A stretch of 64,000 bases of DNA from Minisyncoccota bacterium (GCA_041651415.1 JBAZJH010000002.1:20474-84473), one strand, 5' to 3'. Positions 1 to 64,000 are shown, counted from the stretch's first letter. Made by a program: numbers and translations. Notes: a model not told the origin generated them from the sequence alone.

Positions 1-140
1 GCAAAAAGAGCCGAGAGAAGAGAAAAAGAAATCCAAACAAAATTTTCGGACATAATAAAATTATAAAACAAGCGAAGAAGAAAAAGCAAAAATCATTCCT
101 CATGGACATATTTTTCTTTATCGTGATATGATGGAATTGT

Positions 141-920
141 ATGTATCATGAGCTCACAAAGCAAGATATTAAAAAATTTCTAAAAGTTTCCGATTCTTAT
201 CGTGTCGATGCCGTGTTGGTATCTGGTACAAATCCCCGCAAAAAAGAACATCCTTATCTATATGAAGCGTTGGAAAAAATCAACGTTGATTATCAAGAAG
301 AAACAATCGAAAATGAATTTTTCGGCGAAATAAAAAGTTTTTTTATAAATGGAAAACGTATTTGGTTTGACGCGGTATACGGATCGGCATATTTAAGCGA
401 ATTTTTACATGTAGCGTCGCTACTTGGATCAAAAGCGAATGTTCTTTTAGGCTCTTGTGGTGCATTAAGAGAAGAAATAGAGACGGGAGAAATAGTAATT
501 CCCTCCGCAAGTTTCGGAAATGAAAGCGCAACCCGAATGTATCAAAGAGATAATGATTTATTTTTTTACGCCGCCGATGTGAGTCTCTCCGAAGAATTCG
601 AAAAATATCTTCCAAAACAAAAAAAAATACACAAGGGAAAATTGATCGCCGTTCAAGCAATGCTCGCAGAGACAAAAGAAGATGTTACCTCCTGGGAAAA
701 TGAAGGGTATCTTTGTGTGGATATGGAATCAGCAACTGTTTTTTCCGTTTCCAAACATTTTAATGTTCCCGCCGCGGCACTTCTTTATGTTGCTGATAAT
801 CTTATTAAAAATGAATTAACAACGGATGAAAATTTTTCATCTTTCCGAGAAAAAAGAAAAATAGCAAAAAAAGAAAATTATCTTGCGGCTTTAAAATTAC
901 TTCTAGAGATAATAAAATAA
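141..920 (+). CDS. Nucleoside phosphorylase family protein (PNP/UDP/MTAP superfamily)
   Basis: Motifs GSCGAL and VDMESA are typical of purine/uridine phosphorylase and MTA nucleosidase fold; the 259-aa ORF is followed by a strong palindromic terminator. Confidence 0.62.
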   Translation: MYHELTKQDIKKFLKVSDSYRVDAVLVSGTNPRKKEHPYLYEALEKINVDYQEETIENEFFGEIKSFFINGKRIWFDAVYGSAYLSEFLHVASLLGSKANVLLGSCGALREEIETGEIVIPSASFGNESATRMYQRDNDLFFYAADVSLSEEFEKYLPKQKKIHKGKLIAVQAMLAETKEDVTSWENEGYLCVDMESATVFSVSKHFNVPAAALLYVADNLIKNELTTDENFSSFREKRKIAKKENYLAALKLLLEIIK

Positions 921-932
921 AATTAAAAAAGC

Positions 933-973
933 GGGCTTATAATTTAAATTATTAAATTATAAGCCCTATTTTT
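933..973. terminator. Intrinsic terminator (bidirectional hairpin)
   Basis: Perfect 15-bp inverted repeat gggcttataatttaa / ttaaattataagccc followed by a T-run, lying between convergent genes. Confidence 0.7.
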
Positions 974-1054
974 AAGCTTATTCAGAACAAACCATACCTT
1001 TCGATGAGCAGGTTTTTAATTTTTTGCCCATCTTTTGTACTTTTGACACAATAA

Positions 1055-2209
1055 TCACCTCCTTTCTTTACACTCAATGTGCGGCAATGCGGGACCATCA
1101 ATTTTTCCAGTAAAACCAAAAACCAACGATCTGTCCGCAAAAGAGCATTCATATCGACATTTTCCGCAACCGGTATTTTGATAGGTTTGTTGACGGATTT
1201 TATTAAGAATATCAGAACTTAACCAAATTTCTGATAAGTTATCTGATAAACAAGAACCGAGTCTCCATGATGGCTGATTAAGAAAAGGAAATGGAAAAAT
1301 ATCTCCAACAGCATCAATATAAAGAAATGAATACCCTCCTGGAGAAACAATACGTAAAACATCTTTTACAGTTTCATCGTCGCATATTTTTTTTTCAAGG
1401 AAAGTATCCAGTTCGATGTTACAATCTTCCGCGTATCTTTTAAGATCAGGTAATTTGTCGCGAAATCGATTAATGATTGCACAATATTCAGTCCAAGAAA
1501 TAAATTTCGATCTACCGATAGGAACTTGGGGTGAAATACGTATTTTTTTAAAATTATGAACGGCGCAAAATTCTATTATTTCACCCAATCGATCTACGTT
1601 TTTTTCTTGAAGAACAGTGGCTATCACTATGTTTAGCTCTTTTTCTCTAATAAGATTTATGGAACGGGTAAATAATCTCCACGCGTCTCGATTAACGATT
1701 TGATTAAATGTTTCACCAACTCCATCCAAAGATATTTGAATTCTGAAAAAAACATGAAGACACTCGATATTTTTATCAGAGAAACAAAGACCATTAGTGA
1801 GAAGATTTTGCGCAAAACCAAGTTCTTCGGCATATTTCACAAATGTCCAAAATCCTTTTCGAAAAAGCGGTTCTCCTCCGCTCCATTCAATATTAAGCAC
1901 CCCCACATCAGCTGATCGCTCGAGTAATGTCATAATTTGCTTATGAGTCATCTGTGGCGGCATTATTTTGTTATCTCCACTAAATACCGCGCAAGTTTTA
2001 CACCGTAAATTGCAAAAATTAGTAACTTGAATCTGCACTTTAATCGGAGCAGAAAATGTTTCTTTCGGATATTCCAAGTTTTTTACAATTATTGCGTCTG
2101 GAATTTCTTCTAAAATTTCTTTAATATCCGCAGGCAAAACCGAATATAATTCGCCATTTTCCATTATAAGATAAGCTTCAAGAAACGGTTCATATCGTAT
2201 TCTTCTCAT
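1055..2209 (-). CDS. Radical SAM enzyme with C-terminal SPASM-type Cys cluster
   Basis: CNLRCKTC (CxxxCxxC) near the N-terminus and a C-terminal GCGKCRYEC cluster; RBS aaggaagg upstream; 384 aa. Confidence 0.78.
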   Translation of the reverse strand: MRRIRYEPFLEAYLIMENGELYSVLPADIKEILEEIPDAIIVKNLEYPKETFSAPIKVQIQVTNFCNLRCKTCAVFSGDNKIMPPQMTHKQIMTLLERSADVGVLNIEWSGGEPLFRKGFWTFVKYAEELGFAQNLLTNGLCFSDKNIECLHVFFRIQISLDGVGETFNQIVNRDAWRLFTRSINLIREKELNIVIATVLQEKNVDRLGEIIEFCAVHNFKKIRISPQVPIGRSKFISWTEYCAIINRFRDKLPDLKRYAEDCNIELDTFLEKKICDDETVKDVLRIVSPGGYSFLYIDAVGDIFPFPFLNQPSWRLGSCLSDNLSEIWLSSDILNKIRQQTYQNTGCGKCRYECSFADRSLVFGFTGKIDGPALPHIECKERR

Positions 2210-2376
2210 TTCTTTTTTCCTTCCTTACTTTTATTTTTAAGGTCTTCCAAGATTATTTTTAAACTGCTGTTTTTAACATATTCTTAATAGTTGTTTTTGT
2301 CAATTTATGGAAAATGTGTTCAAGTTTTGTCGAATTACCACTCTTAAAGACGAGAACAATAAGGAAAAAAGGTAGG

Positions 2377-2898
2377 TTAAAATTCTCTGCCTTTTTCGCC
2401 TGACACTCCTTCTTGAAAGGGGTGTTTTATTTCAGCGCAATCGGTAGCGAGGTCGGCAATTTGAAGAAAAGAAACGGGAGCGTTTCGACCGGTAAACATA
2501 ATGTCCGTTTCTTTGGGAACTTTTTTAACAAAATCAAGAACGGAGGATTCGGAGAGAAGATTTAAAGAAAGAGCATTATTGATTTCATCAAAAACGACAA
2601 GATTGTAGGCGCCAGAGGTAGCAGCCATGGAAGCTTTTTGAAAAGTTTCTTCCGCCTTTTTTTTATGTTCCTCAATGGGAAGCTTGTCGCCTAAAATGCC
2701 GACAAAGCCAAGACCGCCTTTTTCAAAATGAAAATTTTCTCCGAAGTTTGAAAGAATTTTATCCTCCCCTGCCGGAAAATTGTCGCTTTTAATAAACTCC
2801 GCGAAAAAAACTTTGCCGCCTTGGCCTAAAACGCGAATCGCCTGTCCGATAGCGGAAGTGGTTTTTCCTTTGCCATTGCCGGTGATTATCAAGAACAT
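2377..2898 (-). CDS. cobA: ATP:cob(I)alamin adenosyltransferase (CobA/CobO/BtuR family)
   Basis: P-loop ITGNGKGKTTSAIG plus the VVFDEI and MFTGRNAP motifs characteristic of the CobA/BtuR family; 173 aa. Confidence 0.75.
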   Translation of the reverse strand: MFLIITGNGKGKTTSAIGQAIRVLGQGGKVFFAEFIKSDNFPAGEDKILSNFGENFHFEKGGLGFVGILGDKLPIEEHKKKAEETFQKASMAATSGAYNLVVFDEINNALSLNLLSESSVLDFVKKVPKETDIMFTGRNAPVSFLQIADLATDCAEIKHPFQEGVSGEKGREF

Positions 2899-2980
2899 AA
2901 AAATAAATAATATTAGAGTAGCCCTTCGACTTTACTATGTTTCGCTCAGGGACTAATAAAGATAGGTTTTGAGATTTTTA

Positions 2981-3009
2981 TTGACAAGTTTGTTAAAGAA
3001 TGCTATATT
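2981..3009 (+). promoter_or_regulatory. Sigma70-like promoter (TTGACA-17-TATATT)
   Basis: Consensus -35 ttgaca, 17-nt spacer, -10 tatatt, about 40 nt upstream of the small ORF at 3050. Confidence 0.6.
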
Positions 3010-3049
3010 TGAAAAAGAGTTTTAAACAATCAAATAAACGGAGGAGAAA

Positions 3050-3208
3050 ATGGAAAAGATAGTGAAATTAAAAATTTTTTATTCTTGTCTTTCTGCAATC
3101 GATGTAATGATAGCTCTAACGCCTGCAATAGCAGGTTCGTTAGAGCCAGTTTTTTGGGGTTTTGCGGTATTATCAGGATTATTATCAATAAATATTCCAA
3201 AAGACTAA
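3050..3208 (+). CDS. Small hydrophobic peptide (52 aa), not in the ORF track
   Basis: ATG is preceded by a ggagga RBS at 7-nt spacing, with a consensus promoter upstream and an intrinsic terminator downstream; sequence MEKIVKLKIFYSCLSAIDVMIALTPAIAGSLEPVFWGFAVLSGLLSINIPKD. Confidence 0.55.
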   Translation: MEKIVKLKIFYSCLSAIDVMIALTPAIAGSLEPVFWGFAVLSGLLSINIPKD

Positions 3209-3242
3209 AAACAAACTTCACAATTTATAAGAATTATTTGTC

Positions 3243-3280
3243 ATCCCGCGAACATTTTTATGTTTGCGGGATTTTTATTT
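3243..3280. terminator. Intrinsic terminator shared by the small peptide gene and nrdJ
   Basis: Stem tcccgcgaacat / atgtttgcggga followed by tttttatttt. Confidence 0.8.
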
Positions 3281-3291
3281 TCAAAATACTT

Positions 3292-6066
3292 TTAAGAACA
3301 GCCGCCGGAGGATTCGCCGCATTCAAGGCAGGTTTGGCAGGTGCCGGTTCGAACCATCATCCCGCCGCATTTTTTACAGACAGTGCCGGAAAATACTTGT
3401 CCGTTTTTTAGAGGAGAAGAATAAGAAACAGTTCTGATTTCTTCATTTTTAGCTTCTTTAATTTCAGCGACAGAGGGAACAGAAGCGGCATCTTTTGAAA
3501 TGGAAGCAAGATAAGAAGCGGAGGGAGAAAGGCCGAATTCAAAAAGTTCTTCCGGAGAAAGAAAGCGGAGAGCGAGATAGCGGAAAATGTAATCAATAAT
3601 GCTTGTCGCTATTTTTATTTCCGGATTGTCGGTGAAACCGGCCGGTTCAAAACGGCTATGAATAAATTTGTGAGTAAGGTCTTTCAGAGGAACGCCGTAT
3701 TGGAGCGACATAGAAATTGTGATGGCAAAAGCATCAAGGAGGCCGGAAAGAGTGCTCCCCTGCTTTGCCATTCTAATAAATATTTCCGCCGGAGCGCCGT
3801 CTTCATACATACTATAGGTGAGATAACCTTCGTGGCCGGCAATGGAAAATTTGTGAGTTTCGGAAGGACGGGTTTTCGGCAGGCGGCGGCGGAAAGGTTT
3901 TGATTCCGAAATATTTTCTTTCTGTTCGGATTCTTTTTCTTTAGGTTTCGAAGTATTGAGCGGTTGAGTGGATTTTGAACCGTCGCGATAAACGGCAAAA
4001 GCTTTAATGCCTAGTTTCCAAGCCATAAGATAAGCATCATAAATTTCTTCAACAGTGGCGCTACTATCCATATTGAAAGTTTTAGAAATGGCGCCGGAAA
4101 TAAAAGGCTGGGCCGCGGCAACCATTTTGACGTGGCCGCGCCAAGAGATGGAACGGGAGCCATTGGCCGGTTTAACAGCGCAATCAAAAATGGAAAGATG
4201 CTCTTCTTTCAAGAAAGGCGCGCCTTCAATGGTATTATTTTTTTCAATAAAAGAAACAATTTCACCGGCTTCAATTTCTGAATAATTAAGATTAAGGAGA
4301 GCATTTTTTACGCCTTGATTAACAAGCTTCATCCAGCCGCCGCCAACCAGCTGTTTCATTTTAACGAGAGAGAATTCCGGTTCGATGCCGGTTGTGTCGC
4401 AGTCCATCATAAAGGAAATGGTGCCGGTTGGAGCAAGAACAGAAACTTGCGAATTGCGAAAGCCGTTTTTTCTGCCGAGTTCCAAAGCTTCATCCCAAAC
4501 TTTGAGAGCTTCCGCAGAAAGATTAGGGTCGTTTAAAAGAGAAACATTAACGCGGCGGGAAGCATCGCGGTGTTTTTCAATAACATAAAGCATAGCATCT
4601 TTATTTTTTTCATAGCCGGTAAAAGGACCGGTGAGAGCGGAGATTTCAGCGGAAAATCGATAAGCTTCGCCGGTTAAAAGAGAAGTGACAGAAGAAACGA
4701 AAGCGCGGCCTTCTTCGGAATCGTAAGCCAGGCCTTTAGACATCAAAGCGGCGCCGATATTAGCATAGCCCAAACCAAGCTGACGGAAATTTTTGGCGTT
4801 CTCGGTTATCTTTTCTGTCGGATAACTGGAGTGGCCGACAATTATTTCCTGCGCCAAAATTAAAATATCAACGGCGTGCTTAAATTCTTTAACTTTAAAA
4901 CTGCCATCATCTTCCAGAAATTTCATTATATTCAAAGAAGCGAGATTGCAAGCGGAGTCATCAAGATGCATATATTCGGAACAGGGGTTGGAAGCGTTGA
5001 TGCGGCCGGAAACGGGGCAGGTGTGCCAATCATTAATAGTAGTGTCAAACTGAACGCCCGGGTCGCCGCAAGCCCAAGCGGCTTTCGCAACTTCCATTAA
5101 GACATCTTTAGCTTTGTGAGTTTCCGCCGCTCCCCCGCCATTCACAAATTCCGTTTGCCAATCGCCATCTTTTTCAACTTTTTTCATAAAGTCATCAGAA
5201 AGACGGACGGAATTATTAGCATTTTGAAACTGGATAGAATACCAAGCTTCATTATTCAAATCGGCCATATTATAGCCGGCTTCGGCAAGAGCTCTGATTT
5301 TCTTTTCTTCTTCGGCTTTACAGCGGATAAAATCAAGAATATCGGGATGCTTGTCATTTAAAACCACCATTTTGGCGGCGCGGCGAGTGGTGCCGCCGGA
5401 TTTAATCATGCCGGCAACAGAGTCAGCGCCGCGCATAAAAGAGACCGGACCGGAAGCGCGGCCGCCGGCGGAAAGAAGTTCATATTTAGAACGAAGAGGA
5501 GAAAGATTAATACCGGCGCCGGAACCGCCTTTAAAAATTACGCCTTCGTTTTTTACCCAATCAAGAATAGAACCCATATCATCTTTAACAGAAAGAATGA
5601 AACAAGCGGAACATTGAGGGCGTTCCACACGGCCGACATTAAACCAAACCGGACTGTTAAAACTGCCTTTTTGAAAAAGAATCAAGTGAGCGAGTTCGCT
5701 TTCAAAAATGGCGGCTTCTTCAGAACCGGAAAAATAACCGGAGGATTCTCCCCAACCGCGAATGGTTTTGACAACGCGGGAAATCATTTCTTTGGCGCTT
5801 CGCTCCCGTTCGGGAGTGCCGAGTTTGCCGCGAAAATATTTGGAGGCGGTGATATTGACGGCGTTTTCCGACCAAAATTCGGGAAATTCCACTCCCCTCT
5901 GTTCAAAAGCTTTCTTCTCTCCGGAACCGACAGCGGCATCGCGTCTTACCCAAGACACCTCTTCAAAAGGATAAGTTTCAGATTTTGAAAAAAAACGTTT
6001 AAGGTTTAAAGATTTTTCCAAAACTGATTTTTTTTTGTCGGCAACCGGAAGATTTTGAGAAGGCAT
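3292..6066 (-). CDS. nrdJ: Ribonucleotide reductase, class II (adenosylcobalamin-dependent)
   Basis: Active-site region ASNPCSEYMHLDDSACNLASLN; C-terminal CxxC...CxxC tail typical of class II RNR; 924 aa; adjacent to cobA. Confidence 0.8.
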   Translation of the reverse strand: MPSQNLPVADKKKSVLEKSLNLKRFFSKSETYPFEEVSWVRRDAAVGSGEKKAFEQRGVEFPEFWSENAVNITASKYFRGKLGTPERERSAKEMISRVVKTIRGWGESSGYFSGSEEAAIFESELAHLILFQKGSFNSPVWFNVGRVERPQCSACFILSVKDDMGSILDWVKNEGVIFKGGSGAGINLSPLRSKYELLSAGGRASGPVSFMRGADSVAGMIKSGGTTRRAAKMVVLNDKHPDILDFIRCKAEEEKKIRALAEAGYNMADLNNEAWYSIQFQNANNSVRLSDDFMKKVEKDGDWQTEFVNGGGAAETHKAKDVLMEVAKAAWACGDPGVQFDTTINDWHTCPVSGRINASNPCSEYMHLDDSACNLASLNIMKFLEDDGSFKVKEFKHAVDILILAQEIIVGHSSYPTEKITENAKNFRQLGLGYANIGAALMSKGLAYDSEEGRAFVSSVTSLLTGEAYRFSAEISALTGPFTGYEKNKDAMLYVIEKHRDASRRVNVSLLNDPNLSAEALKVWDEALELGRKNGFRNSQVSVLAPTGTISFMMDCDTTGIEPEFSLVKMKQLVGGGWMKLVNQGVKNALLNLNYSEIEAGEIVSFIEKNNTIEGAPFLKEEHLSIFDCAVKPANGSRSISWRGHVKMVAAAQPFISGAISKTFNMDSSATVEEIYDAYLMAWKLGIKAFAVYRDGSKSTQPLNTSKPKEKESEQKENISESKPFRRRLPKTRPSETHKFSIAGHEGYLTYSMYEDGAPAEIFIRMAKQGSTLSGLLDAFAITISMSLQYGVPLKDLTHKFIHSRFEPAGFTDNPEIKIATSIIDYIFRYLALRFLSPEELFEFGLSPSASYLASISKDAASVPSVAEIKEAKNEEIRTVSYSSPLKNGQVFSGTVCKKCGGMMVRTGTCQTCLECGESSGGCS

Positions 6067-6158
6067 AGTGGGTTTTTTAAATAATTTTAATTAATGCGTA
6101 CTCCCATTATAAACCAAGAATAAGAAAAGCAATGTGGAAAACGCTTAAGGGGATTTTT

Positions 6159-6188
6159 TTGACTTTTTGTCTAAAAAATAGCTATAAT
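6159..6188 (+). promoter_or_regulatory. Sigma70-like promoter (TTGACT-18-TATAAT)
   Basis: ttgact, 18-nt spacer, tataat upstream of two tandem small ORFs. Confidence 0.6.
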
Positions 6189-6243
6189 AAAAATAGAAAA
6201 ATAAAAAAACGATTCACAAATTTGAAAAGAAAGGAAGAAAAAG

Positions 6244-6348
6244 ATGAAGAGTTTTTTAAAGTTGGAGATTATCGGAATTATAGCGCTTTTGGCACTTATA
6301 ATTCTTCCATCAACAAGAGAATATATATTTTATCCAGACAGATATTAA
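6244..6348 (+). CDS. Small hydrophobic peptide A (34 aa)
   Basis: RBS aaaggaag upstream; MKSFLKLEIIGIIALLALIILPSTREYIFYPDRY; first of a tandem pair under one promoter and terminator. Confidence 0.5.
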   Translation: MKSFLKLEIIGIIALLALIILPSTREYIFYPDRY

Positions 6349-6362
6349 GGAGAAAAGTAAAA

Positions 6363-6467
6363 ATGAGAAAAATAATTTCTCTTTTTATCCTTTATGCGGG
6401 CATTGTTGTTGTTTCTATTATCGCAGTTCTTTTAATGCTTTTTAGATTTGACCAGGAAGATGATTAA
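6363..6467 (+). CDS. Small hydrophobic peptide B (34 aa)
   Basis: RBS aaggag sits 8 nt upstream of the ATG; MRKIISLFILYAGIVVVSIIAVLLMLFRFDQEDD; followed by an intrinsic terminator. The 111-aa track ORF 6132..6467 is probably an over-extension of this gene. Confidence 0.55.
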   Translation: MRKIISLFILYAGIVVVSIIAVLLMLFRFDQEDD

Positions 6468-6490
6468 CTTTCGTCTAATAACGAAGCAAG

Positions 6491-6518
6491 TCCGCCTAAC
6501 ATTAGGCGGGATTTTTTT
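6491..6518 (+). terminator. Intrinsic terminator
   Basis: ccgccta / taggcgg stem followed by ttttttt. Confidence 0.75.
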
Positions 6519-6643
6519 GAAAATTAAAAAATAATAAAGCAAGAATTGATTTGACATTAAAGATTATTTGTATTATACTATAAAAAGTTCTTCATAAATA
6601 AAGAAGAGCAAAATAAAAACTCGCAGGATGCCTAAGGAGGCGC

Positions 6644-6952
6644 ATGATGAGTAATCATTCTTTGGTTTGTAGGTTGATTGATTTAGGATTTTTTTCGGCG
6701 CTCGGGACGACAGAGTATCCCGGCGGTGGGAATGTAGGAAGTTATGTTGAAAAAGGAAAACCTTTCACGTGGGATAAAAACAACGGCGTGACCGTTGTTT
6801 ACGATGAGAGAGGATGGCCGTGGATCGGAAGAAGTCTTGAGCCACCTCTTCAAGGAGAAAATTATTATTTCGCTTTGACTCGCGGGGCGTATGTCCCCCA
6901 CTCAAACGACGGCGGACACTTCATTCAAGAAGTTTTGCCGACTCTTTTGTAG
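6644..6952 (+). CDS. Hypothetical protein (102 aa)
   Basis: Strong RBS aaggagg; ORF followed by a terminator; no recognisable family. Confidence 0.6.
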   Translation: MMSNHSLVCRLIDLGFFSALGTTEYPGGGNVGSYVEKGKPFTWDKNNGVTVVYDERGWPWIGRSLEPPLQGENYYFALTRGAYVPHSNDGGHFIQEVLPTLL

Positions 6953-6960
6953 CTTCTTCA

Positions 6961-6998
6961 TTCCCGCAAGCTTAATTGCTTGCGGGAATTTTGTTTTT
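6961..6998 (+). terminator. Intrinsic terminator
   Basis: ttcccgcaagc / gcttgcgggaa stem followed by ttttgttttt. Confidence 0.8.
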
Positions 6999-7025
6999 AA
7001 ATTTTCAAAAGATTTATTAAGGAAA

Positions 7026-7043
7026 CTCCGACCGAAGTCGGGA
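7026..7043. repeat. CTCCGAC-loop-GTCGG hairpin motif (copy 1 of at least 6)
   Basis: ctccgaccgaagtcggga; same motif at 9249, 11278, 23372, 35685, 63825. Confidence 0.6.
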
Positions 7044-7116
7044 TGCTCAAATTTTTGAATAAGTTTATAAATAAACTTATTCAAAATTTGGCAAATTTGG
7101 TATAATATAGAACAAA

Positions 7117-9231
7117 ATGATTTCTTTAGACACGCCGCTTGAAAAAATCTACGGCATCGGGCCGAGATTTATCGCCAAGTTCAAAAAACTTGAGATATTA
7201 ACGGTGAAAGATTTAATCCGACATTTTCCTTTTCGTTATGAAGATTTTTCCAGAATTTCTTCAATTGCCGAACTTAATCCCGGACAACAGGCGACAATCA
7301 AAGCTTATGTAAAAAGAGTGAGCGAAAGACGAAGCTTTAAAAAAAGAATGGTGATAGTAGAAGCAAGATTAGCGGACGAGACGGGAGAAGTGAAGGCGGT
7401 GTGGTTCAACCAGCCGTATGTAAAAAATATTCTGACGCTCGGAAAATTTTTTAACTTTTCGGGGAAGGCCGGGACTTTCGCGGGAGAAACGGTTCTTTCC
7501 AACCCAATGTATGAAGCGGTCGGGCAAGCCGGGCCGAAGCATACAGGGAGGCTTGTGCCGATATATTCGGAAACAAGAGGAATAACTTCAAAAGGCATTC
7601 GATATATCATTAAGCCGGTTTTGGAAAATCTGGAGGAAATGGAAGATTTTATTCCGGATGAAATTTTAGACGAAAACAAATTGCCGGACATAAACGAAGC
7701 GATAAGAAATATCCATTTCCCCTCCTTAATAGAAGACGCCGATTCAGCCAGAAAAAGATTCGCCTTTGAAGATTTGTTTTTGCTTTCCATTTTAAATCTG
7801 GGAAAAAGAGCGGTGCTTTCAAAATTGAAATCAATAGCCATAGAAAGTGACCCGCAGTTCATGAAGGAAGCGGAAAAAATTTTGCCTTTTTTAATGACAG
7901 CGAGCCAAAAGAAATGTTTGGAAGAAATTTTAGGCGACATGGGAAAGCCAACGCCGATGAATAGACTGCTTCAAGGAGATGTGGGAAGCGGCAAAACAGC
8001 GGTGGCGGCCTTAGCGGCGCTAGCTGCCGCAAAAGGAGGAATGCAGGCGGCTTTTATGGCGCCGACAGAAGTTTTAGCGCGCCAGCATTATGAAACAATC
8101 AAAAGGCTTTTTGCAAAAACAGAAATAACTGCCGGACTCATTACGGGAGCAAACAAAGGAAGAATGTTTTTTGGAGAAGGACTGGAAGCGGAAATTTATA
8201 AAAAAGAAATAAAGAAAAAAACGGAAGAAGGGAAAGTGAAAATTTTAATCGGAACACATTCCTTGATTCAAGAAGACGTGAAGTTTGAAAATTTGGGAAT
8301 TGTGATTGTGGACGAACAACACCGATTCGGAGTGGAACAAAGAGCAAAATTAGCCGGAGGAGAAAAAAAGAAAAAGGCGCTCCCCCATTTTTTATCAATG
8401 AGCGCCACGCCAATTCCGAGAACTTTGACTTTAACCATCTTCGGAGATTTAAATCTTTCAACAATCGACGAGATGCCGAAAGGCAGAAAGGAAATTAAGA
8501 CAAGCGTAGTGCCGCCGGAAAAAAGAGAAGAAGCTTATGATTTTATAAGAAAAGAGGTGAAGCAAGGCAGACAGGTTTTTGTGGTTTGCCCAAGAATAGA
8601 AGAAAGCGAAGCTGTCAGCGCCGGACAAGAGCTTTTTCAGATGGAGACGGCTTCCGTAAAAAAAGAATACGAAAAATTATCAACACAAATTTTTCCGGAT
8701 TTAAAAGTGGCAATGCTCCATGGAAAATTAAAAGCCAAGGAAAAAGAAGAAGCGATGAATAAATTCAAAGAAGGGAAAACGGATATTTTAGTTTCCACTT
8801 CGGTTATAGAAGTGGGAGTGGACGCGCCAAACGCAACCGTTATGATGATAGAAGGAGCGGAGAGATTCGGACTCGCCCAGATTTATCAATTTCGAGGGAG
8901 AGTGGGGCGGGGTGAACATCAGTCCTATTGTTTTTTATTTACCGAATCCACAACGGATAAAACAACGGAAAGATTAAAAGCAATACTGAAAGCAAAGAAT
9001 GGATTCGAGCTGGCGGAAATGGATTTGGAAATAAGAGGGCCGGGACAATTTTTAGGCAAGAAGCAGACAGGATTGCCAGACACAGCAATGAAGTCGCTGC
9101 AAAACATTTCCATAATAAAGGAAGCAAGAAAGGCGGCGGAAAAAATATTAAAACAGGATATAACGCTTGTTTCTTTTCCAAGATTAAGAGAAAAAATAAA
9201 ATCGTTCAAAAAAGAAATCCATCAGGAATAA
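7117..9231 (+). CDS. recG: ATP-dependent DNA helicase RecG
   Basis: Wedge-domain N-terminus and helicase motifs GDVGSGKT and VVDEQHRFG; 704 aa. Confidence 0.92.
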   Translation: MISLDTPLEKIYGIGPRFIAKFKKLEILTVKDLIRHFPFRYEDFSRISSIAELNPGQQATIKAYVKRVSERRSFKKRMVIVEARLADETGEVKAVWFNQPYVKNILTLGKFFNFSGKAGTFAGETVLSNPMYEAVGQAGPKHTGRLVPIYSETRGITSKGIRYIIKPVLENLEEMEDFIPDEILDENKLPDINEAIRNIHFPSLIEDADSARKRFAFEDLFLLSILNLGKRAVLSKLKSIAIESDPQFMKEAEKILPFLMTASQKKCLEEILGDMGKPTPMNRLLQGDVGSGKTAVAALAALAAAKGGMQAAFMAPTEVLARQHYETIKRLFAKTEITAGLITGANKGRMFFGEGLEAEIYKKEIKKKTEEGKVKILIGTHSLIQEDVKFENLGIVIVDEQHRFGVEQRAKLAGGEKKKKALPHFLSMSATPIPRTLTLTIFGDLNLSTIDEMPKGRKEIKTSVVPPEKREEAYDFIRKEVKQGRQVFVVCPRIEESEAVSAGQELFQMETASVKKEYEKLSTQIFPDLKVAMLHGKLKAKEKEEAMNKFKEGKTDILVSTSVIEVGVDAPNATVMMIEGAERFGLAQIYQFRGRVGRGEHQSYCFLFTESTTDKTTERLKAILKAKNGFELAEMDLEIRGPGQFLGKKQTGLPDTAMKSLQNISIIKEARKAAEKILKQDITLVSFPRLREKIKSFKKEIHQE

Positions 9232-9244
9232 AAAACCAATAAGA

Positions 9245-9338
9245 TTTACTCCGACCAAAGTCGGAGTTTATTAAATCTTAGCCGCTTCAAACCCCTTAAG
9301 ATAGCGCGCGGGGTTTGAAACTGAGATTTAATAAAAAA
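9245..9338 (+). repeat. Composite structured repeat E, copy 1 (hairpin + conserved tttattaaatcttagccgc ... gagatttaataaaaaa)
   Basis: Shares its 5' 40 nt and 3' 16 nt with 35681-35770; the inner hairpin differs; followed by a terminator hairpin. Confidence 0.6.
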
Positions 9339-9345
9339 GAAAAAA

Positions 9346-9367
9346 GGGAGCAAGGTGCTCCCTTTTT
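9346..9367 (+). terminator. Intrinsic terminator
   Basis: gggagc / gctccc stem followed by ttttt. Confidence 0.7.
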
Positions 9368-9386
9368 GAATAAAGTGCGAACGAAA

Positions 9387-10631
9387 TTAGGCAACGTGAA
9401 AAAGTTCGTTGCCCCGGCCTTGCTGAATGAGCGGAACAAAGTTTTCCAGTACCTGCAGAACGAGTGGGTCGGCAAGATTAATAACTTTTCCACATTCGGC
9501 TGATACATAAGAGGCCATAACAAGACGGGTGATTTCCAGACCGTATTCCCAGTCCAGAAAAGCATTTTTCCCTTCCGAAAAAGCAGAAAGAGCGTTGCGC
9601 CATTCCGAAACGTATCCATACAGATCCGGTTCGTTTGGTTGGACCGCAAGAAGACCGCGGGAAGCAGTGGCTTTTTCCAGCGCCGCTTCCGCGTTAGCGG
9701 TTGCTTCTGCGGCGGCATCACCGATAAAGATGGAGAGCGGAGAAATCAGCGAATTAACTTCAAGAGCGTAACCGGGACCCATGGCTTCCATAAGAAGCCG
9801 CAGACCTTGCTTTTCAAACATCCAAGAATCAGTGAACTGCGCCTGGGCAATCTGGCCTGTTTCGGGATTTTCAAAAACGATAGTTCCCGAACAATAATCT
9901 TCGGCGGGAGTTTTGGCGTAGTCAACTCCTCTGTCCTTCAAAAGTTTTTCACGCCAATACGGAAGACCCCACTTCAGAAGACCGAGACTGCAGTTGACTG
10001 ATTTCGGCCTCATAAAAGTCGGCGATTTTCCGATGGGGTTAAGACAATACCAACCGACCGCGATGCTGTGACAGCCCATATCGCAAAGAACGCCGCCACC
10101 TTGGCGAGTGGGATCCCAGAACCAACCTTCGTGCGGACCGCCATGTTCTTCAGCGGAACGAGTTAGCGTGACTGGACCCATCTTTTTTTGAGTCGGCGTC
10201 AATTGAGTAAGCGCTGAGTGAATTGCCGGCATATGAATCTGGTTTTCGAAATAGGCGGTGTTGAGCCCGACGGAATTTGCCAATTCAACAAGACGCCGAG
10301 CTTCTTTCATGTTGCTACCTAAAGGCTTCTCACAAATAACACCTTTGAGATTCTCGCCTTTTTGGACCGCTTGAGTGATTTCTTCCATCGTTTCAACCCG
10401 AGCAAAGTTCGGCATAAACATGCAAACGATGTCGGAGATTTGGCAGAGTTCGGATACGCTTTCACATACTGAACATTCGCCCAGTCCGTTCGATTCCACT
10501 TCTGCGGCGAATGCTTCCGCCCCAGCGACAGCGAAAACACCAGTTATTTCTGCTCCTCTTACTGACTGAAGAGCCAACCGATGAAAATTTGCATTGAACC
10601 CCGCGCCTATAATTCCTACTTTTAGATTCAT
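9387..10631 (-). CDS. Gfo/Idh/MocA family NAD(P)-dependent oxidoreductase
   Basis: N-terminal Rossmann motif VGIIGAGFNANFH; EKP motif; RBS aaggagg; 414 aa. Confidence 0.75.
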   Translation of the reverse strand: MNLKVGIIGAGFNANFHRLALQSVRGAEITGVFAVAGAEAFAAEVESNGLGECSVCESVSELCQISDIVCMFMPNFARVETMEEITQAVQKGENLKGVICEKPLGSNMKEARRLVELANSVGLNTAYFENQIHMPAIHSALTQLTPTQKKMGPVTLTRSAEEHGGPHEGWFWDPTRQGGGVLCDMGCHSIAVGWYCLNPIGKSPTFMRPKSVNCSLGLLKWGLPYWREKLLKDRGVDYAKTPAEDYCSGTIVFENPETGQIAQAQFTDSWMFEKQGLRLLMEAMGPGYALEVNSLISPLSIFIGDAAAEATANAEAALEKATASRGLLAVQPNEPDLYGYVSEWRNALSAFSEGKNAFLDWEYGLEITRLVMASYVSAECGKVINLADPLVLQVLENFVPLIQQGRGNELFHVA

Positions 10632-11038
10632 TTTTTTCCTCCTTATGAGAAAAACTTTTTAGTTAGCGCAAACATAATTTATTGTTTGCTTTTATTTGAA
10701 ACATTTTTACTTCTTGCTTTAATAACGCAAAAGCATCTTTAACCTCCTTTCCGAAAGATAAACTAAAAAATATTATTGATGTAAAAGTGCGGGAAGATGT
10801 TAACACAATAATTTTTATTTGTAAATAGCAGTAGAAAAAGTAAAAGGCCATCAGATGATGGCCTTGTTTGCAGTTTATAGTCTAAATTTTAAAAACTTTT
10901 TGAAAGGCAGTTAAACGCCTGGTGTTTGATTAGTGCGTTTAATTAGTGTGCCTTTATAAAAAGCTTTTCTTTTTTTAGACTGATTTCAATGTTCTAACTT
11001 AAATATACAAAAAAGAAGTAAAGAGAGCAAGTGAGGGG

Positions 11039-11298
11039 GTGTGGAAAACTTTCGCTCACAACCTATAGCCGTTTTCAAAAACGCTTCAAGACTTTTTAAA
11101 TTAAAAAGAATTTTTTACGGAAGAAGCTTAACGCGGTGCCCGTTTGCCTTTTTGTCCGAAACGGACAAAAAGTTTTCCGACCACTACTTCTTCCTGAAAA
11201 ATTCTTAATTTAATAAAGTCTTTACGCTAAATTTTTAAGCGGCTATAGGTTGCTCGCTTGTTAGTGATAGTAAGGAAGCTCCGACCTTGAGTCGGAGC
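11039..11298. repeat. ~260-nt structured repeat, copy 1 (related to 63579-63844)
   Basis: Shared 5' block gtgtggaaaaNtttcgctc, a shared ~130-nt 3' block at ~80 percent identity, ending in a gctccgac-loop-gtcggagc hairpin; internal long-range stem acctatagccg / cggctataggt. Confidence 0.55.
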
Positions 11299-11319
11299 AA
11301 ATAATCAGCCAAAGGTTCC

Positions 11320-12813
11320 TTATTTGCGGAATTTGGGAGTGACCCAGAAGCCGAGACGCCACTTGCCGCCAAGAGCAAGCCTGGTTTGAGCTTCAATAGC
11401 CGGAAGAGAACCGAAGACAATCAGAGTGAAGGGCATTAGAGCCCACTGCAGAAGAAAGAGAAGATAGTGCCACCATTTAAACCATTTAGGAGGAGACGGG
11501 AGGAGAAGAATGGAAATAATAGCGGAAGAAACGATACCGATAGAAGCGAGACTCATTATGAAGCGGGTGATTTCCGGAAGATTATAAGACAAAAGAGAAT
11601 AGTTGAAATTTTCACCGCCAAGATAAATCGGGAGCCATCCTAAAGCAAAAATCAAAAGAGAATTGGTCGCCCAAGAGTGATAGCCCTCCAAAGTATTAAA
11701 GGTCCAATAAAGTTTTGTTTTGAGCGGCATCTTTTTATTTTTAAAAAATCCCCGCAAAAGATAAGGAACATTTTCCGAACCCCAAGCCCAGCGACGCTGC
11801 TGCTTATAAAGATTTTTCATCGAACCCCAAAAAGTAGAAGCGACGTTGGCATCCATGCAAACCGGATAGTTCAGCGGAACGACATGCCAGTCGCCGGAAT
11901 TGCCGATAAGGCATTGCCAAAAAATGCGCGAATCTTCCGAGACCAAATCTTTTTCCCAAAAACCGATATTGACGAGAGCTTTAAAAGGCATCGAGTGCGA
12001 AGAAAAAGTGGTGAGGCGTTCCGGGCGGGCCTGCTGCATCATCTGCCAAAAAGTGGTGGAAAAAGAAACAACGCGAGCAAGGGAAGGAGCTTGAAAAATA
12101 TTATTGGTAAAAAGAGGAATTGGCTGGAAGCTGGATTTCTCCGGATGCTCCGCAGTCAAAAAATTATAAGAAAGAATGCCAAAATATTCCGGCAGAACTT
12201 GCGTATCGACATCAAAAACGGAAACCAGAATATTTTCATATGGAATATTTTTTTTATCAATAACAAGCTCCTTAACTTTTTGCGCCATCCAAGTTTCGTT
12301 TGAGCCTTTGCCGGGAATTTCATCGGGAAGGTCGGAAGGATGAACGGTAATCAAGAAGTCCAAAAAATTATTCTGAAATTCATTTTTTATTTTTTCGGCG
12401 ATGGAAACAGCTTCTTCCCCCGCCCGCTCCTCCGCGCCGAGAACAAGAATAAATTTTTGCGAAGGATAATTGGATTCCAAAACACTTTTAAAACTTTCCC
12501 TGATAACTTCATAAGGCTCCTTATAAAAAGGAAAAAGAATAAGGTGATAAAGCTCCTCCCAATTTTTTTCGCTTTTTCCGTTTTCAGAAAGATTTTTTAT
12601 TCTTGAAAGCCAGTTGATTTTAAGATTCTTTTTCATTTCCTGAAAAGTGTGCCGCAAATGGAAGGAAAGAAAAATAGTTTTCAAGAGCCAATAAATATCA
12701 AAAAGGATGATAAAAACCGCCACAAAGACGGGGAAAAAATAGGAAAAGAAGAACATGCCGATTATTGTTCCCCAAGCAAGAAGGGCGGGAATAGCTTCAA
12801 AGAGTCTAGACAC
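11320..12813 (-). CDS. Processive family-2 glycosyltransferase (cellulose/chitin-synthase-like membrane GT2)
   Basis: N-terminal TM helices, DxD-like VFDVDTQ, and a QQRRWAWG (QxxRW) motif; 497 aa. Confidence 0.68.
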   Translation of the reverse strand: MSRLFEAIPALLAWGTIIGMFFFSYFFPVFVAVFIILFDIYWLLKTIFLSFHLRHTFQEMKKNLKINWLSRIKNLSENGKSEKNWEELYHLILFPFYKEPYEVIRESFKSVLESNYPSQKFILVLGAEERAGEEAVSIAEKIKNEFQNNFLDFLITVHPSDLPDEIPGKGSNETWMAQKVKELVIDKKNIPYENILVSVFDVDTQVLPEYFGILSYNFLTAEHPEKSSFQPIPLFTNNIFQAPSLARVVSFSTTFWQMMQQARPERLTTFSSHSMPFKALVNIGFWEKDLVSEDSRIFWQCLIGNSGDWHVVPLNYPVCMDANVASTFWGSMKNLYKQQRRWAWGSENVPYLLRGFFKNKKMPLKTKLYWTFNTLEGYHSWATNSLLIFALGWLPIYLGGENFNYSLLSYNLPEITRFIMSLASIGIVSSAIISILLLPSPPKWFKWWHYLLFLLQWALMPFTLIVFGSLPAIEAQTRLALGGKWRLGFWVTPKFRK

Positions 12814-12821
12814 AAGTTAGA

Positions 12822-13175
12822 TTAAAACAGTCCAAACATACTTTCGTCAAGAGAAAGGATACCGGCGTTTTTAGTAAAGAAGAAAAGAGCAAGAGCAAAA
12901 AGAACAAAGTCTAAAATAAATTCATCAAGAGAATATTTCTTTTTGGCAAGCTTGAAAGCAAGAAGTATGAAAAATTCCAAAGCGATGAAAAGAGCGGCAA
13001 AGTTAAAAAGAAAACCAATAAAAATAAGAGAGCCCATCACAAGGTCAATGAGCCCGATATATTTTGTTTTAGAAAATTTTTTAAATCCTTTTTCGAAAAG
13101 AAAAGCCCCAAAAGAAAGGCGGAGGATAAAAAAGGTAATATCGCTTAGAATAAGAAGAATGGGAAAGATGTTCAT
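12822..13175 (-). CDS. Small polytopic membrane protein (DoxX-like size and topology)
   Basis: 117 aa with 3-4 hydrophobic helices. Confidence 0.45.
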   Translation of the reverse strand: MNIFPILLILSDITFFILRLSFGAFLFEKGFKKFSKTKYIGLIDLVMGSLIFIGFLFNFAALFIALEFFILLAFKLAKKKYSLDEFILDFVLFALALFFFTKNAGILSLDESMFGLF

Positions 13176-13180
13176 AGCAG

Positions 13181-13209
13181 TTGATTAGTTTAAGTTTTTT
13201 TATTATGAT
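13181..13209 (+). promoter_or_regulatory. Putative promoter for tRNA-Glu (TTGATT-17-TATGAT)
   Basis: Sits about 25 nt upstream of the tRNA 5' end. Confidence 0.45.
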
Positions 13210-13234
13210 AGCATAAGATTTTTCAAAATCAAAA

Positions 13235-13306
13235 GGCCCTATCGTCTAGTGGTTAGGACGCCAGGTTTTCATCCTGGTAACCGGGGTCCGACTCCCCGTA
13301 GGGTCA
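13235..13306 (+). tRNA. tRNA-Glu (anticodon TTC)
   Basis: Hand-folded cloverleaf: acceptor GGCCCTA/TAGGGTC, anticodon stem CCAGG/CCTGG with loop TTTTCAT, T-loop TCCGACT; CCA not encoded. Confidence 0.9.
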
Positions 13307-13311
13307 CAAAA

Positions 13312-13337
13312 TAAAAAACGCCTCTCGGCGTTTTTTA
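13312..13337. terminator. Bidirectional intrinsic terminator
   Basis: aaaaaacgcc tctc ggcgtttttt. Confidence 0.8.
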
Positions 13338-13344
13338 TTTTTTA

Positions 13345-13962
13345 TCAACTTAATTTTATTTTGACTCGTTTAGATTTGTCGCGGTTCAATTTGGGAAGCT
13401 TAATGGTAAGAATTCCATCTTTCAGTTCAGCTTCCGATTTATCGGGATTTATTTCTTCCGGAAGAATGACAGAACGGGAAAATTTTCCCCAGTAGCATTC
13501 CTGATAAAAGAAATTGTCTTCTTTCACTTTTTCCCGTCTTTCTCTTTTGCCTTTTATAGAAACCGATTCGCTTGTGATATCGATATTCAAATCCTCCGGA
13601 GAAACGCCGGCAACGGTGGATTGAATGATTATTTCTTCCGGAGTCTGAAAGACATCAATAGTGAGCTGGCCTTCCGCTTCGCCAAAAAAAGGATCGGAAT
13701 CAATAAATTCGTCTTCGCCTTCTTTCTCTATATTTTTTTCTTCTTCCTTTTCCATTTTTATTTTTTTAGTTTTTGGTTTAGAAAGAGAAATTTTTTCAGA
13801 TTTAGCGATAGTCGCAATCGGCAGACTTTCCGGAGAGGAAACTTCCGCGTCAACGCTTTCAACATTTAAAGCTTCTTCTTTTTCCTCCAACGGTTCGGAG
13901 GGACCGGAATCATTTTTCCCGCCGACCAAACTTTCGAAATATTCTTTTGAGTTTTTATCCAT
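13345..13962 (-). CDS. Hsp20/alpha-crystallin family small heat-shock protein with a long acidic N-terminal extension
   Basis: C-terminal ACD-like region (GQLTIDVFQT ... GILTIKLPK) preceded by a ~100-aa E/K-rich extension. Confidence 0.75.
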   Translation of the reverse strand: MDKNSKEYFESLVGGKNDSGPSEPLEEKEEALNVESVDAEVSSPESLPIATIAKSEKISLSKPKTKKIKMEKEEEKNIEKEGEDEFIDSDPFFGEAEGQLTIDVFQTPEEIIIQSTVAGVSPEDLNIDITSESVSIKGKRERREKVKEDNFFYQECYWGKFSRSVILPEEINPDKSEAELKDGILTIKLPKLNRDKSKRVKIKLS

Positions 13963-13985
13963 AAAAAAATTAAAAATTTATAAGA

Positions 13986-14672
13986 CTAAGCGGAGACGGC
14001 CTTTAGTTTTTCAAAATCATTCAAGACAAACAAACCGACAAGCAAGAGAAAAATAGTTGGCGTAACAACCGCTCCCGCATTAATTATAAGATAATTGAAA
14101 AAAGCGTGCAATAAGGAAGCAAGAAGAATTCCTTCAGAAACAAAAAGAAATTTTTCTTTCATTCTTAGCCCTAGCGCAAAATAATAGCCAATGAAGGCAG
14201 AACACAAACTATGAAGAAGAGTGGCGCCAATAAAACGCAAAGTGACGGTGTGAAAAACAGCGCCAATTTGCAGATAGTCGTTCCACTGATTCACGGCAGC
14301 GCCAATGTTTTCCACAGCGGCAAAACCTAAAGCGGCCGCAACCATATAAACCATAGCATCCACCGGTTCATCAAAATAACGGCTTTTACTAATGAACCAA
14401 AAGACAAAAGCAAATTTAATAATTTCTTCGATGAAAGAAAAACCTAAAAAGGAAAGAGAAGAAGATTCAGAGACGCCATAGAACCCGAGAAGATTACTAA
14501 GCTCTATTTCAAAGAAAAAAGCGAAGAAAGTAGCGGCAGCGCCGATAAGAAAAGCGAAAAAAATCATTTTTTTTGGCTCAGGACGTTTTGCGTCTTCCCG
14601 AAGATAAAAAAGAAGCCAGGCAAAGCTTGGCAAAAGCCCCAGAAAAACAGCCAAATAAAGCATATAAAGCAT
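13986..14672 (-). CDS. PrsW-family intramembrane metalloprotease-like protein
   Basis: Polytopic protein with EExxK (FIEEIIKF), AVENIG and HAFFNYL motifs resembling PrsW/YpdF. Confidence 0.62.
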   Translation of the reverse strand: MLYMLYLAVFLGLLPSFAWLLFYLREDAKRPEPKKMIFFAFLIGAAATFFAFFFEIELSNLLGFYGVSESSSLSFLGFSFIEEIIKFAFVFWFISKSRYFDEPVDAMVYMVAAALGFAAVENIGAAVNQWNDYLQIGAVFHTVTLRFIGATLLHSLCSAFIGYYFALGLRMKEKFLFVSEGILLASLLHAFFNYLIINAGAVVTPTIFLLLVGLFVLNDFEKLKAVSA

Positions 14673-14724
14673 TATATAAAATAAACCGCTTAATTTCTAA
14701 TTTTACAAAAACCGGAAAAAGTTT

Positions 14725-17700
14725 TTATCTTTTTAAATTGGAGGTTATAAATCTGCTTGGAAATTTAAGAAAAGATTTAAAATCTTTCAAAGGATGTTCG
14801 ATATTAATTCCATCAACAAAAAACTTTCCCTTATTGATAACCAACTCAAAATCGGCGCGGCTATTTTTGCCAGTAAAGAAGATTCTTAAACTCTCCCCCA
14901 CTCTTTTATCCAAAAATTTTTCCGCGGAAACTGATTTTATATCTCTAAAGCTTTTGCGGAAAAATTCCAAAGCTTCTTTATCTTTATCGTTTTCTAAAAG
15001 CTCTATAACAGCTGATGATTGTTCGGGAGTGAAGTCTTCGCTTAAAGCAAAATAAATATGTTTATCAATCGTTTCCAAAGGCAATTCGGAGAGCTTGGAA
15101 ACTTCAATCATTCTTTTTGCCTCTTCGGGATTATCAAGGTCAAGATTAGATAAAGAAATCAAAGTTTCGTTTATTTTTTCAGGATTTTCTTTTTCCAAGC
15201 CAAGTTCTTTTATAAATTCGTTTTCATCGGCTATTTGGAATCCGCTTTGTTTAAGTTTTTCTATAGCTTCAGCAGAATTGGAAGGCGGCATAAACTTTTC
15301 TGTTTTTTCCTCAATTTGCTCCAAAGGCGCTTCTCTGTACTTTTCTCCAATTTCCGCTTGCTCCTCAATATTCTCAGAAGACAGGTTATCCGACGGCAAT
15401 TCCTGATTTTCGACAATCGGAAGATTAAGATTATCAGGAGCCGGAATTTCTTTCACATAATAAGAAGATTCCTGCCAATTTTCCTTATCCTCGCCGGTTC
15501 CAATAATATTTTCAATCGCTTCTTTGGAAAGATTTTCAGTCAAGATTTCTTTCGGAAAAGCATCACGGAAAGCTTCGTCCCATTTAATACTTTCAATCAT
15601 TTCTTTAGATAAGCGGCGAAAATTGGGATTTTCAGGCAGGCCATATTTTTCCGGATTAGAAAGAACAATATCTTTCAAGCGGTCGATATTATAAATTTTG
15701 AGAGCTTCTTTTGATTTTTCATCCGCGCCAAGATTTTCAAAAAGTTCTTTAAATCTGCCTTGCAATTGAAGTTCGGCTTCTTTCCAAACGCTTTTCCCGC
15801 CTTGATAATCAAGATGTTCGGCAGATTTAAAAATATCGGGAGTTTCAATAGACACTTTAGGCAAGGTTTGTTCCGCCATCTTAAGTTCTTCAGCTACACC
15901 AGTAATGCCAGCGGATTTTTCAGAAAAATCGCCTTGAATTTCGGAAACATTTGGTTCATAAGCAGTTTGTTCAGTTGTTTCAGATAGTTTTGATTGAACC
16001 GGTTCAAAGCCTTCGGGTTCAACATTGAGCTGAGTAAGTTTTTCAGAAGGAATGGAGGCATAATTATCAGAGGGAACAGGATTTTCTTTCATAAAAAAGT
16101 CAGCAATTTTACCCCAAATGCTTTTAGCTCCTTCTTCGCTTTTTTCTTTAACAAATTCAAAAGCATTCTCAATATGGTCAGAGTTTTTCCAAACACTCTC
16201 AATGAGCGTTTCTAAAGTGAGAGCCGAGGTTAAAGTTTTAGCTCCTTTTGAAACAAGCCCGCTATAATAAGAAAGATGGTCAACCATTCCAAAATCGCTA
16301 ACCATAGAATCAAGTTCTTTCAAAAATTCAGCGTTTTTCTTTAAAAGCTTTTCTTTTTCCAATTCTTTCTGTTTTTCTCCCAATTTTTTATCATTTTCAA
16401 TCTGATTAAATTTGTCATTAAGTTTAAAAACGGTCCGCCTAATTCTGATGTCAGCAAGAGACGTATAATAAGCGGAAATGTTTTGTCTGTTTACTCTCTT
16501 TGCAAGATCGCCCAAAAGACTTTTTTCGTAAGCTTCTTTAAAATCTTCAGCAGAGGCTTTTTCTTTTCCTTTTTCATTAGCTAATTTTTCCGCTTCTTCG
16601 TAAAGTCTAAGAGCTTCTTCTTCGGCGCGCTTTAAATCATCAACACGAACTTTTTTGATAACTTCTTTATTTTTTAGGCGAGCGCTTTTTTCAATTTCAG
16701 CCAAAAAACCGGTAGCCATAGAACCCATCATAGCTATTCTAAAAGGACTTGAGAGACCGTAACCATGAAGGATTCTCCCCCAGCGCAAGATAGCGGAAGG
16801 AACAGACGACCAACCAGCTGATTTTTCAAGCATTCCTTTGCCAATTTTTTCTCTTTTTTCCCGAGCTTCATTTTCTTTCTTTTCAAAAGCTTCAGCAGTG
16901 GCTTTAAAATGTCTGTTTAAAAAGTCATTAGAAATATTCACGCGAGAAAAAATATTTTTTAAAATCCAATTGGAATTTTCTTTAAAATAATATCCGGCAT
17001 CAGCCACGCCTTCAAAAAGGGTTTTCTTTTGTTTCTCGGAAAGTTTTTCAACAGCTTCCGCAATTTCTTCGCTTATTTTTTCTCCGTTTAAATCAGCTTC
17101 GCTAAGACTACCAGCAAGCAGTTCAACTTCTTCCAAACTTTCCTTAACTTCTTTCAGTTCTTCCCCAATAAAAATATCATCGAGAGTCAATTCGTCTTGA
17201 TTTTCTTCTAAAACAGGCTGTGATTCTTTTTTTGATTTATTGAGATAATTACTGGCATCTTCAGAGGAAGAGAAATAGTATTTTAAAGGATGCCAAACAT
17301 CTTTTTCATCAAAAAATCGCTCTCTTTCCAAGTCTAAGATTTTTATATCATGATAACTGACTCCATTATCTCTGTTGATATAAAAAGCTTTTTTTCCTTC
17401 TTCAAAATTTTGTTCTAGCCCGAACTTATTAGTAATTGTAATTTCTTTATTTTTTGATTCTTCTTCGACAGATTTTTTTTCTTCTATTTCTTCAGTTTCT
17501 ATTTTTATCGGTTCAGTCGGGGGAAATTTTTCAGAGAGATTGGTTATTTCTTCAACCGATGCCGAATTTTCTTCCGGCGCAGCAGGAGGAATTTCTTCTG
17601 ATTTCGAAAATCTATTATGTTCTTTTTTTGCATATTCTTCCGCTTCTTTTTTATTACCAAAGAACCATTGCAATTCAAGCCAATTACCGGAAGAAAAAAA

Positions 17701-18318
17701 CTCGTTGTTTTTTTTATCCAATTTTTCTATCTTGGATTGAGTAACTTTTCCGGTGTTAGTTTCGGGATAAAAAGCAAATTCACCGACTTTAAAGTTTTGA
17801 AGATTCTCGGAATATTTACACTTTATCTCTTTTAGTTCTTCAACAAGTTTACGGTCAGTTTCCGGTTCGCTATAAATAATTTCTTTTTCTTCTTCCCCTC
17901 CTTCCGGTTCTTTGTTTTTAAGCGTACCATTGATAGCATTGCGAAATTCAGAATCAGAAGGTTTGGTTATTTTTTCTTCTTGGGGTTCTTCTATTGTTGT
18001 TATTCCAGGATCTTGAAGTTCTTCTTCCTTTTTCTTTTCTTCCTGATCTTTTTTTATTTCTTCAAGCCTAGCTTCGGCAGCTTCGCGAGAGAAAAAAATT
18101 CGGTCAAAATAATATGTTAAAGAACTACCTTCAACAAAAAATTTTTTTTCTTCTTTATTAATTTCTTTTATTTTAATTTCAAAATTTCTTTCTCCATTAA
18201 ATGACGGTTCATAAACTATATCTCCTATTTTAAAGATATATTCATTGCCGGAAGCGTCGACGGTAGTGAAGTTTTCTTTTTCAGCAGAATTTTCTTTTTT
18301 TGAAAGCTTTTCTTGCAT
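14725..18318 (-). CDS. Large acidic hypothetical protein (1197 aa) with three N-terminal ~65-aa tandem repeats
   Basis: 3.6-kb uninterrupted ORF; repeats share the pattern F.IGD..Y...G...FF...YFFS..EAE.Y; no signal peptide and no enzymatic motif recognised. Confidence 0.65.
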   Translation of the reverse strand: MQEKLSKKENSAEKENFTTVDASGNEYIFKIGDIVYEPSFNGERNFEIKIKEINKEEKKFFVEGSSLTYYFDRIFFSREAAEARLEEIKKDQEEKKKEEELQDPGITTIEEPQEEKITKPSDSEFRNAINGTLKNKEPEGGEEEKEIIYSEPETDRKLVEELKEIKCKYSENLQNFKVGEFAFYPETNTGKVTQSKIEKLDKKNNEFFSSGNWLELQWFFGNKKEAEEYAKKEHNRFSKSEEIPPAAPEENSASVEEITNLSEKFPPTEPIKIETEEIEEKKSVEEESKNKEITITNKFGLEQNFEEGKKAFYINRDNGVSYHDIKILDLERERFFDEKDVWHPLKYYFSSSEDASNYLNKSKKESQPVLEENQDELTLDDIFIGEELKEVKESLEEVELLAGSLSEADLNGEKISEEIAEAVEKLSEKQKKTLFEGVADAGYYFKENSNWILKNIFSRVNISNDFLNRHFKATAEAFEKKENEAREKREKIGKGMLEKSAGWSSVPSAILRWGRILHGYGLSSPFRIAMMGSMATGFLAEIEKSARLKNKEVIKKVRVDDLKRAEEEALRLYEEAEKLANEKGKEKASAEDFKEAYEKSLLGDLAKRVNRQNISAYYTSLADIRIRRTVFKLNDKFNQIENDKKLGEKQKELEKEKLLKKNAEFLKELDSMVSDFGMVDHLSYYSGLVSKGAKTLTSALTLETLIESVWKNSDHIENAFEFVKEKSEEGAKSIWGKIADFFMKENPVPSDNYASIPSEKLTQLNVEPEGFEPVQSKLSETTEQTAYEPNVSEIQGDFSEKSAGITGVAEELKMAEQTLPKVSIETPDIFKSAEHLDYQGGKSVWKEAELQLQGRFKELFENLGADEKSKEALKIYNIDRLKDIVLSNPEKYGLPENPNFRRLSKEMIESIKWDEAFRDAFPKEILTENLSKEAIENIIGTGEDKENWQESSYYVKEIPAPDNLNLPIVENQELPSDNLSSENIEEQAEIGEKYREAPLEQIEEKTEKFMPPSNSAEAIEKLKQSGFQIADENEFIKELGLEKENPEKINETLISLSNLDLDNPEEAKRMIEVSKLSELPLETIDKHIYFALSEDFTPEQSSAVIELLENDKDKEALEFFRKSFRDIKSVSAEKFLDKRVGESLRIFFTGKNSRADFELVINKGKFFVDGINIEHPLKDFKSFLKFPSRFITSNLKR

Positions 18319-18332
18319 TAAAATAATTATAC

Positions 18333-18360
18333 AAATTAAAAAGCCCTAATTAAAGGGCTT
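18333..18360 (-). terminator. Intrinsic terminator of valS
   Basis: aagccct / agggctt stem with a T-run on the minus strand. Confidence 0.7.
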
Positions 18361-18363
18361 CTC

Positions 18364-20550
18364 TTACCATTTTTTCACCATAAGGAAAGGCGAAGAGGAT
18401 TCTTTTTTAAAAAAAGATTGATAAATGTCTTCCGTGACAAAAGGCATAAAAGGATGAAGCATTTTGAGGCACTCCAAAAGAATTGTTTCAATAAGGAAGA
18501 AGGCGGAGTTTTTTAAAGCAGCGTCATCCCCTTTTAAGCGAGGTTTCATTTCTTCAATAATAATGTCGGCAAAAGTATGCCAGAAATAAGCGTAAGCTTT
18601 TTCACCCGCCAGATGAAATTCAAATTTTTCAAAATGAGCGGTAATTTCTTTTTTAAAAGAGGCTAGGTGTTCTAAAGCATCTTTATCTTCTCCGGTAAGA
18701 AATTTTTCTGCTTCTTCTTGATTATAGTTTTCCGGCTTATTCATTTGGGCAAAGCGGGCAACATTCCAGATTTTAGTAGTGAAGTTGCGATAAGCTTTGA
18801 CTTTGTCTTCGGAAAGACGGGTATCGCTGCCGGCGCCGGTGCCGATAACTAAAGAAAGGCGGGTGGCGTCAGCGCCGTATTTTTCTATCATATCGAGCGG
18901 GTCGATGCCGTTTCCGAGAGATTTACTCATTTTTCTGCCTTTGGCGTCGCGGACAAGGCCGTGAAGATAAACTTTTTTGAAAGGAGCTTCACCCAAGAGA
19001 CAAGTGGACATCAAAATCATACGAGCAACCCAGAAGAAAATAATGTCGTAGCCGGTTTCAAGAACGGAAGTCGGATGAAAAGTTTTTAAGTCGGCAGTTT
19101 CTTCCGGCCAGCCGAGAGTGGAAAAAGTCCAAAGCCCCGAAGAAAACCAAGTGTCCAAAGTGTCGGGGTCTTGTTCCCAACCTTTTTCTTTAGGACTTGC
19201 TCCGATTTTTATTTCTTCATTTTTATACCAGACAGGAATTCTGTGTCCGTACCAGATTTGGCGGGAGATGCACCAGTCGCGAAGATTATCTATCCAGTGA
19301 AAATAAATTTTTTGGAAATGTTCGGGAATAATATCTATTTCGCCGGATTCAACCGCTATTTTCATCAGTTTTTTCAGAGTAGTTTTTTCTCCCGATTTTA
19401 CGCTCTTCATTTTGGAAACAGGCAGAGTAAATTCTTTATTAACGGCGACAAACCATTGCCGGAGAATTTGCGGTTCAATAACTCCGCCGCCGCGAGAGTT
19501 AACAGCAACGCGATGAATATATTTTTCATCAACTTTAACTAAAAGTTCTTTTTCTTTAAGTTTCTCAATAATCTCTAGGCGAGCTTTTTTGATGTGGAGG
19601 CCGGAAAAAATACCGGCAATCGGAAGAAGCTTTCCTTCCAAATCTATAATCTGCTCTTTATCAAGATTATGGCGTTCGGCAATGTCAAAATCAGTCGTGT
19701 CATGCCAAGGGGTGATAGTCATAACGCCGGAACCGAATTCCATATCAATCGCTTTGTCTTTAACAACGGTTGCCGTAATCGGTCCGTTTATCCATTCCAC
19801 TTCCAGTTTTTCTCCATCTTTATAATTTTTATAACGAGAATCGTCCGGATGCATAACGACATATTTATCGCCGAATTTTGTTTCGGGACGAGCCGTGGCG
19901 ATAGTGAAAGGGCCGTATTTTATATAATAGAAAGGAACGGCTTCTTCTTTCCACTCAATTTCGTCATCAGAAACGGTGGTTTGCATTTTGGGGTCCCAAT
20001 TAACAATGCGTTCGCCGCGATAAATAAGGCCGAGGTCATACATTTTTTTAAAAGCAGTCGCGACAGCTTCGGTTCTCTTTTCGTCCAAAGTGAAAGCTTC
20101 GCGCGACCAATCAACAGAAGCGCCCATTTTTTTGATTTGATTAACTATCGTGTCGTGGCTATCCCTAGCAAATTTACTGACGCGATTCAAAAATTCTTCG
20201 CGCCCCAAATCAAAACGGGTTTTCTTTTCCGATTCGTAAATCATTTTTTCCACTTTGCTTTGAGTGGCAATGGCGGCATGGTCGGTGCCGGGAAGCCAAA
20301 GAGTTTTTTTGCCGCGCATTCTGTTAAAGCGAACCATGATGTCTTCTATAACCAACATAGCGGCGTGGCCCATATGAAGAGTTCCCGTGACGTTAGGCGG
20401 AGGAAGAGAAATAGAAAAAGGTTCGGCGTCTTTTTCGGTGATTTTATCTTTCAGACATTTATCGGGAGAAAAATAGCCGGACTTTTCCCAAGCGGCGTAG
20501 ATTTCATTTTCTCTTTGGCTATCAAAACGTTTATCAAGATTGTCCGGCAT
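18364..20550 (-). CDS. valS: Valine--tRNA ligase (short CPR-type, no C-terminal coiled coil)
   Basis: PPPNVTGTLHMGHA (HIGH) and KMSKSLGN motifs; start moved to MPDNLDKRFD by alignment to ValRS N-termini, because the track ORF extends 19 codons into tsaD. Confidence 0.88.
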   Translation of the reverse strand: MPDNLDKRFDSQRENEIYAAWEKSGYFSPDKCLKDKITEKDAEPFSISLPPPNVTGTLHMGHAAMLVIEDIMVRFNRMRGKKTLWLPGTDHAAIATQSKVEKMIYESEKKTRFDLGREEFLNRVSKFARDSHDTIVNQIKKMGASVDWSREAFTLDEKRTEAVATAFKKMYDLGLIYRGERIVNWDPKMQTTVSDDEIEWKEEAVPFYYIKYGPFTIATARPETKFGDKYVVMHPDDSRYKNYKDGEKLEVEWINGPITATVVKDKAIDMEFGSGVMTITPWHDTTDFDIAERHNLDKEQIIDLEGKLLPIAGIFSGLHIKKARLEIIEKLKEKELLVKVDEKYIHRVAVNSRGGGVIEPQILRQWFVAVNKEFTLPVSKMKSVKSGEKTTLKKLMKIAVESGEIDIIPEHFQKIYFHWIDNLRDWCISRQIWYGHRIPVWYKNEEIKIGASPKEKGWEQDPDTLDTWFSSGLWTFSTLGWPEETADLKTFHPTSVLETGYDIIFFWVARMILMSTCLLGEAPFKKVYLHGLVRDAKGRKMSKSLGNGIDPLDMIEKYGADATRLSLVIGTGAGSDTRLSEDKVKAYRNFTTKIWNVARFAQMNKPENYNQEEAEKFLTGEDKDALEHLASFKKEITAHFEKFEFHLAGEKAYAYFWHTFADIIIEEMKPRLKGDDAALKNSAFFLIETILLECLKMLHPFMPFVTEDIYQSFFKKESSSPFLMVKKW

Positions 20551-20587
20551 TTGTCTTATTTTTATCCAAAAAAAGGAGGAAAGCAAA

Positions 20588-21625
20588 TTAAATCTCCATG
20601 TTTCCATTAGCCCGCAAGGGCTTCTTTTTTTTGCGCAAAAAGCTGATGTAGGCGGCGGCGGAAATCATGGCGGCGTTATCGGTGTTTAATTTCAAACCGG
20701 GGGCGAAAAAATTCAGGCCGGCTCTTTTGGTTTCTTTTTTAAAGAGAGCGCGAAGAGCGCGGCTCGAAGCAACGCCGCCCGAGAGAAGAACAGATTTAGC
20801 TTTATAAGTTTCCGCGGCGCGAAGAGTTTTTTTAATCAAAACTTCAAAAGCAGAAGATTGAAAAGAAGCGCAAACGTCTTCTTTATTATATTTTTTATGG
20901 TCACGCCCATCTTCGCCTAAATTATGCTTCGACGAGGCAAGCAGATAATAAAGCACGGCAGTTTTAAGGCCGGCAAAACTGAAATCAAAATCTTTGGAGT
21001 GGAGCATGGGAGAGGGAAAATTCAGAATGGCTTTTCCTTTTTTAGCCAGGCGTTCAATTTCCGGACCGCCCGGATAAGGAAGCTTGAGCATCCGCGCCAC
21101 TTTATCAAAAGCTTCGCCGACAGCATCGTCGCGAGTGGAACCTAATATTTTCCAAGTTTTGATATCTTTCATTAAAGAAAGAATGGTGTGGCCGCCAGAA
21201 ACGATTAAAGAGACGGCGGGAAATTTCGGCAATCCGGCCGGCGGATTTATCCAGTTGCTATAAATATGCCCTTCCAAGTGATTGACGCCAAGAAGCGGTT
21301 TGCCATAGGCCTTGGAAATTTCCTTAGCAAAAGCAATCCCCTGCCAAAGAGCCGGCTCAAGCCCCGGACCAACCGTGACCGCAATTAAATCTATGGAAGG
21401 AATGTCTTCTTCGGAAACAACTTTTTTAAAAATCAGAGGAAGATTTTTTTGATGCTCGCGCTTGGCAAGAGACGGAACGACGCCGCCGAAAGGGCGGTGA
21501 ATTTTTATCTGGGAAGCGATTGAGGATTTCAGAATTTTAAAACGGGGCGAATTTAAACTGCCCGCCGCTTCAGTCAGGGCGATAGCGGTTTCGTCGCAAG
21601 AAGTTTCAATGGCTAAAATGCGCAT
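20588..21625 (-). CDS. tsaD: tRNA N6-adenosine threonylcarbamoyltransferase TsaD (Kae1/YgjD)
   Basis: MRILAIETSCDETAIAL N-terminus and the metal-binding HLEGH motif. Confidence 0.9.
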   Translation of the reverse strand: MRILAIETSCDETAIALTEAAGSLNSPRFKILKSSIASQIKIHRPFGGVVPSLAKREHQKNLPLIFKKVVSEEDIPSIDLIAVTVGPGLEPALWQGIAFAKEISKAYGKPLLGVNHLEGHIYSNWINPPAGLPKFPAVSLIVSGGHTILSLMKDIKTWKILGSTRDDAVGEAFDKVARMLKLPYPGGPEIERLAKKGKAILNFPSPMLHSKDFDFSFAGLKTAVLYYLLASSKHNLGEDGRDHKKYNKEDVCASFQSSAFEVLIKKTLRAAETYKAKSVLLSGGVASSRALRALFKKETKRAGLNFFAPGLKLNTDNAAMISAAAYISFLRKKKKPLRANGNMEI

Positions 21626-21628
21626 AAT

Positions 21629-21868
21629 TTAATTTTTATAAGTATGGTCGTTTCTTTTTTCCAATTTTAAAAGAATTATTTCCTTATCGTTTTTCAGATA
21701 GATGATTCTCATATTTCCCTTTCTAACTCTAAAAAAATTATTCGAGCCTTTGAGTTTTTTAACATCAAGACCAGCGAGATTGCCGGATTTTATTTTAACA
21801 AGAATCGATTTAAGATTTTCTTTTTCTTTTAGAGAAAGTTTGGAGAGCTCTTTTTCTATTTTATCCAT
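21629..21868 (-). CDS. Type II toxin, RelE/ParE family
   Basis: 79 aa; FFRVRKGNMRIIY matches the YRxRVGDYRIIY core of RelE/ParE; lies immediately downstream of a Phd-like gene. Confidence 0.65.
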   Translation of the reverse strand: MDKIEKELSKLSLKEKENLKSILVKIKSGNLAGLDVKKLKGSNNFFRVRKGNMRIIYLKNDKEIILLKLEKRNDHTYKN

Positions 21869-21873
21869 AAAGA

Positions 21874-22092
21874 TTAAAGACGAGACAATATTTTTTCAAG
21901 AGAGATTCCTTTTTTACCGATTTTAGTGAAATCTATAACCGTCTCCCATTTTTCATCATCACCTGAAACAGGAGATATTTTAAAGACGGGTTTAGAGCGC
22001 CTGACGATAGTGAAAGATTCCCCTTTTTCTATTTTGGAAATATAAGAATCAATATTATTCCGCAGTTCTTTTAGACCGACGATATTTTTCAT
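21874..22092 (-). CDS. Type II antitoxin, Phd/YefM family
   Basis: MKNIVGLKELRNNIDSYISKIEKGESFTIVRRSKPVFKISP matches the Phd/YefM consensus; the track ORF starts at an upstream TTG, so the ATG at 22092 is preferred. Confidence 0.6.
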   Translation of the reverse strand: MKNIVGLKELRNNIDSYISKIEKGESFTIVRRSKPVFKISPVSGDDEKWETVIDFTKIGKKGISLEKILSRL

Positions 22093-22177
22093 AGTTTTTT
22101 TGTCTGACTTATAATAAATGAAGTTTATCTTAAGGTGAACCAAGAGTCAAGAAAAAAGAAAACCGCCAAGAGGCGGT

Positions 22178-22579
22178 TTAATGAACGGAAACTGGTTCGG
22201 AAACACAAGATGATTTTTCTAAAAAAGAGACAAGATGAGTTTCAGTTCCATTGTTTATGAGAACTTCTTCCACAAAAAAGAAGTCGTCTATAAAGGATCC
22301 GATTACCAATCCAGACATGGAAATTACAAAATCGCATTCTCCACTCTCTAAAGCAGAAACAGAGAACTGAAAAATAGTTTTTTCCTCTAAAATCAGATTA
22401 GGAAACTTCGGATAAAAATTTTGAAAATCACTTCCTTCATGAGAGACAAAATATGGTCCGAAAACTTCTAAGCCAGAAATAGAGAAAGAATCACCCATAA
22501 CCCTAGAAATGGATTCTTGGATGAGAAAAACAAGAGAGAGCTGGTTTGAATCAAGTTTGATACAAGATTTAGAAAACAT
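22178..22579 (-). CDS. Hypothetical protein (133 aa)
   Basis: ORF with no recognisable motifs. Confidence 0.4.
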   Translation of the reverse strand: MFSKSCIKLDSNQLSLVFLIQESISRVMGDSFSISGLEVFGPYFVSHEGSDFQNFYPKFPNLILEEKTIFQFSVSALESGECDFVISMSGLVIGSFIDDFFFVEEVLINNGTETHLVSFLEKSSCVSEPVSVH

Positions 22580-22638
22580 AATTAACTCTCCTTTCTTTCA
22601 AATAGCTAAGGAGAGTATGTCTAGAACCTCAGAGAAAG

Positions 22639-23328
22639 TCAATTTAAAAATTTTTGCTCAACTTCTGGGTTTTCCAGCTTCAGATTGGCGATTATTTTTT
22701 CAGCCACTTCGCGAGGTTCCAAGTATTCATCAAAATTTTCCGGACGAGCTTCGTCAAAAAGACGGGTTTTCATGCCGGGCGGATAGCAGGACAAAATTTT
22801 GATGCCGCTACCTTCATAAGTTTCCACTTCTAAGCGAAGTCCTTTTGTAAAGCCATCGGCGGCAAACTTGCTCGCGGCATAGGCGGCGGAATCCAAATGA
22901 ATTTCAAGAGCGCTCACAGAAATTATGTTTAGAATAATGCCGGAATTTTGTTTTTTCATAAAAGAAAGAGCGGCGCGAGAACCGTGCATCAAACCAAAAA
23001 CATTAACATCAAAAACAGCGCGGACTTTTTCCATATTCAAATCATTCACTCCGCCATGCGGGAGCCAGATGCCGGCGTTATTTATCCAGATATCTATTCG
23101 GCCAAGTTCAAACATAACTTTAGAAGCCAAGTTTTTTACTTCCTCTTCCTTGGAAACATCAGCGGGAATAGAAAGGTCAGAAGCGCCGGAAGGAATTTCT
23201 TCTAAGCTTTCTTCGCTTTTTCCATTAACCACGACTTTAGCGCCGTCTTTTTTAAAGAGCTTGGCAAGTTCAAGCCCAAGGCCGCTTGTGGAACCCGTGA
23301 TAACCACAACTTTGTTTTTTAAATCCAT
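22639..23328 (-). CDS. Short-chain dehydrogenase/reductase (SDR)
   Basis: TGSTSGLGLELA glycine-rich NAD(P)-binding motif and the YAASK catalytic motif. Confidence 0.85.
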   Translation of the reverse strand: MDLKNKVVVITGSTSGLGLELAKLFKKDGAKVVVNGKSEESLEEIPSGASDLSIPADVSKEEEVKNLASKVMFELGRIDIWINNAGIWLPHGGVNDLNMEKVRAVFDVNVFGLMHGSRAALSFMKKQNSGIILNIISVSALEIHLDSAAYAASKFAADGFTKGLRLEVETYEGSGIKILSCYPPGMKTRLFDEARPENFDEYLEPREVAEKIIANLKLENPEVEQKFLN

Positions 23329-23371
23329 AAGAAGATTTTAACAAAAAATAAGAAAAACATTAATATTGATA

Positions 23372-23389
23372 CTCCGACCGAAGTCGGAG
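23372..23389. repeat. CTCCGAC-loop-GTCGGAG hairpin (copy), followed by a 15-bp perfect palindrome overlapping the tRNA 3' end
   Basis: ctccgaccgaagtcggag followed by gagcacaattttaac ttt agttaaaattgtgctc (23387-23420). Confidence 0.6.
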
Positions 23390-23415
23390 CACAATTTTAA
23401 CTTTAGTTAAAATTG

Positions 23416-23487
23416 TGCTCCCAGCAGGAATTGAACCTGCATCACAGCCTTCGGAGGGCCGCGTTCTATCCGTTAAACTATGAGAGC
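23416..23487 (-). tRNA. tRNA-Arg (anticodon CCG)
   Basis: Hand-folded: acceptor GCTCTCA/TGGGAGC, anticodon stem CGGCC/GGCTG with loop CTCCGAA, T-loop TTCAATT. Confidence 0.85.
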
Positions 23488-23492
23488 GATTA

Positions 23493-24023
23493 CTACCGGC
23501 AATCTTTAATATCCGGTTCGGTTTGGAAAGTTATTTTCTTATCGGTTTTAGAGATAATGAAAAGGGAGAATGGCTGGGTAATTATTTCCGTAGTGAAACA
23601 GCCGGAGCCGGGAGAAGATTCTTTCAAGGAAACCAATATTTTGTCTTCCAAATCTTCAACTTTTTCAAGATGAAGATAAAAACCGCCAGTCGGCTTAACT
23701 TCCGAGACAACGGCCACGGCGTAGTTGACGTCAAAATTTATTTCCGGCAGAGCGACGCTCGGACGGCTGAAATTAATATTTTTCCAGAATTCAGCAAGCT
23801 CGTCGCGATTTTTCATCACTTTTGTTCCAGCTGAAACATCGCCGGAAGTAATCCCCTCCTCTAGAATTTGATAGAAAAAATTAGACGGATTTTCCGAAAC
23901 AAGATTTTTCGATGATTCTTTTTTAGAATTGAAACCAAAGAAAAAAAACAAGAAAGCAAGAAGAAGAACTAGAAAAATAAAAAAAAGTTTTTTTGTTTTT
24001 TCTGAAGAAGGATAGCTAAACAT
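23493..24023 (-). CDS. Membrane-anchored hypothetical protein
   Basis: N-terminal TM helix followed by a ~140-aa extracytoplasmic domain. Confidence 0.5.
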   Translation of the reverse strand: MFSYPSSEKTKKLFFIFLVLLLAFLFFFFGFNSKKESSKNLVSENPSNFFYQILEEGITSGDVSAGTKVMKNRDELAEFWKNINFSRPSVALPEINFDVNYAVAVVSEVKPTGGFYLHLEKVEDLEDKILVSLKESSPGSGCFTTEIITQPFSLFIISKTDKKITFQTEPDIKDCR

Positions 24024-24027
24024 ATTT

Positions 24028-24300
24028 TTATTTTTTATATTTTTTGGAAATTTTTGTTTTCATCCCAAGAATAGTGCCAGTACTTATTCCTAAAGCAAAA
24101 ATCACTATGGCTAAGGTACTTTTCTCAGGATTGAGTTCGTTTACTATATTATATAAAACAAGAAGATTAACAATCGTGAAAATGAAAGAAGTAGCAGCGG
24201 CAGGAAAAATTTTTTCTTTAGCCACAAAACGCCAATTAATTGTTACTAAAAAATCCTGGCAAATTCCAGCTATAAAATAAATGAGAAATTTAAATTCCAT
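24028..24300 (-). CDS. Small membrane protein (start trimmed to clear tRNA-Leu)
   Basis: The track ORF begins at a GTG inside tRNA-Leu; the internal ATG (MEFKFLIYF...) gives a 90-aa two-TM protein. Confidence 0.4.
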   Translation of the reverse strand: MEFKFLIYFIAGICQDFLVTINWRFVAKEKIFPAAATSFIFTIVNLLVLYNIVNELNPEKSTLAIVIFALGISTGTILGMKTKISKKYKK

Positions 24301-24330
24301 AAATGAATTATACAATAATCTAAACGTTAG

Positions 24331-24411
24331 TGCCCGGGGTGGGAGTCGAACCCACACCTCTTACGAGACACGATTTTAAGTCGTGCGTGTATACCATTCC
24401 ACCACCCGGGC
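24331..24411 (-). tRNA. tRNA-Leu (anticodon TAA)
   Basis: GCCCGGGTGGTGGAATGGTA... closely resembles canonical bacterial tRNA-Leu; anticodon loop CTTAAAA; long variable arm. Confidence 0.9.
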
Positions 24412-24451
24412 TTTATTAATTTTTTTTCTAAATTTTATTTAGAAAAAATTG

Positions 24452-24523
24452 AGGCCATGGCCGGAATTGAACCGGCGTATAAGGGTTTTGCAGACCCTTG
24501 CCTTACCACTTGGCTACATGGCC
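24452..24523 (-). tRNA. tRNA-Cys (anticodon GCA)
   Basis: Acceptor GGCCATG/CATGGCC, anticodon loop CTGCAAA, T-loop TTCAATT. Confidence 0.88.
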
Positions 24524-24597
24524 ATTTTAAAAAAATAACAGACCGCTGAATAAAAACAAGTTTTTATTCTACTTCACCACGTGGCCACAAGAAAATA

Positions 24598-24927
24598 TTA
24601 TTCGTTTAAGAGAATTTTTTCAACTTTGGCGGCTGATTCCAAACCGCGGTCGAGAGCAAAAAATAACTGGGGAAAAGGCTTGATGTTTATTTTTTTCAAA
24701 AGCTTGACGGTCAATTCTTTTTCCCGAGATTTCAATTCTTTAATAACTCCATCCGCTTTTTCCGAAGGAAAAACGCTCACGCCAACTTTGGCGGAATCAA
24801 GACTATCGCTTACTTGGACTTCGGTGATAGTGGCAAGAGCGCCCGCAAAATAAAATTCGCGGGAAATCATTTTTGAAAGTTCCCGAAAGATTAAGCTGGA
24901 GATTCTTTCTTTGCGAAAAGTCCTCAT
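24598..24927 (-). CDS. rbfA: Ribosome-binding factor A
   Basis: KERISSLIFRELSKMI resembles the RbfA N-terminus; classic position immediately downstream of infB. Confidence 0.7.
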   Translation of the reverse strand: MRTFRKERISSLIFRELSKMISREFYFAGALATITEVQVSDSLDSAKVGVSVFPSEKADGVIKELKSREKELTVKLLKKINIKPFPQLFFALDRGLESAAKVEKILLNE

Positions 24928-24929
24928 AA

Positions 24930-26396
24930 TTAAAAAACAAATTCGTCTCCTTTTTCAACAGAAAAGTCCGAAAGAAGTTCAAGAACCAAACCGCATTCTT
25001 TGCCCGCATCCACTTGATTGATATCGCGTTTGTCGCATTGAAGATTGGTGATTTTTGCCCGACCGAGAGTTTCGCCGTTTCTTTTGACTTCCACTATGAC
25101 ATTTCTTTTAAAGATTCCTTCTTCCACTCTGCCACCAACGGTTTCTTTGCTGCCGGCGCGGCTAAAAGTGGCGAGAACGGAAAGACGGCTCAAGCGATTT
25201 TTGGAAGAATTAAAAGCGGAAATTTTTTCTTCCAGAGATTTAACAAGCTCGTAAATTATTTTGGAAGAAATGATTTCAATCTGGCAGGAACGCGCCAAAT
25301 TTTCGGCGGCTTTATTGGTTTTGACATTAAAGCCGACGATAATGGAACGGGAATTCAAAGCTTCCTTAACATCGCCATCCGTGATATCGCCGACTTCTTT
25401 GTCGATTATTTTGAAGTTTAAATCTTCTTTAGCGGGAAGGGCGGAAATAACTTGGAAAAGAGCTTCGAGAGTGCCAGAAGTGTCGGCTTTTAAAATCAGA
25501 TTGATTTTTTCACCATCTTCCGAAGAAACGATTTTGTTTTTCAAATCAGCCGCGCGATTTTTGGGAGAAACAGAAATTTCAAGAAGGTCGGCGAATCCGG
25601 CCATAAATTTATCGCCCACCTTGGGAAGATTTTCAAAACCGACAATTAAAGCGGGGCTGGAAGGAAGAAGAATATCAACTTTTTCTCCTTTGAAGTTTTC
25701 AAGGATTTTTATTTTGCCGGAAGCGCTTCCGGAAACAATGTCCTGACCGACTTTCAAAACGCCGTCTTTCAAAATAACAAAAACTTCATTGCCGCGATTT
25801 TTATCAAGTTTGGATTCAATAACAAAGCCTTCGGCGTTTTTTTCCGGATTATAGGAAAAGTTTTCCATTTCGGCGACAAGCAAGACAAGGTCAAGAAGTT
25901 CGCTAATGCCCTCGCCTGTTTTAGCGGAAATCGCCTGCCAGCTGATGTTGCCGCCAAAACCTTCAAGAAAAACTTCGTTTGTAAGAAGGTCCTGCTTGGC
26001 TTTTTCGATATCGGCGTTATTTTTGTCTATTTTATTGATAGCCACCACAAAAGGAGTTTTAGATTCCTTAAGAATAGAAATTGATTCTTTAGTTTGGGGT
26101 TTAACGCCATCGTCAGCGGCCACAACAAGAATAGCAAAATCAGCCACATCGGCGCCGCGGGAACGCATTTTGGTAAAAGCTTCATGCCCGGGAGTGTCGA
26201 TAAAAGTGATTTTTTTGCCGTTATGCTCGATTTCATAAGCTCCAACGGATTGAGTGATGCCGCCGGCTTCCTTTAAAGCAACGCCGGTTTTCCTGATGTA
26301 ATCAAGAAGCGAGGTTTTACCATGGTCAACGTGGCCCATCACAACAACAACCGGAGGCCGAAGCTGCAAATTTTCTTTTTTATCTTCATTAGTCAC
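24930..26396 (-). CDS. infB: Translation initiation factor IF-2 (N-terminally short form)
   Basis: GHVDHGKT, DTPGH and NKID G-motifs; 488 aa starting essentially at the G domain. Confidence 0.9.
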   Translation of the reverse strand: MTNEDKKENLQLRPPVVVVMGHVDHGKTSLLDYIRKTGVALKEAGGITQSVGAYEIEHNGKKITFIDTPGHEAFTKMRSRGADVADFAILVVAADDGVKPQTKESISILKESKTPFVVAINKIDKNNADIEKAKQDLLTNEVFLEGFGGNISWQAISAKTGEGISELLDLVLLVAEMENFSYNPEKNAEGFVIESKLDKNRGNEVFVILKDGVLKVGQDIVSGSASGKIKILENFKGEKVDILLPSSPALIVGFENLPKVGDKFMAGFADLLEISVSPKNRAADLKNKIVSSEDGEKINLILKADTSGTLEALFQVISALPAKEDLNFKIIDKEVGDITDGDVKEALNSRSIIVGFNVKTNKAAENLARSCQIEIISSKIIYELVKSLEEKISAFNSSKNRLSRLSVLATFSRAGSKETVGGRVEEGIFKRNVIVEVKRNGETLGRAKITNLQCDKRDINQVDAGKECGLVLELLSDFSVEKGDEFVF

Positions 26397-26524
26397 GATT
26401 GTGATAATACCAGAAAAGTTTTATTTAAGCAATCATAAGACATTTTGATTTTTTAAAGAAAGGGATTAAGATAAAAACAGATTTTTTATATAACGAGACA
26501 AGTTCCGATGCTTTGGTCGGGATA

Positions 26525-26605
26525 AATCCGCCTAAGCTAAAAGCTACGGCGAGATGAATCCGCCTAAGTTAAACCTGCCTTGCGGCAGGCAGGGCTACGG
26601 CGAGA
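26525..26605 (+). promoter_or_regulatory. Tandem direct repeat (30-nt unit, second copy carrying an inserted hairpin) immediately upstream of an RBS
   Basis: aatccgcctaagctaaaa-gctacggcgaga, then aatccgcctaagttaaa-[cctgccttgcggcaggcagg]-gctacggcgaga, then aaaggagaaagg ATG. Confidence 0.5.
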
Positions 26606-26622
26606 CAAAAAGGAGAAAGGCA

Positions 26623-26922
26623 ATGGAAGAGAAAAAAGAAGTGATCGTAAGAATTGAAGTAAAAGGTTTTGAAGAAGAGGAACGAGACCCTTTTCGAACA
26701 GATTTGGCTAAAAAAATAAGAGGGTACCCCGATTTATTAACAGGAAAAAGAATTTCAATATTCTTTTCAAATGGAACCTTTATGGACTTATTAAGCGAAA
26801 AAAGATTAAGATCCGTTGAAATTTGTTCTTCAGATTCGGGCTTAACCGCTACTCATATAAAAAAAATAATAGCGGAAATTGAACCGAATCTTGAAGTCTA
26901 TGAACGCAGTGTGAGATGCTAA
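26623..26922 (+). CDS. Hypothetical protein (99 aa)
   Basis: Start chosen at the ATG with the RBS aaaggagaaagg; the track start at 26554 lies inside the repeat and has no RBS; followed by a terminator. Confidence 0.5.
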   Translation: MEEKKEVIVRIEVKGFEEEERDPFRTDLAKKIRGYPDLLTGKRISIFFSNGTFMDLLSEKRLRSVEICSSDSGLTATHIKKIIAEIEPNLEVYERSVRC

Positions 26923-26935
26923 TGAATAATTATCG

Positions 26936-26964
26936 AACTCCGGCGAAACTTGCCGGAGTTTTTT
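26936..26964 (+). terminator. Intrinsic terminator
   Basis: aactccggc / gccggagtt stem followed by tttt. Confidence 0.8.
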
Positions 26965-27047
26965 GATTTTTGATGTTTGGCGGGGTATATTGAAGAAGAT
27001 TTGGTGAGATTCGGTTAAAGGCCGATTTTCTCAAATAAAAATAACAA

Positions 27048-27137
27048 GGAGAGGTGGCTGAGCGGTTGAAAGCAGCGCCCTGCTAAGGCGTTAGGGGGGC
27101 AACTCCCTCGAGGGTTCGAATCCCTCCCTCTCCGCCA
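27048..27137 (+). tRNA. tRNA-Ser (anticodon GCT), CCA encoded
   Basis: GGAGAGGTGGCTGAGCGG..., anticodon loop CTGCTAA, long variable arm, T-arm GGGTTCGAATCCC, 3' CCA. Confidence 0.92.
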
Positions 27138-27157
27138 GGTTTTAACTGGATAATTTT

Positions 27158-28462
27158 ATGAAAAAAGTAAAAATTGTAATCGGTACGGCGTTTCAAGACG
27201 CGGGTGATGCCACTCGGGCGATTGAGATTGCAAAAGGAATTAAAAAATATCAACCCAATGATATTGAAGCAAAAATTATTTTTCTATCTCACGGCAGCAG
27301 GTTTGAACAAAAAGTTCTTGATCTAGGATTTGAAGTTTATCAAACCGAGCCAAAATTGCCCGGCGTAGGTTTATATCAAGATATCGGGATGACTCCGGAG
27401 AGTTTTATTGGCGATAAAAATCTTGCCAAAGAAATGATAAAGGGTGAAATCAAAGCATATAAGGAATTGAAACCAGATATTGTGTTATACGGTTTTTGGC
27501 CAATGGCGGGACTAGCTCGTCGCATGGTAGAAAAAGAAATTCCCGGCATCTGTTTTATTCCGCTACCTCTTACTGAAGCTTTTTTGGATGTTATTCCAGA
27601 TGTGCCGGATCAAGTGAAATTTCTGGCAGTTTTTCCTTATAAAACCCGTTTGTGGATTTTCCGTCACATTCCGCATTTTATCAAGAGCAGAATTCCACTT
27701 ATCCGACAAAATAATATTCGCGAGGCTGCAGCTGAATTGGGTTGGAAGGGCGAACCTCTTTTGAATCTTTTTAATTTGCTCAAAGCCGATCTGACAATCG
27801 TAAATGATTTGCCGGATTATTATGACCAAAGCAAGTTTCCTAAAGACGTGATTTTCACCGGACCGTTATTTGCTAAAACAACAAACGAAGAACCAATAGA
27901 TCTTGAAATTCAAAAAGTTTTTGATCCGCAAAATGGAAAAATTAAAATATTCTGCACTTTAAGCAGTTCTGGTTCTAAAGAAATGCTTAAGGAAGTTATA
28001 AAAGTTTTTACTTATGGAGAAGGACTAAATTGGAACGCGGTTATTCTTTCTCCTCATTTTTCAATTGAAGAAGCTTATAAAATACTTGGCAAAAGAGAAG
28101 GTGTTTATATTACAGACAAATTTATTCCGGCTCAAAAAGTGAACGCTATGGCCGATATTGTGGTTTGCCATGGCGGACAAGGAACGGTGCAGACCGCAAT
28201 TCATTCCGGCACACCGCTCGTGGGAGTTGCCGCTCAGCAAGAACAATTCATCAATCTTTCCAATGTAGCTGCGCGTGGAGCCGGCGTTCGCATTCCGCGA
28301 GCAAAGTGGGATACAAAAAATATTCAAAAATCAGTCAGTAAAATAATTGCTGATAAAAGATATAGAGAAGCAATGTTAAAATTGAGAGAACGAATTAATT
28401 CAATGGACGGCGAAAAAAACGCAGCAGAAGCGATTTGGAAAAAGATAAAAGAACTATTTTAG
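27158..28462 (+). CDS. Family-1 glycosyltransferase (UDP-glycosyltransferase/MGT-like)
   Basis: C-terminal HGGQGT...GTP...QQEQFINL signature of GT1 (UGT/MurG-like) enzymes. Confidence 0.7.
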   Translation: MKKVKIVIGTAFQDAGDATRAIEIAKGIKKYQPNDIEAKIIFLSHGSRFEQKVLDLGFEVYQTEPKLPGVGLYQDIGMTPESFIGDKNLAKEMIKGEIKAYKELKPDIVLYGFWPMAGLARRMVEKEIPGICFIPLPLTEAFLDVIPDVPDQVKFLAVFPYKTRLWIFRHIPHFIKSRIPLIRQNNIREAAAELGWKGEPLLNLFNLLKADLTIVNDLPDYYDQSKFPKDVIFTGPLFAKTTNEEPIDLEIQKVFDPQNGKIKIFCTLSSSGSKEMLKEVIKVFTYGEGLNWNAVILSPHFSIEEAYKILGKREGVYITDKFIPAQKVNAMADIVVCHGGQGTVQTAIHSGTPLVGVAAQQEQFINLSNVAARGAGVRIPRAKWDTKNIQKSVSKIIADKRYREAMLKLRERINSMDGEKNAAEAIWKKIKELF

Positions 28463-28834
28463 ATAGCCTTTCACTTTTTCGGCGAATTCTTCAAGACTGA
28501 TTCCTTTTTTAATAAAATCAAAAGCGCCGGCTTCTTTGGCAAATTTTTCATCTATCTCCACTTTTTCAGGGTCGCTGAACGCCGTAAGAAAAACAATTTT
28601 GGTATTTTTTAATTGCGGGTCATCTTTCATTTCCAAAAACGCTTCCGCTCCATTCATCGCAGGCATTTTAAGGTCTAATAAAATCAGGTCGGGATTTTTT
28701 TCTTTGGCGATTTCTATCGCTTTTAACCCATCAGGAGCGGTAATCACTTCAAACCCGGCATTTTTTAAAACAGAACCATAAATCGTCAATATTTCTTCTT
28801 CGTCGTCAACCAAAAGAATCAATTTATTATTCAT
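28454..28834 (-). CDS. Response regulator receiver domain protein (single-domain, CheY-like)
   Basis: LLVDDEEEIL...LILLDLKMP...KIVFLTAF. Confidence 0.88.
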   Translation of the reverse strand: MNNKLILLVDDEEEILTIYGSVLKNAGFEVITAPDGLKAIEIAKEKNPDLILLDLKMPAMNGAEAFLEMKDDPQLKNTKIVFLTAFSDPEKVEIDEKFAKEAGAFDFIKKGISLEEFAEKVKGYLK

Positions 28835-28886
28835 TTTTTATAATTGTTTAATTTTAAATAACACTAAAATAGTTTGAAAAAACCAA

Positions 28887-30689
28887 TTAAGAAGCAAGAG
28901 GCAAAAAAACGCTGAAGGTGCTTCCCTTGCCCACTTCGCTTTTTTCCAGTTTTAAATCGCCATCCATGGATTTAGCCAACATTTTAGCAATATAAAGACC
29001 CAAACCGCTTCCGTATTCCTTGCTTTTTAAAAAAGTCTTTTTAATGGTACCAAATTTTTTGAAGATGAACAATTGATTTTCCGGAGAAATGCCGATTCCC
29101 GTATCCGAAACCGAAATTTTCGCGAAGTTTCCATATTTCTCCAACCCGATATTTATTCCTCCAGCTTCAGTATAGTAAATGGCATTGCTTATGACGTTAT
29201 TTAAAATCTGTCTGAATCTGTTTTGGTCGGCTGAGATGAACATCGATAAAGAAGATGGAAAATCAATCTTCAGAGAAAGATTTTTTTCTTTTGCCAGCTC
29301 TTGAAAATCTGCCACAATTTCTTGAGTTAATTTGTTAACATCAAATTGTTCTTTTTTGGCCGGAATTTTGCTTTCCTCCAAGAAGACAACATCAATAAAA
29401 TCATGCAGGATATCGAGAAGACGGATACTGTTTTTATGGATGCTGGAAAGCATAATTTTCAAAGAATCTTTTTCCAGCGCTTTTGTTTTAAGCGACTCCA
29501 AAATCAATTCCGCGTTTCCTCTGATGATAGTGAGAGGCGTTCGCATTTCGTGAGAAGCTATGGCAATAAAATTATTTTTAGCCTGGTCCAGCATTTTTTG
29601 TTCGGTAATATCCTCAAAAAGAAAGATTGTTCCGATTATTTCATTTTGATTATGAAAAACATAAATAGGAGTCAAGATTATTTGAAAGTATCTCTCATTA
29701 AAAAGAATTTCTTTGATGATAATCGGCTTCTTTTCCAAAATAATTTTTTCATATTCTTTTTGCAGGTCAAGTTTATCTTCCAACTTTTGCGAAATATACT
29801 GCAGAGCAGAACTTTCAGAAGGAAGGCCGAAGATTTTTTTCAGCATCGGGTTGACAATAACCGTATTATCAAAGAGGTCAACAATCATAAATCCGAGAGG
29901 CAAATTATCAATGGAAGAAATAAGGCGCGATTGTTCTTTCTTTAATTTTTCATAAGATTCCTTCAATCTCAAAGCCATAACATTAAATCCAATCGCCAGA
30001 CTGCCCAATTCATCTCCGGAAAATATTTTAACTTTTTCATCCAAGTTGCCTTTGCTTAGGAGTTCAACGCCTTTTTTTATTTCCAAGACAGGCCGGATGA
30101 CAATTCTTCTCAAATAAAAAGCGAGAAAGAGAAAACAAAGAAAAGTTGTCGTTATGTAGATTATAATCAAATTTTTTAACGCTGAATTTATCTGTTCTTC
30201 CATATTCTCCAGAGTAAAATAGATTTGAACAGTCCCGATTATCTGTCCGGACACATGGATGGGCGCCGTTAATTCCATAGTTTGCAGCGTGTTTGTTTTT
30301 ATTATTTCATTGATTATTATATTTTCGTTAAAAGACCGGTAGTCGTTATCGCTTGTGACAATTTGATTAATTCTAGCTTGGTTATTAGAAATAAAAGTTA
30401 TAAGATTTTTTCCTTCAGAAAGATTGAAGGCGATATCAATAATGTCCGGGTCCAGCCAAATATGCTTTTGGATAATGGATAATAATTTTTCTTTTTTTAA
30501 ATCTTTTTTATTGGAGATATTCGATTCCAAAGAATAAGCCGTGGCTTTGGCCCGGTTTAAAAAAGCGGTCGTAAGGTCGTCATTGTAGATTTTTAAACTA
30601 GCGTACGACAAAATCGCCGAAAAAATAAAAAAGATCAAAAAAACAATACTTATTATTTTTATTGACAGATTTATTTTCATAATCAGCAA
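28887..30689 (-). CDS. Sensor histidine kinase (TM, PAS-like, HisKA, HATPase)
   Basis: H-box IASHEMRTPLT and a C-terminal ATPase with GSGLGLYIAK. Confidence 0.88.
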   Translation of the reverse strand: MLIMKINLSIKIISIVFLIFFIFSAILSYASLKIYNDDLTTAFLNRAKATAYSLESNISNKKDLKKEKLLSIIQKHIWLDPDIIDIAFNLSEGKNLITFISNNQARINQIVTSDNDYRSFNENIIINEIIKTNTLQTMELTAPIHVSGQIIGTVQIYFTLENMEEQINSALKNLIIIYITTTFLCFLFLAFYLRRIVIRPVLEIKKGVELLSKGNLDEKVKIFSGDELGSLAIGFNVMALRLKESYEKLKKEQSRLISSIDNLPLGFMIVDLFDNTVIVNPMLKKIFGLPSESSALQYISQKLEDKLDLQKEYEKIILEKKPIIIKEILFNERYFQIILTPIYVFHNQNEIIGTIFLFEDITEQKMLDQAKNNFIAIASHEMRTPLTIIRGNAELILESLKTKALEKDSLKIMLSSIHKNSIRLLDILHDFIDVVFLEESKIPAKKEQFDVNKLTQEIVADFQELAKEKNLSLKIDFPSSLSMFISADQNRFRQILNNVISNAIYYTEAGGINIGLEKYGNFAKISVSDTGIGISPENQLFIFKKFGTIKKTFLKSKEYGSGLGLYIAKMLAKSMDGDLKLEKSEVGKGSTFSVFLPLAS

Positions 30690-30708
30690 GGCACTGATTT
30701 TTGCATTT

Positions 30709-31497
30709 TTACTTTATCCATTTTTCTATTAATTGATTCAATTCTCCACTCCTTTTCATCTCTCTCAATACTTTATTCACCTCTTCAATCAATAAGTGGT
30801 TTTCCAATCTTGTTATTATTCCATAATATTCCTGAGTAAAAGGATCTCCTATAATTTTCAGAGAAGGATTGTTTTTAACAACAAAAGTAGCGGCAACGTA
30901 ATCCATTACAACGGCGTCAGATGTTTTGTTTAAAAGGCTTTGCACGGTTAAAGAATCACTCCTGAAAGTTGAAAGCAGTTCGGGGTCGACAAACTCCAAA
31001 GCAGCTTTTTCACAAGTGCTATCCTTAAGAACGCTAACTTTTTTTCCTTTTAAATCTTCAGGGAAAAGAATGTCATCCGTATCACTTCTGACAATGATAG
31101 ATTGTCCGCCATTAAAGTAAGGAATACTAAATAATATTTCTTTCTGCCTTTCAGTTGTAATAGTAACCGAAGATATGGCTAAATCCACTTCTCCTTTTTT
31201 GACCACAAGAAAGAGATCGTCCCAATTGTATTCTTTCAAATTTAAAGTTATTCCCAGTTTATCAGCTATTCTTTTTATAATATCAATATCAAGACCGGCA
31301 AAATTGCCGGATTTATCTAGATATTCCATAGGCTCGTATTCGGAGTTAGTCGCGACCACCAAACCATTTTCTTTATTAATATTCAGCAGCAAATAATCCA
31401 CTTCTCCTCTTTGTTCACTAGTAATTAAATATTCATAACCAATGAAGCCGGCTATTAATATAATTATTATTCCTCCGAAAACGGCAAAATTTTTCAT
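30709..31497 (-). CDS. Periplasmic/extracellular solute-binding protein (family 3, amino-acid type)
   Basis: Signal anchor followed by an SBP_bac_3-like sequence (LVVATNSEYEPMEY...GLDIDI...); adjacent to the two-component system. Confidence 0.82.
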   Translation of the reverse strand: MKNFAVFGGIIIILIAGFIGYEYLITSEQRGEVDYLLLNINKENGLVVATNSEYEPMEYLDKSGNFAGLDIDIIKRIADKLGITLNLKEYNWDDLFLVVKKGEVDLAISSVTITTERQKEILFSIPYFNGGQSIIVRSDTDDILFPEDLKGKKVSVLKDSTCEKAALEFVDPELLSTFRSDSLTVQSLLNKTSDAVVMDYVAATFVVKNNPSLKIIGDPFTQEYYGIITRLENHLLIEEVNKVLREMKRSGELNQLIEKWIK

Positions 31498-31623
31498 ATT
31501 TTTTTAATGAACACATACGCAGTTTCCCCGCTCTTTTTTATAATATTTTACCATTTATTTTATTTTTGATGAAACTCCACAAGTTGACGCGCGGGGTTCT
31601 CGTAAAAATTCAATAAATAAATC

Positions 31624-32274
31624 TTGTTTAAGATAATCCATTACCTTATGCTTAAGGCAATGGATTTTTATAATGCTTTTATTTTTTGGCTGGAACATCA
31701 TGAAAGTTTCGGATATTTGGCGGTTTTTTTAATTTCAGCGGCAGAATCAATGGCTTTTGTGGGACTTTTAATTCCGGGAGGAAATCTGGCAATCGGCATG
31801 GGAGTTTTGACGTCTTACGGATTTTTCGGATTTTGGAGAATGATTTTATTATCAACTATCGGAGCAATTGTCGGAGACGTCATAAGCTTTTATTTAGGAA
31901 AATGGGTAAAAAGATTTTTTAAAAAAGGAAGCAAGATATTAAAGCTGAATTATTTGGAAATAGGAGAAAAATTTTTCATAAGACACGGAGGGAAAAGCGT
32001 TTTTATAGGAAGATTTGTGGGGCCAATGAGGCCGGTTATTCCATTTGTCGCCGGAATGTTTTCAATGAGATTTTGGAAATTTATGTTTTATAACGCCACC
32101 AGCGCTTTTTTGTGGTCGTTACTATTTTTGACCAGCGGATTTTTGGGCGGAGAGTGGTGGAAAAAATTAGAAAGCTTAACAATGAAAATGCTGCTTTTTG
32201 TTTTGCCGACAGTGTTTATTCTGATAGCAATGTGGCTGGCAAGAGAAAGAAAACAAAAAAAAGAGACGAAATAA
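31624..32274 (+). CDS. DedA/VTT-domain membrane protein
   Basis: Conserved DedA layout with amphipathic re-entrant helices. Confidence 0.65.
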   Translation: MFKIIHYLMLKAMDFYNAFIFWLEHHESFGYLAVFLISAAESMAFVGLLIPGGNLAIGMGVLTSYGFFGFWRMILLSTIGAIVGDVISFYLGKWVKRFFKKGSKILKLNYLEIGEKFFIRHGGKSVFIGRFVGPMRPVIPFVAGMFSMRFWKFMFYNATSAFLWSLLFLTSGFLGGEWWKKLESLTMKMLLFVLPTVFILIAMWLARERKQKKETK

Positions 32275-32301
32275 ACCGCCTCTTTTTTTTGTTTTGCTTT
32301 T

Positions 32302-32934
32302 TTACTTATTGATTTTATCCTCTTGATGGAAAAAGCGACCACCGCCAAAACCCATTCCCATTCCATTTTTCAATCCCAGTTCCTCAAAAATGGCTTTAGC
32401 TTCATCAGGCTTTCCCTCACTTAGAAGCTTGTGAGCCTCGGCAAAACGGGAAAAGTTTTGTTCATTGATAGTTTCCGTTATCTTCTGCCCTTCAACCAAA
32501 GTTTTCCAAGCGGAATAATCTTTATTTTCTAGAGCTTTTTCGATAGCAGCGCGGTCTTCAGAATTTTTTCCGTCTTTCGGAGGCGCTAATCTTCCCATAA
32601 AAACGCCGAAACCATGCCCATCAACGCCAAGTTCTTTTAAAACCGCCTGGCCTTCTTTGATTTTCAACAAAGCTTCAGCATACTTCACAAAATTTTGTTC
32701 ATTGATAGTTTCCGTTATCTTCTGCCCTTCAACCAAAGTTTTCCAAGCGGAATAATCTTTATTTTCTAGAGCTTTTTCGATGGCGTCGATTTTAGTCTGG
32801 TCAAAGACCGGACGAGAAGCAGAGTTTTCGTTTCCGCCATTTTTATTTTCCGCAAAAACCTGCGGAAGAGCAAAAGCGGAAACAACCAAGAAACTTGCGC
32901 CCAGAGTAGTTAAAACTTCTTTCTTATTCATCAT
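32302..32934 (-). CDS. Secreted protein with an internally duplicated 79-aa domain
   Basis: Signal peptide; two in-frame copies share an 89-nt block that is 100 percent identical at the DNA level (32456-32544 and 32693-32781). Confidence 0.6.
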   Translation of the reverse strand: MMNKKEVLTTLGASFLVVSAFALPQVFAENKNGGNENSASRPVFDQTKIDAIEKALENKDYSAWKTLVEGQKITETINEQNFVKYAEALLKIKEGQAVLKELGVDGHGFGVFMGRLAPPKDGKNSEDRAAIEKALENKDYSAWKTLVEGQKITETINEQNFSRFAEAHKLLSEGKPDEAKAIFEELGLKNGMGMGFGGGRFFHQEDKINK

Positions 32935-33017
32935 TTATTTTTTACCGTTAATTATTAATTTTAATAAACCAGAACGTTCTTAATCATTAATACGCAAAGT
33001 AAAAAAAAATCTGTCAT

Positions 33018-33782
33018 TTATTTTTTGAGAGGCGGAAAAGGTTTTGGAAAATCAGAAGGATGCATCAGTTTTATGGGCGCAAACGGCGAACCTATTTTTC
33101 CCGGTCTGATTTCTTCAGCGGAAAAAGAAGAGGGTCCGGTTTGATTGCCAATAAAACGAGCGGGGAAATTGACGGATAAGCCTTCTGCATTTCCTTCCAG
33201 CCCTTCAAGGTCAACCTCCCAAAGACGGCGGCTTCTATCCATAACCGAGGCTTTGTTTTTTTCCAAGTCCAAAGAAACAATCATGCCGCCAAGAAGGCCC
33301 TTTTCGGGGTTTTCCCAGACATTGCGGTGAGAACCGGCAACTTCTCCGTAGAGAGGATATTTTTCAAAGAGAGCGTCATCCAAGTATTTGCCGACATTGG
33401 CGTAAGAAAGAAGGCCGCCGATGAAAACGCTTGCGATTATGCTTAAACCAACAATAAGAGACGGAGAGAGACGATAGCCATGTTTGGTGTGGCGGAAATT
33501 CAAAATAGCGAGAAGAAGAAAAAGAAAAACAGCAACCAGCCAAAAACGAGGAAGAATGAAAAGGGCGAAGCCGAGAAAGCTTTGATTGAGGCGAGGAAAA
33601 ATATCCCAGTCGCTTTCCCGCATCACAAATAAAACAACGCTAAAAGAAAGACTGCCAAGAAAAATAGTCAAACCAAAAGCTCCCCAATAGACCCAATTTT
33701 TCAAAAGGAATTTCCATTTTGGTTCCGGGGATATTTTTTCTTCTTTTATTTGCTCAAGAGCTTTTTTAGCGATATCAGACAT
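33018..33782 (-). CDS. Putative membrane anti-sigma factor
   Basis: Overlaps the stop of the ECF sigma gene by 8 nt; N-terminal cytoplasmic segment, TM helices and a C-terminal extracytoplasmic domain. Confidence 0.5.
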   Translation of the reverse strand: MSDIAKKALEQIKEEKISPEPKWKFLLKNWVYWGAFGLTIFLGSLSFSVVLFVMRESDWDIFPRLNQSFLGFALFILPRFWLVAVFLFLLLAILNFRHTKHGYRLSPSLIVGLSIIASVFIGGLLSYANVGKYLDDALFEKYPLYGEVAGSHRNVWENPEKGLLGGMIVSLDLEKNKASVMDRSRRLWEVDLEGLEGNAEGLSVNFPARFIGNQTGPSSFSAEEIRPGKIGSPFAPIKLMHPSDFPKPFPPLKK

Positions 33783-34344
33783 GGTTTTCTTCTATTATTT
33801 TTTTAAATTGTTTTTTGGCGCGATTAATCAAGGTAGCGACCGTGCCGACCGGCTTTTTAACAATGTCGGAAATTTCTTCATAGCTTTTGTCTTCCAGAAA
33901 TTTTAAGACAAGCACTTCGCGATATTTTTCTTCAAGATTTTTCAGAACCGATTCTATTTTTTCCTTGGAATATTTCCGGTCGACTTCTTTTTCAAGATTG
34001 ATGTCGGAAGAAATTTTTTCAAATTCTTCGTCGGAGAGATAAGAATTTTGTCCGGATTTTGATTTCGCTTTCCTTAAAAAAGAAACAGCTTCATTATGGA
34101 CAATGCGATAAGCCCAAGAAGAAAATTTAAAAGAATAATCAAATTCGTTGAGATTCTTATAAATTTTCAAAAAAGATTCCTGAAGAACATCTTCCGCATC
34201 CTCGCGAGAAAAAGAAAAAGTCCGAAAAAGATAACGAAGAAGCTTGTCTTCAAAACGGCTTAAAAGGCAATAAAAAAATTCCTGGTCCTTCAAAGACAGG
34301 GAGACAAGCTCTTCGTCAGTTCTATTCTCGCATTTTTGAAGCAT
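33775..34344 (-). CDS. ECF-type RNA polymerase sigma-70 factor
   Basis: Region 2 (DVLQESFLKIYKN ... WAYRIVHNEAVSFLR) and region 4 (VLVLKFLEDKSYEEISDIVKKPVGTVATLINRAKKQ). Confidence 0.85.
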   Translation of the reverse strand: MLQKCENRTDEELVSLSLKDQEFFYCLLSRFEDKLLRYLFRTFSFSREDAEDVLQESFLKIYKNLNEFDYSFKFSSWAYRIVHNEAVSFLRKAKSKSGQNSYLSDEEFEKISSDINLEKEVDRKYSKEKIESVLKNLEEKYREVLVLKFLEDKSYEEISDIVKKPVGTVATLINRAKKQFKKIIEENHV

Positions 34345-34392
34345 TACTAAAGCTTTTTTAAGCTTACTATATTATATACGAAAGAAAAGGAC

Positions 34393-35628
34393 TTATTTAT
34401 TCAATCGGTCGCGCAGATGGCGGTGATAAGAGACGGCAAAACGATGCGCTTCGTCGCGAAGGAGGATAAGGGTTTTTTTAAGAGCAGAAACTTCGGAAAC
34501 CAATTTTTTCTCGGAAAAACCAAAAATAAGACGATTATTTTTGCGATTTTTTCCTTTGGCGATTCCGATTACCGGAATATTGATTTTTAAACCGCTTAAA
34601 ACTTTTTTAGCGGCATTAACCTGCCCCAAGCCGCCGTCAATCAAAATGAGGTCGGGATAAGGCCAAGAATTGTTAAAACGGCGGGAAAGAATTTCAGAAA
34701 TCATGCCGGTGTCGTTTATCTGATTCAGCGAACGAATCTTAAATTTGCGGTATTCGTTTTTAGCCGGTTTCAAATCTTCAAGAACAACCATACTGCCGAC
34801 CGCAGAAGTGCCGCTAATATTGGAAATATCATAACCTTCCAGGCGGGAGAATTTATTTTCTTTTTTGGAAAAATCGGAAAAATCCTCGTTTTCAAGAAGA
34901 GCGACATCTTCTATGTGTCCAAGTTTTTTTATTTTATTCCTTAAGGAAGCGGCTTCTTCAAATTTTTCCCGCAGAGACAAAAGAGCCATTTCTTTTTTAA
35001 GTTTTTTCAAAAGGGCCGGTTTTTGGCCGCGAAAAAGAAGACGGATATTATTGATGGTTTTTTTATATTCGGAAGAAGATATTTTTCCGGCGCAAATTCC
35101 CGGGCAGCGGCCGATCTGAAAATAAAAACAAGGTTTTTTGGCATTCGGCTCGCAATTGCTCCAAGGAAAAATTTTACGGACGATATTCAAGATAGTTTCA
35201 AGATTTTTTTTACTGGTAAAAGGGCCAAAGATTTCTAGAAAATCGGAAAATTGATATTCGGTTTTCAGTTCCAAACCGCGAATTAAAAGGAGTTTAGGAA
35301 ATTTATTCTTGGAAATAGCGAGATAAGTCCAGCTTTTGTCGCTTTTCTCTTTGATATTAAATTTGGGTTGGATTTCTTTAATAAGCTTGGCTTCCAGAAT
35401 AGTCGCTTCCAGAATGGAATCGGCAGATTTAAAATCTATAGAAAAAATTTCAGAAACAAGTTTTTCCAAACGAGAATCGTGAGCTTTATGAAAATAAGAA
35501 GACACCCGCTTTTTTAGGGAAGTGGCTTTGCCGACATAGATAACTTCTCCCTTTTTATTTTTCATCAAATAAACACCAGGAGAGTCGGGTAATGGTTTTT
35601 TCAGTTTTATATTTTCCGGAAGAAGCAT
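34393..35628 (-). CDS. uvrC: Excinuclease ABC subunit C (short form lacking the C-terminal HhH domain)
   Basis: GIY-YIG N-terminus (PGVYLMKNKKGEVIYVGKATSLKKRVSSYF), UvrBC-interacting region, and endonuclease domain with ILIDGGLGQ. Confidence 0.85.
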   Translation of the reverse strand: MLLPENIKLKKPLPDSPGVYLMKNKKGEVIYVGKATSLKKRVSSYFHKAHDSRLEKLVSEIFSIDFKSADSILEATILEAKLIKEIQPKFNIKEKSDKSWTYLAISKNKFPKLLLIRGLELKTEYQFSDFLEIFGPFTSKKNLETILNIVRKIFPWSNCEPNAKKPCFYFQIGRCPGICAGKISSSEYKKTINNIRLLFRGQKPALLKKLKKEMALLSLREKFEEAASLRNKIKKLGHIEDVALLENEDFSDFSKKENKFSRLEGYDISNISGTSAVGSMVVLEDLKPAKNEYRKFKIRSLNQINDTGMISEILSRRFNNSWPYPDLILIDGGLGQVNAAKKVLSGLKINIPVIGIAKGKNRKNNRLIFGFSEKKLVSEVSALKKTLILLRDEAHRFAVSYHRHLRDRLNK

Positions 35629-35680
35629 TTGTTTAATAATACAATTCTATTTTATTAAATGAAGCCGCGCAGATTTTGAG

Positions 35681-35770
35681 TTTACCCCGACCAAAGTCGG
35701 GGTTTATTAAATCTTAGCCGCAAAAATCTCGCGACAAAGCGCGGGTTTTTCGCGGAGATTTAATAAAAAA
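35681..35770 (+). repeat. Composite structured repeat E, copy 2
   Basis: ccccgaccaaagtcgggg hairpin + tttattaaatcttagccgc + variable hairpin + gagatttaataaaaaaa; the homolog of 9245-9338. Confidence 0.6.
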
Positions 35771-35798
35771 ACCCGAAGAGGGTTTTAAAAATGAGGCA

Positions 35799-35838
35799 GG
35801 GGGAGAAGGAAAAAATTTTCCTTCTCCCCCGCTTTTTT
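35799..35838 (+). terminator. Strong orphan hairpin-terminator (gggggagaagg / ccttctccccc + T-run)
   Basis: 11-bp perfect GC-rich stem followed by gcttttttg; no plus-strand CDS upstream; lies inside a 430-bp hairpin-dense, GC-richer non-coding stretch. Confidence 0.55.
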
Positions 35839-36082
35839 GTTTCGGAGCGCGCGTTCTCCGAAACGGCGGTTCCGACGTGAGACAAAAATCCCGGGCCGGA
35901 AACGAACAACGCCCCTTGGCGGTTCTCCGCCCCGCGGCAGAAAGCAAAAATCAGGCCAAGAAAACCGTTCGCCGGAGCTTTTGCCGCAAAATCAAAGTGC
36001 TATAAACACTTGAAAAAAAGAATAAACCAAGATGATTTTTTTATCAACCCCGTTAGAAAATATTTTCTAACGGGGCAAAAAA

Positions 36083-38608
36083 TTATTTCAAATACTTGCG
36101 GAGATATTTGCCGGTTAAAGAACGGCTGAATCTCGCGACATCTTCGGGAACACCGCAGGTGACGATTTCGCCGCCGCGAACTCCCCCGCCGGGACCAAGG
36201 TCAATAATCCAATCCGCGGTTTTAATAACATCAAGATTGTGTTCGATCACGACAACGGTGTTGCCGCGATTAACAAGTTCGTGCAGAACTTCTAAAAGTT
36301 TTTTAACGTCTTCAAAATGGAGGCCGGTGGTCGGTTCATCCAGAAGATAAAAAGTGCGGCCAGTGGCGCGACGAGCCAGTTCATTCGCCAATTTAACGCG
36401 CTGAGCTTCGCCGCCGGACAAAGTAGTGGCCGGTTGGCCGAGTTCGATATAGCCCAAACCGACTTCGTTTAAAACAATTAATTTATCGGCAATCTGAGGA
36501 ATATCGGAAAAAAAGCGAGCGGATTCTTCAACAGTCATATTTAAGACTTCGGAAATATTTTTGCCTTTGTAATGAACTTCCAAAGTTTCGCGGTCAAAAC
36601 GGCGGCCCTTGCAGACTTCGCATTCCACATAAACTGTCGGGAGAAAATGCATTTCAATCGCCAGCCAGCCGTGGCCTTCGCAGTTTTCACAGCGTCCGCC
36701 TTTAACGTTAAAACTGAAACGGCCGGGTTTGTAGCCGCGAAAACGGGCTTCGGGAGTTGCGGAAAAGAGATCGCGGATATGATTGAAAAGTCCGGTATAA
36801 GTGGCAGGATTGGAACGGGGCGTGCGGCCGATAGCCGACTGGTCAATTAAAATGGCTTTATCCAAGAATTCATGGCCTTTGATTTCATTAAACTTGCCAA
36901 GACGAAGACCGGAGCCATTCAAACGATTAGAAAGAAAATTGAAAACCACGTCGCGCATAAAAGAAGATTTGCCGGAGCCGGAGACGCCAGTGACGGCAAT
37001 AAAACGGCGGAGAGGAATATCAACGTTGATATTTTTTAGATTATTTTCGGAAGCGCCTCTAATTTTCAAAGAGTCGTGAATTCTTTTAATGGGACGGCGG
37101 CCGGAGATCGGAATTTTTTTATCGCCGCGAAGATAAGCGCAAGTCAGAGATTTTTTATCGGAAAAAATTTTCGGAATGGGGCCGGAGCAGATAATTTCTC
37201 CGCCGTGTTTGCCGGCGCCCGGACCAAATTCAACCAAATGGTCGGCCGCGCGAATAGTGTCTTCATCGTGCTCCACAACAACAATAGTGTTGCCGGCATC
37301 GCGGAGGTCTTTCAAGGTTTTTATCAACCGGTCGTTATCGGCCTGATGCAAACCAATGGTCGGTTCGTCCAGAACATAAAGAGCGCCGACAAGCCCCGAT
37401 CCGACCTGAGAAGCAAGACGAATGCGTTGGGCTTCGCCGCCAGACAGGGTGCCGGCTTTGCGGTTAAGCGTGAGGTATTCCAAACCGACATCTTCCATAA
37501 ATTGAAGACGGTTTAAAATTTCTTTCATAATGGGAGCGGAAATTTCCGCTTGACGCTTAGTGAGCTTCAAATCAACAAAAAAAGCGATGGCTTCTTCAAT
37601 AGTAAAAGAAATAACATCAATGATATTTTTTTTATCAAGAAGAACAAAAAGAGATTCTTTGCGCAGGCGCTTGCCGAGACAATCAGGACAAGGCTCCTCG
37701 GAAAAAATATATTTAGTGCCGAGGCCATGGCAGGTGGGACAGGCGCCAAAAGGGCTGTTGAAAGAAAAAAGACGAGGCTCGATTTCCGGAAAAGAGAATC
37801 CGCACTCGGAACAGGAAAATTTGGCGGAAAGAGTGATTTCTTTTTTGCCAGCCAAAGAAATAGTGACGAGGCCGTTCGAATAATCAACGGCAGATTCGAT
37901 GGATTCCGAAAGACGCTGACGCTTGTCTTTATCAAAATCAGTCAAATCAGTTCCCGAAAGCATATCAGTAACGATTTCAATGGTATGCTTTTTGTTTTTA
38001 TCAAGCTCAATCCGTTCGGAAAGAGGCATAATTTTTCCGTCGATTCTCGCTTCGGCAAAACCGGAGTTATACATATCGTAGAGCATTTGGTAATACTCCC
38101 CTTTCCGGCCGCGGACAACCGGAGAAAAAACATAAGAATCAAATTTGGAAAGATTTTTTTCCTGAAAAATTTTTTCCGCTTCAGAAGAAATAATATCCAC
38201 CATTTCGGAAACGGTCATTTTTTCAATTTTTTTGCCGCAAGCGGGGCAATGAGGAATGCCGACTCTCGCAAAAAGAACGCGGAGATAGTCGTAGATTTCG
38301 GTGATAGTCGCGACAATGGAACGAGGATTAGCGGAGTGAGCTTTTTGGTCAATAGAAATAGCGGGAGAAAGTCCGGAGATTTCATCAACATCCGGCTTCT
38401 GCATCTGTCCTAAAAACTGGCGGGCATAAGCGGAAAGAGATTCAATGTAGCGGCGCTGGCCTTCGGCAAAAATGGTATCAAAAGCAAGGGAACTTTTGCC
38501 CGAACCGGAAAGACCCGTAAAAACGGTCATTTTATTGCGAGGAATCTCAAGAGAAACATTTTTGAGATTATGCTCGCGAGCGCCTTTGATAATTATTTTG
38601 TCCTGCAT
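36083..38608 (-). CDS. uvrA: Excinuclease ABC subunit A
   Basis: N-terminus [20 protein letters not shown]...[35 protein letters not shown] is near-identical to canonical UvrA; two ABC modules and zinc-finger cysteines; start moved 10 codons downstream of the track start. Confidence 0.93.
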
Positions 38609-38913
38609 AAAAAATAAATTACAAATTACAAGCACCAATCCGCCAGTTGGCGGAACAAATAAATCACGAATTACAATGTTTGAAACTTAAACTTTAGAAT
38701 ATTTCATAAAGAAACCAATAAATGGCCCGCAATTGGGCTTATGGGGAGAGTATAAGGCAAGAAATGACGAATGACAAATTACTAATTTATAAAAGTGAAA
38801 TGCCGGGGATTTTTTTGAACAACAAAAGCGGTCTTGAGATGATTTGACAAAGTTTAAAAAAGGGAGTATTATTTAAAAAGAAGTTAACAAACAAAAAAGG
38901 AGGAAGTGTCATC

Positions 38914-39249
38914 ATGATAGAAACGTCACTTATAAACCAACTAGTGGAAAAAATTGAAGTAACGGAAGAAGGCGGAGAGCGGGTTTTAAGATTTAAGGAA
39001 GGAACCTGCATTTGTTGCTTTCCGGAAAAGGCAAAAGATTTTATTCAGTTGATTGATAAGCTAAAGAAGGTTTTTGCCGTTGAAAAAATCGTTTTTCCTG
39101 TTACAGGAACTCACATTTTGGAGCTAGTTCCTATTCCAGAAAATTTTACTGGAAAAATATGGGAACTGGCAAAACCAGAGTTAAAAGGAACCGTTTGTTA
39201 TGTTTTCCCACTTATTGAAGGATTGGAGTGGAGAGAAGAGGAGAAATAA
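38914..39249 (+). CDS. Hypothetical protein (111 aa)
   Basis: Promoter TTGACA-17-TATTAT, RBS aaaggagga, and a terminator downstream. Confidence 0.6.
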   Translation: MIETSLINQLVEKIEVTEEGGERVLRFKEGTCICCFPEKAKDFIQLIDKLKKVFAVEKIVFPVTGTHILELVPIPENFTGKIWELAKPELKGTVCYVFPLIEGLEWREEEK

Positions 39250-39259
39250 ATCGAATCAT

Positions 39260-39298
39260 CCCGCATCGCGTAAGGTTTACGCGATGCGGGTTTTTTAT
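39260..39298. terminator. Bidirectional intrinsic terminator
   Basis: cccgcatcgcgtaa / ttacgcgatgcggg 14-bp stem followed by ttttttattt. Confidence 0.85.
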
Positions 39299-39309
39299 TT
39301 TGAAAAAAA

Positions 39310-41334
39310 TTATTTTTTGGATTTGGATTTCTTTTTGAGCAAAGAAATTTCGTCGCGGAGAATGGCGGCGAGTTCAAATTCAAGATTTTGAGCGGCTTGT
39401 CTCATTTCCAGTTCCTTATCTTTAATGAGGTCGGGAATTTTTTCTAGAGGAACAGCGTCAAGTTCCAAATTAAGAATTTTCTTAACATCTTTTTCCTTAA
39501 TGCCCCAGATTTTAGTGATGTCTTTGATTTCTTTTTTAATCGTTTCGGGAGTGATGCCGTGTTTTTTGTTGTAAGCAATTTGGATTTCACGGCGGCGATT
39601 GGTTTCAGAAACCGCGCGCTTAATGGAGCCGGTGATAATATCGGCATAAAGAATGACCTGCCCAAAAACATTTCTCGCGGCGCGGCCGATAGTTTGAATA
39701 AGGGAAGTTTCGGAACGCAGGAATCCCTCTTTATCCGCGTCTAAAATAGCGACGAGCGTGACTTCGGGAAGGTCAAGGCCTTCGCGCAGGAGATTCACGC
39801 CGACCAAACAATCAAATTTTCCTTCGCGGAATTCAGCGAGAAGGCGGATGCGGTCCAAGGTCTCCACTTCGCTATGAAGATATTTGGTTTTAACGCCTTG
39901 CTCTTTCAGATATTCCGCAAGGTCTTCGGCGGTTTTTTTGGTTAAGGTGGTAGCAATGACCCTTTCTTTTTTGAGAGCGCGTTTTTTGGTTTCTTCTATG
40001 AGGTCGGCGACTTGGCCGCCATAGGAAGCCCTTCGACTATGCTCAGGGGCTAAATGAGAAGTGATGGGGCGGATAATTATTTCCGGGTCGATAAGCCCGG
40101 TCGGACGAATAATCTGTTCGACAATTTGCGCGGATTTATTTTTTTCAAAATCGGCGGGAGTGGCGGAAACAAAAACAGCCTGATTTATTTTCTTTTCAAA
40201 TTCATCAAATTTTAAAGGGCGGTTATCGTAAGCGCTAGGCAATCTGAAACCATTATCAATCAAAGCTTTTTTGCGAGCATGGTCGCCATTATACATACCG
40301 TTCAATTGCGGGAGAGTGACGTGAGATTCATCGATAAAAAGAAGAAAATCATCGGGAAAATAATCAAGAAGAGTAAAAGGCGGAGAGCCGACCGCTCGGC
40401 CGTCAAAATGACGGGAATAGTTTTCAATGCCGTTTGAGTAGCCGACTTCGCGAATCATAGCAAGGTCGTAATTCGTGCGGCGTTCCAAACGTTCGGCTTC
40501 AAGAAGAAGTTTATTTTTTTCGAAATATTTCAGGCGGGAGGAAAGTTCTTTTTTAATATCGGAAAGAGCGCGGGAACGGTCGGAGTCTTCCGAGACAAAG
40601 TGAGTGGTCGGAAAAATCATAATACTATTCACTTTTTCCACCACTTCCCTTTTAAGCGGGTCGATAAGAAGAATGGAAGAAATTTTTTCGCCGGAAAGAT
40701 CCAGGCGATAAATAATTTCGCGGTTAGAAGGAAAAATATCAAAAGTCCGGCCACGGACGCGAAACTCGCCGCGTGTCAGTTCTCCCGAGGAACGGGTAAA
40801 CCGGCGCTTGATGAGTTCGCGCATCAAGAGAGCGCGGTCGAATTGGTCGCCTTTTTTTATAGAGAAAGAACTCTTTTTGTAGAGAATAGGAGAACCCAAG
40901 CCATAAATACAAGAAACGGAAGCGACAACGATAACATCGCGGCGAGTGAGAAGAGCTTCCGTGGCGGAGTGGCGGAGACGGTCAATTTCGGCGTTAATCT
41001 GCGATTCTTTTTCAATATAAGTGTCGGAGCTTGGAAGATAAGCTTCCGGCTGATAATAGTCGTAATAGGAAACAAAATACTCCACGGCGTTGTCAGGAAA
41101 ATAATCGCGGAACTCGCTCGTTAATTGGGCGGCCAAAGTTTTATTATGAGCGATAACGAGAGCTGGCCGACCGGTTTTAGCGATAACATTTGCCATAGTG
41201 AAAGTTTTACCGGAACCGGTGACGCCAAGAAGAGTTTGAAAACGATTTTTTTTATCTAAACCACGAAGCAAGCTACTAATAGCTTGAGGCTGGTCGCCAG
41301 CGGGTTTTTTATCGGTTTTGAGATGAAAGTCCAT
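39310..41334 (-). CDS. uvrB: Excinuclease ABC subunit B
   Basis: PAGDQPQAI, GVTGSGKT, DESH, UvrB-interaction and C-terminal UVR domains; start placed at MDFHLKTDKKPAGDQP by alignment. Confidence 0.93.
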   Translation of the reverse strand: MDFHLKTDKKPAGDQPQAISSLLRGLDKKNRFQTLLGVTGSGKTFTMANVIAKTGRPALVIAHNKTLAAQLTSEFRDYFPDNAVEYFVSYYDYYQPEAYLPSSDTYIEKESQINAEIDRLRHSATEALLTRRDVIVVASVSCIYGLGSPILYKKSSFSIKKGDQFDRALLMRELIKRRFTRSSGELTRGEFRVRGRTFDIFPSNREIIYRLDLSGEKISSILLIDPLKREVVEKVNSIMIFPTTHFVSEDSDRSRALSDIKKELSSRLKYFEKNKLLLEAERLERRTNYDLAMIREVGYSNGIENYSRHFDGRAVGSPPFTLLDYFPDDFLLFIDESHVTLPQLNGMYNGDHARKKALIDNGFRLPSAYDNRPLKFDEFEKKINQAVFVSATPADFEKNKSAQIVEQIIRPTGLIDPEIIIRPITSHLAPEHSRRASYGGQVADLIEETKKRALKKERVIATTLTKKTAEDLAEYLKEQGVKTKYLHSEVETLDRIRLLAEFREGKFDCLVGVNLLREGLDLPEVTLVAILDADKEGFLRSETSLIQTIGRAARNVFGQVILYADIITGSIKRAVSETNRRREIQIAYNKKHGITPETIKKEIKDITKIWGIKEKDVKKILNLELDAVPLEKIPDLIKDKELEMRQAAQNLEFELAAILRDEISLLKKKSKSKK

Positions 41335-41381
41335 TGAAACTATTATGAGAAAACGGCTTAAATAAAGCAAATTTTATAGTA

Positions 41382-41410
41382 TTGACAAACTATTTATAGT
41401 ATGATATAAT
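41382..41410 (+). promoter_or_regulatory. Strong sigma70 promoter with extended -10 (TTGACA-17-TGaTATAAT)
   Basis: Consensus hexamers, 17-nt spacer, TG motif; about 300 nt upstream of tyrS. Confidence 0.75.
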
Positions 41411-41584
41411 TAAAAAAGAAAGATGAAGAAAGGAAAAGGAAATGATAGTTATTATCGACATTTCCACAGGGGTTGTTATAACTCCTTGGGATCTTAAATA
41501 GATTCTGTGGAAATTGTCCGTTTATAACGGACCGGGGGCTGGTTTCCCTGGGAACAGAAAAAACCAATGGAATTGGTTGGAAAA

Positions 41585-41613
41585 GGAGGCACGGAATGTC
41601 TCCTTTTTTATTT
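41585..41613 (+). promoter_or_regulatory. Leader terminator (attenuator) in the tyrS 5' UTR; candidate T-box riboswitch expression platform
   Basis: ggaggca cggaa tgtctcc followed by ttttttattt, about 100 nt upstream of the tyrS ATG; the upstream aatggaattggttggaaaagg loosely resembles the T-box AAUUAGGGUGGNACC motif. Confidence 0.55.
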
Positions 41614-41714
41614 GGATTTTTTGGGTTATATTATAAGGAATATAAATACAGATAATTTCTAATTAAGAATTTCCCGTTAAATAAATTTAACGAGGCAAGC
41701 TAATTTTTAAAAAT

Positions 41715-42920
41715 ATGGGGAAAATAAATACGGACAGCAAAAAAATAAAGGAGCTTTTAGAGCGAGGGGTGGAGGATATTTTTGTAAAAACCGATTTAGA
41801 AAAAAAGCTCAAATCAGGGAAAGAATTGCGAGTTAAACTGGGGTTTGACCCGACAGGGGCAAAAATTCATATCGGCAGAGCAGTGATTTTGAGGAAACTT
41901 AGAGAATTTCAAAATTTGGGGCATAAAATAGTTTTTATTGTTGGAGATTTCACAGCAAGAATCGGCGACCCGTCCGACAAACTAGATAAAAGACCGATGC
42001 TTTCGAAAAAGGAGATAAAAAAAAATTTAAAAGATTATAAAAAACAAATCGGGAAAATAATAAATCTTGAAAAAGCGGAGTTTTGTTTCAACAGCAAATG
42101 GCTAAAAAAGCTTAATTTAGAAGAAATATCGGAGCTGGCAGAAAGTTTTACCGTGCAACAGATGCTCGCCCGGAGAAACTTTAAAGAAAGATATGAAAAG
42201 GGAGAAGAAATAAGCATAAGAGAATTTCTTTATCCCCTGTTGCAAGGATATGACAGCGTAGCCGTTAAAGCAGATGTGGAGATTGGAGGATTTGACCAGC
42301 TTTTTAATTTGAAAGCGGGGCGGACGATACAAAAACATTTCGGACAAGAGGAACAAAATGTTTTAACCGGACAAATGCTTGAAGGAACAGACGGAAGAAA
42401 AATGTCCACCAGTTGGGGTAATGTGATAAACATAACCGACGAGCCGAATGAAATGTTCGGGAAAATAATGAGCGTGAAAGACGAGCTTATTCCCAAGTAT
42501 TTTTTATTATGCACAGATACGGAAGAACAAGAAATTGAGAAGGTAAAGAAGGAAATGAAGAGCGGGAAACTGAACCCGAGAGACGCAAAATTAAAACTGG
42601 CTTTTGAGATTGTAAAAATTTATCATGAGAAAAAGAAAGCGGAAGAAGCAGAAAAAGAATGGGTGAGAGTTTTTTCAAAAAAAGAATTACCGGAGATTTC
42701 AGATTTAGAGATAAAAGAAGCGAGTATAGATTTAATCGGAGTTTTATTAAAGATGGAGAAAATGAGCAAAAGCGCGGCTTGGAGATTGGTTGATGGAGGA
42801 GGAGTAAGAGTAAACGGAGAAAAAGAATTAGATAAAAGAAGAGAATTTACCGATAATAACGAGGAGGTTGTCATAACAATAGGAAAGAAGAAACATTCCG
42901 TAAAATTGAAATTTGTTTAA
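41715..42920 (+). CDS. tyrS: Tyrosine--tRNA ligase
   Basis: GFDPTGAKIHIGRAV (HIGH region), GDFTARIGDPSDK, KMSTS (KMSKS-like) and a C-terminal S4-like domain; N-terminus aligns to bacterial TyrRS. Confidence 0.82.
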   Translation: MGKINTDSKKIKELLERGVEDIFVKTDLEKKLKSGKELRVKLGFDPTGAKIHIGRAVILRKLREFQNLGHKIVFIVGDFTARIGDPSDKLDKRPMLSKKEIKKNLKDYKKQIGKIINLEKAEFCFNSKWLKKLNLEEISELAESFTVQQMLARRNFKERYEKGEEISIREFLYPLLQGYDSVAVKADVEIGGFDQLFNLKAGRTIQKHFGQEEQNVLTGQMLEGTDGRKMSTSWGNVINITDEPNEMFGKIMSVKDELIPKYFLLCTDTEEQEIEKVKKEMKSGKLNPRDAKLKLAFEIVKIYHEKKKAEEAEKEWVRVFSKKELPEISDLEIKEASIDLIGVLLKMEKMSKSAAWRLVDGGGVRVNGEKELDKRREFTDNNEEVVITIGKKKHSVKLKFV

Positions 42921-42950
42921 GAAAGCTCTTTAACTGCGCTCAGAGACTAA

Positions 42951-43382
42951 TCAAAAACTTTTGAACCAGATGGATTCTATTTTTCTTTTGCCGTTATAAG
43001 TGAAGTGGTGAGTTTTGGGAACGCGTTTTTCAGAGCTGTTACTGACAGCCTTATTTTTTCCAAGATAGAATCCAATGTGCTTGTGGCTGTTTTTCTCTTC
43101 CCAAATAAGGACGCTTCCCTCTTTCGGAGTTTTTATTCTTTTCCAGCCGGAGTTTTCGAGGTCTTTTACAGTTCCTTCAACAGTGGCGTGAAGATTATTC
43201 ATTTGGCCGAAGATTTTTAAGACAGAGGAAACAAAAAAAGCGCAGGATAATTTTCCGTTTTTTAAAATATCGATTTTTTTAGAATCGGTTTTAGCAAAAG
43301 CATTTTGAAAAGAATTAGCGCCAACAGCTTTTTTTATAAAAGAAAGATAAGTTAAAAAATTAAGAGAAACTAGTTTTTTCAT
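42951..43382 (-). CDS. Secreted NlpC/P60-like (papain-fold) putative cell-wall hydrolase
   Basis: Signal peptide; Cys (GKLSCAFF), a downstream His (HKHIGFYLG) and a third polar residue in NlpC/P60/CHAP-like spacing; start trimmed to MKKLVS because the track ORF runs through tRNA-Gly. Confidence 0.4.
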   Translation of the reverse strand: MKKLVSLNFLTYLSFIKKAVGANSFQNAFAKTDSKKIDILKNGKLSCAFFVSSVLKIFGQMNNLHATVEGTVKDLENSGWKRIKTPKEGSVLIWEEKNSHKHIGFYLGKNKAVSNSSEKRVPKTHHFTYNGKRKIESIWFKSF

Positions 43383-43456
43383 GGAGCGGGCGAGGAGAGT
43401 CGAACTCCCATCTCGACCTTGGCAAGGTCGCATAATAACCGCTATACGACGCCCGC
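43382..43456 (-). tRNA. tRNA-Gly (anticodon GCC), CCA encoded
   Basis: Acceptor GCGGGCG/CGCCCGC, anticodon stem CGACC/GGTCG with loop TTGCCAA, T-loop TTCGACT. Confidence 0.9.
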
Positions 43457-43533
43457 TTACGAAAATGATGATAACAAGAAAAAGAGACGGAAACAAGAAA
43501 AAGATTCTAGATTCCCGCTTTCGCAGGAATGAC

Positions 43534-43559
43534 AATTTTGTGTCCCCGGAAGGAATTGA
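43534..43559 (-). repeat. 26-nt duplicate of the tRNA-Arg 3' end (att-like direct repeat)
   Basis: aattttgtgtccccggaaggaattga is identical to 43716-43741, which spans the last 19 nt of tRNA-Arg plus 7 nt downstream. Confidence 0.7.
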
Positions 43560-43722
43560 CCACAAATAAATTCCCTGACGGAAATTTTTCTCGGCCCCGC
43601 CTCGGGGTATTCGCCTTTTTCCCTTCGGGAAAAAACTCACACAACCCTCCGGCTTTCAATTTCTTTCTTATATCCATAAATGGATATAAGAAGCGACATA
43701 AAATTAGCTGAAGCAAATTTTG

Positions 43723-43794
43723 TGTCCCCGGAAGGAATTGAACCCTCATCACGAGCTCCGCAAGCTCGTGTCCTATCCATTGAACGACGGGGAC
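43723..43794 (-). tRNA. tRNA-Arg (anticodon reads GCG; isotype needs confirmation)
   Basis: Acceptor GTCCCCG/CGGGGAC, D-arm GTTC/GGAC, anticodon stem CGAGC/GCTCG with loop TTGCGGA, T-loop TTCAATT. Confidence 0.72.
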
Positions 43795-43810
43795 GGATTA
43801 AGCAAAAGAA

Positions 43811-44290
43811 TTAAAAACCGAGGAATTTGGATATTTCTTCAAAGAGAGAACTCTTATGTTCTATCTCGGCAAGGTAATTATTAAGAAAAACTCGGATTTT
43901 TTCAATATCTTCGGTTTTAGCCGGAATTCGAAAGTTAAAAATAGAAACATTATTTTTTAAAAAATAAATGAAGCTTCTCTTACCTTCGTTTTTATCTATG
44001 GAAAAACTTTCAAAGGAATCCCAAGGATAAAGGCGGTTTTCTATTTTTAGGCCTTCATTTCCGAGAGAAAAATCATATTCTTCGCGATTGGAATTAGCCA
44101 AGAAAAAGAGAGAGACTTCCGATAGAATTATAAGCAAGGCAAAAAGAAAGTTTTTTTGCCAAAGAGAAAAAGCGACGAGAAGAAGCGCGGCAATAACAGA
44201 AAGCCAAAGCCAAGAAGAATTCTCGGAGGAAAATTCAAATTCCGGAGCGCGCCATTCGATTTTTTGATTATTTTCAGAAAAAGATGTCAT
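43811..44290 (-). CDS. T4SS-operon small membrane protein (2 TM + cytoplasmic domain)
   Basis: Last gene of the overlapping minus-strand operon; 159 aa. Confidence 0.55.
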   Translation of the reverse strand: MTSFSENNQKIEWRAPEFEFSSENSSWLWLSVIAALLLVAFSLWQKNFLFALLIILSEVSLFFLANSNREEYDFSLGNEGLKIENRLYPWDSFESFSIDKNEGKRSFIYFLKNNVSIFNFRIPAKTEDIEKIRVFLNNYLAEIEHKSSLFEEISKFLGF

Positions 44291-45387
44291 TCTTCTATTT
44301 TCCCGCCGGCAGATCTAATTTTTTCAGCAAAAACTCCGGCAATAACCCTTTCGCTAACATTTCTGCCACTAGGAAATTCTTCAATATAAAATATTCCAGC
44401 ATCGCCAACTTTTGGTCCTCCACCAGTTGTAGAAATAGTTGTCATCATAGAACAGCGGTAATAACCGCCAGTAACAGATTTGCATGTTCCTTTTGCTTCA
44501 GCCGAAACGCTACCGTAATCTTTTGAAGCAAAAGAGAAAGTGAGATTATCGCCGGATGGCAAAGAAAGCGGAGCGCCAACGCCATCATAAGTATATTCAC
44601 TAGCCATTCTATATTTGCTTTCTTCGATAAGAAAATTTTTTAGTTCAGTTTTTATCTGTTCATTGGCGGCTTCGGAAAAAGGGAGGCCAAAATCATTAAT
44701 AATACTCGCATCACTATAAGCGATAGTTGATTTCCAAGATGCTTCACCGGAACTTCCAGTTTCCGGAATATCAACGTTATAAGTGCCGTCTTTTCTAATA
44801 GTAATTCTATCAACTCCGTCTCTTCCAGGATTGATGCCGATAATAACTAGTCTATTTCCCTCGGCCGCGGAAGTTTTTGCAATATTTATTTGATTTTCTT
44901 TTTTGGAATATTCTTCTTTTAAAGTATCTTCAAATTTTTTAGAGCTTTCGGAAGAAGAACCGCCTGACGACCCGATGAGACTGGAAGAAGAAGTGAGGCA
45001 AGACCCAGAAGTGTCTCGGCTAGACCAAAAATTGACAGATTTTAAAATACAAGGATTGATAGTGTCCAAAATAACGATTGAGCCGAAAAGAAGAAGAACG
45101 CCGTAAACAACTTGAGTAAGGCCGTCTTTTGCGTCACCAACCATTGATTCATTAGCAGCGCCAAGAATATATTTGACGCCATGAAAGATAATCATAAAAA
45201 AAGCGACCAAACCAACGGCAGCCAGAGCAAATTGGAAGATAGCGGCGACAAAAGAACCAAGGTCGGGAGAAGAACCGAGAGTGAAACCGGGAATAGGAGT
45301 GGTGATTTCATAAGTAACTTTCGCAAAAGCCAAGAACGGAAAAAATAATGGGGAAAAAAGGAAAATATTTTTAAGAATTTTTTTCAT
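44287..45387 (-). CDS. VirB2/TrbC-like pilin-fold protein with a Ser-rich linker and ~230-aa C-terminal domain
   Basis: Signal peptide followed by two hydrophobic helices (GSFVAAIFQFALAAVGLVAFFMIIF ... VVYGVLLLFGSIVILDTI), as in T4SS pilins, then a low-complexity linker and an extra domain; 366 aa. Confidence 0.5.
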   Translation of the reverse strand: MKKILKNIFLFSPLFFPFLAFAKVTYEITTPIPGFTLGSSPDLGSFVAAIFQFALAAVGLVAFFMIIFHGVKYILGAANESMVGDAKDGLTQVVYGVLLLFGSIVILDTINPCILKSVNFWSSRDTSGSCLTSSSSLIGSSGGSSSESSKKFEDTLKEEYSKKENQINIAKTSAAEGNRLVIIGINPGRDGVDRITIRKDGTYNVDIPETGSSGEASWKSTIAYSDASIINDFGLPFSEAANEQIKTELKNFLIEESKYRMASEYTYDGVGAPLSLPSGDNLTFSFASKDYGSVSAEAKGTCKSVTGGYYRCSMMTTISTTGGGPKVGDAGIFYIEEFPSGRNVSERVIAGVFAEKIRSAGGKIEE

Positions 45388-45781
45388 TTTGATTTTTTTC
45401 TTTTTTATTGCCGGCAGCTTCTTTTTTATCTTCCCCTTTTTTAGAGGCGATTTCTGTCGCTTTTTTCAGAACCGGATTATTAGAGAGAGAAATGGCGATA
45501 ATAACAGTGACGGTTTTGACCGGCAAGAGATTGATAAAAGGGATAAATTCAATAAGACCTCCCGCCAGAAACCAAGCGCCTCTCGCTCCTTTTATTATAA
45601 GCCAGAGGTAAACAAAACCAAAAATAAAAGTATTGATAAGCCAAGTGAAAACAACAGACAAAGGGGCGACGGGCGGAACCAAACTAAAAGCATAAGAAAG
45701 AAGCTCGGCAGTGTCGGCAAAAAGGCAGATGAGAATTAAAATAATGCTTTCAGGAAGGGAAAACTTTTTTTGTTCATCCAT
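45371..45781 (-). CDS. T4SS-operon polytopic small membrane protein
   Basis: 136 aa; overlaps its neighbours by 8-17 nt (translational coupling). Confidence 0.5.
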   Translation of the reverse strand: MDEQKKFSLPESIILILICLFADTAELLSYAFSLVPPVAPLSVVFTWLINTFIFGFVYLWLIIKGARGAWFLAGGLIEFIPFINLLPVKTVTVIIAISLSNNPVLKKATEIASKKGEDKKEAAGNKKEKNQNEKNS

Positions 45782-47495
45782 TTTTATCCTTATTTAAAAT
45801 CTCTTCAGGGTTAGTGGTGATAATCTGATGTTCAAAAAAAGAAGCGACAATTTCAACGGCCACATGCTTTAAACCGGCAAAGAAAAGACCATTGCCGACT
45901 TCAGTTTCCACCAGGAAATTCTTTTCCGTTTCGGAAAGAGCAAAAATTTTTGAGAGTATTTCAGCGGAAGTGTTGGACTGTTTTAGAAGAAGCTGGAGAG
46001 AGGAATTGGTGACAATAGGGCGACCAAAAGAAGAGTTTAGAAAATCCTCGACATCTTGAGTGATAGTCGTGATGCCAAGAAAATATTTTCTGGCTCTTTT
46101 AACAAGGCCGAAAAGGAAGCTCGCGGAAGCTTCGTGTTTCATCATAATCCAAGCTTCATCAATAAAGACAAGGCGTTTTTTGAATTCGGAGCGGATAAGA
46201 TTCCAAATAAAACTCAAAACAATATGCATGGCGATGGGGCGAAGCTCTTCTTCCAAATCACGAATAGAAAAAACAACCAAGCGATTTTTGACATTGATAT
46301 TGGTCGGTTTGTTAACAAAGCCGGCAAAGCTGCCGCTCGTGTAACGATAAAGCTTGGCGGCCAGGTCTTTTCCGCCATCCATATTGTTCAGAACAGCTTC
46401 CAAGTCGCTTAAAAGAGGCGCGGGAGCGAAAGAAAAATCTTTTTCAGGAGTGATTTCTCTGGAAGCATAAGTTTCAGTAATAGCTTTATCGAGAAGAGAT
46501 TCTTCGGAAGGAGTGATATCGCCCACCATCAATTTTATCAAAGTGGCGAGATTAACAATGTGGGATTTAAGAGTTTCAGCCGCATCTTCGTCCTCAGGAA
46601 CAGCAGGAACATCAAAAGGATTAATATTGTCTTCGGAAGTCAAAGAAATTTTTATATGAGAACCGCCGACGGCTTCGGCAAGATTTTCATATTCATTTTC
46701 CGGGTCAATAACTAAGACATCGGAGCCAACCATTAAGGAACGGAGAATTTCCATTTTGGCAAAATAAGATTTTCCGGAACCGGATTTGGCAAAAATAACC
46801 ATATTGGCGTTTTCGAGAGAAAAGCGGTCAAAAATAACAAGAGTGTTATTGTGTTTGTTGATGCCATAAAGGATTCCTTTATCGGAAGTTAAGTCGGTTG
46901 AAATAAAAGGAAAGAAGGAAGAAATAGGAGAAGAATTAAGCGGAACATTAACTTTGAGCTCGTCGTTTTCCAAAGGAAGAACGGAGAAGAAAGCTTCAGT
47001 TTGCTGAAAAGTCGCCGGTTTGGTGTAAATGAGTTTGCTTTCAAGAAGAAGATTGATTTCTTTTTCAAGGTCATTCAGTTCTTCGACGGTTTTTCCGTAA
47101 AAAGCGATATAAATTCCAACATTAAAGAGCTTTTCCCGCGCTTGTTGGAGAGCATCGCGAAGAGTTTCGACATCCTGATAAGCGGTTTCAAGAGCCGGGT
47201 CGCGAACCATCCCCTTTTCTTCATATTCGTTTATCTGCGCTTCCACGCGAGCGGCTTTTTTTCTAAGATTTTTCAAAGCGATGCCAGTGTCAACGGGATG
47301 AATAAAAATAGAAATATCGACAAGGCGAGGAAGATTGATGATAGGCAAAAACCAATCGCTTGTTATATAACGAGGATAAGAAAGGATAAAAATAGTCCGA
47401 AGAAAATTATTGCCAATTTTGACGTGATTAGGAGAAAGCTCCACAGCCGAAGGAGCAATGACATCTTTTATTTCTTTAAATTTTTCTTGGTCCAT
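45774..47495 (-). CDS. virB4: VirB4/TrbE/PrgJ-family T4SS ATPase, C-terminal part (residues equivalent to ~230-800)
   Basis: Walker A FAKSGSGKSY, Walker B LVFIDEAW, and the RTIFILSYPRYITSDWF block that follows the N-domain in VirB4; its ATG lies in an open frame that continues upstream. Confidence 0.85.
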   Translation of the reverse strand: MDQEKFKEIKDVIAPSAVELSPNHVKIGNNFLRTIFILSYPRYITSDWFLPIINLPRLVDISIFIHPVDTGIALKNLRKKAARVEAQINEYEEKGMVRDPALETAYQDVETLRDALQQAREKLFNVGIYIAFYGKTVEELNDLEKEINLLLESKLIYTKPATFQQTEAFFSVLPLENDELKVNVPLNSSPISSFFPFISTDLTSDKGILYGINKHNNTLVIFDRFSLENANMVIFAKSGSGKSYFAKMEILRSLMVGSDVLVIDPENEYENLAEAVGGSHIKISLTSEDNINPFDVPAVPEDEDAAETLKSHIVNLATLIKLMVGDITPSEESLLDKAITETYASREITPEKDFSFAPAPLLSDLEAVLNNMDGGKDLAAKLYRYTSGSFAGFVNKPTNINVKNRLVVFSIRDLEEELRPIAMHIVLSFIWNLIRSEFKKRLVFIDEAWIMMKHEASASFLFGLVKRARKYFLGITTITQDVEDFLNSSFGRPIVTNSSLQLLLKQSNTSAEILSKIFALSETEKNFLVETEVGNGLFFAGLKHVAVEIVASFFEHQIITTNPEEILNKDKNG

Positions 47496-47515
47496 ATATG
47501 TTAAAAAATAAAAAA

Positions 47516-48211
47516 CTAAACTGAAGAAGGAGACTGGCTGGCAATACTCAAATTCTGCTTTTCGATAGTTTCAGGATTATAAAAATTATAGAAAAGTTCA
47601 AGAAGTTCTTCATTATTCAAAGCAACAGCCCGAAGGCCGATACTTTGAATGCCATCGATAACCTGGTCGCTTCTTTGTTTAAGCTGGCGGAAATTTATTT
47701 TTTTATTTTGGTCCAAACTAAGTTTTGCTTTAGCCGCCGCTTCTTTTTTATTGCCCCAAAAATTAAGTTTGGACAAAAAACCTCCGGCAGGAACAAGATA
47801 AACAGGATTGAAAGGAACGACGACTAAAAACATTTTGTTCATAATATCGTTTTCTTTTACAAAAGTTTTGATAAATTCCTTATATTCAAAAATTTGATTT
47901 TTAAGAAGCTCGTTTTGTTCAACCTTCTCAAGGTTTTCAATGTTTTTGATATAGTTATCAATATTAAATTTTCTGGAATGGACGAGAATCTGGACAGGAA
48001 AATCAAGGGAATTCAAAAAACGCTGGTAGGAGTTTAAAATAACGTTTTTTTCCTCCTCCGACATCAAGTCAAGATTGACGCCAGAAACCATAATAATCTG
48101 GCGGAGACCGCCATCTTTAAGGACAACAACATCTTCTTCAATGTTTTCTATCTTGATAAAATCCTGAGTGGAAGGAGCAGCTTTTGCCATACAATTATTA
48201 TAAAGCACCAA
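47516..48211 (-). CDS. virB4: VirB4 N-terminal domain, encoded separately (frameshifted/split virB4)
   Basis: EDVVVLKDGGLRQIIMVSGVNLDLMSEEEK...FPVQILVHSRK aligns to the VirB4 N-terminal domain (DHIVLLEDGSIMSI..GVAFE...HVSIYAHLVRH); stops 19 nt upstream of the next ATG, in a different frame, with no RBS between. Confidence 0.72.
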   Translation of the reverse strand: MVLYNNCMAKAAPSTQDFIKIENIEEDVVVLKDGGLRQIIMVSGVNLDLMSEEEKNVILNSYQRFLNSLDFPVQILVHSRKFNIDNYIKNIENLEKVEQNELLKNQIFEYKEFIKTFVKENDIMNKMFLVVVPFNPVYLVPAGGFLSKLNFWGNKKEAAAKAKLSLDQNKKINFRQLKQRSDQVIDGIQSIGLRAVALNNEELLELFYNFYNPETIEKQNLSIASQSPSSV

Positions 48212-48291
48212 ATAACAAACACCAAATAAATTACAAAAAACAATGAAGCTTTACGGCCTTACGAACCAACAAACAGCCGCTAAAGTTATCG

Positions 48292-48891
48292 TTAGCGATA
48301 ATCAACACGTTTAGCGGCGACTCTTTCACCGGTGAATTTTTCGATAATGGAATACTGGTCTTTTTTGCGGCGGCGGAAGAAAGAAAAATCTCTTTCGCGG
48401 TCGGTGATAACATTTTTAGTAGTCATCATTTTTTCAGACAAGTCTTTTAAACTGGAACCGGTCGTGATGGGAGAAGCTTCTAATTCCGGTTTTTTGGTGA
48501 TAATGATTTTGGGAGCCGGAATTTTAGCTTGAGGAAGAGGAGCGGCTCTTCTTTCAAAAGAAGGAATTTTTATTTTAGAGACTTTATCTTCCAAATCGGC
48601 CGGAGCGAAAATTTCGTGGCGCCACATAATAACGCGCGGGTTCCAATAAAACTCGAGAGCGGAAACAATAACAAGAGGAAGAGAGCGGCCGCTGATTTTC
48701 AGAAAAGCCAGCCCGGCGGCAGAAGCCCAGAAAAAAACAGCGATAACCAGCCAAAGCCAGAAATTAAGCAGATAAAAAAGTCCCAAACTTATTCCAAAAG
48801 CGGCGGCAAAATAAAAAAATTGCTTTAAAGTAAGCGGACCGACTATTTTGTCTTCGGTGTCTATAAATTGAGGTACCTGAAAAGTGGCCAC
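48292..48891 (-). CDS. PrgI/VirB3-like small membrane protein
   Basis: N-terminus VPQFIDTEDKIVGPLTLKQFFYFAAAFGISLGL matches the PrgI-family signature (VPKDl...fGLTlRQ); two TM helices; immediately upstream of virB4, as in Gram-positive T4SS. Confidence 0.5.
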   Translation of the reverse strand: MATFQVPQFIDTEDKIVGPLTLKQFFYFAAAFGISLGLFYLLNFWLWLVIAVFFWASAAGLAFLKISGRSLPLVIVSALEFYWNPRVIMWRHEIFAPADLEDKVSKIKIPSFERRAAPLPQAKIPAPKIIITKKPELEASPITTGSSLKDLSEKMMTTKNVITDRERDFSFFRRRKKDQYSIIEKFTGERVAAKRVDYR

Positions 48892-48974
48892 AATAAAAAA
48901 GTTAAAAGTTTATAAAGTTAAAAGGACTATGAGTAAATTATAACCCAAAAACAGAAAAAATTTATTTTTTTGTT

Positions 48975-50102
48975 TTATCCTCGAAAATCAACAATATTGC
49001 CTTTTAAGGAAGGACCGGAAGGAGGAACCAATTTTTCCTTAGAAGGAGGCGCGGGCGGAGGAAGAGGTTTTTCTTCTTTTTTAAGAGGCGTGGGAGCGGG
49101 AATAGAAACAGAACCAACGGAAACGGATTTAATTTTAGAAAAAGGGTCAACGGGACCGGAAGGAAAACCGCTATAATCAATCGCCTGCCTATTTTCTTGT
49201 TCGGTTTTAGCGGTTACAGGAGAAACTATTTTTTCTTTTCTTTCTTCGCGGCGAGTTTTGCCGATTTCAACTCGGGCAACAACCGCTTCTTGTTTTATCT
49301 CTTTAGAGAGAGGAGAAGAACTCATTTCAGGGACAGCCTTTTTTTCAACCATACCGGAACGAAAAACCGGTTCCACTTTCGATTCTTCGTGAATCATAAA
49401 AGGAGAAACGGGACGGATAAAATCTTTTTGAATCGGCGCAATTTTTGAAGAAAGATTATCAGCCAAAGGAGGAGCAATCGGTTTTATAAAAGGAGCGGAA
49501 GGCAAAGGAGAAAACGGAGAAGGTTTGGAAATAATTTGTTCCATAGGTTTTGGAACAGGGAGAGAAGAAGCCGGTTTAGGAGACAAAAAAGGAGAAAGAG
49601 GCGCGGGGGCGGGAGAAATTTGCTTGTTAAAAACAGGAGGGATGGGTTTTAATGACTTATCAAGACCAACAGTTTGAGAAGCATTTTGTTCCGAAAAAAC
49701 GATTTTATTCAAAGGAGAGACAACGGGAACTTTTTTCAGATTGACGACATTTTCCGGAGGAACCGGGGAAGAAGGCATTTTCGACTGGCCGATTTTATCT
49801 ATTTCCCCTTTCAAGCTCGCAAAAATATCACGATTTAAAGTTGCGGAAATTTTTTTGGCGTCTTCTACGGGAACAGGAAGACCGGAGGCAACTTCTTTTT
49901 CCAAATCAGAAAGAGGAATAAAACCCATAGTAACGCGGCCAAAAATTTTTTCCAGGACTGCTGATTGACCTTCATTAAGATTAAAATTCTTTTCCAAATT
50001 ATCTATTTTCTCAAAGATATCATAATCAAAAAGCGCGTCCTGGAGGAGGGAAGGAAGTTTTGCAAGACGTTCGTCTATTTGAATTTTGGAAAGCTTAAGC
50101 AT
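48975..50102 (-). CDS. Proline-rich T4SS-operon protein
   Basis: 375 aa, P/S/K-rich low-complexity middle, no TM helix. Confidence 0.55.
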   Translation of the reverse strand: MLKLSKIQIDERLAKLPSLLQDALFDYDIFEKIDNLEKNFNLNEGQSAVLEKIFGRVTMGFIPLSDLEKEVASGLPVPVEDAKKISATLNRDIFASLKGEIDKIGQSKMPSSPVPPENVVNLKKVPVVSPLNKIVFSEQNASQTVGLDKSLKPIPPVFNKQISPAPAPLSPFLSPKPASSLPVPKPMEQIISKPSPFSPLPSAPFIKPIAPPLADNLSSKIAPIQKDFIRPVSPFMIHEESKVEPVFRSGMVEKKAVPEMSSSPLSKEIKQEAVVARVEIGKTRREERKEKIVSPVTAKTEQENRQAIDYSGFPSGPVDPFSKIKSVSVGSVSIPAPTPLKKEEKPLPPPAPPSKEKLVPPSGPSLKGNIVDFRG

Positions 50103-50108
50103 CTTTCA

Positions 50109-52454
50109 TTATTTTTTTTCTTCTTTTTTTTCTTCGCCTTTTTCTTCTCCTCCTTTCTTCTCTTCTCCAAAATCATCAGAACCAGCAGAGTTTAAAGACT
50201 TTAAAATGTATTTACGAAGTTCCGAATTCACATCTCCACCCTCTTCTCTTTTTTTATTAATAGCATTAAGAACTACTCTATTTTTTGAAAAATCAGAAGT
50301 TTTTATAGAATCCTCAAAATCTTTTGGAGCCAGACCAGAGATAGCTAAAAGAGTTCTATTAGCCATAACGGAACGGTTTTCAGCAGAAGCCTTTTTGACG
50401 ATATTGCTATATTCTTTCGGTTTTAATTTAGAAATAGCGCGATAAGCGGCCTGTTTGCCTCTTTTATTCCACATATCTTCAGTCATCCCCGATTGAAGAC
50501 CTTTTTCCAGAATATCAAACCAAGAGCCTTTTTGAATGTCGGCAGTTTTCATAGTGGATAAAGCTTTAACCAAAGATTCTTCGAAATCAGTAATGACATC
50601 GTTAAGTTCGTCATTTTTCTTTTCATCAACATTTACCAAGTTTTTAATTGATTCCGAAACACTCTTTGCTGTTTCATCTTTTTTATCTTTGGCAAGAGAA
50701 AGGAGAATGTTTGAGGAAGTTATTTTATCGACATCACCGCCGTATTTTTGGAACAAAAGAGGGTCGATATATTCCGGATACTTATCAAGTTTGCCTTTTT
50801 CAGCCAAAAGTTCCTGAAGAGCAGCTTTTTTAACCGGATCGCGCGCCATGCGGGCAGAGGCGGAAATCTGTTCAGGGGAAAGATTCTTTGCTTCTTTTTT
50901 ATAGTTTTCAAAAATAGTGTCGGAAGTTCGTTTTTTGAAACCAAGAACGGTTTTGGCGGTAAGCAAGCCAAGGCGACTGGCTTTTTCGCTTTTTATTTCT
51001 CCTTTTGCCCAGTCTTCCATCCTTTTTCCAACACCGGAACGACCAATAGTTTGACCGTAAGCGAAACGACCAGTGCCAAGAACAGCTTTAGAACGAGTGC
51101 GTCTTAACCAATTAGTGGTTCCATCTTTTACCCAATTTGCCCAACTCATAGTTCCTTTGGCGCCATTAATACCAAATCTATCGGCAACCATCATACTGCC
51201 GAAGAGAAAACCAAGAACGACAATCATATTGCCGATTTGGCCCAAACCATTAACAATCATTATTTTACCGCTTAAAGCAGCTTCCGCGCCGGAGGAAGAA
51301 GCGCCGGAAGAAACGGAGCCGCCAGTCAGCGATTGAATAGAAAGGAAAATAAAAAAACTGGAGACGGGAGCAAAAAAAGTCCAGCGGAGAAAACTATTCC
51401 ACCAAGCGCCGGAATAATTTATTTTCGGGAAAATTCCCGTAAACCAGGCAAGAGGGGCGAGAATAAGAAGGAAAGAAAGAAAAATAAATCTGTAAATAAG
51501 CATAATAGACAAACCAATAAGGAAGATGGCGGAAAAAGCGGTAAAAAGAACGGAAAAAAGAAGAGTGGAAATGCCGACCATAAAAGAAGCAGAAAGGGCG
51601 GAGGCCTTTTGTCCGGCAGATAAAGAAGAAAAATCAACTTCATACAGCTTATTTATATCAAGGAGTTTAGAAAAAGCGGAAGAAATATCAGGCTGACTGA
51701 TAAGAGCATTGTTTAAAAAATAAGCGGTAACAATGCCGGCAAAATCAATCAGAACGCCGCAAATAACAAGAGAAAAATTTATCAGGATAGCAGTTTGAAT
51801 GAATTTAAAAAGCAAGGACTGCATACCATATTGTTTTTGCCGGATAATAGTGGCAAAAGAAATAACGAGGATGCCCAAGACAAAACCAAGGTTGGCAAAA
51901 TCACGGGCGAAAGACCAGCCGTTTTTAATAATGGGCATTTTCATCAGGCGAGAATTCAAACTAAAAGCAAAATCAATCAACCAAGAACCGAAAATAAAAA
52001 CAACGTTCGTGATATAAGAGAGAACATTGAGGAAAAAACCGAAAACACCCTCCATAGCAAAACTAGCAAAACCAGAAATAAAACCTTCGCCAGTATATTC
52101 AGTTTTTAAATCACCACTTTCACTTATTGTATCTTTTCTAGAAACTCCAGAGCCTAAAAGATCATCATCCGTAGAAATTTTTTTTCCTTCAGGATAACTG
52201 TAATAATCATGCCCAGTTGAAATAGCTTCTCCAACACCCGTTGAATAGGAGTAATCCCAAGCATTTTTTTCTTTATTAAAGGTGGCATCTTTTGGAACAC
52301 CAGAAGGACAAGAAGGAAAGGAAGAACAAGTCTGACCATTAGTTGGAGTAGCAGTTTCTTGCGCCAAAACAAAATTGAAGGAAAAAGAAAAAATAACAAA
52401 AAAGAAGGAGAGAAGAGCGGTTTTTTTCCAATTATTTTTTAGCCAAAAAAACAT
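50109..52454 (-). CDS. VirB6/TrbL/ConG-like polytopic membrane protein with a Cys-containing N-terminal ectodomain and a lysine-rich C-terminal tail
   Basis: Signal peptide, ~140-aa extracytoplasmic domain, at least 6 TM helices, then a ~350-aa hydrophilic tail; 781 aa; this layout and operon position match VirB6-like subunits of monoderm T4SS. Confidence 0.55.
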   Translation of the reverse strand: MFFWLKNNWKKTALLSFFFVIFSFSFNFVLAQETATPTNGQTCSSFPSCPSGVPKDATFNKEKNAWDYSYSTGVGEAISTGHDYYSYPEGKKISTDDDLLGSGVSRKDTISESGDLKTEYTGEGFISGFASFAMEGVFGFFLNVLSYITNVVFIFGSWLIDFAFSLNSRLMKMPIIKNGWSFARDFANLGFVLGILVISFATIIRQKQYGMQSLLFKFIQTAILINFSLVICGVLIDFAGIVTAYFLNNALISQPDISSAFSKLLDINKLYEVDFSSLSAGQKASALSASFMVGISTLLFSVLFTAFSAIFLIGLSIMLIYRFIFLSFLLILAPLAWFTGIFPKINYSGAWWNSFLRWTFFAPVSSFFIFLSIQSLTGGSVSSGASSSGAEAALSGKIMIVNGLGQIGNMIVVLGFLFGSMMVADRFGINGAKGTMSWANWVKDGTTNWLRRTRSKAVLGTGRFAYGQTIGRSGVGKRMEDWAKGEIKSEKASRLGLLTAKTVLGFKKRTSDTIFENYKKEAKNLSPEQISASARMARDPVKKAALQELLAEKGKLDKYPEYIDPLLFQKYGGDVDKITSSNILLSLAKDKKDETAKSVSESIKNLVNVDEKKNDELNDVITDFEESLVKALSTMKTADIQKGSWFDILEKGLQSGMTEDMWNKRGKQAAYRAISKLKPKEYSNIVKKASAENRSVMANRTLLAISGLAPKDFEDSIKTSDFSKNRVVLNAINKKREEGGDVNSELRKYILKSLNSAGSDDFGEEKKGGEEKGEEKKEEKK

Positions 52455-52457
52455 TTT

Positions 52458-54851
52458 TTATTTAAGATAGCCGTTAGTTTCTAAGCTGTTTATTTTTGAA
52501 TTAAGAGCGTCAAGATAAGATGTTTTATTTTCAGGATGATTAAAATAAACAAGATTAATTGAAAGACCTAAGAAGTTCTGACTGGCGGAAAAAGGAGCGA
52601 TGGTGGTTTTTATATTTCCGGAAGAAACAATCGTCACAGCTGAACCGCTATCCGTTTTTTGATTAAGATTAATCGGAAGTTTGTTGGTTATATCAAAATT
52701 ATTACCACTTTCACTTCCTAAGCCAGCGGAAAATAAATTCAGAAGTTCCGCTCGTTCTTTTTGAGAATAATCCAAATCGGTTTCAGAAACATCCGTTTTC
52801 CAGATATCGGCGGATTTAGAAAGAAGATTATTTTTAAGAATCGGAAGATTAGAATTTGAAGAATCAACATCTCCCAGATAGAGATAAGCTTTATTTAATT
52901 CAGAGACAACAGCTTCTTTATTCTGCCGAAAAGAAATCTTCCGACTTAAAGATTTACTATCAAGAGAAAGAGAGTTAAAAGAAGAAATCTTTCCACTAAG
53001 AGAAGAAAGATAATTGTCAAAATTATCAGGGTGAAGATAGAAAAAATTAGAAGCAACCGTAGAAGAAAGAGATAAGCCAAGATAATTTCCATAACCGGAA
53101 GTCGTTTTATTAAATGTGTATTTTATTTCATTATTAAAGAAATTGAATCCAGACAGAGAGAGGGAGACTGCGTTCGTATAATAAATTTTCGTTGTTTTTT
53201 GCCTCATTCCCGTGCCGGAAACAGTTTCTTCAAAACAAGAGATATCCTTTGATATGGTCTTATTATCAACTTTTAAACCATTACCAACATTAAGATTTAG
53301 AGGAAGAGTGTTAAGCAAATCAAAATTTTCACTTTCTTCATTAATGGAAGAGTCGCCGGCCAAAAAGAGATTGGAAAGTTCTTCTTTTTGAAGAGAAGAC
53401 GCCAATATTTCAGCCTCAGTTTCCGAGCCGGAAGAAGCGGATATTTCATCATTAAGCTTTTGAAGGATTGTCTGAAGTTTCTTTTTAAGTTCATCCACTT
53501 TTGCTATTTTGACGCTTCTTTCACTTACGGGAAGAAAATAGAAAATATCTTCAGAACATATTTGATTGCTGGAGCCGCCGGTATCTTTATCTTTAACTGA
53601 ATATTTCAAATTAAGGGAAAGATTTATGTCTTCAAGATAAAGAATAGCTCTTTTAACTTCGTTAAAAGAAGAAATTTTATTTTGTTTATAACTGCCAAGC
53701 GAAGAATAAAGAGAATCGTAATTAGAAGAGGAATCAAGAGAAGAGCTCAAATCAAGATTGGTGGTGTTTTCTATTTCTTCTTTGATAAGATCATCGATAC
53801 TTTCCACGTTTTTCGGAACAGAATCATAGGCGGAAGAAAAATCATTATCAGAACTTTCATTAAAAATAATTTCAGAAATATCTTCTAAAGAAACACTACC
53901 AAACTCGCCGAGGGAAAAATTTGCTCCGTCAATATCGCCAATATTAAGAGAAAAAGTACCTAAACTTTCCCCGTTTAAAATACCTTGAGCCACACCCATG
54001 ATTCCGGAGACGCCACTGCCTAAGAGCTTATTAAAAACAGATGAAGAAATAGCACTGACGAAGCTCGCAAAATCATCGGCATTAACAATATAATCAATAT
54101 CAGAAGTAACGGCGCGAGAAAGAGTGTCACCAATAGTTTTGCCGGGAGTAGTACTGACTTCATTAAGACAAAATTCTTCTCCCGCTTCGTTAGTAGCTGT
54201 TTTCAGACATTTTTTTGTGGAAAGAAATCCCCCGCCGGCAAGCGCTTCGTTTTTGGCGGCTTCGGCTTTAGCGACGGCTTTGCGGTCAACTATGTCTTTA
54301 GCAATAAAAGATTTTCCGTAATAATTATTCTCAGGGAAAGTGTTTTTAGAAAAACTTTCCCAGTCAAATTGGCTGTATTGTTCATTATATTTTTCTTCAA
54401 CAGTTTTCTCCTTGGTTTCTGAAACAAAAGAACTGCCGCTTAATTGAGATTTTATAGCCGAGTCAAAACTATTTCCGGAGCTAAAGAAACCGCTTGATTC
54501 AAGACCTTGAATAGCTTCTTTTTTACCCAAAGAGTAATTTTGGTTAAGAAAACTTTCCCAGTTAGTGACAAATTTAGGTTCACTGCCGCCAGCGATGCCT
54601 GTGACCATCTGGCTAACAAGAGCGTCGAGCAAGCTTCGCTTAAGATTTTCGGTGGTAAGTTTAAAGATAAACTCCATAATCATTCTTGCTAAGCTCCCGG
54701 TAGTGGCGCCGGAAGTGATGCCGAGAGGCCCCAAAACGCCCGGATTTGTTTCAAGAGTCGGAACAGCGGCAAAAGAAGAAGCAGGGAGGCAAGAAAATAA
54801 AAATAATAAAACAAGAGAAGCGGCGGAAGATTTATAAAAAAAGTTTTTCAT
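52458..54851 (-). CDS. Large secreted Ser/Asn-rich protein (797 aa), possibly a T4SS-associated surface/adhesin protein
   Basis: Clear signal peptide; low-complexity S/N/D-rich sequence. Confidence 0.58.
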   Translation of the reverse strand: MKNFFYKSSAASLVLLFLFSCLPASSFAAVPTLETNPGVLGPLGITSGATTGSLARMIMEFIFKLTTENLKRSLLDALVSQMVTGIAGGSEPKFVTNWESFLNQNYSLGKKEAIQGLESSGFFSSGNSFDSAIKSQLSGSSFVSETKEKTVEEKYNEQYSQFDWESFSKNTFPENNYYGKSFIAKDIVDRKAVAKAEAAKNEALAGGGFLSTKKCLKTATNEAGEEFCLNEVSTTPGKTIGDTLSRAVTSDIDYIVNADDFASFVSAISSSVFNKLLGSGVSGIMGVAQGILNGESLGTFSLNIGDIDGANFSLGEFGSVSLEDISEIIFNESSDNDFSSAYDSVPKNVESIDDLIKEEIENTTNLDLSSSLDSSSNYDSLYSSLGSYKQNKISSFNEVKRAILYLEDINLSLNLKYSVKDKDTGGSSNQICSEDIFYFLPVSERSVKIAKVDELKKKLQTILQKLNDEISASSGSETEAEILASSLQKEELSNLFLAGDSSINEESENFDLLNTLPLNLNVGNGLKVDNKTISKDISCFEETVSGTGMRQKTTKIYYTNAVSLSLSGFNFFNNEIKYTFNKTTSGYGNYLGLSLSSTVASNFFYLHPDNFDNYLSSLSGKISSFNSLSLDSKSLSRKISFRQNKEAVVSELNKAYLYLGDVDSSNSNLPILKNNLLSKSADIWKTDVSETDLDYSQKERAELLNLFSAGLGSESGNNFDITNKLPINLNQKTDSGSAVTIVSSGNIKTTIAPFSASQNFLGLSINLVYFNHPENKTSYLDALNSKINSLETNGYLK

Positions 54852-54855
54852 AAAA

Positions 54856-55596
54856 TTAGAAAGTGATGTTATTTTTCAGCAAATAATCATTGATAGAATC
54901 TTTCAGCTCCAGGAATTTGGCGTCAAAATATTCATCGGACTTAACAGCAAGAAGAGTCAAAAGCGGGTCTTGTTCATAATTTTGAAGCTGTTTTAAAATA
55001 AGAAGCTTGGCGGAAAGAAGAGAAATCTCTTCTTTATGGAAAGAAACAACGCTTTTAGGAACGGAAAGGGCGTAAAATTCTTTAATCATTTTTTCATAAG
55101 AAAAAATCAGAGAAGCAAGGGCGTTAGAAACCGTGGTTTCAGGGTTGAGACTGTTTACAGAAGAAGAATTATTCATGAGAATTTCCTGAAACCCGGAAAA
55201 ATAAGAGGAGACAGCTTTGACACTAATGTCTTCCGAAATTTTTAAACTGCCGTCTTTAATTTCCGGCTTAATCGATTCCGGATTAAAGTTTTTTAGAGAA
55301 GTTTCAACGGCTTCGTTTATCAATGTTTTATCGGGAAGCTTGATTACGCCGACACCGGAATTTTCAATGTTTTCTTCGGCCACTTTTTGAATAACATTTT
55401 TAGCCAATTCATCGGTAAAATTTCTGGAAGAAGCGGGAGAGTTTGATTCAAAATTACTGATTTTATTCAAGGTTTCGTTTTGCTTCTGTTTTTCCAGATA
55501 ATCGGAGCCGATAATATAAAAAAACAAAAGCGCGGAAAGCCCGATTAAACCAAAAACAAGCGGGCCTAATATTTTTTTGTTGGAAAATAAATTCAT
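54856..55596 (-). CDS. Membrane-anchored T4SS-operon protein (VirB8-like topology)
   Basis: First gene of the operon; one N-terminal TM helix and a ~200-aa extracytoplasmic domain. Confidence 0.52.
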   Translation of the reverse strand: MNLFSNKKILGPLVFGLIGLSALLFFYIIGSDYLEKQKQNETLNKISNFESNSPASSRNFTDELAKNVIQKVAEENIENSGVGVIKLPDKTLINEAVETSLKNFNPESIKPEIKDGSLKISEDISVKAVSSYFSGFQEILMNNSSSVNSLNPETTVSNALASLIFSYEKMIKEFYALSVPKSVVSFHKEEISLLSAKLLILKQLQNYEQDPLLTLLAVKSDEYFDAKFLELKDSINDYLLKNNITF

Positions 55597-55615
55597 TGCC
55601 CAGAAATATAAGGGA

Positions 55616-55624
55616 ATTATATCA
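55616..55624 (-). promoter_or_regulatory. Extended -10 promoter (TGaTATAAT) for the T4SS-like operon
   Basis: Reverse complement reads aaaaaTGaTATAAT, 19 nt before the ATG of 54856..55596; two direct repeats tcattagNaatttttaatt lie just upstream at 55665-55708. Confidence 0.5.
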
Positions 55625-55701
55625 TTTTTGAGGGCGAAAAATAAGGGGAAAAATAAAAATGACGAATTAAAAATTTCTAATGACTAACTAATTAAAAATT
55701 A

Positions 55702-56496
55702 CTAATGATTAACTAGAAGAGAGAGTTTAAGAAGAGATTCAAAATTAAGGTCTTGCGGGCGAGAATTTGGAAGAAGACCGATTTTGGCGATAAGTTTCAA
55801 GGATTCAGCTTTATCGATTTTAAGGCCGGCGGAAAGGTTATTTAAAAGGGTTTTCCTCGGCTGTTTAAAAGCGGCTTTAGCGGTTAAGAAATAAGATAAC
55901 TTTTCAGTTTCGGATAATTGTTGTTCCTTTTTTTCTATTAAAACGGCTACGGAGTCAACTTGAGGAGGCGGAGAAAAGCTTTTTTTAGGAATAGAGGAGA
56001 TTATTTTAGGGTTTCCCCAAGATTGAATAGAAGCAGCCAAGAGATTAAAGTTTCCTTTTTCAGCGGAGAGACGCTCCCCCACTTCCTTTTGAATGGTAAA
56101 AACAACAAGTTTAGGAAGAATGGCGAGTTCGCCGATTTTTCTAAAAAGAAAACCGGTTAAATAATAAGGAATGTTGCCGCAGATTTTATAAGGAGATTTT
56201 TTGATTAAGGAAGGGAGAATTTTTAAAATATCGCCTTCAACAATTTCAAGGCGATTTTCGGAAGAAAATTTCGCTTGAAGAAGAGAAACGAGTTTTTTGT
56301 CTTTTTCCACAGCAAAAAGGCGGAAATTTTGGGGAACTTTCAAAATTTCCGAAGTAAGCTCGCCATGGCCGGGACCGACTTCAACAATAAAATCGCCGTC
56401 CTCCGGATTAACGGCGGAAACGGCTTGTTTGATTTTGGCTTTATCTTTCAGAAAATGTTGTCCGAGATAACGAGGCATAGGAAGTATAATTTTCAA
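55702..56496 (-). CDS. rsmA: 16S rRNA (adenine1518/1519-N6)-dimethyltransferase
   Basis: GQHFLKD, VVEVGPGHGELT and NIPY motifs. Confidence 0.9.
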   Translation of the reverse strand: MKIILPMPRYLGQHFLKDKAKIKQAVSAVNPEDGDFIVEVGPGHGELTSEILKVPQNFRLFAVEKDKKLVSLLQAKFSSENRLEIVEGDILKILPSLIKKSPYKICGNIPYYLTGFLFRKIGELAILPKLVVFTIQKEVGERLSAEKGNFNLLAASIQSWGNPKIISSIPKKSFSPPPQVDSVAVLIEKKEQQLSETEKLSYFLTAKAAFKQPRKTLLNNLSAGLKIDKAESLKLIAKIGLLPNSRPQDLNFESLLKLSLLVNH

Positions 56497-56529
56497 TTAA
56501 CAATCATCAATTTACAAACAATAACGGAT

Positions 56530-57495
56530 TTAACCGCAACCGCACATAGTGGTTGCCGGGTCCCAAAGAGCATTAGGAAAACTCCGGCAGACACTATTCA
56601 AGCAACCCAATTGAATTGTGCAAGCCGCGCCGCCAATGCCGCAATCATAAACAAAATTACAACCGTGAACATTGCAGAATTGCCCGCAATTACAGCAATA
56701 ATTAGGGGAAGAAAAACCAACAACAGGATTGCCGGGAGCCAAGTCCTTATAGCAAAAAGGAGGAACGCCGATCCAAGCCGCTTCGGCGGTCTTAAAAAAA
56801 TTTCCGAATAAGTCCAAGAAGCTTAATTTCTTTTTTAATAATTCTTCGCGCTGTTCCGCTTTCAATTCCGGAATTTTATTAAGTTTTTCTTTCAAACTTA
56901 AAAATTCATCGTCGGAAAGACCGGCAACAGATTTATAAAAAGAAGCGAATTTTTCCAGAAAACTATAAATTTTTTCTTCGGAATCAAAAGAAGTTTTTTG
57001 CGAAGAAGAGATAAAATTTTGTTCAACCATCAAATCTTGAATTCTTGAGAGATGGCTTAAGTAATAATCCGGCCAAAGATTGGAAAAAATTTCTTCTTCC
57101 GACAAGGCCGGCTTTATCTCCGGCTGGTTTTGAACGGAAGGAAGAGAAGAGGCGCTACTTTCGGAAAAGACGGAAGTAAAAGGGGAAGAAACGGGATTAA
57201 GGAGGTCGGAAACAGATGAATTATCTTCAGTTTTGGGACTGGCAAGTTTTTCGACAAAAAGTTTCAAGTCGGTTAATGATTTTTCGGAAGAGTTTTGATT
57301 GTCAGAAAAAAGAGAAGGAAAAGTTTGCGGGGAAACTTCAGGAAAAGAAGCCGGTTCAGAAACGATATTATTAGCCGGAGCTTCGGAGGGGTTTGCTTTA
57401 AAAAAAAGAAAACCGAGAGTGGCTAAAAATCCGAGAAAAATGACTATTAAAGAAGAGCGGATGCTCATAGGTTTATTATAAATCCCAAATGACAA
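56530..57495 (-). CDS. Membrane-anchored protein with an acidic/Ser-rich linker and a C-terminal ~80-aa cysteine-rich domain (14 Cys)
   Basis: N-terminal TM helix; C-terminal CYKDL...CCNCGQFCNVHGCNFVYDCGIGGAACTIQLGCLNSVC...CGCG. Confidence 0.6.
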   Translation of the reverse strand: MSFGIYNKPMSIRSSLIVIFLGFLATLGFLFFKANPSEAPANNIVSEPASFPEVSPQTFPSLFSDNQNSSEKSLTDLKLFVEKLASPKTEDNSSVSDLLNPVSSPFTSVFSESSASSLPSVQNQPEIKPALSEEEIFSNLWPDYYLSHLSRIQDLMVEQNFISSSQKTSFDSEEKIYSFLEKFASFYKSVAGLSDDEFLSLKEKLNKIPELKAEQREELLKKKLSFLDLFGNFFKTAEAAWIGVPPFCYKDLAPGNPVVGFSSPNYCCNCGQFCNVHGCNFVYDCGIGGAACTIQLGCLNSVCRSFPNALWDPATTMCGCG

Positions 57496-57613
57496 ATAAC
57501 AAATTACAAAAAAGTTTGTTAGTTAAATGTGATTCTTCGACTCGTCGGATTCGCTCAGTAAATTTAATTACTGGATTCCCGCCTACGCTGGAATGACACG
57601 TTAAATAAATTAA

Positions 57614-59410
57614 TTAGATGGAAATGTAGCGTTCTTCGTCGTCGAGTTCAGCGCAGTTTTCAAAACTCATAAATTCGGAAGGGATTTCGGAAAGAAAACG
57701 GGAAGGAAGGCCGAAAAAACTTAAATGAAGATTTTTGCGGGCGCGGGTTATCGCGACATAAAGAAGACGGCGTTCTTCTTCAATGTCTTCCGGCTTATAA
57801 AAAGACATCTGGTGCGGAATAAGGCCGTCCGAAACTCCGACCACAAAAACATTATCAAATTCCAAACCCTTGGAAAGATGGACAGTCATAATATTCACAA
57901 AGCGGGAAGAAACAACCCGGCTTTTTGATTTCGGGGCGGCATCGGAGCTCTGAAACAAAGAAACGGATTCAAGAAATTCAGAAAGGGAAGAAAAACCGGA
58001 AGCGAAAGAGGTGAGCTCGGCAATGTTTTCGGCGCGTTCGGAAAAATTAGGAAAGTTTTTTTGAAGCAAATTCAAATAGCCGGTTGATTCCAAAATAAAT
58101 TTAATAAGTTCGGAAGGAGACAGGGTTTTAGCTTTCAAGGGAAGAGCTTCTTTAAGCCCGCGAGAAGGCTTTTTTTGAAAACCTTTTTCCATCCGGTCAA
58201 AGCTTAATAAATCGCTAGGGTTACTGGCAAAAGAAAGAGCGGCGACAAGGTCTTTAATTTCTTTGCGGTCATAGAATTTCAAGCCGCCGAAGATTTGATA
58301 AGGAATGCCGTTTTCAATAAAGGCCTGTTCAATGGAACGGGATTGAGCGTTAGTGCGATATAAAACGGCGACCGAGCCGGAATTCAAAAGAGGCGGGATA
58401 GCGGAGGCGAGCCAGCCGGCTTCAGTTTCTTCATCATCATGTTCAAAGAGCTTGAGCTTCTCCCCTTCTTCATTATCCGTCCAAAGATTTTTCGGACGCT
58501 GATTTTTATTTTGAGAAATAAGAGCGGAAGCGGCGCCGATAATGTTTTTAGTGGAACGATAATTCTGGTCAAGAACAATAACATTAGTGTTTTTAAAATC
58601 CTTATCAAAATTAAGAAAGTTTCGAAAATCGGCGCCGCGAAAGCCGTAAATAGCCTGATTGTCGTCGCCAACAACATTGATGTTGCCTGATTTTCCTCCA
58701 AGAAGCTTAACAAAAAGATACTGGGCGCGGTTCACGTCCTGATATTCATCGACGAGAATGTGGGTGTATTTTTTTTGATATTTAAGAAGAGTTTCGGGAC
58801 GATAGCGAAAAATAAGAACGGGCTTTTCAATGAGGTCGTCAAAATCAAAACCGTTGTTTTCTTTCAAGTCGGATTCATATCTTTCATAAACTTCCGCCGC
58901 CAAGCGGTCTTTTTCATATTTAGATTCCTTAAAAGATTCGACATCAAGAAGGTCGCTTTTGATATCGCCGATTTTACCGGCAAAAAAAGAATAGCCAAAA
59001 CTCTTATCAACATTCATTTCTTTCAAAATGCGTCGAAGCAAGCGGGAGGAGTCGGAGGAATCAAAAATAGAGAAGTTCGGAAGGCGGCCGACAAGCCGAG
59101 CATCGCTTCTTAAAATCTTCGCACCGAGAGAATGAAAGGTGCCGACAAAAGACGGAAGATTGCGAAAAGAGCCGCCGGCCGCGGATTCAATGCGCGATTT
59201 CATTTCGGCAGCGGCTTTATTAGTGAAGGTGATAGCGAGAATATTTTCCGGTTTAACACCCATTTCAAGAAGAGAGAGAAAACGGCCGGTCAAAGTGGCG
59301 GTTTTGCCGCTACCGGCGCCGGCAACAATCAAAAGAGGCCCATTTTGAGGCATTTTTACCGCTTTTTGTTGACGCTCATTCAGGTTTTGGAGTATAATCT
59401 CTTTATTCAT
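57614..59410 (-). CDS. UvrD/PcrA-family DNA helicase (short form)
   Basis: LNERQQKAV...GPLLIVAGAGSGKT and the other SF1 helicase motifs; 598 aa. Confidence 0.9.
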   Translation of the reverse strand: MNKEIILQNLNERQQKAVKMPQNGPLLIVAGAGSGKTATLTGRFLSLLEMGVKPENILAITFTNKAAAEMKSRIESAAGGSFRNLPSFVGTFHSLGAKILRSDARLVGRLPNFSIFDSSDSSRLLRRILKEMNVDKSFGYSFFAGKIGDIKSDLLDVESFKESKYEKDRLAAEVYERYESDLKENNGFDFDDLIEKPVLIFRYRPETLLKYQKKYTHILVDEYQDVNRAQYLFVKLLGGKSGNINVVGDDNQAIYGFRGADFRNFLNFDKDFKNTNVIVLDQNYRSTKNIIGAASALISQNKNQRPKNLWTDNEEGEKLKLFEHDDEETEAGWLASAIPPLLNSGSVAVLYRTNAQSRSIEQAFIENGIPYQIFGGLKFYDRKEIKDLVAALSFASNPSDLLSFDRMEKGFQKKPSRGLKEALPLKAKTLSPSELIKFILESTGYLNLLQKNFPNFSERAENIAELTSFASGFSSLSEFLESVSLFQSSDAAPKSKSRVVSSRFVNIMTVHLSKGLEFDNVFVVGVSDGLIPHQMSFYKPEDIEEERRLLYVAITRARKNLHLSFFGLPSRFLSEIPSEFMSFENCAELDDEERYISI

Positions 59411-60103
59411 ATTTGTCTTAAAGTTTTAGCGAGGGCGGTTAAGAAATTAGAAGATCCTCTTTTTTTAGGGGTTTTTTTAGCGGGTTCCCTGTTCTTTTCA
59501 AAAGCGGTTTTCGCTTTAGGAGAAAACGATAAAAATTATCTAAATTTAGGAGGTCCAGTTAATAATACAGAAACAGCCCTTTTAAGCCAAGAAGGGGCTT
59601 TGTTTTCAAAAGACTACAACGAAGAAGGAGTAACTGAAGAAACAGAAGAAAAAATAGTTTTAATAAACGAGGCGGAGGCCTTAGGGAGCGTGCCGATTGA
59701 CACGGAAAGTGATTTCAGAAAAATCGGTTCTTATAAACCAAATCTGGCGGGATATTTTAAAATGCCGACAAACGGATTCAATTCCGGAGCTTTACATAAT
59801 TACAACGCGGTAGATATCGCGAACGCTTGCGGAGCGGGAATCGTGGCGGCGGCGGACGGCGTGGTTATAGAAGAAAATTCCGGAAATTGGAACGGAGGAT
59901 ACGGCTCTTTTATAAAGATTGAGCATCCAAACGGAACAAAAACGCTTTATGCGCATAATTCGGAAAATTTGGCGGCAACCGGAGATATCGTGAAACAAGG
60001 AGAAGAAATAGCAAAAGTGGGGAAAACAGGAAACGTAAGCGGGCCGACCGGATGCCATTTGCATTTTGAAGTGCATGGAGCGGTTAATCCGTTTGTAAAA
60101 TAA
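59411..60103 (+). CDS. M23-family (LytM-like) metallopeptidase, secreted; start codon uncertain
   Basis: HNYNAVD ... YAHNS ... GCHLHFEV (HxxxD and HxH zinc motifs); a signal-peptide-like segment starts right after the divergent uvrD start; no in-frame ATG/GTG/TTG downstream of the uvrD start, and the track start lies 279 nt inside uvrD. Confidence 0.68.
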   Translation: MCLKVLARAVKKLEDPLFLGVFLAGSLFFSKAVFALGENDKNYLNLGGPVNNTETALLSQEGALFSKDYNEEGVTEETEEKIVLINEAEALGSVPIDTESDFRKIGSYKPNLAGYFKMPTNGFNSGALHNYNAVDIANACGAGIVAAADGVVIEENSGNWNGGYGSFIKIEHPNGTKTLYAHNSENLAATGDIVKQGEEIAKVGKTGNVSGPTGCHLHFEVHGAVNPFVK

Positions 60104-60190
60104 TTATTTATAAAAAAATTTCTAATGACGAATTTCTAATTTCTAATCAATAAAGAGAATAACTAAAAGAAAAAGTATATAATTTAAGAA

Positions 60191-60370
60191 ATGATTAGTA
60201 AATTTAAAAAAATTTGGAATATATTTAACCCATCTTTAAAAGAAAAAATGGAAAAAAATCCAAATATATCAATATTGGGATTTTGTTGGGCGTGCATTTG
60301 GAGAGTTTATGTTTTATTAATACTAATTTCATTAGGATTAATAGTTGTAGAGTTTATTTTTGAGTTATAA
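60191..60370 (+). CDS. Small membrane protein (59 aa), not in the ORF track
   Basis: ATG 8 nt after a tatataat -10 box (leaderless-like); MISKFKKIWNIFNPSLKEKMEKNPNISILGFCWACIWRVYVLLILISLGLIVVEFIFEL; followed by a terminator. Confidence 0.45.
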   Translation: MISKFKKIWNIFNPSLKEKMEKNPNISILGFCWACIWRVYVLLILISLGLIVVEFIFEL

Positions 60371-60392
60371 CATAAATAGAAATAATTTTAAA

Positions 60393-60416
60393 AAGCCTTA
60401 AATTTGAGGCTTTTTT
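60393..60416. terminator. Bidirectional intrinsic terminator
   Basis: aagcct / aggctt stem followed by ttttt. Confidence 0.7.
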
Positions 60417-60430
60417 AAGTTGAGAAAAAA

Positions 60431-61960
60431 TTAATCTTTGAGGCGATATTGGAAGGCTTCTTTTAAGTGGGAGGCGAGAACATTTTCGGAATCTTCCAGG
60501 TCGGCAATGGTGCGGGCGACTTTCAAAATGCGATAGAAGCCGCGGCCGGAAATGAAAGATTTTTCCAGAGCGGATTTCAAAAAATTTTCTCCTTCTTTAT
60601 CCAAATTAACAACCGCGGAAGCAAGCTTGGAAGACATTTCGCTGTTAGTGAAAATTTTAACGCCAAGCTTTTTAAATCTTTCTTTTTGGCGAGCGCGAGC
60701 TTTAATAACCAAATTTCTTAATTCAGCGCTGCCTTTTTTAGGGACGGAATCGCTTTCCATCAATTCGCTTGTTTTGACGCGCGGAACAAAAATCTGAAGG
60801 TCGATGCGGTCAAGAAGCGGGCCAGAGATTTTTTTCTGATAACGGAAAATTTCGTTGGCAGTACAACGGCAATCTTTGTCGGGGTCGTTATAAAAACCGC
60901 AAGGACAAGGATTCATGGCGGCGATAAGCGAGAAGCGGGCGGGAAATTCCAGCGCGCCGCGAGCGCGAGAAACAAAAACCCGGCCATCTTCCAGAGGTTG
61001 GCGGAGAGATTCCAAAACGTCTTTTCGAAATTCAGGAATTTCATCTAAAAACAAAACGCCGCGGTGGGCGAGAGAAATTTCGCCCGGCTTCGGGATTTGG
61101 CCGCCGCCGATAATGGAAACTCCGGAAGCGGTATGGTGAGGCGAACGAAAAGGACGAATGTTAATAATCCCCTCTTTGGTTAAACCGGCAACGCTATAAA
61201 TTTTGGTGGCTTCAATGGATTCCTCAAGAGCCATAGGAGGCAAAATGGAAACCAGAGCTTTTGCCAGCATACTTTTGCCGGAGCCGGGCGGGCCGGACAT
61301 CAAGAGATTGTGGCCGCCGGAAGCGGAAATCACGAGAGCCCGCTTGCCATTTTCCTGTCCGCGGATATCGGCCAGGTCAATTTCATATTTTCCGGGAGGA
61401 GAAGAAAAATCGGCGAGAGCAGGAAGAGCAGATTTCCGGCCTTCCAAGATTTCAATAATTTCCAAAATGTTTTTTACGGGAATGACTTTAAGATTTTTAA
61501 TGACGGACGCTTCTTTAACATTTCCTTCCGGCAGAAAAAGATATTCGATTTTTTTACTTTCAGCCATTTCGGCGATATTCAAAGAACCGAAAACGGGACG
61601 CAAGCCGCCATCCAAAGAAAGTTCGCCGATAAAAATTTTATCAGCAGAATTAAATTCTTTTATCTGTTTGGAAGCCAGGAGATAACCGAGAGCGATGGCG
61701 AGGTCATATTGCGAGCCGGCTTTTTTAATGTCAGCAGGAGCCAAGTTAACCGTGATTTTGCGATTTTCCCGATTAGGCGGTTTTAGACCGGAGTTTTTTA
61801 AAGCGGAATTAACTCGCTCTTTGGCTTCAGAAAGAGCTTTATCGGCCAAGCCGACAATATTAAAAGCATGGAGACCGACATTAATATCAACTTCAACATC
61901 AATCAGTTTGGCATGAATGCCTTCAAGTTCGGCGGAAAAAATTTTTGCGACTTCGGCCAT
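60431..61960 (-). CDS. comM: YifB/ComM-family Mg-chelatase-like AAA+ ATPase
   Basis: N-terminal Lon-like domain and an AAA+ core with GPPGSGKS and Walker B VLFLDE; 509 aa. Confidence 0.9.
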   Translation of the reverse strand: MAEVAKIFSAELEGIHAKLIDVEVDINVGLHAFNIVGLADKALSEAKERVNSALKNSGLKPPNRENRKITVNLAPADIKKAGSQYDLAIALGYLLASKQIKEFNSADKIFIGELSLDGGLRPVFGSLNIAEMAESKKIEYLFLPEGNVKEASVIKNLKVIPVKNILEIIEILEGRKSALPALADFSSPPGKYEIDLADIRGQENGKRALVISASGGHNLLMSGPPGSGKSMLAKALVSILPPMALEESIEATKIYSVAGLTKEGIINIRPFRSPHHTASGVSIIGGGQIPKPGEISLAHRGVLFLDEIPEFRKDVLESLRQPLEDGRVFVSRARGALEFPARFSLIAAMNPCPCGFYNDPDKDCRCTANEIFRYQKKISGPLLDRIDLQIFVPRVKTSELMESDSVPKKGSAELRNLVIKARARQKERFKKLGVKIFTNSEMSSKLASAVVNLDKEGENFLKSALEKSFISGRGFYRILKVARTIADLEDSENVLASHLKEAFQYRLKD

Positions 61961-62151
61961 TGTTAAAATTTTATCTTAAAATTTTAAAAAGCCAAAATTA
62001 TAAAATGAAACTTCATGGTTTTACGAACAAAGCATCTTGAGTTTTATCCCGCCCCGAGAGAGTTTTTGCAAAAATTAAAAAAATATTTTAAATTCACAAA
62101 AAACAAGAATTAAAAAATCTGCCGCTGGCAGATTTTTTAACATTCGATTTT

Positions 62152-62370
62152 TTATTCCTCGCCAAGTTCTTTTTCTATTTCTTCAAGGCGAGATTTTAAA
62201 GTTTCTTCCAAAGCCAATTTCATATTAACAGCTTCCGTTTCATGCGACTCATCATCACCCCCGTCGATATCAGAACCAAAATCAGTGCTTTCTTTTTTTA
62301 GTTTGGCCAACTGTTCTTTTATGTCCTTAAGCTCTTCTTCGAGAACTTTTTTTCTTTCCTCGTTCAACAT
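62152..62370 (-). CDS. Small acidic coiled-coil protein
   Basis: 72 aa, E/K-rich. Confidence 0.4.
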   Translation of the reverse strand: MLNEERKKVLEEELKDIKEQLAKLKKESTDFGSDIDGGDDESHETEAVNMKLALEETLKSRLEEIEKELGEE

Positions 62371-62377
62371 TTATTTG

Positions 62378-63493
62378 TTATGGGTTAATTAACGGGACGG
62401 CGGCTTTCAGTCCCGGATAGGAGGCAGATACTATAAAGTAGTTCCCCATCCACATATAGTCAATAGCCGCCTTTTTATTGGAAAAAGTGATGTATCTTGT
62501 CGGAACCGAATTAATTTGGCCATCAAGAAAGTCGGTAGAAACTCTTGTCCCTTGATTTTCCACAAAAATATTAGAAAAATCCGAGGAAGTTTCAAAAAGT
62601 TTCATAGCGCTTTCAGCGTCAAAAAGATTGGAATCGGCTTTTAGTTTAGCGATAAAGCCCGGCCAAACTTCAGAATCAGCATCATAATAAGCAAAAGCGG
62701 TAAAGTCGCTTTCAAAATAATTCTCTAAAGTTTCTTGGCTTAGACTGGGAAAAAGAGAGCTAAAAAATTCAGAGAATTTCATCTGATTGCCATCTTTCTG
62801 AACAACAAATTCCGAGACAGTGGAAGAAGCGGAAGCAATGCCAGCCGGTTTTAAAAGAGCAGAAATATCTGTTTTAAAAGTCAGAGAAGAAAAAGAAAGA
62901 GAGCCGATAGAAGGAGTATTTAAGTAAGAAGAATGAGTGATAACGGGAGCAATGGTTTCTTCCGAAACAGGAGTAGTTTCAGGCAAAGTAGTTACAGGCA
63001 TAGTATTTTCAACAACAGGAGCGGAAGCAGGAAAGAAAATCGGATAAAGATAAGCGTAGCCAACATAACCAAGCAATCCAACAGCCACAACCGCAACAAC
63101 TATAAGGATAATTTTTTTCCAATCAACACTTTTTCCGGAAGGAGCTTCGGCGATTTCTATTTGATTCTGCCCAGGAACAAAAGATTGTTCTCCGCCGAGT
63201 GAAGAAGAAGGAAAACCAGCGCCAAAAGGAGACGCTTGGTCACTAGATGCGCCGGGAGTCGGCGAGGCGGGTTGATTTGCTTCGCTTAAATTAAATTTTT
63301 TGGGCTCGGGAGAACCGCCGCCGCTTTGTTTTACCGATTGAATATCGGAAGGCATAGTGCGAACATCGACTGAAGAATCTTTCGGGGGCTCCGGAACAGG
63401 CCCGCCTAAAGGCGAGACAGGTCCGCCAAGAGGCGAGACGGGTCCGCCTAGCGGAGAAGAGCCGACCGGACTATTGAAATTTTGATTATCCAT
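62378..63493 (-). CDS. Membrane protein with N-terminal PLGGPVS tandem repeats
   Basis: (S)PLGGPV repeated 3 times, one TM helix, and a C-terminal extracytoplasmic domain. Confidence 0.55.
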   Translation of the reverse strand: MDNQNFNSPVGSSPLGGPVSPLGGPVSPLGGPVPEPPKDSSVDVRTMPSDIQSVKQSGGGSPEPKKFNLSEANQPASPTPGASSDQASPFGAGFPSSSLGGEQSFVPGQNQIEIAEAPSGKSVDWKKIILIVVAVVAVGLLGYVGYAYLYPIFFPASAPVVENTMPVTTLPETTPVSEETIAPVITHSSYLNTPSIGSLSFSSLTFKTDISALLKPAGIASASSTVSEFVVQKDGNQMKFSEFFSSLFPSLSQETLENYFESDFTAFAYYDADSEVWPGFIAKLKADSNLFDAESAMKLFETSSDFSNIFVENQGTRVSTDFLDGQINSVPTRYITFSNKKAAIDYMWMGNYFIVSASYPGLKAAVPLINP

Positions 63494-63578
63494 AAAAAGT
63501 TTTTAAAGCGCTTTTTTAATTTTAATCTAAACCAAAAGGAGGCTTTTCTTTTATTATAAACCTTTATGGAAATAAAGG

Positions 63579-63844
63579 GTGTGTGGAAAAGTTTCGCTCC
63601 ATGGCAAAAACCTTTTTCAAAAAAGGGCGAATCGCCAAAATTTTGAAAAAAGTTTTTGCCATCTCGCTTAGGGTGATGAGAGAGAGGCTTGCTAACGCAA
63701 GCTTTTTAAAAAGACAGGGAGTTTAATTATTATTTCTTCCTAAAAAATTCTTAATTTATTAAAGCTTCTACACTACATTTTAGAGAGCGGATATTGGTTA
63801 TTCGCTTTTAGTGATAATGGGGAAGCTCCGACTTTAGTCGGAGC
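63579..63844. repeat. ~260-nt structured repeat, copy 2 (related to 11039-11298)
   Basis: Same 5' and 3' conserved blocks as copy 1; ends in a gctccgac-loop-gtcggagc hairpin followed by a T-run. Confidence 0.55.
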
Positions 63845-63953
63845 TTTTTATAAACCATGCCCGCTTCAGCTCCGCGATGCTTTTAAAACAATGTTTTTGT
63901 AATGCTCGCTTATGAGTGGTGAGAATGGTTTATTTATAGGGGTTTTAGTTATA

Positions 63954-63982
63954 TTGACATATATTATAGAGTATGCTATAAT
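63954..63982 (+). promoter_or_regulatory. Consensus sigma70 promoter (TTGACA-17-TATAAT) at the window edge
   Basis: ttgacatatattatagagtatgctataat. Confidence 0.55.
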
Positions 63983-64000
63983 TACTTTAGTAACATTGAA

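Follow-up and report, generated by a model that had tools for sequence, protein, structure and literature searches.

To our knowledge, no T4SS other than that of Patescibacteria has been shown to be required for its own bacterium to survive, and no other monoderm T4SS is suspected of pilus formation. This type of machine has already been described by Wang 2023 (PMC10633639) and Quinonero-Coronel 2025 (PMC12102498). Of 3,035 Patescibacteria genomes, 2,417 contain virB4, which forms a monophyletic clade within MPF_FATA; TrsD, PrgI, VirB6 and VirB2 are encoded near it, relaxases are seldom found, and in Paceibacteria the T4SS often has KsgA as a neighbor (PMC12102498). Southlakia epibionticum cannot grow epibiotically without its T4SS genes and pilin array, and neither a coupling protein nor a relaxase can be recognized in it (PMC10633639). 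Essentiality is known for this one Saccharibacteria species only, and we infer the role in Paceibacteria. A cultivated relative has tubular structures, possibly T4SS pili, at the host interface (bioRxiv 10.64898/2026.06.21.733656).

The locus reported here is very probably (about 85%) a Paceibacteria (Patescibacteria/CPR) chromosomal T4SS of the MPF_FATA-derived CPR lineage, which is without the DNA-processing half and would transport across the host contact. Proteins encoded in the window have 100% identical counterparts in a Candidatus Paceibacterota MAG, on a contig of 206,727 bp. The preliminary description of this DNA had also proposed a CPR-type chromosomal T4SS-like machine rather than a conjugative element, and gene order, selection and the lack of mobility genes all support that proposal. 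As read from the sequence, the encoded parts are a TrsD-like protein and VirB4, PrgI/VirB3, an extended VirB6-like channel, a VirB2-like pilin and five further envelope proteins (g1, g2, g4, g8 and g10), conserved or restricted to the lineage, that belong to no family with an assigned role.

The operon and its surroundings

ORF calls on the window, by which we mean the whole 64-kb stretch that was analyzed, place ten tightly packed genes at positions 43811-55596 of the minus strand, with intergenic spacings of -17 to +100 nt (Table 1). All ten ORFs of the preliminary description are present where it had placed them. At the extended -10 that it put at about 55620, the motif TGaTATAAT can be read directly in the sequence. 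A two-hexamer promoter scan found sites no more numerous than in shuffled controls. The motif is a putative promoter element by consensus match only.

Table 1. Genes of the operon and nearby features in the window
Feature	Position	Strand	Description
g1	54856-55596	-	246 aa, bitopic, one N-terminal TM (residues 13-31); first gene of the operon
g2	52458-54851	-	797 aa, secreted, signal peptide, 15% Ser
g3	50109-52454	-	781 aa, signal peptide and about six TM; extended VirB6-like polytopic channel protein
g4	48975-50102	-	375 aa, 14% Pro, without TM
g5	48292-48891	-	199 aa, PrgI/VirB3-like, two TM and a C-terminal extension
g6	47516-48211	-	231 aa; likely start ATG at 48190, giving 224 aa; TrsD-like
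g7	45774-47495	-	573 aa, VirB4 ATPase, C-terminal three quarters
g8	45371-45781	-	136 aa, membrane protein, about four TM
g9	44287-45387	-	366 aa, VirB2-like pilin with C-domain
g10	43811-44290	-	159 aa, two TM, DUF5673
Extended -10-like motif TGaTATAAT	55616-55624	-	Putative; 20 nt upstream of the g1 start codon
tRNA-Arg(GCG)	43722-43794	-	ARAGORN, Rfam; 16 nt past the last stop codon of the operon
NlpC/P60-CHAP-like gene	42951-43382	-	143 aa, directly after tRNA-Gly; candidate cell-wall hydrolase, possible accessory gene

The flanks of the operon are core genes, as had been proposed. A Pfam scan of 40 further ORFs across the window returned housekeeping genes only, including class II RNR, RecG, LeuRS, TsaD, IF-2, UvrABC, TyrRS, RsmA, UvrD and ComM, and the GC content of the operon is that of its flanks, with no compositional break. 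Two tRNA genes, tRNA-Arg(GCG) and tRNA-Gly, adjoin the 3' end. Inspection of the sequence between the last operon stop and tRNA-Arg(GCG) revealed no terminator, and this tRNA is possibly co-transcribed with the ten genes. The 143-aa gene that follows is present in the closest relatives only; its NlpC_P60 match (E 2.3e-4, 21.5 bits) is under the cutoff of 23, CHAP scores 18.9 bits, and Cys and His motifs are visible. This sub-cutoff gene and a distant M23 peptidase gene, at about 59.5-60.1 kb and some 4 kb upstream of g1, are the candidates for a VirB1-like component, of which there is no convincing example in the window.

The operon was compared with 80 species-level loci in relatives. The order (uvrD/comM)-rsmA-g1-g2-VirB6-g4-PrgI-TrsD-VirB4-(g8)-pilin, with the genes on a single strand, is nearly invariant among them, and up to 50 of the 80 loci have it adjoining rsmA; the locus occupies a fixed chromosomal position across many species. 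Purifying selection acts on every one of the ten genes, with dN/dS values of 0.02-0.30 against a close relative. A Pfam search of 50 window ORFs, the ten operon genes among them, found no relaxase, VirD4/T4CP, VirB11 or integrase, as the preliminary description had noted. The absence of relaxase and T4CP holds for the 64 kb, and VirD4-like genes occur elsewhere in most Patescibacteria genomes (PMC12102498). HMMs of the pCF10 T4CP, relaxase and integrase, which are limited in sensitivity, had no match in the +/-10 kb flanks of the 80 relatives.

The encoded proteins

The energy module consists of the TrsD-like protein and VirB4, with PrgI/VirB3 as its membrane anchor. The anchor, g5, exceeds the gathering score of Pfam PrgI (PF12666; E 1e-7, 32.8 bits, cutoff 27), which bears out its original assignment; it is present in 76 of the 80 loci and has a dN/dS of 0.079. 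The g6 protein matches NCBIfam TrsD (NF041427) with E 4.9e-11 and 42.8 bits, and because this is far under the family cutoff of 200, we regard it as a homolog of the TrsD domain and not as a member of the curated subfamily. It also matches VirB4_plasma at positions 99-231 and CD1110 at positions 1-119, it is collinear with a fused 790-aa VirB4, sharing 47% identity with residues 10-215 there, and its orthologs bear PF26593 (TraC-like). This TrsD-like protein equals a stand-alone VirB4 N-terminal domain. The ATPase itself, g7, matches NCBIfam conju_CD1110 (397.7 bits, cutoff 325) at profile positions 185-732, Pfam P-loop_TraG (2.4e-27) and residues 225-795 of pCF10 PrgJ (26% identity, E 3e-41). 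Its Walker A (AKSGSGKS) and Walker B (LVFIDE) motifs are intact, and its dN/dS of 0.023 compares with 0.11-0.14 for TyrRS and RsmA (one close relative). Among the best 120 of 8000 homologs, at 63-100% identity, the named sources are all Patescibacteria-group or unclassified MAGs. Judged by similarity, g7 is a VirB4 of the monoderm MPF_FATA type that groups with Patescibacteria VirB4.

The preliminary description had VirB4 in two pieces, and these are indeed a TrsD-like N-domain gene and an ATPase gene. A TrsD-like gene is present in 79 of the 80 loci and is separate from virB4 in 76 of those 79, with gap lengths and reading frames that vary among loci. Therefore, neither a frameshift nor a pseudogene accounts for the split.

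The channel protein, g3, was harder to place. The VirB6 Pfam profile has no match to the 781-aa protein itself, and so, the assignment needed structural and transitive evidence; on that evidence the earlier claim of a VirB6/ConG-like protein is upheld, although the profile search that should have confirmed it fails. We regard g3 as an extended VirB6-like polytopic channel protein near virB4. Its sequence identity to R388 TrwI/VirB6 and Legionella DotA is 9-12%, with Foldseek E-values that are not significant, and it differs from both by a secreted N-terminal segment and a helical cytoplasmic C-terminal domain of about 300 aa. In relatives with a VirB4 identity of 97%, that of g3 is 68%.

The pilin, g9, scores just under the cutoff of Pfam T4SS_pilin (PF18895; E 3.9e-5, 24.1 bits, cutoff 26.6). 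A 106-aa ortholog annotated with PF18895 is 45% identical, and residues 1-125 have a signal peptide and two TM that form a helical hairpin; together these support the proposed VirB2-like pilin with an extra C-terminal domain. Beyond this module lie a Ser-rich linker and a variable alpha/beta domain (about residues 150-366). The pilin is present in 71 of the 80 loci, full-length homologs number only six, and extensions of at least 100 aa occur in 39 of 66 complete pilin ORFs of relatives. The C-domain is divergent in relatives with 97% identical VirB4, and in one near-identical strain pair, recombination has swapped it: the pilin dS is 0.035 in the N-domain versus 0.73 in the C-domain. An exchange of this kind makes the domain a candidate host-range determinant.

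Three conserved components, g1, g2 and g4, have no assignable family, and they are a small addition to the published picture. For example, g4 is a core component without a family (no Pfam or PDB match): it is present in 65 of the 80 loci, always between the VirB6-like protein and PrgI, it has 280 cluster representatives, and alignment reveals a conserved N-domain of about 100 aa and short conserved motifs. No family was found for the window's g2, which occurs in 55 loci. It is conserved over an N-terminal domain (about residues 57-296) and varies in its C-terminal part; some homologs carry C-terminal PKD, F5/8-type-C, Big_7 or BNR modules, which are of the adhesin type. Orthologs of g1 occupy the same position in 39 loci (dN/dS 0.09), and g1 has no match in Pfam, NCBIfam or PDB. 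No VirB8-like protein was found in the operon by sequence match, hhalign against the pCF10 proteins being low-powered. By its topology, the bitopic g1 is a candidate for a VirB8-like role.

The two remaining proteins are more restricted. The g8 protein, without a family match in Pfam or NCBIfam, is encoded directly downstream of VirB4 in 37 loci. The g10 protein matches DUF5673 (27.5 bits, cutoff 26.7), has orthologs in close relatives only (L001, L005-L007; one of the 80 loci) and is peculiar to the operon as it occurs in this lineage.

Mechanism and alternative readings

We picture the machine as follows. A VirB4/TrsD hexamer would dock on PrgI and VirB6 and extract the pilin from the membrane, and the extracted pilin would be assembled into a pilus, or a conduit, that crosses the monoderm envelope. 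The variable pilin C-domain and the secreted g2 would be exposed at the surface and establish a strain-specific contact to the host cell, across which proteins or host-derived macromolecules, and not conjugating DNA, would be moved. One feature might count against this explanation: with a C-terminal domain of about 240 aa, a VirB2-type pilin might be unable to pack into a filament, and the domain could be cleaved off. It is a tentative idea, one that we would sooner doubt than accept, that the Paceibacteria pilin is a modular host-recognition device, in which a conserved VirB2-like polymerization module displays a large and rapidly evolving domain, recombining between strains, that sets the host together with g2, and that g1, g2 and g4 are core subunits. 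If so, the pilin C-domain and the variable g2 C-terminus would set which host the epibiont plugs into, and g4, g1 and g2 would be previously unrecognized core subunits of a monoderm pilus-forming T4SS.

Other explanations have to be weighed against a host-contact transporter. Homology of VirB4, PrgI and VirB6 to Gram-positive conjugation proteins, two abutting tRNA genes (a classic integration site) and a VirB4 spread over two reading frames would suit an ordinary ICE, or a decaying remnant of one with a VirB4 pseudogene. That origin is extremely improbable, being contradicted by the synteny beside rsmA, the conserved split, purifying selection that is stronger on VirB4 than on TyrRS and RsmA and has left its Walker motifs intact, and the lack of mobility genes and of a compositional break in the 64 kb; moreover, the tRNAs do not adjoin the operon in the more distant relatives L001-L003. 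The locus is a vertically inherited, selected machine and not an ICE. A pilus or surface fiber with variable binding domains, carrying no cargo beyond its own subunits, would explain why a substrate-recruiting T4CP is missing, why the pilin C-terminal domain is large, variable and exchanged between strains, why such extensions are common in relatives, and why g2 homologs have PKD, discoidin or Ig modules. However, CPR bacteria already own type IV pili for adhesion (PMC10633639, PMC12857230), and the extreme conservation of VirB4, together with a VirB6 channel protein whose cytoplasmic domain is large, suits a translocon at least as well as an assembly platform, so that adhesion as the sole function seems quite unlikely.

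More serious, if still on the unlikely side, is a machine that imports host or environmental DNA or RNA and feeds a cell unable to make nucleotides, a sub-case of the host-contact transporter that differs in substrate and direction only. Helicobacter pylori ComB is derived from a T4SS and is not known to have a relaxase, T4CP or VirB11, and the VirB2/3/4/6 complement found here is the same reduced set. Crenarchaeal Ced, a system mentioned in PMC12102498, is likewise a T4SS-derived machine for DNA import that is not known to use a relaxase. The g7 protein has partial matches to the DNA-import ATPases CedB (E 9.6e-13) and CedD; these are far under the cutoffs, however, and reflect the VirB4 fold that they share. 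The conserved upstream neighbors comM and uvrD point the same way, as do the comF, recG and radA genes that adjoin ABY1-class loci (PMC12102498), but the adjacency of comM, uvrD and rsmA may be plain core-genome synteny. The cultivated relative with possible T4SS pili reportedly feeds on host RNA (bioRxiv 10.64898/2026.06.21.733656), and a FEMS review speculates on uptake from the host (PMC12857230). Against uptake, the operon has no recognizable nucleic-acid-binding component, and the direction of transport cannot be read from sequence alone. In addition, deletion of comEC in S. epibionticum abolishes competence and leaves the cells viable, while the T4SS is essential (PMC12857230, PMC10633639); therefore, the essentiality is not through ComEC-dependent transformation.

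Comparison with known systems

The Enterococcus pCF10 Prg/Pcf system, the MPF_FATA prototype, resembles this operon in its PrgI-like and PrgJ/VirB4-like proteins and in being a monoderm system without VirB7/9/10/11. Its fused VirB4, PcfC T4CP, PcfG relaxase, PrgK hydrolase, VirB8-like PrgL/PrgD and LPXTG adhesins were not found in the window, and a profile comparison with PrgH was not significant; conversely, pCF10 is without a pilin, and this operon has a VirB2-like one. Staphylococcus pGO1 Trs (TrsD and TrsE) shares the VirB4 N-terminal domain as its own gene directly upstream of the ATPase gene, but pGO1 is a conjugative plasmid with relaxase and T4CP. A conjugative MPF_FATA system or ICE would be marked by a relaxase with oriT, a T4CP (VirD4/TcpA) and an integrase/excisionase with boundaries; the 50 scanned ORFs of the window include no relaxase, T4CP or recombinase, and the operon shows no GC break and lies in conserved core synteny. 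The diderm core ComB7-10 belongs to ComB and CedA/A1/A2 to Ced, and neither set is apparent in the operon.

The closest likeness is to the Patescibacteria-clade T4SS (PMC12102498; S. epibionticum SEML1_0006-0019, PMC10633639). The locus is chromosomal, in a fixed and relaxase-free context, its VirB4 is closest to MPF_FATA, a TrsD-like gene is adjacent, PrgI/VirB3, VirB6 and a VirB2-like pilin are encoded beside virB4, no relaxase or T4CP is nearby, and KsgA/RsmA is a neighbor, as reported for Paceibacteria. There are differences. Saccharimonadia have an array of short divergent pilins, whereas this operon has a single pilin gene with a variable C-terminal domain, and we found no mention of pilin extensions in the text of PMC12102498. 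The operon also has the conserved Paceibacteria-specific partners g1, g2, g4 and g8, and no lysozyme or peptidase gene lies inside it.

In conclusion, since the system is already in papers from 2023-2025, the locus is a good specimen of a known machine and an ordinary one; it leaves the picture of the Patescibacteria T4SS unchanged and supplies a clean and complete Paceibacteria example. The leads that it offers are the fixed ten-gene order with its three family-less conserved subunits (g1, g2 and g4), an ATPase conserved far beyond housekeeping enzymes beside fast-evolving surface parts, and a swapped pilin C-terminal domain as a possible determinant of host range.

Composition of the operon

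All ten minus-strand open reading frames (ORFs) proposed in the preliminary description (g1, the first gene, to g10, the last) were recovered at identical positions, and the topologies proposed for their products agree with a simple hydropathy analysis. The bitopic g1 protein has one transmembrane segment (TM), PrgI (g5) and g10 have two each and g8 has about four; the secreted Ser-rich g2 protein has a signal peptide only, the VirB6-like g3 protein a signal peptide and about six TM, and the pilin (g9) a signal peptide and two TM. The g4 protein has no TM and is 13.9% Pro. Gaps of 3-6 nt separate g1, g2, g3 and g4, PrgI has gaps of about 80-100 nt on both sides, the two VirB4 pieces (g6 and g7) are 20 nt apart and there are overlaps of 4-17 nt between the last four genes. 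A tRNA-Arg starts 16 nt beyond the last stop codon, and an Rfam scan found tRNAs only. The extended -10 promoter suggested earlier is present as a sequence, but it is a consensus match only, and a scan for sigma-70 promoters and terminators gave no more sites than in shuffled sequence.

The assignments of VirB4 and PrgI also held. PrgI is above the Pfam gathering score. The g7 protein scores 397.7 bits (cutoff 325) with the NCBIfam model 'VirB4-like conjugal transfer ATPase, CD1110 family', and the match spans positions 185-732 of the 752 in the profile; the protein is 26% identical (E 3e-41) to residues 225-795 of PrgJ from pCF10, the Enterococcus Prg/Pcf conjugation system, and has the motifs AKSGSGKS and LVFIDE. 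The VirB4 N-domain is covered by g6, which matches the TrsD model (E 4.9e-11) with a score well under that subfamily's cutoff, and which also matches VirB4 models in their N-terminal parts. On a Paceibacteria VirB4 of the fused type (790 aa), g6 aligns with residues 10-215 at 47% identity and g7 with residues 224-786. Residues 48-102 of the pilin match T4SS_pilin (PF18895; E 3.9e-5, 2.5 bits under the cutoff), and residues 39-119 share 45% identity with an ortholog of 106 aa that carries this family annotation. The g10 protein belongs to DUF5673. The motor (TrsD and VirB4), the anchor (PrgI), the VirB6-like channel protein and the pilin are intact homologs of type IV secretion system (T4SS) components.

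The g1, g2, g4 and g8 proteins have no match in Pfam, NCBIfam or PDB sequences, even with family profiles, and profiles derived from orthologs found nothing among the PDB sequences. An hhalign comparison of deep profiles from Patescibacteria (CPR) families with single pCF10 proteins gave no match, and it was powerless, as PrgI failed to match PrgI; the missing VirB8, PrgF or PrgK match is thus uninformative. The g4 family has short conserved motifs (PFMIHEE, ARVEIG and a C-terminal GN[IV]VD[LF]R) within disordered, length-variable sequence, and its N-domain occurs in two or three copies in some representatives.

Features in the window and in related loci
Sequence	Position	Strand	Feature
Window	14725-18318	-	1197-aa ORF between the PrsW protease gene and leuS
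Window	24930-26396	-	IF-2, 488 aa
Window	42951-43382	-	143-aa ORF directly after tRNA-Gly
Window	43811-55596	-	Ten-gene operon
Window	~44290-45010		C-terminal half of the pilin, equivalent of the L005 stretch
Window	48975-50102	-	g4
Window	55624-55616	-	TGaTATAAT, extended -10 consensus match
Window	56530-57495	-	321-aa protein directly upstream of rsmA
Window	~59500-60103	+	Peptidase_M23 gene (E 2e-24) between uvrD and comM
L002	1673-2593		Homolog of the 321-aa protein
L002	7944-8357		Small insertion on one side of PrgI
L002	8938-9318		Small insertion on the other side of PrgI
L002	17276-17632		Third 23S_rRNA_IVP gene, downstream
L003	2853-5699		UvrD ortholog upstream of rsmA, 948 aa
L005	12500-13500		Stretch divergent from L006

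Conservation and the two-gene VirB4

The operon is organised as a unit and is vertically inherited. HMMs of the window proteins, built with a small number of orthologs, were searched against six-frame ORFs of 80 related loci, drawn from one-genome-per-species contigs and many of them truncated. VirB4 was matched in 80 loci, TrsD in 79, PrgI in 76, the pilin in 71, g4 in 65, the VirB6-like protein in 63, g2 in 55, rsmA in 50, g1 in 39, g8 in 37, uvrD in 31, comM in 10 and g10 in one. The one-strand order (uvrD or comM)-rsmA-g1-g2-VirB6-g4-PrgI-TrsD-VirB4-(g8)-pilin recurs in these loci with almost no exceptions. The named sources of the best VirB4 matches are Paceibacterota, Liptonbacteria, Wolfebacteria, Harrisonbacteria, Doudnabacteria and other Parcubacteria, and 'MAG: Candidatus Paceibacterota bacterium' (NCBI MFA5173162.1, MFA5173160.1) has proteins that match VirB4, the VirB6-like protein and the pilin at 100%. 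Therefore, the lineage is Paceibacteria and not Saccharibacteria.

The split of VirB4 is a stable two-gene arrangement. Among the best 120 homologs, 107 are 565-591 aa and 12 are 786-794 aa, with one 658-aa partial sequence; of the 80 species-level loci, 76 encode the N-domain and the ATPase in separate ORFs and three in a fused one. We reject a programmed frameshift, a frameshift error, a pseudogene and decay as explanations, because neither the gap (5-27 nt) nor the relative frame is constant from locus to locus, and in two relatives the pieces are in the same frame with an intervening stop codon. The layout resembles that of TrsD/TrsE in the Trs system.

Some relatives carry additional features. 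In L002, a 66%-identical relative, genes for a PDDEXK_3 nuclease-like protein and a '23S_rRNA_IVP' four-helix bundle are inserted within the operon; these resemble small insertions of a selfish or defence type, tolerated by the operon. The L003 locus is a minimal version (rsmA, VirB6-like, g4-like, PrgI, fused VirB4 and a short pilin), which is followed by yidC-rnpA-rpmH-dnaA-dnaN. Its UvrD ortholog contains an intein (Intein_splicing), and the window UvrD has 598 aa and no intein.

Selection and the variable pilin

Comparison of the window with its close relative L005 (GCA_028709185.1) by the Nei-Gojobori method indicates purifying selection. The dN/dS values are 0.023 for VirB4, 0.046 for TrsD, 0.079 for PrgI, 0.09 for g1, 0.11 for g10, 0.13 for the pilin, 0.24 for the VirB6-like protein, 0.26 for g2, 0.27 for g4 and 0.30 for g8, and so all ten genes are maintained by selection. 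The housekeeping enzymes TyrRS and RsmA have values of 0.11 and 0.14. Constraint on the cytoplasmic motor is far stronger than on these enzymes, and the envelope parts are less constrained; amino acid identities are 97% (VirB4), 82% (RsmA), 77% (TyrRS) and 68% (VirB6-like protein).

Only six full-length homologs of the 366-aa pilin were found in 5.8 billion clusters; the protein has a nearly invariant N-module and a variable C-domain. L005 and a second strain, L006, are otherwise nearly identical and differ at about 20 positions across 12.5 kb, but about 260 substitutions lie within about 1 kb, confined to the C-domain of the pilin and the beginning of g10. The dS is 0.035 for the N-module and jumps to 0.73 for the C-domain (dN 0.40), which indicates that the C-domain was replaced by a divergent allele through recombination. 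A diversity-generating retroelement was rejected as an unlikely source of this variation, as the window has no reverse transcriptase and synonymous divergence rises together with non-synonymous divergence, a sign of allele replacement. Extensions of this kind are common, with at least 100 residues beyond the pilin module in 39 of 66 complete pilin ORFs from the 80 loci, and up to 411 in some. The g2 homologs share an N-terminal domain and diverge downstream, where some have PKD, F5/8-type-C, Ig-like or BNR modules.

Surroundings, function and known systems

A Pfam scan of the ten operon proteins and 40 further ORFs assigned only housekeeping functions outside the operon (class II ribonucleotide reductase, RecG, LeuRS, TsaD, IF-2, RbfA, a two-component system, an ECF-type sigma factor, UvrA/B/C, TyrRS, RsmA, UvrD and ComM). 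In keeping with the preliminary description, no relaxase, VirD4-type coupling protein, VirB11 or integrase is among these 50 ORFs of the 64-kb window; pCF10 coupling protein (T4CP), relaxase and integrase HMMs, a test of limited sensitivity, matched nothing in the 80 loci. The operon GC (0.34-0.40) is the same as that of the flanks. On this evidence from the window and the 80 loci, the reading of the operon as an integrative conjugative element or a pseudogene was rejected.

Several other genes of the window deserve mention. The 321-aa protein belongs to no Pfam family. It begins with a TM, contains a region rich in Ser and Pro and ends in a Cys-rich C-terminal domain (12 Cys in the last 78 residues); it may be a movable accessory of the T4SS, because its L002 homolog sits within the cluster between the g1-like and g2-like genes. 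The 143-aa ORF, which the ORF finder extended to 229 aa by reading through the tRNA, matches NlpC/P60 and CHAP weakly, below the cutoffs, and has Cys and His motifs that could plausibly be catalytic; it occurs in the closest relatives only and is a possible VirB1-like cell-wall hydrolase. The M23 gene is on the opposite strand, and 15 of the 80 loci have a homolog at a distance of about 8 kb upstream from virB4, a placement that may reflect core synteny or a peptidoglycan-remodelling partner. The 1197-aa ORF has no Pfam match; large orphan proteins are typical of CPR genomes. IF-2 is without the long N-terminal region of typical bacterial IF-2, which fits genome and protein reduction in CPR bacteria.

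With no T4CP or relaxase in the 64-kb window, the machine is probably not a conjugation system. From what is established for T4SSs in general, VirB4 would sit as hexamers on VirB3 and VirB6, pull pilin out of the membrane and power the building of a conduit. Variability and domain content suggest that g2 and the C-domain of the pilin are exposed and in contact with the host. Uptake from the host and a purely adhesive role are conceivable but less probable variants.

These results agree with published systems. Wang et al. (2023; PMC10633639) showed by Tn-seq that Southlakia epibionticum cannot grow epibiotically without its T4SS cluster and the pilin array in it, and noted that this T4SS has a Gram-positive-like composition, unusual pilins and no recognizable coupling protein or relaxase. 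Quinonero-Coronel et al. (2025; PMC12102498) reported VirB4 in 2,417 of 3,035 Patescibacteria genomes, monophyletic within MPF_FATA, with nearby TrsD (associated with virB4 in 1,664 cases, in agreement with the two-gene VirB4 here), PrgI/VirB3, VirB6 and VirB2-like genes and few VirB8 or VirB1 matches; relaxases were in only 103 genomes and VirD4-like genes were mostly far from virB4. KsgA, DnaA and DnaN were frequent neighbours in Paceibacteria, and the L003 locus agrees with this origin-proximal location. A 2025 review (PMC12857230) treats these systems as a special class among monoderms, possibly able to build pili and possibly used for uptake from the host, and a 2026 preprint (10.64898/2026.06.21.733656) shows tubular structures, possibly T4SS pili, in a cultivated host-RNA-feeding relative. 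Given this agreement, the preliminary interpretation, a chromosomal CPR T4SS-like machine rather than a conjugative element, is correct and is already published knowledge. What is added here is modest: the conserved unassigned subunits and a modular, recombining pilin, whose extensions the text of PMC12102498 does not mention.
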